A stretch of 24,337 nt of DNA, taken from positions 1-24,337 of IMG/VR virus record IMGVR_UViG_3300044580_000186, one strand, 5' to 3'. The position numbers and the translations under genes are program-made. This document shows positions 1 through 24,337 of the stretch, piece by piece. This stretch comes from a virus (Duplodnaviria; Caudoviricetes). Numbering within the stretch: position 1 is the stretch's first letter; every line of letters begins with the position of its first letter. Below the pieces are notes generated by a model that worked only from the letters and a program-made list of their open reading frames with translations, did not search any database and was not told where the DNA came from.

Positions 1-14
1 CGCTCTTCCGATCT
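1..14 (+). other. Illumina adapter remnant (technical artefact)
   Basis: CGCTCTTCCGATCT is the 3' end of the TruSeq/universal read-1 adapter and starts at base 1. Confidence 0.85.
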
Positions 15-15
15 T

Positions 16-114
16 CTCGAGCCAGGGTCTTGGACTTACCAACACGCGTATGTAGCGGTTAATGACTGTGCGCAGCAACTAGGTTCTCTTATTGAAGTAT
101 TTGATTCTCTCTAA
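16..114 (+). CDS. 3' end of a truncated upstream gene (…LEPGSWTYQHAYVAVNDCAQQLGSLIEVFDSL*)
   Basis: Open frame from the window edge to TAA at 112-114; no start visible. Confidence 0.5.
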   Translation, partial: LEPGSWTYQHAYVAVNDCAQQLGSLIEVFDSL

Positions 115-140
115 TTCATCCACAGTGTTGTACAATGTAA

Positions 141-1925
141 GTGATGGATGGTGTTGTCGCAATCATTCAGAAAGAGAAGTCTGAACTCGGATACTCTCCA
201 ACACTAGAAAGATTGTGGGAAATTGATTACGAGAGAAAACCTGTTTCTATTCGTGAGTTTGTAGAGTCTGATGAATATCTTGGTCAATCAACGAAGGATC
301 TCCAGGAAGTTTGGAAGAAGGAGCTCGATGAGATCTTTGCTCCTTCTAGTACTATAACAACTCTCATTTTCACAGGTGCAATTGGTACAGGCAAAACGAC
401 TGTTGCAACAATCTGCCTTGCATACAAGATTTATCAACTTTCGTGTCTGAGAGATCCTGCAGAATTCTACGGACTTCTCCCTGGGTCGAAGATTGTTTTT
501 GGTTGCTTCAATATCACACTCACGAAGGCCGATGTCGGATACGATCTCCTGAAGAACTACGTTGATATCTCTCCTTACTTCTCGAAATACTGTCCGAGAT
601 GTAAGCGCCCCGATGAACCAATCTGGTTCCCTTCGAAGAGAATTCGCTACGACATAGGTTCTCTTGCATCTCATGCTCTCGGTGAAAATCTTCTCGGGTT
701 CATGATCGATGAGGCAAACTTCTTCAAGAGGAATCCTGACGATTCACAGAAGACGAGGGCGCATCAACTTTACACAGAAGCTCAAACACGTCTCATTTCT
801 CGATACATGCGCTATGGAGTTGTTCCTGGCCTCGTGATTGTAATCTCTTCAAGGAAGACTCAGACATCGTTTCTCGAAGAGAAGATGAAAAAACTAGAGT
901 CTGATCCTGATCTCAGGAAGACTACGAAAGTTGTTTCGTTCTCTCTGTGGGAAACTAAACCTAAGGAGATTTTCTCTGGAAAGAAGTTTCAGGTAGCTGT
1001 CGGAGATGAGATTAGATCTTCGAGGATCCTAGAAGAAGATGAGATTGTGACTGATCAGAAGGTGATAGAGGTTCCTATCGAGTATAGAGCTGCTTTCTCT
1101 GAAGATATCGAAGGAGCTCTGATGAACATAGCAGGAGTGAGTGTTACAGGAGCTCATTCTTTCTTTCAGAGTAGAAGCAGTGTCTATGCTTGCGTTGATC
1201 CAAAGAGAAGGCATCCGTTCGATTGTGAAGAGATTACAGATGTCGTATTCAATCCAAGAGTCGTAGGGCACAACAAGGAGAAAGAGAAGAAGATACTCGA
1301 TCATCTCTCGATTAAGAATCTCTGTATTGTTCAAGGATCGAAATGGACACTTAGAGACTCTCCTGGTAGTTTGAGATACGTTCACATTGATCAAGCGATT
1401 ACGAACGAAGCATGCGGGATGAGTATGGGTAGGCTCGATATCGATGAGAAAGGAGATTATAGGATCGTATACGACTTCATTCTCAGGTTGAAGGCACCTC
1501 TTGGGTTTGAAGTAGATCTCGAGCAGATTTCTCAGTTCATTCTTGATTTGAAGGGTATGGGTGTGTGTTTTGGAGCTGTTACTTTTGATAGATATGAGTC
1601 TCGAACGGCGATTCAGAGGTTGATGAAGGCAGGAGTAAAATCACATCTTCTTAGCATTACTCTAGAGCACTACAAGATCTTTAGAAAACTCCTCTCTGAG
1701 CAGAGAGTTCTGTACTATCACTACGAGCCTCTGATTAGAGAGATTCTTGAGATTCGACGAGACGAAGATTCAGATAAGCGACCACATCATCCAACTGGTG
1801 GTTTCGATGATGTGATTGATTCGGTAGTTGGTGTGTGTGCTCACTGTTCAGGTGCAGTGAAAGGCTCTTCGAAGGTGATTGATCTCTATCCAAAGGTGAG
1901 TCGAGGGCCGATTTTGATAGGATAG
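141..1925 (+). CDS. terL: Terminase large subunit
   Basis: Walker A GAIGTGKTT, Walker B FMIDEANF, coupling motif ISS, RNase H-like nuclease acidic motifs VHIDQA, TFDRY and DDVIDS. Directly upstream of the portal. Confidence 0.93.
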   Translation: MMDGVVAIIQKEKSELGYSPTLERLWEIDYERKPVSIREFVESDEYLGQSTKDLQEVWKKELDEIFAPSSTITTLIFTGAIGTGKTTVATICLAYKIYQLSCLRDPAEFYGLLPGSKIVFGCFNITLTKADVGYDLLKNYVDISPYFSKYCPRCKRPDEPIWFPSKRIRYDIGSLASHALGENLLGFMIDEANFFKRNPDDSQKTRAHQLYTEAQTRLISRYMRYGVVPGLVIVISSRKTQTSFLEEKMKKLESDPDLRKTTKVVSFSLWETKPKEIFSGKKFQVAVGDEIRSSRILEEDEIVTDQKVIEVPIEYRAAFSEDIEGALMNIAGVSVTGAHSFFQSRSSVYACVDPKRRHPFDCEEITDVVFNPRVVGHNKEKEKKILDHLSIKNLCIVQGSKWTLRDSPGSLRYVHIDQAITNEACGMSMGRLDIDEKGDYRIVYDFILRLKAPLGFEVDLEQISQFILDLKGMGVCFGAVTFDRYESRTAIQRLMKAGVKSHLLSITLEHYKIFRKLLSEQRVLYYHYEPLIREILEIRRDEDSDKRPHHPTGGFDDVIDSVVGVCAHCSGAVKGSSKVIDLYPKVSRGPILIG

Positions 1926-1932
1926 GTGTTCT

Positions 1933-3558
1933 ATGGCATTCGATGTGAGAAGTGTTCCTCTTCTGAAGAGGATCTTTGGTTTTGGGCAGGGAAAGGCTTC
2001 GAGAGTTGTAGGTCCACAAGGACCTCCTAAGGATGCCTACGTTGAACTCTCTGGATTGATGAGTGAGGCTGCAAAGAAGAGTCTTGAGTTAGGGACTGAC
2101 CGCCACTCAATCTATAAAGATGTAGAGGAGATGGATCAGGATGATATCATCTCCTCGGCTCTTGATCTTCTCGCAGAAGATGCTACACAGGTTGATATCA
2201 ACACAGGAAAAACTCTTTGGGTTGAGTCGAAAAATCCAGAGATTCAGAGGATTGCTACTGATCTGCTTCGAGATCTCGAGACAGAAGATGAAATCTTTGC
2301 GATAACTCGAGAAGTTGCGAAGTATGGAGATTCGTTTTCAGCCCTTCTTCAAGAGAAGAAGGAAGACAACACTCCTGGAGGGATAGTGAAGCTCCAGTGG
2401 CGTGATCCTAAGATGATGTGGCGTCACGAAGATGATCTAGGAAGGCTGCTTGGATTTTCTTTTGGAGAAGTCGCCTGTGATGATAAGGAATCTCTTTCTC
2501 CTCCATGGGCATATGTTCACTTTCGGCTTCTAGGGAGAGATAGAGGGAGTAAGTACGGCACCTCTGTAATCTTTCCGGTTCGTCGTCTGTATCGAAAGCT
2601 GTCGATGATGGAGCAATCTCTTGCAATCTATCGAATGAAAAGGGCTCCCGATCGGTGGATTTTTAAGATTCGAGGACTTGATCAACTCTCTCCCGATGAG
2701 CGTCTTGAAACATTCAACCGAATTAAGCAGCAGTTTCGAAAGAAGATGCTCATCGATCCTGAGACAGGAACTGTTCGTTCCGATATCGACGTTTATAGTC
2801 TGGATGATGATTTGTTTCTTGATGAGGAAGCTATCTCCGTAGAGAAGATGGATGGATCTAGTAATGTTGGAGGAGTTCTCGACGTAGATTACTTTAGAAA
2901 GAGATTGTATGGAGGGCTGAAGATTCCCCCTGATTATCTTGGGTTCAGTGAGGCACGAGGAGGTTGGGCGGCACACTCACCTCTCTCATACCAAGACATT
3001 CAACTAGCTCGCCAGATTCGAAGAATTCAGAGAGCAGTGATTGTTGGATACATTCGAATTATTCAGATACATCTTGTCTGGTGTGGAATTGATCCTCTCT
3101 TAGAAAGGAACGAGTTCACTGTTCATATGTCTCCTGTGTCTTTCTTGGATGAGTTGCAAAGAGCTCAGTTGCTTCAAACTAAAGCGACTACACTAGCAAT
3201 CGTTCAAGACATAGGGAAATCTCTTGGAATTTCAAGTGACAAGTTGCTCGATTACATGATTAAGATTGCAGGGCTTCCTGCTTTTCTCGCTGTGGTCGCT
3301 CGAGAAGGAGAATCTTCGCCTGAACAGGATGCACTCTCTGGAAAAGTTGATATCATTGATTCCAAATCGGATCTTATTCGAAGTGAAATCTCTAAGGTTC
3401 TGAGGCCATTCACTGAAGATCAGATTAGAAATCTCGTTTATGAGTTTGTCTTTTCTCCAAGCATTCGAAGTCTGTCTTTGAAAAATCTTGGACCTTTGCC
3501 TCCGGTTGTTCAAGAGAGAAGGAGGAATTCCAACGGTGATGGATATAATGTAACGTGA
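1933..3558 (+). CDS. Portal protein, T4 gp20-like
   Basis: MEQSLAIYRMKRAPDRWIFKI and DVDYFRKRLYGGLKIP match gp20-family signatures (IYRxxRAPxRxxF; DxxYFxxKLYxxLxxP). 541 aa, RBS AGGTG. Confidence 0.92.
   Translation: MAFDVRSVPLLKRIFGFGQGKASRVVGPQGPPKDAYVELSGLMSEAAKKSLELGTDRHSIYKDVEEMDQDDIISSALDLLAEDATQVDINTGKTLWVESKNPEIQRIATDLLRDLETEDEIFAITREVAKYGDSFSALLQEKKEDNTPGGIVKLQWRDPKMMWRHEDDLGRLLGFSFGEVACDDKESLSPPWAYVHFRLLGRDRGSKYGTSVIFPVRRLYRKLSMMEQSLAIYRMKRAPDRWIFKIRGLDQLSPDERLETFNRIKQQFRKKMLIDPETGTVRSDIDVYSLDDDLFLDEEAISVEKMDGSSNVGGVLDVDYFRKRLYGGLKIPPDYLGFSEARGGWAAHSPLSYQDIQLARQIRRIQRAVIVGYIRIIQIHLVWCGIDPLLERNEFTVHMSPVSFLDELQRAQLLQTKATTLAIVQDIGKSLGISSDKLLDYMIKIAGLPAFLAVVAREGESSPEQDALSGKVDIIDSKSDLIRSEISKVLRPFTEDQIRNLVYEFVFSPSIRSLSLKNLGPLPPVVQERRRNSNGDGYNVT
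3538..3552 (+). promoter_or_regulatory. Recurring promoter-like motif (GATGGATATAATGTA)
   Basis: GATATAATGT core shared with five other copies, 18 nt before the next start codon. Confidence 0.6.
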
Positions 3559-3570
3559 GAGGGATTACTC

Positions 3571-3777
3571 ATGAAGAAATGGCGTGTTTTCTCGTTCCTT
3601 GGAGCTACAGTTGACCGCGAGGTTGAAGCAGATTCGGCTCAGGAAGCTATTGAAATTGTGAAATCTAGAGAGAATAAGGTGAGTCTTTGTCCTACTTGTT
3701 CTGACAAGCTCGAGTCTTTCGAGATCGTAGATTGCAAGGCTGTTCTCGTTGATGAAGGTGCTTCAGTTGGTTCTTGA
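3571..3777 (+). CDS. Hypothetical protein with CxxC
   Basis: RBS GAGG/AGGGA, ATG start, CPTC motif. Confidence 0.75.
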   Translation: MKKWRVFSFLGATVDREVEADSAQEAIEIVKSRENKVSLCPTCSDKLESFEIVDCKAVLVDEGASVGS

Positions 3778-4096
3778 ATTTGATTACGAGTGTGACGGTG
3801 CTTATGTTGTCATCGATCCAACAGATGTTGAGTTCTTTGTTGGGAGAAGTGCTCCTGAAGAATCATTCAGAAGTTTCTTTGAGAGAACGGTAGCACACGC
3901 GATGTCTGTTTCTGCTCCTGTAGATGTTCGGCTTTCGGATGCTGCACATCTTGCTTACGAGTTAGATTGTACTGTTGAGGAGATTAAGCGGATCGAGCAT
4001 GGAGCTCTGCAAACATGGTCTCGAGAATTTGTAGATCCGTCTCGCGGAACTAGAAATCGGATGCGACCTTTTCTGGGAGAGCAAGGAGTCGAATAA
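3749..4096 (+). CDS. Hypothetical protein
   Basis: Co-oriented, overlaps its neighbours; start may be ATG 3752. Confidence 0.7.
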   Translation: MMKVLQLVLEFDYECDGAYVVIDPTDVEFFVGRSAPEESFRSFFERTVAHAMSVSAPVDVRLSDAAHLAYELDCTVEEIKRIEHGALQTWSREFVDPSRGTRNRMRPFLGEQGVE

Positions 4097-4266
4097 TGTC
4101 AGAAGAATCTGTCAATCAGCCTACATGCGATCATACGTTTAAGAAGCTGGAGGAAACTCCTGAACGATGGATACTGTGTTGTTCTAAGTGCGGAAAGCTA
4201 GTGAATCAACCTCCTCCGAAGGAGATTGTTGAAGGATCTGAGTCCAAGAGACTTCTGATGGAGTGA
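4096..4266 (+). CDS. 56-aa putative zinc-binding protein, not in ORF track (MSEESVNQPTCDHTF…CCSKCGK…KRLLME)
   Basis: TAATG coupling to the previous stop, RBS AAGGAG, CxH…CxxC pattern. Confidence 0.75.
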   Translation: MSEESVNQPTCDHTFKKLEETPERWILCCSKCGKLVNQPPPKEIVEGSESKRLLME

Positions 4267-4270
4267 TTGT

Positions 4271-4618
4271 ATGTATACGAATGCTTTTGGCAGGGGAGAG
4301 TCTATCCCTGCCAGTGTTGAGTGTGATTCTCTAACCCCTTGTTTACTATCAACTGTTCGGATTATTCTGAAGAGAGTGCTTCCTGATGAAGAGATTCGAA
4401 GAGACGTTGCTGCGGAGTTGATTAGAGATGTGGAGTCCATTGTTTCGAGAAACGTGGCTGCTCTAAAACAAAATCCTCAGTTTTCATCTCTAGTTATAGG
4501 AGGAGCCTTCGATCGAATGGAGCAGCGAGCGAAGGAAGAGGTCTTAGGATATGCTCGATACGTTTTTTCTTTGTCTGACTCCGAAGAGAGTCCTCAGTTG
4601 AAGGTTTCTCAGGATTGA
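4271..4618 (+). CDS. Hypothetical protein
   Basis: RBS GGAG, fills the gap between neighbours. Confidence 0.7.
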   Translation: MYTNAFGRGESIPASVECDSLTPCLLSTVRIILKRVLPDEEIRRDVAAELIRDVESIVSRNVAALKQNPQFSSLVIGGAFDRMEQRAKEEVLGYARYVFSLSDSEESPQLKVSQD

Positions 4619-4621
4619 ACA

Positions 4622-4846
4622 GTGAATGCTCGAGTTGAAGTTAGTTCCGATGCAACAAGATTTCGGATTAGAGTTGGAGAGAACACTTCAGAGTGGTGTA
4701 CTTGGGGAAGAGATGTAATGGCTCACTTGAAGTGTTTAGAAGGCGAATTTATCTGTTTCTGTGATTCGTCTCAAGTTCATCCTCTACAGGTGTATAAGAT
4801 TTACTTTCACCCGACAGATGTTGTTGAAGGAGTTCCGTGTGGATGA
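4622..4846 (+). CDS. Hypothetical protein
   Basis: GTG start after AGGA; tight packing. Confidence 0.65.
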   Translation: MNARVEVSSDATRFRIRVGENTSEWCTWGRDVMAHLKCLEGEFICFCDSSQVHPLQVYKIYFHPTDVVEGVPCG

Positions 4847-5264
4847 GAATGTTCTAGTTAGAATTCGACCTGGAAAGTACTCGAGTCCTCTCGGAGATCT
4901 GGAAATCGAGGCACGAGAATCTGGGTGTATTGTTCAGTTTGCACCATCAAAGAAGAACATAGTATCATTCGTCTTTGGAAGAGATGGAACATTCTGTCAG
5001 TTTTTCGTATCTACTGTCGTCGAAGGTTCTAAGTCGATGGAGAGTTCATATCTTAGTCAGATCGTTTCAGTTTGTGAGCATATTCGTCCTGGCTATCGAG
5101 GAGATATCATCCGAATTGGATCAGAGGATGAGGTTACTCCAGTGTTTGCATGTAGCCAGTGTTCTAGGGTTGTTTCTACTTTGGAGTTGAGGGAAGGATC
5201 GAAGGTCAGAATATTCTCAAAGGATGTTTGGAACAAGTTGTTTCCAGATCACTCTGTCAGGTGA
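4839..5264 (+). CDS. Hypothetical protein with C-terminal CxH…CxxC
   Basis: Start reassigned to GTG 4839 (RBS GAAGGAG), in frame with track ORF 4761..5264. Confidence 0.7.
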   Translation: MDENVLVRIRPGKYSSPLGDLEIEARESGCIVQFAPSKKNIVSFVFGRDGTFCQFFVSTVVEGSKSMESSYLSQIVSVCEHIRPGYRGDIIRIGSEDEVTPVFACSQCSRVVSTLELREGSKVRIFSKDVWNKLFPDHSVR

Positions 5265-5268
5265 GTCG

Positions 5269-5505
5269 ATGACTAGGAGTGAATGGATACGTAGAAGAAG
5301 AGAAGTTCTTGAGTTCAAAAGTATCTTCGATCTGTGGGATGAGTACGAGAAGTACTTCGTAGTGCACTCGAGATACGATCCGATGGTTCGAAGGGAAGAT
5401 TTAATTGATTGGATCATCCAGGCAGAGATAAATGCCTGGAAGAGGAAAAGAGGGATTCCTACGAATCCGCTTCCTGATGAGAAAGTAGATTGGAGAGTGT
5501 CATGA
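5269..5505 (+). CDS. Hypothetical protein
   Basis: ATG 5269 after AGGTG, in frame with track ORF 5224..5505. Confidence 0.7.
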   Translation: MTRSEWIRRRREVLEFKSIFDLWDEYEKYFVVHSRYDPMVRREDLIDWIIQAEINAWKRKRGIPTNPLPDEKVDWRVS

Positions 5506-5735
5506 AGAGTAAGTGGATCAAACTCCTTTCAAGTCGTGTGTTTCAGATCTCGGTAGCTACTGTTGTGTGTGGGATCCTGAAGGAAGTCTACGAAATTGAG
5601 GTTTCTGTTGAGAATCTGGCGATGATTCTAGGAGGAATAGGTGCAATTATCATCTATCTCTTGTTCAAAGATCGAGCTGAGTCTCAAGAGAGAGTTGCAC
5701 AGATAGAATCAAACCAGGAGAATCATTCTTCTTAG
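5502..5735 (+). CDS. Small two-TM membrane protein, holin-like
   Basis: ATGA overlap, basic N-terminus (KLLSSRVF), two hydrophobic segments, charged C-terminal tail. Confidence 0.55.
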   Translation: MKSKWIKLLSSRVFQISVATVVCGILKEVYEIEVSVENLAMILGGIGAIIIYLLFKDRAESQERVAQIESNQENHSS

Positions 5736-5790
5736 GTTCTTGACAAGCATTGCCAACTCTATGTTGAGAGCGTGATGCGAGGAGTTTCAC

Positions 5791-6183
5791 GTGGTTGAGA
5801 TTGCTGTTCTGGCTTCTCGAACAAGAAGAACTCGAAAGAATACCGAGGTTGTTGAACGTATCGTAATCTGTATAGATAGTATGAATCTGATCATCGCTCA
5901 GGATTTGGGATGGGGACTTGTAGGAATATACTGGACCCAGAAGTTCAGTCATATGAAGAATCGGTTGCGAGAGTTGGGTGTTGATTTGAAGTCTGCTGCG
6001 GAGAAGATTGCAGAAGGGATGTCTAGAATCTTCGGTATCTCTGCTGGTGGTTCTAATACTTCCCTTGAGCAAATAGATTCTGTCTTTCGACCTTGGGTTC
6101 GGGTTCAGGATTCTTCTGGAACTCTTGAATTGTGGAAAACTTACTGCGAAAGAACAAATGGAAGTTCTGCTATCAAGATGTGA
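5791..6183 (+). CDS. Hypothetical protein
   Basis: GTG start after GAGGAG. Confidence 0.7.
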   Translation: MVEIAVLASRTRRTRKNTEVVERIVICIDSMNLIIAQDLGWGLVGIYWTQKFSHMKNRLRELGVDLKSAAEKIAEGMSRIFGISAGGSNTSLEQIDSVFRPWVRVQDSSGTLELWKTYCERTNGSSAIKM

Positions 6184-6200
6184 CAAAAGCTACTAAGGAT

Positions 6201-6216
6201 GAACAGATATAATGTA
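6201..6216 (+). promoter_or_regulatory. Recurring promoter-like motif (GAACAGATATAATGTA)
   Basis: Intergenic, AGATATAATGTA core. Confidence 0.65.
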
Positions 6217-6253
6217 CTGTAGAAGTTGTGGTACTGTGAGGTGACACTTTCCG

Positions 6254-6643
6254 ATGCCTCTGAGACGAGATTTAGTTCAGATTCATCCTAGTGATGTTGC
6301 ACTGATGCAGAAGGTTGAAGAGATAGCTGTGCGTACTGCTCAGCGGTTTGGTCTCTGTCTAACAAGAGTAGAACACAAGAGGCGGCCTCATCCAGGAGGA
6401 GCTTCTGGGTTGTGTTACTGCCAGAGAGGTGTAGTTGCGGTTGTTCTCAGATATCGGGAGGGGAAGGTTTGGTGGAAGAGAAGGTTATCTGATTGGGCTA
6501 TCTTTCGAACACTCGCTCACGAGCTTGCTCATCTCAAAGATAGCAGTCATAGTGAAGTGTTTGCTTCGTGGGATTTGAGAATATGGGAATGGATTCAGAA
6601 CGAATCCGGTTTGAATTTACATAGAGAGAGGTTCGGATACTGA
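6254..6643 (+). CDS. HExxH zincin metalloprotease-like protein (SprT/WLM/YgjP-like)
   Basis: TLAHELAHL…SHSEVF motif; RBS GAGGTG. Confidence 0.75.
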   Translation: MPLRRDLVQIHPSDVALMQKVEEIAVRTAQRFGLCLTRVEHKRRPHPGGASGLCYCQRGVVAVVLRYREGKVWWKRRLSDWAIFRTLAHELAHLKDSSHSEVFASWDLRIWEWIQNESGLNLHRERFGY

Positions 6644-6816
6644 TGACATTCAGACGGTTGAAGCAGAGATTGAATCGTTCTAACTTGATTGAGACTGAGT
6701 GGCGTCGACATCCGAACGAAGGCGGAAATGCTCAAGTGTATGGCGACACCAAAGTGAGTGGTCGTGCTGAAGTAAGAGGGTACTCTGTGGTCTCTGGTGA
6801 TTATGTTCTTAACTAA
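6643..6816 (+). pseudogene. 57-aa internally deleted paralog of the hexapeptide-repeat gene at 8742
   Basis: MTFRRLKQRLNRSNLIETEWRRHPNEGG aligns with MTFKKLKRVLDREGLVEADWHRHPNGGG, followed by only ~4 hexapeptide units. TGATG coupling to the upstream gene. Confidence 0.75.
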
Positions 6817-6854
6817 CTATCTCGACCCTGCTCTGTGCAGGTCTCCTTTCTACG

Positions 6855-6887
6855 AACGATCGGAGTTTTCTCCGATCGTTTTTTTTT
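6855..6887 (+). terminator. Intrinsic terminator
   Basis: Stem AACGATCGGAG/CTCCGATCGTT, TTTT loop, followed by a T run. Confidence 0.9.
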
Positions 6888-6920
6888 GTTTGGCAAAGAA
6901 AAGTGGTGTTAGTGTTGGTT

Positions 6921-6936
6921 GAGTAGATATAATGTA
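6921..6936 (+). promoter_or_regulatory. Recurring promoter-like motif (GAGTAGATATAATGTA)
   Basis: Just after a terminator and before RBS AAGGAG and ATG 6953. Confidence 0.75.
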
Positions 6937-6952
6937 TTGAAAGGAGAAATCA

Positions 6953-7291
6953 ATGATAATCACACAAAATGAAATGAACTTAATTTGTAAGTATCTGGAG
7001 AAGACCAACGCATCAGTCAGCCGGATCGAGAGGCAATCTGACGATGAGTTCGATCTCATTATCAGTGGTGAGAGGATTGAAAAAGGACTCAGAGAGCCTG
7101 TTAGATTCTCTGCATGGCTGCCTCTTGGAGCAATCAGAGACCTCACTCAATGGACAAGGAAAGAAATCGCCAACATGACAAGTTATCCGGAGATGGTTCT
7201 CGAAGGCGATTGGTCAGGAGTTCGAGACAGTTCCAAGGATCAGCTGTGGGCAATTTTCGAGAAATTCGTTCTTAAGAGAGGAGGTTTCTAA
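6953..7291 (+). CDS. Hypothetical protein
   Basis: Strong RBS AAGGAG. Confidence 0.8.
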   Translation: MIITQNEMNLICKYLEKTNASVSRIERQSDDEFDLIISGERIEKGLREPVRFSAWLPLGAIRDLTQWTRKEIANMTSYPEMVLEGDWSGVRDSSKDQLWAIFEKFVLKRGGF

Positions 7292-7497
7292 TGCACGTGT
7301 GTGATTCATGCGGAAAAACATACGAAGAGGCGTTGAAGTCAAAGGAGGTGATTTCTCAGAGAGGCTATTTCTGGCATTCTTCGTGTGCTAAGGTCTGCGG
7401 ATCAGAAGTACGGGGAGGTAGGCAGGTCTCAGTAGTGGCATTTCCTTCTGAGGGAATGTTCGTTCCTGAGACTATTCTTACGCCGTCGGAGGAGTGA
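7291..7497 (+). CDS. Small putative zinc-finger protein (CxxC…HxxC)
   Basis: TAATG coupling, RBS GGAGG. Confidence 0.75.
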   Translation: MHVCDSCGKTYEEALKSKEVISQRGYFWHSSCAKVCGSEVRGGRQVSVVAFPSEGMFVPETILTPSEE

Positions 7498-7748
7498 GTG
7501 TTGTGATTCAGGGAGAGTTCGATTTCACTACTGACTCTGTAGATTTTTCTACAGTACGGGTTGAGGAGAAGAGTAGAACGTATTATCGTGTATACGACAA
7601 CGAGCTTTTCATCGGATGTGTTCTCTCATATAAAGAGAAAGATGTGTATTGGGGATGTGTAACAGTTTCCAATCTCTGTTTTGGAAAGTATTCAAGCAAG
7701 GAGGAGGCGATTCAGGCTCTAGTGAAGTTCTCGAGGAGTAAGGGATAA
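7494..7748 (+). CDS. Hypothetical protein
   Basis: GTGA overlap with the previous stop. Confidence 0.7.
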   Translation: MSVVIQGEFDFTTDSVDFSTVRVEEKSRTYYRVYDNELFIGCVLSYKEKDVYWGCVTVSNLCFGKYSSKEEAIQALVKFSRSKG

Positions 7749-7919
7749 TCAGGTTTGTCTTCAGATGGTAGTACGAGAGTTGATTTCATCTTTTGTTTTT
7801 ATCAGTGAATACAGTGATCGTTTGATTATCGAGTGTTCCTTGTAACTTGGTTTGAGTATTGATGTTTTCTTTTTGTCTCATGATTGAGATGTGATGAAAG
7901 TTTCTTGAGATGGTGAGTC

Positions 7920-8150
7920 ATGAACGCCGTTGATGCTCTTAGACGCTGTTATGAAGAACCTGGAAGGCTTGTTTGTCGACCGGTTTCGTGGAGAGGTTCT
8001 GAGTGTGCAGTAGTGTGTGAGGAGGTGAGAAATCGAAAGGGGTTTACCCTTCTTCCAGTTTTAGGTAGGAGTGTTTCTCCTGCAATTACTCCTGCGATCT
8101 TCGAGGAGTGGGAAGTTCTTACATATGATGAGTTTTACTCAGGCACTTGA
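7920..8150 (+). CDS. Hypothetical protein
   Basis: ATG after GGTGA; ends in the phage-typical EEWEV motif region. Confidence 0.7.
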   Translation: MNAVDALRRCYEEPGRLVCRPVSWRGSECAVVCEEVRNRKGFTLLPVLGRSVSPAITPAIFEEWEVLTYDEFYSGT

Positions 8151-8187
8151 TGGAGACTCTTAGAAATCTCCAGAAGTGAGAGTTCTG

Positions 8188-8210
8188 CTCGAGTGAGTAG
8201 ATATAATGTA
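8188..8210 (+). promoter_or_regulatory. Recurring promoter-like motif (CTCGAGTGAGTAGATATAATGTA)
   Basis: 21 of 22 nt identical to the copy at 10461-10482. Confidence 0.75.
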
Positions 8211-8230
8211 GTGTAGAGAGGAGAGTTACG

Positions 8231-8692
8231 ATGGAGACAAGTGTTGATCTTTCTAGAGGTGAGATACGAACCATTGATGGGATTCCAATTCTGGCAGTGA
8301 GTTTGAAGTCTACTGGAGTGTCAACTGAGGATCGTGATTTCAACGGCCGTGTGAATAAGAAGGCTGTGAATCGAGTGTTGTATCACGGGATTACTCCTGG
8401 TGGAGCTCACGTGATGTTCGTTGGAGATTGTAGGGGAAAATCTCTTGAGAGTTTTCCGATCGATGAAGGTTTGATAGTTACTCTCGCCAAGATGGGAGAT
8501 CGTCGTCCTTCGTTCGAGTCTTGGGAGACTCCTGATCTAACACTCCGTCGAATGGCTACTCAGGGATTGATTCGATTTCAGGTGGCAGTCGACTTGCTAC
8601 TCAAGGAGTACGAGGGGAATGAGTCGGCTCTTGAGAGTCTGGACTATCTTGTCAAGCTTGCTGAGCTTGCTAAGGACCGATTGACTCAGTGA
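8231..8692 (+). CDS. Hypothetical protein
   Basis: RBS GAGGAG, downstream of the promoter motif. Confidence 0.8.
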   Translation: METSVDLSRGEIRTIDGIPILAVSLKSTGVSTEDRDFNGRVNKKAVNRVLYHGITPGGAHVMFVGDCRGKSLESFPIDEGLIVTLAKMGDRRPSFESWETPDLTLRRMATQGLIRFQVAVDLLLKEYEGNESALESLDYLVKLAELAKDRLTQ

Positions 8693-8741
8693 AGAGTTTC
8701 GAGAGGTTCTTCTTCTGCTGAATAGGTAGAAAGGATCTATC

Positions 8742-9365
8742 ATGACTTTCAAGAAGTTGAAGCGAGTGCTTGATCGCGAAGGTTTGGTTGAGGCTGATTG
8801 GCATCGACATCCAAACGGAGGAGGATGGGTACAGAACACAGCGACAGTCGCGGACACAGCATTCATCGGGCCTAACGCGGTGGTGTATGGTATGGCTAGA
8901 GTTCTCGACGAGGCCAGGATAACCTGTAGAGCTCGTGTGTTTGATCATGCTCGCGTATATGGGAAAGCGTGTGTATCTGGAGATGCTTGCATCTCTGGAA
9001 AAGCGTGTGTGTATGATTCTGCTCGTGTGTGCGATGACGCTAAGGTTCGTGAGAATGCTTGCGTGTTTCGAGGCGCTTGTGTGTCTGGTTATAGCGTCGT
9101 AGAAGGTGACGCTCAAGTGTTTGGCAGAGCTCAGATATTCAACAGTGCTCGTGTATTTGACCACGCACGTGTGTATGACGATGCTTGTGTGTACAACAGT
9201 GCTGAAGTGTCTGGTCGTGCTTGCGTATTTGGTCATGCTCACGTGTATCGGGAAGCTCATGTGAGTGGTTCTGCTCTGGTGTATGAGTATGCTCGAATCT
9301 TTGGATTCATCCAGGTATCTGGTGAAACTCAGATACACGGTAATGGTCAGATGTGCGGGTTGTAA
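8742..9365 (+). CDS. Hexapeptide-repeat (left-handed beta-helix-like) protein
   Basis: WHRHPNGGGWV N-terminus followed by more than 20 A-x-V-x-[GDN]-x units (ARVFDH, ACVSGD…); RBS AAGGA. Confidence 0.85.
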   Translation: MTFKKLKRVLDREGLVEADWHRHPNGGGWVQNTATVADTAFIGPNAVVYGMARVLDEARITCRARVFDHARVYGKACVSGDACISGKACVYDSARVCDDAKVRENACVFRGACVSGYSVVEGDAQVFGRAQIFNSARVFDHARVYDDACVYNSAEVSGRACVFGHAHVYREAHVSGSALVYEYARIFGFIQVSGETQIHGNGQMCGL

Positions 9366-9416
9366 TTATCTAGTAGTATTCAAACACATGAGAATGCTGA
9401 GACGTGTTTTGGAACG

Positions 9417-9686
9417 ATGATGAGGAGGAGGCGATACATGGTGGTTGTGCGCATCGTACTCGATGGTCAAACTGTCCGCCTAGTGCAGACGGCAGACCGA
9501 ACGTTGTATGAGGCAGAAGATGGGCTCGTGGTCGAGCCTTGTAATCCGTCCCGCCAAGGGACAACATCCTTCTGCTGCAAGCTTCAGGAGTACTGGGTAG
9601 GGCTTGGTGGTGCTCATGAGGTTTGGGATGCTTCCCATGAGGAGATGAAGGACCGAATAGGGCTAGGTGTATGCAGTGATAATTAA
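9417..9686 (+). CDS. Hypothetical protein
   Basis: Likely start ATG 9438 after GGAGG. Confidence 0.55.
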   Translation: MMRRRRYMVVVRIVLDGQTVRLVQTADRTLYEAEDGLVVEPCNPSRQGTTSFCCKLQEYWVGLGGAHEVWDASHEEMKDRIGLGVCSDN

Positions 9687-9721
9687 TTAGTATAGGGAGA
9701 CACTATTCAGAGGAGACAAGT

Positions 9722-9865
9722 ATGTGGATTTCTTCCATTGAATTTCTCAGACCTATCTTCATTGTTTTACTCAGTGTATGTGGTTTGAAGCATTTGATTG
9801 GCTTTCACTGGCTGTGGGAGAGATGTCCATGTTGTAGGAGGAAATGGGGAGAACATTCTATATGA
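9722..9865 (+). CDS. 47-aa membrane-associated protein with CPCC, not in ORF track (MWISSIEFLRPIFIVLLSVCGLKHLIGFHWLWERCPCCRRKWGEHSI)
   Basis: RBS GAGGAG; stop forms an ATGA overlap with the next gene. Confidence 0.65.
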   Translation: MWISSIEFLRPIFIVLLSVCGLKHLIGFHWLWERCPCCRRKWGEHSI

Positions 9866-10140
9866 ACTACATCGAAGTAGAAGGGAAGCAATTTCTGATA
9901 AGTCATGTTTCTGTATTCAGAGGATATGGTCCGGATAGAGTAAATCTCACGATATCAGGATTGGCTTCTGAGGTTCTTCACGACTCTCCAGAAATTATGA
10001 AGTACTACGGAGGCGACGTTGTTTTTACGGCGAAGATTGCAGAAGGATACGGAGAGCGGTTGGTTGAGTGTCTAGGGTTGAAGGTTGACGATGTAGTTAA
10101 CGTTGAAAGGCCTGCTGGAGAGGTGGAGAGTGTTAGATGA
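9862..10140 (+). CDS. Hypothetical protein
   Basis: ATGA-coupled start in frame with track ORF 9844..10140. Confidence 0.7.
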   Translation: MNYIEVEGKQFLISHVSVFRGYGPDRVNLTISGLASEVLHDSPEIMKYYGGDVVFTAKIAEGYGERLVECLGLKVDDVVNVERPAGEVESVR

Positions 10141-10405
10141 GGAAACTAAGACAATTCTGTATCTCCGATTTCTCAGCCGATTGAGACGGCTTACGAAACC
10201 TCCAACTCTTCAGCAACTAGATGTGTTGATTGAGGATGCGAGAGATTTGTTGGAGGGGAGATTGGTTCGAACGCTGTACGCCAGAAGAGTGAATGCTCCT
10301 AGATCTCTTGTTCAACAAGAAGTAAAACTTCTCTACAAGGCAGATCAGAGGTTGAAAAGGTTAGAAAGGAGAAGAAATCTGATGGGAGAGAGGAAGTCAG
10401 GATGA
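10130..10405 (+). CDS. Basic helical hypothetical protein
   Basis: GTG 10130 after GAGGTGG, in frame with track ORF 10103..10405. Confidence 0.65.
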   Translation: MLDEETKTILYLRFLSRLRRLTKPPTLQQLDVLIEDARDLLEGRLVRTLYARRVNAPRSLVQQEVKLLYKADQRLKRLERRRNLMGERKSG

Positions 10406-10460
10406 CTTCTAAGGAACTGCTGAAGTACTTAGCGATGTTGTTGTGTGTGATGTTAGTTTT

Positions 10461-10482
10461 CTCAAGTGAGTAGATATAATGT
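10461..10482 (+). promoter_or_regulatory. Recurring promoter-like motif (CTCAAGTGAGTAGATATAATGT)
   Basis: Near-identical to 8188-8209; followed by RBS GGAGG and ATG 10498. Confidence 0.75.
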
Positions 10483-10579
10483 GATGTGGAGGAAAATATG
10501 GAACGCGCGATTATCGATTGCGAACGGCAGAATCTGTCACCTTTTGATTCACAGAGAGTAGTAGATGTCTAAGAACATC

Positions 10580-10885
10580 TCTTGTTTTTCTATCTGTTAA
10601 GTAGTTAGATTCTTGCGGAGAATTCTAGTGAACCTTATCCAAGTGATCGAGATTCTGGCAGCGAAGTACTACTCGGTGCGTATAGTAGGAAGCCAGGGGA
10701 AATGGATGCTCCAAGTTGAGGAGAAGAAGTGGGGAACTTCGCACACCTTCGTGCACAGCTCTATCCAGGATGTTGTCTATCAGGCGAAGGAGAAGTTGCT
10801 ATCAGATCTTGTTTTTCTATCTGTTACGTAGTTAGATTCTTGCGGAGAACTCTAGTGAACCTTATCCAAGTGATCGAGATTCTGG
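10580..10885 (+). repeat. 79-bp direct repeat pair (10580-10658 and 10807-10885), two mismatches
   Basis: TCTTGTTTTTCTATCTGTTA[A/C]GTAGTTAGATTCTTGCGGAGAA[T/C]TCTAGTGAACCTTATCCAAGTGATCGAGATTCTGG. Confidence 0.95.
10613..10831 (+). CDS. Hypothetical protein or gene remnant spanning the repeat unit
   Basis: TTG start without a clear RBS; in frame with ATG 10565 but interrupted by TAA at 10598. Confidence 0.45.
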   Translation: MRRILVNLIQVIEILAAKYYSVRIVGSQGKWMLQVEEKKWGTSHTFVHSSIQDVVYQAKEKLLSDLVFLSVT

Positions 10886-10940
10886 AGATTCGGATCGGGA
10901 TCTAGACAGGAGTGGTTCTCATTCGTAGTATTGTGTAACA

Positions 10941-11435
10941 ATGGAGAGATCTAGAGGTCTATACGGAAAGCGTGTTCCAACAATTGATGATCTGAATCTT
11001 CGAACTGTAATCAGATTCTGGGGAATCAACGGCCAGTACGGACCGTTGAGTAACTTCTATCCAGTGAAAATCCACGTTGACGGAAAGGATTGGCCGTCTG
11101 TAGAACATTACTATCAAGCACAGAAGTCAACAGATGAAGCAATTCAAGAGTTTATCCGTCAAGCGAAAACTCCTGTAGAAGCGAAGAGGATTGGTCTATT
11201 TGGAATCAGGCTCCGAGATGACTGGGATAGTATTCGAGAAGACGTTATGAGAAAGGCTCTCGAGGCGAAATTCACCCGGAATAGGAGATGTCGAAGGGTT
11301 TTGATTTCAACGGGTCAGGCTGTCTTGTTTGAAGATGATTCAGTACCAACGTTCTGGTCCGGTCGAGGGCAGAACAAGCTTGGATTGCTTCTCATGGACA
11401 TTCGAGAAAATATCAAGAAGGCGAGAGGATACTAA
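10941..11435 (+). CDS. NADAR family protein (YbiA-like; ADP-ribose/N-glycosidic hydrolase)
   Basis: LSNFYP, WPSVEHYYQAQK, R-x-DWD, AKF, FW and GQNKLGLLLMDIR motifs. Confidence 0.92.
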   Translation: MERSRGLYGKRVPTIDDLNLRTVIRFWGINGQYGPLSNFYPVKIHVDGKDWPSVEHYYQAQKSTDEAIQEFIRQAKTPVEAKRIGLFGIRLRDDWDSIREDVMRKALEAKFTRNRRCRRVLISTGQAVLFEDDSVPTFWSGRGQNKLGLLLMDIRENIKKARGY

Positions 11436-11448
11436 CAAGAGGTAGGAA

Positions 11449-12750
11449 GTGATCAAGCGAGTTATTATCCAGAATTTTCAATCTCATAGAGATACTACTA
11501 TTGACTTCAGTGACAAGGATACGGTGATTGTTGGTTCTAGTGATTCCGGAAAGAGCGCGATTCTGAGAGCTATAGAATGGGTTAGAACTAATCGACCTCT
11601 TGGTACATCATTTATTCGAAATGGAGCTAACTCTCCTTGCCGTGTTGAGTTGATTGTGGATAGAGACGGAGAGGAGGTTTCTATCGTCCATGAGAAAACG
11701 ACGAAAAGAAATTCTTACTATGTCAACGGCCAGGAGTTTACTGCGGTTGGATCTGACGTTCCCAGAGAAGTGGTTGAGTTGCTTGGGATAGCGGACATCA
11801 ACGTTCAGCATCAGCTTGATCAGCACTTCTTGGTTCTTGATTCTCCAGGAAGAGTTGCTTCTTACATCAATTCAATCACAAAACTAGAAGATGCTAGCGA
11901 AGTTCAGGCTAGGATCGTTTCTGAGTTGAGGGAGCTTACGAAAGAGATTGAGGAGAAGAAGGGCGAAATTGCTCGACTAGAAGAGGAGGAGAAGAAACCT
12001 ATCTTCCAGGCTCTCGATGATTTCTCTTTCCTCATCGATAGAGGGGATGAGTTGTTGAAGGAGAAGGAGGAATCACAGGAGAAGAAAGAAAGGATTCAGA
12101 AGTGTATTCAGGACCTCCAGTTTGTTGAGAGTTCTCTGTTTCAGATCAACAGAAAGGTGGAGCTGCTCTCTTCAGTTGAAACTCTTTCGAGTCGATTTAC
12201 TGAGATTCGAGAGAGTCATCAAGAAAGGTGTAGAAAACTAAGCCGCCTAAAGGTTTTGAGCTCCGGTCTGAGTGAGTGTGTTGATGCTCTTGTTTGCGTG
12301 TGTCGAGATTTGGATCGTAGCAGGGCTATTGAATCGATATGCAGTCCTATCTTAGTTGTCTCTGGAGATCTCTCTAGCGTTGAGAAGTTGCGGCAGAGGC
12401 TAGAATCTCTCGTTAGGCAGTTGAAGGATTCTCTTGATGCTCTTTCTTCTACCGAGCGCAGTATTCGGCAGAAGGAGATGTTAATTAGTTCTCTTTCTTC
12501 TCTAGGGAAGATCAGAGATGATTACAGTGAGGTCACCAAGAAGAATCGAAGTCTATCTAGATTGGTGATGTCGATCAGAGAGAGTCAATCTAGTCTCTGT
12601 GAGTGTGAGAAGTCACTTGATCACTTAAGAAGTCAGCGGAAAGATTTTCTGGAGCAGATTGAAGTTTGTCCTCTCTGCAACGCCGTTCTTGATGACGATC
12701 GTAAGAATCATGTGATGAGGTGTTTAGATGAAGATTCTTCTCTTAGGTGA
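11449..12750 (+). CDS. Rad50/SbcC-like protein, N-terminal half (Walker A, Q-loop, coiled coil, zinc hook)
   Basis: IQNFQSH, GSSDSGKS, QHQLDQ, long heptad region, CPLC near the C-terminus; no Walker B. Confidence 0.9.
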   Translation: MIKRVIIQNFQSHRDTTIDFSDKDTVIVGSSDSGKSAILRAIEWVRTNRPLGTSFIRNGANSPCRVELIVDRDGEEVSIVHEKTTKRNSYYVNGQEFTAVGSDVPREVVELLGIADINVQHQLDQHFLVLDSPGRVASYINSITKLEDASEVQARIVSELRELTKEIEEKKGEIARLEEEEKKPIFQALDDFSFLIDRGDELLKEKEESQEKKERIQKCIQDLQFVESSLFQINRKVELLSSVETLSSRFTEIRESHQERCRKLSRLKVLSSGLSECVDALVCVCRDLDRSRAIESICSPILVVSGDLSSVEKLRQRLESLVRQLKDSLDALSSTERSIRQKEMLISSLSSLGKIRDDYSEVTKKNRSLSRLVMSIRESQSSLCECEKSLDHLRSQRKDFLEQIEVCPLCNAVLDDDRKNHVMRCLDEDSSLR

Positions 12751-13633
12751 TCTTCACCTTCGTTATCGAGGACCTGTGAGTCGCAAAGATGATTTCTTTC
12801 AGACTCAGTTTCGTAAGTTTGTTGAAGTGCTCGAAGTTTATCACGATAAGAAGTGCTCTGCACTACTTCAGGCCGGTGATTTCTTCGATTCGCCCAGGCC
12901 TCCAAACTTCCTGATGGCGAGATATATTGATCTACTCAAGAAGAGAGGTGTTGTTCCGTGGTGTGTTCTTGGCCAACACGATGTGTCAATGCATAACCTC
13001 GAGAGTGTCGAGAGAAGTGCTGTTAACGTGTTCAGTGCCTCTGGAGTGTATGAAGGATTGGGGCACAAACCTAGAGAGCTTGGGGACATCCTTGTCTATG
13101 GAGCTTCTTGGGGACAGGATATTCCTACTCCTGAGCGAAACTCGAGAGCGATCCTCGTTATTCATGCTATGATTGGTGATCGTCCCCTCTATCCAGGACA
13201 TGAACCTATTCGGCCGAAATCGTTCTGCCACAATCACAGTGGGTATGAGTTGATCTTATGTGGTGATTATCACTATCCGTTTACTTCTACAGAAGACGGT
13301 AGGACTATCACTAACTGTGGAGCTCTTGTTCGGTTGAATACAAGAGATCGCGATTTGAGGCCTCAAGTCCAAGTTTACGATACAAACACTAAATCTCTCG
13401 AGGTGATTGAGATTAGCTATCAACCTAGTGAGGAGGTCTTTACTGTTTCTGAAGAAAATCCGACTGATTGCAACGAATCTGTTGTTGCATTTGTAGAACG
13501 TTTAAGGGCAGAAGGGCAGATGAGTGTCAGTTTTCGAGACAATCTCGTTAGGTTCTTCGAAACACATCAAACTCCGATTGGAGTTCGGAGTGAGATCTAT
13601 CGTATCCTAAGTGAGGTAGAGGAGAGAGAGTGA
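12728..13633 (+). CDS. Mre11/SbcD-like metallophosphoesterase nuclease
   Basis: GDLH, AGDFFD, GQHD, IH, GDYH and NCGA motifs. Confidence 0.9.
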   Translation: MKILLLGDLHLRYRGPVSRKDDFFQTQFRKFVEVLEVYHDKKCSALLQAGDFFDSPRPPNFLMARYIDLLKKRGVVPWCVLGQHDVSMHNLESVERSAVNVFSASGVYEGLGHKPRELGDILVYGASWGQDIPTPERNSRAILVIHAMIGDRPLYPGHEPIRPKSFCHNHSGYELILCGDYHYPFTSTEDGRTITNCGALVRLNTRDRDLRPQVQVYDTNTKSLEVIEISYQPSEEVFTVSEENPTDCNESVVAFVERLRAEGQMSVSFRDNLVRFFETHQTPIGVRSEIYRILSEVEERE

Positions 13634-13690
13634 TTGAGATGTTCGTTGATTTTGACGAAGATTGGGTCCAAATGTTGGTGAGGTGAGTGA

Positions 13691-13957
13691 GTGAACACTT
13701 CGGAAAAGATCGAAGCTCTATCTAAGAAGTTGAAGGAGGCGTCTGAGGAGATCAAACGTCTCGAGACAAAAAAGGCTGTTCTCGAGAATAACAGAGACAA
13801 CTACATCAAGCAGCTCGAAACTGAGTTTGGTGTATCGACTGTCGAGGCTGCTGAGAAGTTGATTGCCGAGTACGAAGAAGTAATCAAGCAGCTCGAAAAT
13901 CAAGTAGCTGAGATTGAGGCATCCCTCGATCAGGTGATGGAAAGTGCTAAGTCCTAA
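13691..13957 (+). CDS. 88-aa coiled-coil protein in the SbcCD module
   Basis: Two heptad helices separated by FGVST; GTG start after GAGGTGA. Confidence 0.8.
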   Translation: MNTSEKIEALSKKLKEASEEIKRLETKKAVLENNRDNYIKQLETEFGVSTVEAAEKLIAEYEEVIKQLENQVAEIEASLDQVMESAKS

Positions 13958-14552
13958 GTATCGAGATTTTCTGAGTTACAATCGAGCGGTTCTTCAAACA
14001 ATCAGGGAGAATCGAACAAAGGTTCTCGGTAGGTTAGTGGATCTTGAGAAGAAGAAATCCAATCTTGATCAGGCGAGAGACATCGTCAATGCCGTGATCA
14101 TCAGTACTTTGGAGGAAGTTCGGGTTTTTATCGAGGAAGCTGTTACCCTTTGTCTCGAGACTGTCTACGGATCTGAGTATTCGTTTTCTCTTGAGTATGA
14201 AGTAAAGCGAGGGAAGAGTGAGGCTCGAGTAGCAATTGTCAAATCAGGAGAAAAACTCAATCCACGAGACGAGGTTGGAGGAGGAGTAATCGACGTGGCT
14301 TCTATTGGATTGAGATTTGCTGGATGGATCCTTCAGGCGAATAGAAGTCGTCCAATCTTTCTCTTCGACGAGCCATTCAGGTTCGTATCTCGAGATTTGA
14401 CTTCTAGAGTTGTTGAGATGCTTCACAAGATTTGTGAAGCCTTCAACGCTCAGATCATCATGGTGTCTCATAACGATGAGTTGATTGAAGGAGCAACTAG
14501 AACACTATCTGTTCAGTTTCGACCTGAAGGGAGTGTAGTCTCTCAAGCATGA
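13944..14552 (+). CDS. Rad50/SbcC-like protein, C-terminal ABC-ATPase half
   Basis: Signature-like EVGGG, Walker B/D-loop FLFDEPF, H-loop MVSH; no Walker A. Confidence 0.88.
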   Translation: MLSPKYRDFLSYNRAVLQTIRENRTKVLGRLVDLEKKKSNLDQARDIVNAVIISTLEEVRVFIEEAVTLCLETVYGSEYSFSLEYEVKRGKSEARVAIVKSGEKLNPRDEVGGGVIDVASIGLRFAGWILQANRSRPIFLFDEPFRFVSRDLTSRVVEMLHKICEAFNAQIIMVSHNDELIEGATRTLSVQFRPEGSVVSQA

Positions 14553-15241
14553 TAATCAGGCCTGCTCTTGCTTCTGATGTTTCTGGGATTAAGAGGATTT
14601 TTAACCATCCTGATGTTGTTGGAAAGTTAGGTGCGTTTTCTTCTACTGATTCTATTCGGTCTCGAATTAGTACTAAGAGGCCTTCTATGTTCGTTGCTGT
14701 GGAGGAGAACTCAATCATTGGTGCCTGTGAAATCTCTTCGAGACCTCAACCTCATATCATGAGGTTTGGCCGCGTGGCTGTTGATGGTGATAACTGGCTG
14801 AGGCGCAGGGTTGGATCGGCTCTCTATGTCACAGTAGTCTTCCAAGGACTACTCGAAGGGAGAAGACTCTTCTACGATGGGTGCGTTGAAGATAACAAAC
14901 CTCATCATCAGTTTCTTCTCTCTCTAGGTTTCGAGATTTGTGGATTCTATTACCAGAGAACTTCTACTGGAAAGTCGATCTTCGAGTTTGTATTTTATCC
15001 TGAGAGGAGTTTTGATCATTTGATTACTCGTCTTCTTCCATCTCTACAGTATCGAGGGCAAATCTACACTAGTTCAGTTGTTGAGAAGAACAGATCGAGA
15101 TCGCTCTCTAAAGTTAGAGAGCATCTTCCTGAGATATTTCATTTCATGGTATCCGTCCCTCTTAGGTTCAGAGAAGCGGATGTTCAGATATCGTGTGTAG
15201 ATGGCTCGACTGTTAAGCAGAATACGTTTGAGGTGATGTGA
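14549..15241 (+). CDS. GNAT-family acetyltransferase with C-terminal extension
   Basis: IIRPA…D N-terminus, VAV…RRRVGSAL acetyl-CoA motif A, N…FLLSLGF motif; ATGA overlap. Confidence 0.8.
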   Translation: MIIRPALASDVSGIKRIFNHPDVVGKLGAFSSTDSIRSRISTKRPSMFVAVEENSIIGACEISSRPQPHIMRFGRVAVDGDNWLRRRVGSALYVTVVFQGLLEGRRLFYDGCVEDNKPHHQFLLSLGFEICGFYYQRTSTGKSIFEFVFYPERSFDHLITRLLPSLQYRGQIYTSSVVEKNRSRSLSKVREHLPEIFHFMVSVPLRFREADVQISCVDGSTVKQNTFEVM

Positions 15242-15780
15242 TGCCGAAGATGCACAGACCTTGTTCTAATGAAGAAGAAGAGTTCATTCGACAGGTTCTT
15301 GGAAAATATCATCAGAGGCTTGTTTGTGCAGAGGTTAAGGTTGGTGTTTTCTTTACTCGAGCTTCTCGAAATTCCTTCGGAGAGATTGAGAGTCCTGCTA
15401 TTATCTGTCGCGGATCACCTGCTTACGCGGTGACTCGGCTGACTTCTCCTAAAGAGAGAGTTTTTGTTCCATATGATGCTATCATAGAAATCGATGAAGA
15501 TCAGTGGAGTGACTATTTGAGCGAGGAGCAAAGAGTTGCCCTTGTTGATCATGAGTTAACTCATCTAGAAATCATTCGCAAAAATGGTGAGATTGAGTTG
15601 TGTTCTGATTCTCGACCCAAGCTCAGGTTGCAGAACCACGATTGGCAATCAACAGGATTTCTTGAAGTTCTGAGTCGTCACAGAGAGAATTCTCTGGAGC
15701 TTCAAGATTTGAACAATGTTCTAGATGCGGTGAGTGCTTGCGTAGAAGAAGGAGAGACAAGTGAACAATCTACGTCCTGA
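15238..15780 (+). CDS. Putative phage metallopeptidase (HExxH)
   Basis: YDAIIEI…W…ALVDHELTH…L..HD…F..V..RH pattern. Confidence 0.8.
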   Translation: MMPKMHRPCSNEEEEFIRQVLGKYHQRLVCAEVKVGVFFTRASRNSFGEIESPAIICRGSPAYAVTRLTSPKERVFVPYDAIIEIDEDQWSDYLSEEQRVALVDHELTHLEIIRKNGEIELCSDSRPKLRLQNHDWQSTGFLEVLSRHRENSLELQDLNNVLDAVSACVEEGETSEQSTS

Positions 15781-16774
15781 AGAAGCCAAGACTCTCTTTG
15801 CTCATCTCGTTATCTCAGGAGGAGCCCCTTCTGAAGATCTTTCTGCATTTATCCACAAGTGTTGTAATGGTTCAACCTCTCAGTATATGTGTCTGCCGAA
15901 ACTGGGAACTGCTGTTTTCTCTCGAGTAGGTCGAGAAGTTAAAGTTGAGTGTGATTCGACAGAAGATACTGCCCTTAAAGAGCGGTGTCGAGCTCTCACG
16001 GAGGAGATGAGTAGGTTTCTAGATGAAAGTGATAAGAGAGAGCTCATTGTAGAGACAGTTTCTCTTGTTAGTCCTTCGTTTGAAATCATGACTCCTTCTG
16101 ATTGGATGAGATGTTTTCCTGTGTCCTTAGAGGTTGCGGGAAGAGTCTGCTACAAGAGTGAAGAGAGGATAACTAGCCAATCTGCTGATGAATTCGTTCG
16201 GAGGATTATTAAGCGAGGACATGAATCGGTGTTAGAACACTGTTCAGTTACAGTTAAGATTATCTGTGACCGATCGTGTAGTCATCAATTAGTGAGACAT
16301 CGGATTGCAAGTTATTTACAGGAATCTCAACGATTCTGTGATTACTCAAGCAAAGGATTTCAGATTATCTGTCCTCCTTCTATCTCGAACAGCTCTGGTT
16401 GTGTGTTTGGATTTTTGATAGTTCAAGAGAACAACTTGCTCAAAGGAGATCTGTATCAGATTTGTGGGCAAACTGTAGAACCTTTTGTTCCTCAGCCCTT
16501 CCTTCTAGAGTGGATTAGAAGGAGATTTCTGGATTATTCTGAGTATGTTGAGCTTCGAAAGAGAGGAATTCCTCCAGAGGATGCGAGAAGCGTTCTTCCT
16601 AACTGTACGAAGACAGAGATTGTTGCTACCTTCAACTTGAGGCAGTGGAGGCATGTTTTTAAGGAGAGAGCGTTGAATAAACATTCTCAGTGGCAGATTC
16701 GAATGATTTTTTCTTCGATTCTAGAGGAGTTTTCTAAACTTCTTCCGTGTGTGTTTGAAAATCTGGTATACTAA
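15761..16774 (+). CDS. thyX: FAD-dependent thymidylate synthase with ~95-aa N-terminal extension
   Basis: AGRVCYKS, GHESVLEH, SHQLVRHRIASYLQESQRF, PEDARSVLP, NLRQWRH and QWQIR. Confidence 0.93.
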   Translation: MNNLRPEEAKTLFAHLVISGGAPSEDLSAFIHKCCNGSTSQYMCLPKLGTAVFSRVGREVKVECDSTEDTALKERCRALTEEMSRFLDESDKRELIVETVSLVSPSFEIMTPSDWMRCFPVSLEVAGRVCYKSEERITSQSADEFVRRIIKRGHESVLEHCSVTVKIICDRSCSHQLVRHRIASYLQESQRFCDYSSKGFQIICPPSISNSSGCVFGFLIVQENNLLKGDLYQICGQTVEPFVPQPFLLEWIRRRFLDYSEYVELRKRGIPPEDARSVLPNCTKTEIVATFNLRQWRHVFKERALNKHSQWQIRMIFSSILEEFSKLLPCVFENLVY

Positions 16775-16803
16775 AGTAGGTACACTAGATAGGAGGTTCT
16801 GCA

Positions 16804-17319
16804 ATGCTGAAACGAGTAGTTCTAGGGTTTACACTGGTGATCTTCTCTGGTTGTGCATCGACTGCTGATGAAGCGTTGATGAACATGAGAAGACAAGCTC
16901 TTGAAAATTCGGATCTGTATCGAGCTGCTGCCAAAGCCTACGCAGATTCGGCCGATCAGATAGCGTCTCAGAAGCATCAGTTTCAAGAGATGATTCTTGC
17001 AGAGAGAGACAAGGCTTGGAGGGAAGCAAATACCGTGAATGGAGTAATCCAGGTCTCTCCTGAAGAACTTGCTGATATGTTGAAACGAAGGGATGAAGCG
17101 TACAAGAAACTTGCTGAATCTAGAGCAGTATGGTCTCGAGTTTCGAATGATTATCGTAAGATGGTAGATGATAAGTACGCATTTGACCAGATGGTTTACA
17201 GTCAAGAGGTCGATGCTCAGAAGGCTAAAGAATCGTTGAAGGGAGCGCTGAATTCGGCGCTTCATTTCATGCTGGGTGTAGGAGCTACGGCGGCTCCGCT
17301 GATTCCTCTTGCATTCTAA
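16804..17319 (+). CDS. Coiled-coil lipoprotein with hydrophobic C-terminus (spanin-like candidate)
   Basis: MLKR + hydrophobic core + FSG-C lipobox; helical body; C-terminal SALHFMLGVGATAAPLIPLAF; RBS AGGAGG. Confidence 0.7.
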   Translation: MLKRVVLGFTLVIFSGCASTADEALMNMRRQALENSDLYRAAAKAYADSADQIASQKHQFQEMILAERDKAWREANTVNGVIQVSPEELADMLKRRDEAYKKLAESRAVWSRVSNDYRKMVDDKYAFDQMVYSQEVDAQKAKESLKGALNSALHFMLGVGATAAPLIPLAF

Positions 17320-17338
17320 CTAACACAGGAGATCAATC

Positions 17339-17656
17339 ATGGCAGATCCGAAAGATCTATACGATTTAGGTCCTGCAGCTAACCCTATTGATGCTTCCGA
17401 TTTCGAAGCTAAGAGAAAAGCGTGGTATGCTGATCGAGATCGAATGATCTCAGAAGTTCTTCCGGAAGTGACTCGGGCAATCACTGAGCTTGAGAGTACC
17501 GCCGAGTTGGTGAACAATATTGTTTCTCTTGGCCAGCAGCTTCTTCCTCTCCTCATTCAGTATACTCAGAAGGCTGCTGTCCAACCGGTTGAGAAGACTA
17601 CTCTGGAGAAACTCCAGAGTCTTCAGAAGTTTCTCCAGAGTTGTCAGAACTGTTAG
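17339..17656 (+). CDS. Hypothetical helical protein
   Basis: RBS AGGAG; precedes a terminator. Confidence 0.75.
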   Translation: MADPKDLYDLGPAANPIDASDFEAKRKAWYADRDRMISEVLPEVTRAITELESTAELVNNIVSLGQQLLPLLIQYTQKAAVQPVEKTTLEKLQSLQKFLQSCQNC

Positions 17657-17685
17657 TTTCTGAAGTTTTACTCTCCTCTCCGCGC

Positions 17686-17723
17686 CACAGGCAGAAATTG
17701 TGGATATTTCTGCCTGTGTTTTT
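17686..17723 (+). terminator. Intrinsic terminator
   Basis: 13-bp stem CACAGGCAGAAAT/ATTTCTGCCTGTG followed by T5. Confidence 0.85.
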
Positions 17724-17725
17724 AT

Positions 17726-17741
17726 GAGTTGATATAATGTA
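17726..17741 (+). promoter_or_regulatory. Recurring promoter-like motif (GAGTTGATATAATGTA)
   Basis: Directly after the terminator and before RBS AAGGAG. Confidence 0.7.
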
Positions 17742-17765
17742 GATAGTCTTGGAAGGAGTATCATT

Positions 17766-18170
17766 GTGCTTACTCTACTGTTTGTGTCTTCGATTCAGTT
17801 CTTGCAACGAGTTGAAACTGTGAAGATGGAAGTTACTGCTTACTGTACTTGTAAAAAGTGTTGTGGTAGGTACGCGCGAGGAATCACAGCATCAGGAAAG
17901 AAAGCCCAAGGAAAGATGATTGCTGCTCCCAAGAAGTATTCATTTGGGACTCAGATGTATGTTGAGGGATATGGATGGGCACAAGTTCAAGATCGAGGAG
18001 GAGCTATCAGAGAGGCAGGAGCGATGCTACCAAAGGGGTTGAAGGTTGGGACTACCAAGATTCCTCAGAGAATCCTGAAGTATGATAAGATAGATCTTCT
18101 CATGCCGTCTCATGGAGAAGCATTGAAATGGGGAAAACAGATAAAGAACGTTGTAGTTGTTCGACAGTGA
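17766..18170 (+). CDS. 3D-domain (MltA-like) putative peptidoglycan lytic protein
   Basis: VTAYCxCxxCCG, GITASG, IAA…FGT, QDRGGAI and IDL motifs; hydrophobic N-terminus. Confidence 0.88.
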   Translation: MLTLLFVSSIQFLQRVETVKMEVTAYCTCKKCCGRYARGITASGKKAQGKMIAAPKKYSFGTQMYVEGYGWAQVQDRGGAIREAGAMLPKGLKVGTTKIPQRILKYDKIDLLMPSHGEALKWGKQIKNVVVVRQ

Positions 18171-18185
18171 TTGTATAATGTGTTG

Positions 18186-18304
18186 AGGCTTGTGGTGAGC
18201 TCGGAACCGCTAGGAAGGAGAGAACGTCTCTCCTTCCTTGCTTTTTGGTTCTGCTGTGTGTGCTAGATACATCGATACTCACAAGCAGTCCAGTCTGGTT
18301 TTTT
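18186..18304 (+). ncRNA. Candidate structured small RNA 1
   Basis: TATAAT at 18174-79; nested helices 18188-94/18280-86, 18202-08/18247-53 and 18212-23/18227-38; T6 at 18299-304. The inner hairpin plus T5 could instead be a simple terminator. Confidence 0.4.
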
Positions 18305-18341
18305 GAATTGCTTGGTTCTTGGTCGTGTATGTATAATAGGT

Positions 18342-18519
18342 ATGTCGGTACTTGTAGGCAGTCTAGCAGAGGAGGATTTGCCTATGGTCTAAGTATCGTT
18401 CAGGTCTCCAAGAGTGACATCGAGAGCAAGGCTCAAGATCAAGGAATAGCTAGAGAGGTTTGGTTGGGAGAGTCTTGCTGTCAGAAAATCGCTAGAGTAA
18501 AATCTAGCGATTTTCTTTT
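18342..18519 (+). ncRNA. Candidate structured small RNA 2
   Basis: TTGCTT-18bp-TATAAT promoter (18308-18337), several G-U-containing helices, and a terminal 14-bp terminator hairpin. Confidence 0.5.
18483..18519 (+). terminator. Intrinsic terminator
   Basis: Stem AGAAAATCGCTAGA/TCTAGCGATTTTCT with T-rich 3' end. Confidence 0.8.
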
Positions 18520-18676
18520 GTGAAATGTGTTTGAACATCCTCAGGATGTAGAATACTCACAGGAGATAGCGATGCTAGAGAGCTATCAACTTATGATTTC
18601 AGATCTTCTTGTTCTTTGGAGAGTCTTTCCCCTGAAGAGATTCTAAGGCTCGACAAGATCTGAAGAAGAGAGTGTT

Positions 18677-18883
18677 TTGATGGAATCGACACTACTAACT
18701 AGAAATGTTTCAAAGAATCATTTCGTGATGAAGTGGACTTGTTGCGGACATCTTTGGGAATTGATCATTACTCGACAGTTTCCTGAAAGGAAGCATTTCA
18801 AACCAGAGTGTCCTAACTGCAAGGAAAGAGGGTTGTCACTAGTAGAGTGTTTGGGAGAAGTCGGTCAACCGACTCTATTTTAA
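18677..18883 (+). CDS. Zinc-ribbon protein
   Basis: TCCGHLW…CPNC; start probably ATG 18680. Confidence 0.7.
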   Translation: MMESTLLTRNVSKNHFVMKWTCCGHLWELIITRQFPERKHFKPECPNCKERGLSLVECLGEVGQPTLF

Positions 18884-18957
18884 TTCTGAGGACAAGACTT
18901 GATAGTCCTTACAAGGTTCTGGGATACTGAGAAGAGTAGTTGGGTTGCGGTTAATCC

Positions 18958-19167
18958 ATGAAGTGGATCTCTTTCCTTTCGATGATTCTTGATATGGTTG
19001 GCCTCTACCTCAGAGAGAAGGCTGATCAAGCAGAGTTGAGGAGAAGTCTTCACGATCGAGTTGAAAAAGCATTTCAGAGCTTTTCGGACGCAGTTGCGAA
19101 AGGCGATGAAGATAGAGTAGCGAGAGAACTTTCGGATCTAATTCATTCGGAGAAGAAGAATGATTGA
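18958..19167 (+). CDS. Small protein with hydrophobic N-terminus and helical tail (i-spanin-like candidate)
   Basis: MKWISFLSMILDMVGLYL followed by a charged helix. Confidence 0.6.
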   Translation: MKWISFLSMILDMVGLYLREKADQAELRRSLHDRVEKAFQSFSDAVAKGDEDRVARELSDLIHSEKKND

Positions 19168-19480
19168 CAAAAAAGTTGATAGAGCAGTGGATGAGATTCT
19201 GAACGAGCAAGGAGAAGGATGGGATAATAACGATGCAGATGTGGTGAGTGTTGATGCATATACTGTTATGGAGATACGGGGTGAACTGTTAGAAATTCGA
19301 CTCATGAGGATGTCTAACGGAAAGTATCGGATTTCTGCCGCTGGTCCATATCCAAATAATAGTGTTTCTGGATTCAGTATTTCGCTTGATGATCTTCTTG
19401 AAGGTGCAGCAACACTCAAAGAGTGGTATGATGAAGCAATGAAGATCATTCAGATAAGTAAGGAACATGGGATTGTGTAG
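19160..19480 (+). CDS. Hypothetical protein with N-terminal DEILNEQ leader
   Basis: RBS GGAG, overlaps the previous gene; paralog remnant at 19785. Confidence 0.75.
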   Translation: MIDKKVDRAVDEILNEQGEGWDNNDADVVSVDAYTVMEIRGELLEIRLMRMSNGKYRISAAGPYPNNSVSGFSISLDDLLEGAATLKEWYDEAMKIIQISKEHGIV

Positions 19481-19549
19481 AGGGGTTTTATGGTGGAGTT
19501 GATGGAGTGCTTCGGAGCTTTTCGGACGCAGTTTTTGCTAAGGACTCAA

Positions 19550-19792
19550 GTGAGACTTGTTAGTGTGGTTGTTGCTAGTTTTCTCCTACTCACCTGCTCT
19601 TGCACTCCTCAGGTCGTTTACCTCTCTTCGAGTGAGAAAGTCTATCGAGTTCCTTCTGGGTCGATTGTAACAAAGCCTGATGGATCTTCATTTAAGATAG
19701 AGTTCAATGGATACGTCATCAGTGATGGAACTTTGATAGAACTGTATCGGTTAGCGAAGCAGAACATTGAGGAGAATAAGATCGATGAGTGA
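19550..19792 (+). CDS. Small lipoprotein (o-spanin-like candidate)
   Basis: GTG 19550 after TAAGGA gives MRLVSVVVASFLLLTCSC, a signal peptide with an imperfect lipobox. Confidence 0.6.
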   Translation: MRLVSVVVASFLLLTCSCTPQVVYLSSSEKVYRVPSGSIVTKPDGSSFKIEFNGYVISDGTLIELYRLAKQNIEENKIDE

Positions 19793-19974
19793 TAACATTG
19801 GCAAAGCAGCGGACAAGATTTTGAACGAGCAAGATCGAAGAGGTATATATTGTCCATATAGAGGGAAAATCATACGAGATTGGTAGCAAAGAGTTCAGAG
19901 CTGTTCTTGAGTATTCTGTTCAGACAGTGCAAGAGATTTTAACAACAGGCCGAGAAGTACTTTTCTATCTGTGA
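19785..19974 (+). pseudogene. Frameshifted paralog of 19160..19480
   Basis: MSDNIGKAADKILNEQ, then a shift near 19833 into EEVYIVHIEGKSYEIG…LFYL*. Confidence 0.65.
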
Positions 19975-20003
19975 TTTTTCTTCACACTCATGTATAACAA
20001 TGT

Positions 20004-20777
20004 ATGAGTTACATCCTCAAATCGAGAGGTCCTGTTCATCTTCTTCGCTGTGGATTTGATTGTGATATTTATGCTATAAAGTCTGATCGTCTTCTTGTCT
20101 ACAAGCACTATGCCAAGTACAAGCTCGGAAGTGTTTTGTTTGGAAGATCTTCTCCAGCTACATTCATTCAATCTCTTTCTGCCAAGCATCCGTCTTGTCT
20201 CGAACACATAATTGATATAGATGACGAAGGGTACTTGACTTTTTCATATCCTCCGGCAGGTGATTTTCTTTTCTATCGAGCAGGAAACTCTCTTGATAAG
20301 AGGCTTGGAAATACAACAATCAAAGCAATTTCAAATCTACTAAGAGAAGTGCATCATAACGATTTGACTCCTGACAATATTCTCGTCGGTCCTTCTGGAT
20401 TGATTGTTACAGATTGGTCCTGTAGAAATGAACAACCGTACTATAGTTTTCTTTCTGATTCTGACTCAATGAACAATCTGGTCGATTGCGTTCGAGGAAG
20501 GAAGATCTGGTTTCCAATTGTTAATTACAAGATGCTTCAGATTTATGCGTTGAAGATGGGATTGAGTTATATGTACTCTCAAGAAGAATTCGATCCAGTG
20601 GTTGTAGCTAGGTGTGTTTTTGCTAGGTTTTCGAGTAGTAAGATTTTAGAGGAGTGTGGATTTAGAGGAGAGATTCCTTTTGACTCATTTGTTTCTCTGT
20701 TTGAATTTTTTACTCGGAATCACAAAGAGTTGATGAAAGAAAATATTCTGAGGATTAAGCAATGGGTCAAACGATAA
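20004..20777 (+). CDS. Protein-kinase-like/aminoglycoside-choline phosphotransferase-fold protein
   Basis: Catalytic loop HNDLTPDNIL, metal-binding TDW, and a VYK lysine near the N-terminus. Confidence 0.7.
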   Translation: MSYILKSRGPVHLLRCGFDCDIYAIKSDRLLVYKHYAKYKLGSVLFGRSSPATFIQSLSAKHPSCLEHIIDIDDEGYLTFSYPPAGDFLFYRAGNSLDKRLGNTTIKAISNLLREVHHNDLTPDNILVGPSGLIVTDWSCRNEQPYYSFLSDSDSMNNLVDCVRGRKIWFPIVNYKMLQIYALKMGLSYMYSQEEFDPVVVARCVFARFSSSKILEECGFRGEIPFDSFVSLFEFFTRNHKELMKENILRIKQWVKR

Positions 20778-21148
20778 GAGTGCTTGCTGAGAAGAAACTT
20801 CCTCTTGAACGATGGTCGGCAATGATGCGCTTCGTTTCTGCTGAGACAATCCATGTTTATTGGAGAAATGTGAGAGTTGTTTTTGATCTCAGTCAGTTTA
20901 GAATTGCGCTCAAGAATTTTTCTACTGCTGTTGCAAAGTGGATAGGGATTGGATCTCCTTATGGAAAAGGAGATATTCTACTGATGAATGAGTTGATAAG
21001 AGATACTCCAGAAGAGATTTGTGTTGTTGTTGAGGAAGTTCAGGGGAATGTTGTTCACATTCACTATGGTGATGTTCGATTTGAAATGTGTAAGGAGAAC
21101 TTCGTGAGGTTTGCTCAATGTCTATGTGAAGCTAAAGAAAACATCTGA
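20762..21148 (+). CDS. Hypothetical protein with internal duplication
   Basis: TIHVYWRNVRVVFDLSQF resembles VVHIHYGDVRFEMCKENF. Confidence 0.75.
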   Translation: MGQTIRVLAEKKLPLERWSAMMRFVSAETIHVYWRNVRVVFDLSQFRIALKNFSTAVAKWIGIGSPYGKGDILLMNELIRDTPEEICVVVEEVQGNVVHIHYGDVRFEMCKENFVRFAQCLCEAKENI

Positions 21149-21426
21149 TGTATTCAAAGAAGTGCTCTCTGTGTAAGGTTGTGCAGACTCTTTCTAGTCG
21201 ACGTTTGTTTGCTGAAGAGGATGAGTTCTGCATCGTAGAGAACTATAAAACTCTTACTCCTATTGCAATCATCTTCGAACATAAAGCAGATATTGATAAT
21301 CTCGATCTGTTCTGCAAGATGTTTGAAGGAATCAACCCTGTTTGCAGCAAGCTGTTTGGTGAGAGATACTTCTTGAGAATTGATCAATCTCGAGGGCACT
21401 TTTGCATTCTTTCTCTTCTTTTGTAG
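21148..21426 (+). CDS. Degenerate HIT-fold-like protein
   Basis: CSLC…LFAEEDEFCIV…EH…GHFCI follows the HIT layout but lacks the full HxHxH triad; TGATG coupling. Confidence 0.5.
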   Translation: MYSKKCSLCKVVQTLSSRRLFAEEDEFCIVENYKTLTPIAIIFEHKADIDNLDLFCKMFEGINPVCSKLFGERYFLRIDQSRGHFCILSLLL

Positions 21427-21571
21427 TTAGTACCTCTTCTAGAGTGATTCACAATAATAGTGTTGAGGAAAGGAGGTCACTATGTGATACTTAGAGATGT
21501 CCCATTCCTGTTGTAGGGGTGGTAATGTTTGTTTGTGAGAAGAGTAGACTTTCAAGAAAGGAGAAAATACA

Positions 21572-22063
21572 ATGGGAATTGGATATTCACGCCAGAAGCG
21601 TTGTGTCGGGCTTGTTCCTTATCACTTCGTTGTAGCTTTTCAGAGGGAAGATTACGTCGGAGATCCTGCTTATCAGTATCACGAGATCTCATTTGTTGCT
21701 GAAGCTGACCCTGGCATTCATCCAGCAACAAATCCTCTCGATGCAGGATGTACTCACAACGTTTTCATCCATGTTCAAACGTCGAACGACGGAGAAGATT
21801 GGACGACAGTTTACAATTGTAATTCGAATCCTCTTGTTCCTGGAGGGCAGAAACACATCACTGTCTCTCTCTCTGGCAGGTATATGAGAGTTCTAGTTTA
21901 CAGTCTTGGAACAGGTCGAGTCGATTTTACAATCGAAGATCCTGAAGATCAAGTTCTTCCGAACTTTATCGAACCGACAGGTCCTGGGTGTTCAACCTGG
22001 TGTGAAGTTGATTGTGAGACAGGATCAGAGACTACTGGTGAGGAGTTGTTCGGAGAAAGGTGA
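21572..22063 (+). CDS. Beta-sandwich (discoidin/galactose-binding-like) protein with Cys-rich tail, possibly virion-associated
   Basis: VQTSNDGEDWTTV…GRYMRV motif; C-terminal CSTWCEVDCETGSET; RBS AAGGAG. Confidence 0.65.
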   Translation: MGIGYSRQKRCVGLVPYHFVVAFQREDYVGDPAYQYHEISFVAEADPGIHPATNPLDAGCTHNVFIHVQTSNDGEDWTTVYNCNSNPLVPGGQKHITVSLSGRYMRVLVYSLGTGRVDFTIEDPEDQVLPNFIEPTGPGCSTWCEVDCETGSETTGEELFGER

Positions 22064-22078
22064 GTATCTGAGAGGAGA

Positions 22079-22120
22079 TACACACTAGGGGATACTTTCC
22101 CCTAGTGTGTACTCTGTTTT
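22079..22120 (+). terminator. Strong hairpin, probable terminator or processing site
   Basis: 14-bp stem TACACACTAGGGGA/TCCCCTAGTGTGTA followed by CTCTGTTTT. Confidence 0.65.
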
Positions 22121-22132
22121 GAGAGGTTTGAG

Positions 22133-22606
22133 ATGTCAACAGCATTCCCGTCTGCAGTTGATTCATTTGGTAAATCAGCTTCTAGTCACTCAGCAGCTTT
22201 CATTTCTCAGGCTGATTGGGAGAAAGTCAAATCAGCAATTCGAGCGATTGAGTTGAAGATTCTTGATATTGATGATCCTCTCAATCCATATCTCGGAGCT
22301 TTTGAGATTGCAACTAAGATTTCAGGAAGCATTGATGATGAAGACGGTGTTCTAGTTGAATTCTCTGAGCCGATGAGACATGTTATCATATCAGTATCTC
22401 AAGAAGCAGGGATGAGTGTGTTCTTTGCTCTTAATTCGGATGTGTGTAACGATTCGAGTGATGAGTGGGATGGAGAAATTGCTGCCGGAAGTTCGTTTGA
22501 GTATATTGATAATCGTCATCTGATAACGAGAGTTGCTCTCTATTCTCCTGATGGTGATGCAGGGCTTGGAACTAATGTGGTGGTGAAAGGATCTCCTCGA
22601 CAGTGA
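22133..22606 (+). CDS. Putative virion protein; C-terminal domain paralogous to the next gene
   Basis: MSTAFPSAVDSF-type N-terminus; shares LNSDVCN..W motif with 22615..22920. Confidence 0.7.
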   Translation: MSTAFPSAVDSFGKSASSHSAAFISQADWEKVKSAIRAIELKILDIDDPLNPYLGAFEIATKISGSIDDEDGVLVEFSEPMRHVIISVSQEAGMSVFFALNSDVCNDSSDEWDGEIAAGSSFEYIDNRHLITRVALYSPDGDAGLGTNVVVKGSPRQ

Positions 22607-22614
22607 GGTGAGAC

Positions 22615-22920
22615 ATGGCTGCTCTGGAATCGGCTGTTGCCGGAAGCGGAACAATAGATGCGGAGAATGGGAAAACTTTTTCTTTCTCAACACCAGTGAG
22701 AAAACTGCTAGTGGCTGTTAAATCGACTGCTTCTGATCCTCTGAAGATTAGGTTGAATTCTGATGTGTGTAATCCGTCAAACTCTCAATGGGATTACGAG
22801 ATTGTTCCAGGAGGAATTCTTGCATATAACGATAGGAGGCATCGAGTTCTGACGGTTCAGGCGTATTCAGAGGCTGCTCTTGTTAAAGGTGATGATTTTT
22901 CGATAAAGGGAATCGCATGA
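22615..22920 (+). CDS. Small beta-rich protein, paralog of the 22133 C-terminal domain
   Basis: SGTIDAENG…LNSDVCNPSNSQWDYEI…RH…AYS; RBS GAGGTG. Confidence 0.75.
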   Translation: MAALESAVAGSGTIDAENGKTFSFSTPVRKLLVAVKSTASDPLKIRLNSDVCNPSNSQWDYEIVPGGILAYNDRRHRVLTVQAYSEAALVKGDDFSIKGIA

Positions 22921-23390
22921 TTGGCTGCTTGCTGATCTTCGGATTTTGTACCTACGGGATAGGTTTGGTGGTGAGGGCACGATGCACTAACATGCAACGA
23001 CTCATTGCGGGATTGGTGGCTTTAGGGCTAGTTGCTGAGTGTTGGGCTGCCGATACGCAGTTGAGCACACGCATCGATGTGCTTACGGACGGCAGTTTTC
23101 GGGGAGGGAGTAACCGGACGGTTGCTACGCTGGATATTTCACCAACAGGAGCTGTAACTGTCTCATCCGGTGGATTGACACGGCGTACTCGTTCTGTGCT
23201 GTTAGCGGCCACTCCAGAGTACACGCTTCATGGAACAGGAGAAGGGTCTGGCTCATCGTATCTAGTGCCACAGGGAACCGACGAGACGTATGCATATGCC
23301 ATTGATTATCAGGCTACAGGGAACAACCTGTGGAGGAGAGAGTTGGCGGCAGGCGGGGGTGGCACAGGACGGATTATCTGGGGAGATTGA
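22917..23390 (+). CDS. Secreted/membrane hypothetical protein
   Basis: ATGA overlap; the internal ATG 22992 gives a signal peptide (MQRLIAGLVALGLVAECWA); Gly-rich end. Confidence 0.6.
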   Translation: MIGCLLIFGFCTYGIGLVVRARCTNMQRLIAGLVALGLVAECWAADTQLSTRIDVLTDGSFRGGSNRTVATLDISPTGAVTVSSGGLTRRTRSVLLAATPEYTLHGTGEGSGSSYLVPQGTDETYAYAIDYQATGNNLWRRELAAGGGGTGRIIWGD

Positions 23391-23405
23391 GTTCATTCAA
23401 CTCCA

Positions 23406-24337
23406 ATGAGTTACTTGAGAAACTTACTCTCAGGTGTTCACGTGGTGAGGACAATGACACTAGCAGTTTTGATGTTGCCGTGTTGTGTTCTAGCTCACGG
23501 AGATCGTAACATCATTGAAGCAGGAGGAAGTCCATACAGTATCGTTTACTCTCCGAATGATCCTCCAATCGTAGCTTATGCAGCACGAGAGCTTCAAATT
23601 CATCTTCGTCGTATGACTGGTGTAGAGTTGCCGATATGCACAGAAGTTGTATCGCCTGCTATTATCCTGCGCAATGATTACACACTTCCTCCCTCTGGAT
23701 TCCAAATCTACTGGGAGAAAGATGATCTTATCATCGCAGGACATAACACCACAACATCTTCCTATCCTATCGTTTATGACGGTAAGAAACTGTCGTGGGG
23801 CACGTTGAATGGAGTGACTCATCTCCTAGAAACACAGGGGTGTCGCTGGTACTGGCCAGGACCGTTAGGAGAGATTATCCCTCAACGAGATGTCATCAGT
23901 GTTAGTGAGGAAACCGTTGAAAGATCTCCTGTGTTTCGGTACCGTTCGCCTACACGAGGATTGTGTGTCAACTGGAAGTGGGATCAAGCCACAGGTAAGT
24001 GGGTCGCGGCGACTGGATCTGATACTGAAAGATTCAATCGTACATGGGCAGGTCGTGCTGGTCTCGGTAACGATGATGGCGATGCTCACAACCACAATTG
24101 GAAGACCATAATGGGCAGCAAGGATGGCCAAGTGAGTCCTTGGGTTGAACCATGCTCTGATCCTCCTCCTGTATCTGTAACGCCTCTTCGCTGTGGACAT
24201 CCAGAATATTTGCCTCTGCTTGCGCGTCAGAATCCGAATCACTGGGATGTGCAGGCTCTGGCAAAGTTGATCGAAGAGAAGCGCCGCTTAAGTAACCTGC
24301 CAGAATTGGATGCATTAGTAACTCAACTCTTCGGCGA
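23406..24337 (+). CDS. DUF4838-like / GH20-GH67 N-domain-like secreted protein, truncated by window end, not in ORF track
   Basis: Open frame from ATG 23406 (or 23454) to the end: signal peptide, YAARELQIHLRRMTGVELPI, LIIAG, GTLNGVTHLLE-GCRWYWPG-GEIIP, P-FRYR, HNH…HPEY. Confidence 0.75.
   Translation, partial: MSYLRNLLSGVHVVRTMTLAVLMLPCCVLAHGDRNIIEAGGSPYSIVYSPNDPPIVAYAARELQIHLRRMTGVELPICTEVVSPAIILRNDYTLPPSGFQIYWEKDDLIIAGHNTTTSSYPIVYDGKKLSWGTLNGVTHLLETQGCRWYWPGPLGEIIPQRDVISVSEETVERSPVFRYRSPTRGLCVNWKWDQATGKWVAATGSDTERFNRTWAGRAGLGNDDGDAHNHNWKTIMGSKDGQVSPWVEPCSDPPPVSVTPLRCGHPEYLPLLARQNPNHWDVQALAKLIEEKRRLSNLPELDALVTQLFG

Follow-up and report, generated by a model that had tools for sequence, protein, structure and literature searches.

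The stretch from position 18343 to 18519 on the + strand of a sludge phage record is tentatively assigned as the likely site of a non-coding phage transcript that stands alone and measures about 177 nt, with its ends deduced from a -10 box and a T-run. Such an RNA would start behind the promoter-like box TGTATAAT and stop at a 14-bp terminator, and it is probable that the box fires, the hairpin terminates, and a discrete RNA is made. That the RNA also has a function as RNA is conceivable and is held with more reserve. Evidence counted for the transcript comprises the largest gap between genes, the placement of TATAAT and TGTABAAT boxes, a terminator of gene strength, the lack of an antiterminator, and the lack of a credible gene. 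Counted against it are the lack of a homolog and hence of covariation, ordinary folding of the body, a background share of G-U pairs, an off-class -10 context, and a weak -35 element. An earlier sequence-only reading had proposed such an RNA; every motif and helix listed there was found at its coordinates, so that the observation is confirmed, its interpretation is partly supported, and a plausible small-RNA candidate from a single genome results.

The window analysed here is the whole virus record of 24,337 nt. It encodes a T4-like portal (Pfam E 1.6e-46), a terminase-like protein (PHROG E 9.5e-5), and, according to a Pfam search, an SbcCD-like nuclease set, ThyX, a NADAR protein, and a 3D-domain protein, all of them on the + strand. 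Near-identical DNA was present in wastewater, digester, and sludge runs. The first 14 bases of the window are identical to a loose contig end and presumably represent a remnant of a sequencing adapter. The closest relatives of the portal show 50–53% identity, and in five of eight related records homologs of the window genes at 21148 and 21572 come within about 1 kb after the portal. In the window, these usual neighbours are separated from the portal by a block of about 17 kb (3571–21000) that carries small genes along with the SbcCD-like, ThyX, and NADAR genes, and this block (3.6–21 kb) was missing from that place in the relatives examined. Because the spacing between portal and neighbours is about 1 kb in those five records, the small-gene block, including the candidate RNA, appears to be particular to this lineage. 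With 401 nt versus 211 nt for the next, the gap between 18170 and 18572 exceeds all others between called genes in the window. Its upstream flank is the gene for the 3D-domain protein (17766–18170, + strand, 134 aa; Pfam 3D E 4.7e-6), which also matched peptidase-like families of PHROG. Further upstream, a lipoprotein-like gene (16804–17319) belongs to an unannotated family with 33 relatives; Pfam and PHROG searches gave no match for it, and in an attempt to assign a host all its Atlas matches scored below 0.8.

The putative start of the transcript is set by TGTATAAT at 18330–18337 (+ strand), found in a scan for -10 classes and containing a perfect TATAAT hexamer at 18332–37. The sequence-only reading had taken this hexamer together with TTGCTT at 18308–13 for a promoter. 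The hexamer and the 18-nt spacer between the two boxes held up, but TTGCTT matches the -35 consensus at only three of six positions, and the promoter at 18308–37 is missing from the list produced by a generic consensus scan. TATAAT occurs eight times on the + strand of the window versus once on the - strand; each of the eight + strand copies is located at a gene boundary, and for six of them a gene start follows shortly 3'. A tight promoter class of 16 nt, TGAGTAGATATAATGT, was found in five gaps (at 6208, 6928, 8202, 10475, and 17733), with each site shortly 5' of a ribosome-binding site and start and often directly after a terminator hairpin. The sites at 18174 and 18332 fall outside this main class, with ranks 19 and 33, the latter obtained with a matrix built from seven other sites. 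They belong to a second -10 class, TGTABAAT, of which four copies exist (129, 18172, 18330, and 18547), all on the + strand and all outside genes. Besides the copy at 18330, these comprise TGTATAAT of the upstream unit (18172–18179), a third promoter-like site, TGTAGAAT, 3' of the terminator (18547–18554), and the copy at 129, which precedes terL at a place where the upstream frame ends at 114. The pattern was defined after two of its four copies had been seen, and the count is unremarkable, as at least four copies were reached in 13 of 100 shuffles; the copies other than the two first seen both lie 5' of a start codon. Because one copy precedes terL, TGTABAAT may be a late-type promoter.

The other boundary is a hairpin resembling an intrinsic terminator at 18483–18519 (+ strand), with a T-rich 3' arm and tail. 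Its 14-bp stem (18483–96/18503–16) is perfect, with 14 of 14 pairs of the Watson-Crick type, as had been claimed, and its predicted stability of -19.7 kcal/mol compares with -19.6 and -17.2 kcal/mol for the terminators after ordinary genes. As a prediction, it provides the intrinsic terminator expected of an independent bacterial-type sRNA gene. Comparison within the phage itself supported the proposal of a promoter-to-terminator unit devoid of a credible gene. For ranking of folds, all 62-nt windows were compared with a composition model, which yielded 401 non-overlapping minima and avoids hand-picked ends. On this scale, the terminator ranks 3, a hairpin in the upstream unit 6, and the two internal hairpins of the candidate 45 and 117. 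The most stable hairpin of the window (rank 1 of 401) lies at 22073–22125 between the genes at 21572 and 22133, and rank 5 is taken by an inverted repeat with 23-nt arms at 17596–17645, inside the 3' end of a 105-aa gene.

Between these boundaries, two hairpins are predicted on the + strand. Hairpin 1 (18346–18398; rank 117) consists of two stacked 8-bp helices, 18346–53/18391–98 with one G-U pair and 18354–61/18378–85 with two; it encloses a Shine-Dalgarno-like motif and pairs an ATG. Hairpin 2 (18422–18482; rank 45) has a 10-bp core helix, 18425–34/18470–79, with one G-U pair and a purine-rich, weakly paired top. The core helices are well defined in the predicted ensemble, with pair probabilities mostly above 0.9, and the hairpins fold better on the + than on the - strand (-18.3 versus -8.6 and -21.6 versus -11.0). 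A closing ATGT/ACAT helix suggested earlier (18342–45/18417–20) is present as 4 bp but formed neither in the minimum free energy structure nor in the predicted ensemble. The 178-mer including the terminator reaches -63.3 kcal/mol with a z of -4.7, unmatched by any of 200 shuffles. This strong value is due to the terminator, since the body without it has a z of -1.64 and was equalled by 12 of 200 shuffles, not clearly beyond chance. Hairpin 2 has a z of -3.8 at hand-picked ends yet ranks only 45 across the window, and both internal hairpins were unexceptional among the 784 windows of a fixed tiling. G-U pairs, which had been taken to indicate selection at the RNA level, make up 18% of the 44 pairs of the body versus 16±6% in 173 tiles, and 40% of tiles are as high; with a share at background on a G-rich strand, they are no sign of selection. 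Overall, the internal structure of the predicted RNA is weakly supported, and its boundaries are supported best.

No credible protein-coding frame was found in the unit; a two-codon and a 16-codon ORF remain. GAGGAGG (18369–75) is followed after an 8-nt spacer by ATG-GTC-TAA (18384–92), giving a minigene at 18369–18392 on the + strand. The statement that the motif precedes only two codons overlooked the in-frame ATG at 18342, from which a 16-codon ORF without a ribosome-binding site runs to the same stop (18342–18392, + strand). These remains raise the alternative that the unit is a decayed small-gene cassette, i.e., the relic of a tiny gene, or a strain variant of one, with a stop at codon 3 and with a transcript that plays no role as RNA. 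Its order of promoter, Shine-Dalgarno motif, start, stop, and terminator is that of neighbouring cassettes, and two other promoter-like sites stand directly before 24-codon ORFs with good ribosome-binding sites (10498–10572 and 18572–18646). The next in-frame stop after that of the minigene (18447) lies 5' of the terminator, the internal folding is unexceptional, and absence of the 3.6–21 kb block beside the portal of relatives is as expected of a region with fast turnover. However, opening the start region of the minigene would cost 10.8 kcal/mol versus 7.5±2.4 kcal/mol for 35 putative starts, of which three are as high, and a decayed cassette leaves both the upstream unit and the cluster of GCTAGA hexamers described below unexplained. 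Contigs from two other studies match 17761–18388 and 18449–18650 with zero differences, and no variants were seen inside the unit in the two runs covering parts of it; the stop of the minigene falls in the 60 nt between these two stretches (18389–18448). Decay of a small gene is considered rather unlikely.

A second such unit upstream had been claimed as well, and folding supported this tandem arrangement. The candidate small transcript at 18186–18305 (+ strand; ends deduced from the sequence) would measure 60 nt if it ends at the first hairpin and about 120 nt if it ends at the T-run at 18299–18304. Its fold has a z of about -3.15 to -3.5 (-3.5 for 18186–18300), mostly from one long hairpin. 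A strong hairpin followed by T5 at 18209–18246 (+ strand; -21.8 kcal/mol; rank 6 of 401) likely also terminates the 3D gene. The two units were rejected as paralogs, as 101 of 500 shuffles reached their alignment score and no model match was found between them.

Downstream, the 24-codon ORF at 18572–18646 (+ strand) has its own promoter-like site (18547), and its ribosome-binding site consists of the same 10 nt as that before the gene at 17339. It would encode a mildly hydrophobic product of 24 aa (GRAVY 0.68), starts in a predicted loop with GCTAGA, and overlaps a 30-nt imperfect inverted repeat (18598–18664). Two small RNA candidates beside a short, mildly hydrophobic ORF resemble type I toxin-antitoxin loci with neighbouring sRNAs, such as dinQ-agrAB. 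Unlike in such loci, only 7 nt are complementary to the start of the ORF and the duplex ranks 113 among 797 windows, and an antisense role towards neighbours was rejected. Pairing with neighbouring transcripts was no better than with random windows and cofolding stayed at the level of controls in a target screen confined to the 24 kb of the window.

The hexamer GCTAGA occurs six times between 18262 and 18579, on the + strand at 18262, 18449, 18491, and 18574 and on the - strand at 18362–67 and 18503–08, and a near-copy, GCTAGG, is found at 18209. Counting both strands, six of the ten copies in the window lie within 410 nt (binomial p 4.5e-9). The cluster is the best of all hexamers in 117 tiles, and any hexamer reached six copies in only 2 of 3000 shuffles. 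When the two terminator arms are counted once, five copies remain, with a p of about 3e-4 after correction for all hexamers; five copies of some, mostly purine-rich, hexamer were seen in 47 of 3000 shuffles and in 7 of 59 real tiles. In related records, 23 of 809 tiles reach six or more copies of some hexamer. The clustering in the gap is thus suggestive of more than chance but not decisive. Copies at 18262 and 18574 are predicted to be unpaired (0.8–1.0) and the copy at 18449 partly so (0.4–0.7), so that predicted loops hold three copies wholly or in part, including one at the start codon of the 24-codon ORF. The candidate RNA itself carries four copies, only one of which is in a predicted loop, and the complementary copy in hairpin 1 is predicted to pair with the Shine-Dalgarno motif.

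The same boxes might instead mark a DNA-level landing site for a protein, such as a replication origin, a packaging site, or a regulatory site, with the transcripts being incidental, primers, or R-loops. At origins of phage T4, short transcripts serve as primers and form R-loops. This explanation is kept alive because the + strand boxes are in helical phase: the five GCTAG boxes (18209, 18262, 18449, 18491, and 18574) are phased at 10.42 nt with an R of 0.98, reached by 0.4% of random placements, in a post hoc analysis of five sites, one of which has a mismatch. GCTAGA is also scarce elsewhere in the window (4 copies versus about 9.6 expected), and three promoter-like sites stand within 400 nt. 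On the other hand, the - strand copies, two in number, do not share this phase, no consensus extends beyond 6–7 nt around the boxes, and in 809 tiles of eight related records no comparable GCTAGA cluster was found, with at most two copies per tile. An origin of replication was rejected on the basis of GC skew, as the skew shows no turn and no AT-rich stretch is present. A DNA site is considered quite unlikely.

Genes on the same strand follow the promoter, both hairpins, the short ORF, and the terminator, an order that would also suit a leader or attenuator that controls read-through into the small genes from 18572 onward. In PMC10914365, premature-termination 5' UTR RNAs are described as common in virulent phages, with 29 candidates. 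Against a leader, no fold competes with the terminator: the antiterminator alternative reaches -46.7 kcal/mol versus -63.9 kcal/mol, in a test that covers alternative folds and has protein-driven antitermination outside its reach. Given a cost of 17 kcal/mol for opening the terminator and a separate promoter-like site for the next ORF, a riboswitch is unlikely and was rejected. A further promoter-like site also follows the terminators at 17686 and 6855, as it does here, and control of read-through appears improbable. Improbable to much the same degree is a silent -10 box at 18332 with no transcript at all and with helices that are chance folds between two terminators. The weak -35 element, the off-class -10 context, and the unexceptional folding would fit, but a 14-bp terminator would then have nothing to terminate, and the largest gap of the window would be left unexplained.

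The decoy role proposed for the minigene fared poorly. Ribosomes would load at GAGGAGG and the ATG and would be sequestered or would shed peptidyl-tRNA-Val, as lambda bar minigenes act through ribosome sequestration or peptidyl-tRNA shedding. With its 7-nt Shine-Dalgarno motif, 8-nt spacer, AUG, one sense codon, and UAA, the layout resembles that of lambda bar and synthetic minigenes. According to PMC2490762, translation in Pth-defective systems is inhibited by short minigenes, with accumulation of peptidyl-tRNA, and wild-type pth cells showed no peptidyl-tRNA. Unlike in those minigenes, the start codon is predicted to be paired (probability above 0.9), as is the 3' half of the Shine-Dalgarno motif. 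In addition, 4 of 29 sites with a Shine-Dalgarno motif and ATG on the + strand of the window end within three codons, so that such minigenes are frequent by chance. A functional minigene is very doubtful.

That the 92-aa (or 87-aa) ORF at 18245–18523 (+ strand), which spans both units, is a real gene is highly improbable: a frame of such length is open on the coding strand, was called by a gene caller on this contig, and scores -0.03 in its second half, within the range of small genes, but overall it scores -0.09 per codon (small genes, -0.07 to +0.18; off-frame, -0.19±0.07), lacks a ribosome-binding site, starts in one T-run, crosses the promoter box, runs through both terminators to end beyond the second T-run, and has no homolog among proteins of 50–161 aa except the gene call on the same contig and no match in Pfam or PHROG. 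On the + strand, one frame stays open for 113 codons between 18182 and 18646, interrupted by a single TGA at 18521, and then continues in frame into the 24-codon ORF.

Searches for relatives of the non-coding candidate included an Rfam scan as proposed by the sequence-only reading. No match at the gathering threshold was found in the window with Rfam 15; with E up to 1 over the whole window, a single chance match appeared elsewhere in it, and with E up to 10 over 18160–18580, six matches all fell on the two terminator hairpins at 13–19 bits versus thresholds of 50–82. ARAGORN reported no gene in the window. By blastn, 18150–18560 gave short chance matches (E 1–5) to four of 50,697 phage records, and 18170–18580 matched none of 72,556 plasmids. 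When viral contigs were scanned with 15-mers (33 loci) and metagenome contigs with 17-mers (23 loci), blastn and tblastn showed none of these loci to be related to the window. Viral contigs were also scanned with gapped motifs, which returned 16 and 35 loci with best model scores of 12.2 and 9.7 bits, which fell on terminator-like or seed-matching pieces.

Neighbouring genes were also used as anchors. The 3D protein led to three distant loci only, the lipoprotein gene at 16804 to none in viral contigs, though 33 protein relatives exist, and the portal as a single sequence to no locus. An alignment of portals recovered 80 of 244 loci plus one genome locus at 28% identity; such a distant (28%) portal relative is carried by a 179-kb contig (L148) in an Asgard archaeal genome bin. 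Fifty whole records were searched, i.e., 49 of the 80 portal loci plus one further record (L002). Here, the DNA of the element gave 15–19-nt chance matches in six of 50, a covariance model built from the one sequence gave none in 50, and a lipoprotein profile, run on 47 of the 50, gave a single weak off-target match. Twenty stretches from eight of the records contained no relative by the model or by eye, and nhmmer over the collected loci reached a best E of 0.13 on loci pre-selected by seed. These blank searches do not show absence, given the low sensitivity of a model built from one sequence, the fragmentary state of most records, and a closest portal at only 50–53% identity. None of the runs that contain the stretch is on record as RNA, so that they bear on expression neither way, and two runs guessed to be RNA match 19058–19486 only, which says nothing on expression of the unit. 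Literature searches returned no paper on this element. Six of its short motifs were not found in the searched part of the supplement of PMC10690425, a catalogue of 10,006 candidate viral structured RNAs; the element may already be present in this catalogue.

The phage group does carry non-coding RNA genes. Three related records contain canonical one-piece tmRNA genes upstream of terL, at 15137–15472 of locus L149 (record G003), 16541–16896 of L159 (G005), and 3159–3514 of L167 (G004); that of G003 sits within a tRNA cluster, and tRNAs were found in two related records. The gap of the window, with a stretch of about 334 nt, is tmRNA-sized, but unlike those loci it was blank in ARAGORN and Rfam, whose tmRNA model does detect the tmRNAs of the relatives, and a tmRNA or tRNA-like identity was rejected. 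In L149, about 110 unannotated nt between tRNA-Asn and the tmRNA (15010–15120) have a predicted 8-bp closing helix and no Rfam match at gathering thresholds. Another record (G009, locus L168), scanned with ARAGORN, has long gene-free multi-hairpin stretches at 1280–1885 and, on the - strand, at 13297–13600, the latter with three similar units of 20–25 nt and a T-arm-like hairpin.

The closest described counterparts are orphan small non-coding RNAs of virulent phages, namely ncRNA1 and ncRNA2 of PAK_P3, those of phiKZ, and other candidates from Pseudomonas phages, as presented in PMC10914365. They share with the candidate a length of 100–200 nt, an intergenic or UTR location, a large tailed phage as carrier, the lack of a Shine-Dalgarno-led ORF of at least 10 codons, and a function that is open. 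Those RNAs were demonstrated by sequencing or northern blot, are conserved within a genus, and are in many cases UTR-derived or processed, whereas 18343–18519 has its own predicted promoter and terminator and is known from the sequence of one genome alone. The candidate at 18343–18519 belongs to none of the described families tested.

If the stand-alone transcript is made, its most likely mode of action would be in trans as a protein-binding small RNA. A putative protein that recognises GCUAGA in hairpin loops would be titrated by this RNA and by the upstream RNA, and, as the start codon of the 24-codon ORF downstream also bears GCUAGA, the RNAs would set the translation of that ORF. CsrB, RsmY, and RsmZ are sRNAs that titrate a protein. 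The logic would be that of CsrB and CsrA with a different motif, and the likeness, as proposed, consists of a short motif that recurs in hairpin loops and on a start region and of an own promoter and terminator. Unlike CsrB and the Rsm RNAs, the candidate has no Rfam match, its motif GCUAGA has only one copy in a predicted loop, and Csr-type GGA repeats were rejected (4 GGA in 140 nt versus 3.3 expected). Titration was chosen as the reading because pairing with neighbours was negative, GGA repeats are absent, and the minigene is occluded; it is speculative and unlikely as a specific mechanism, and no candidate RNA-binding protein for loop GCUAGA was identified. In a more elaborate version, which appears distinctly unlikely, two phage RNAs encoded in the gap would represent a new structured class and would form one module with the leader of the 24-codon ORF, wired by GCUAGA and UCUAGC. 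Such a module would have loop copies of GCUAGA in hairpin 2, in the upstream RNA, and at the start codon of the ORF, and the complementary copy in hairpin 1 could kiss any of them and free the buried Shine-Dalgarno motif.

Few phage small RNAs have a known function. In PMC10914365, phage small RNAs are called understudied. If the unit is a decayed cassette, it would be ordinary. If it is transcribed, it would be a small RNA without an Rfam match from an uncultured phage group with tmRNA and tRNA genes among its relatives, and its sharp predicted ends and repeated motif would lend themselves to a direct mutational test.
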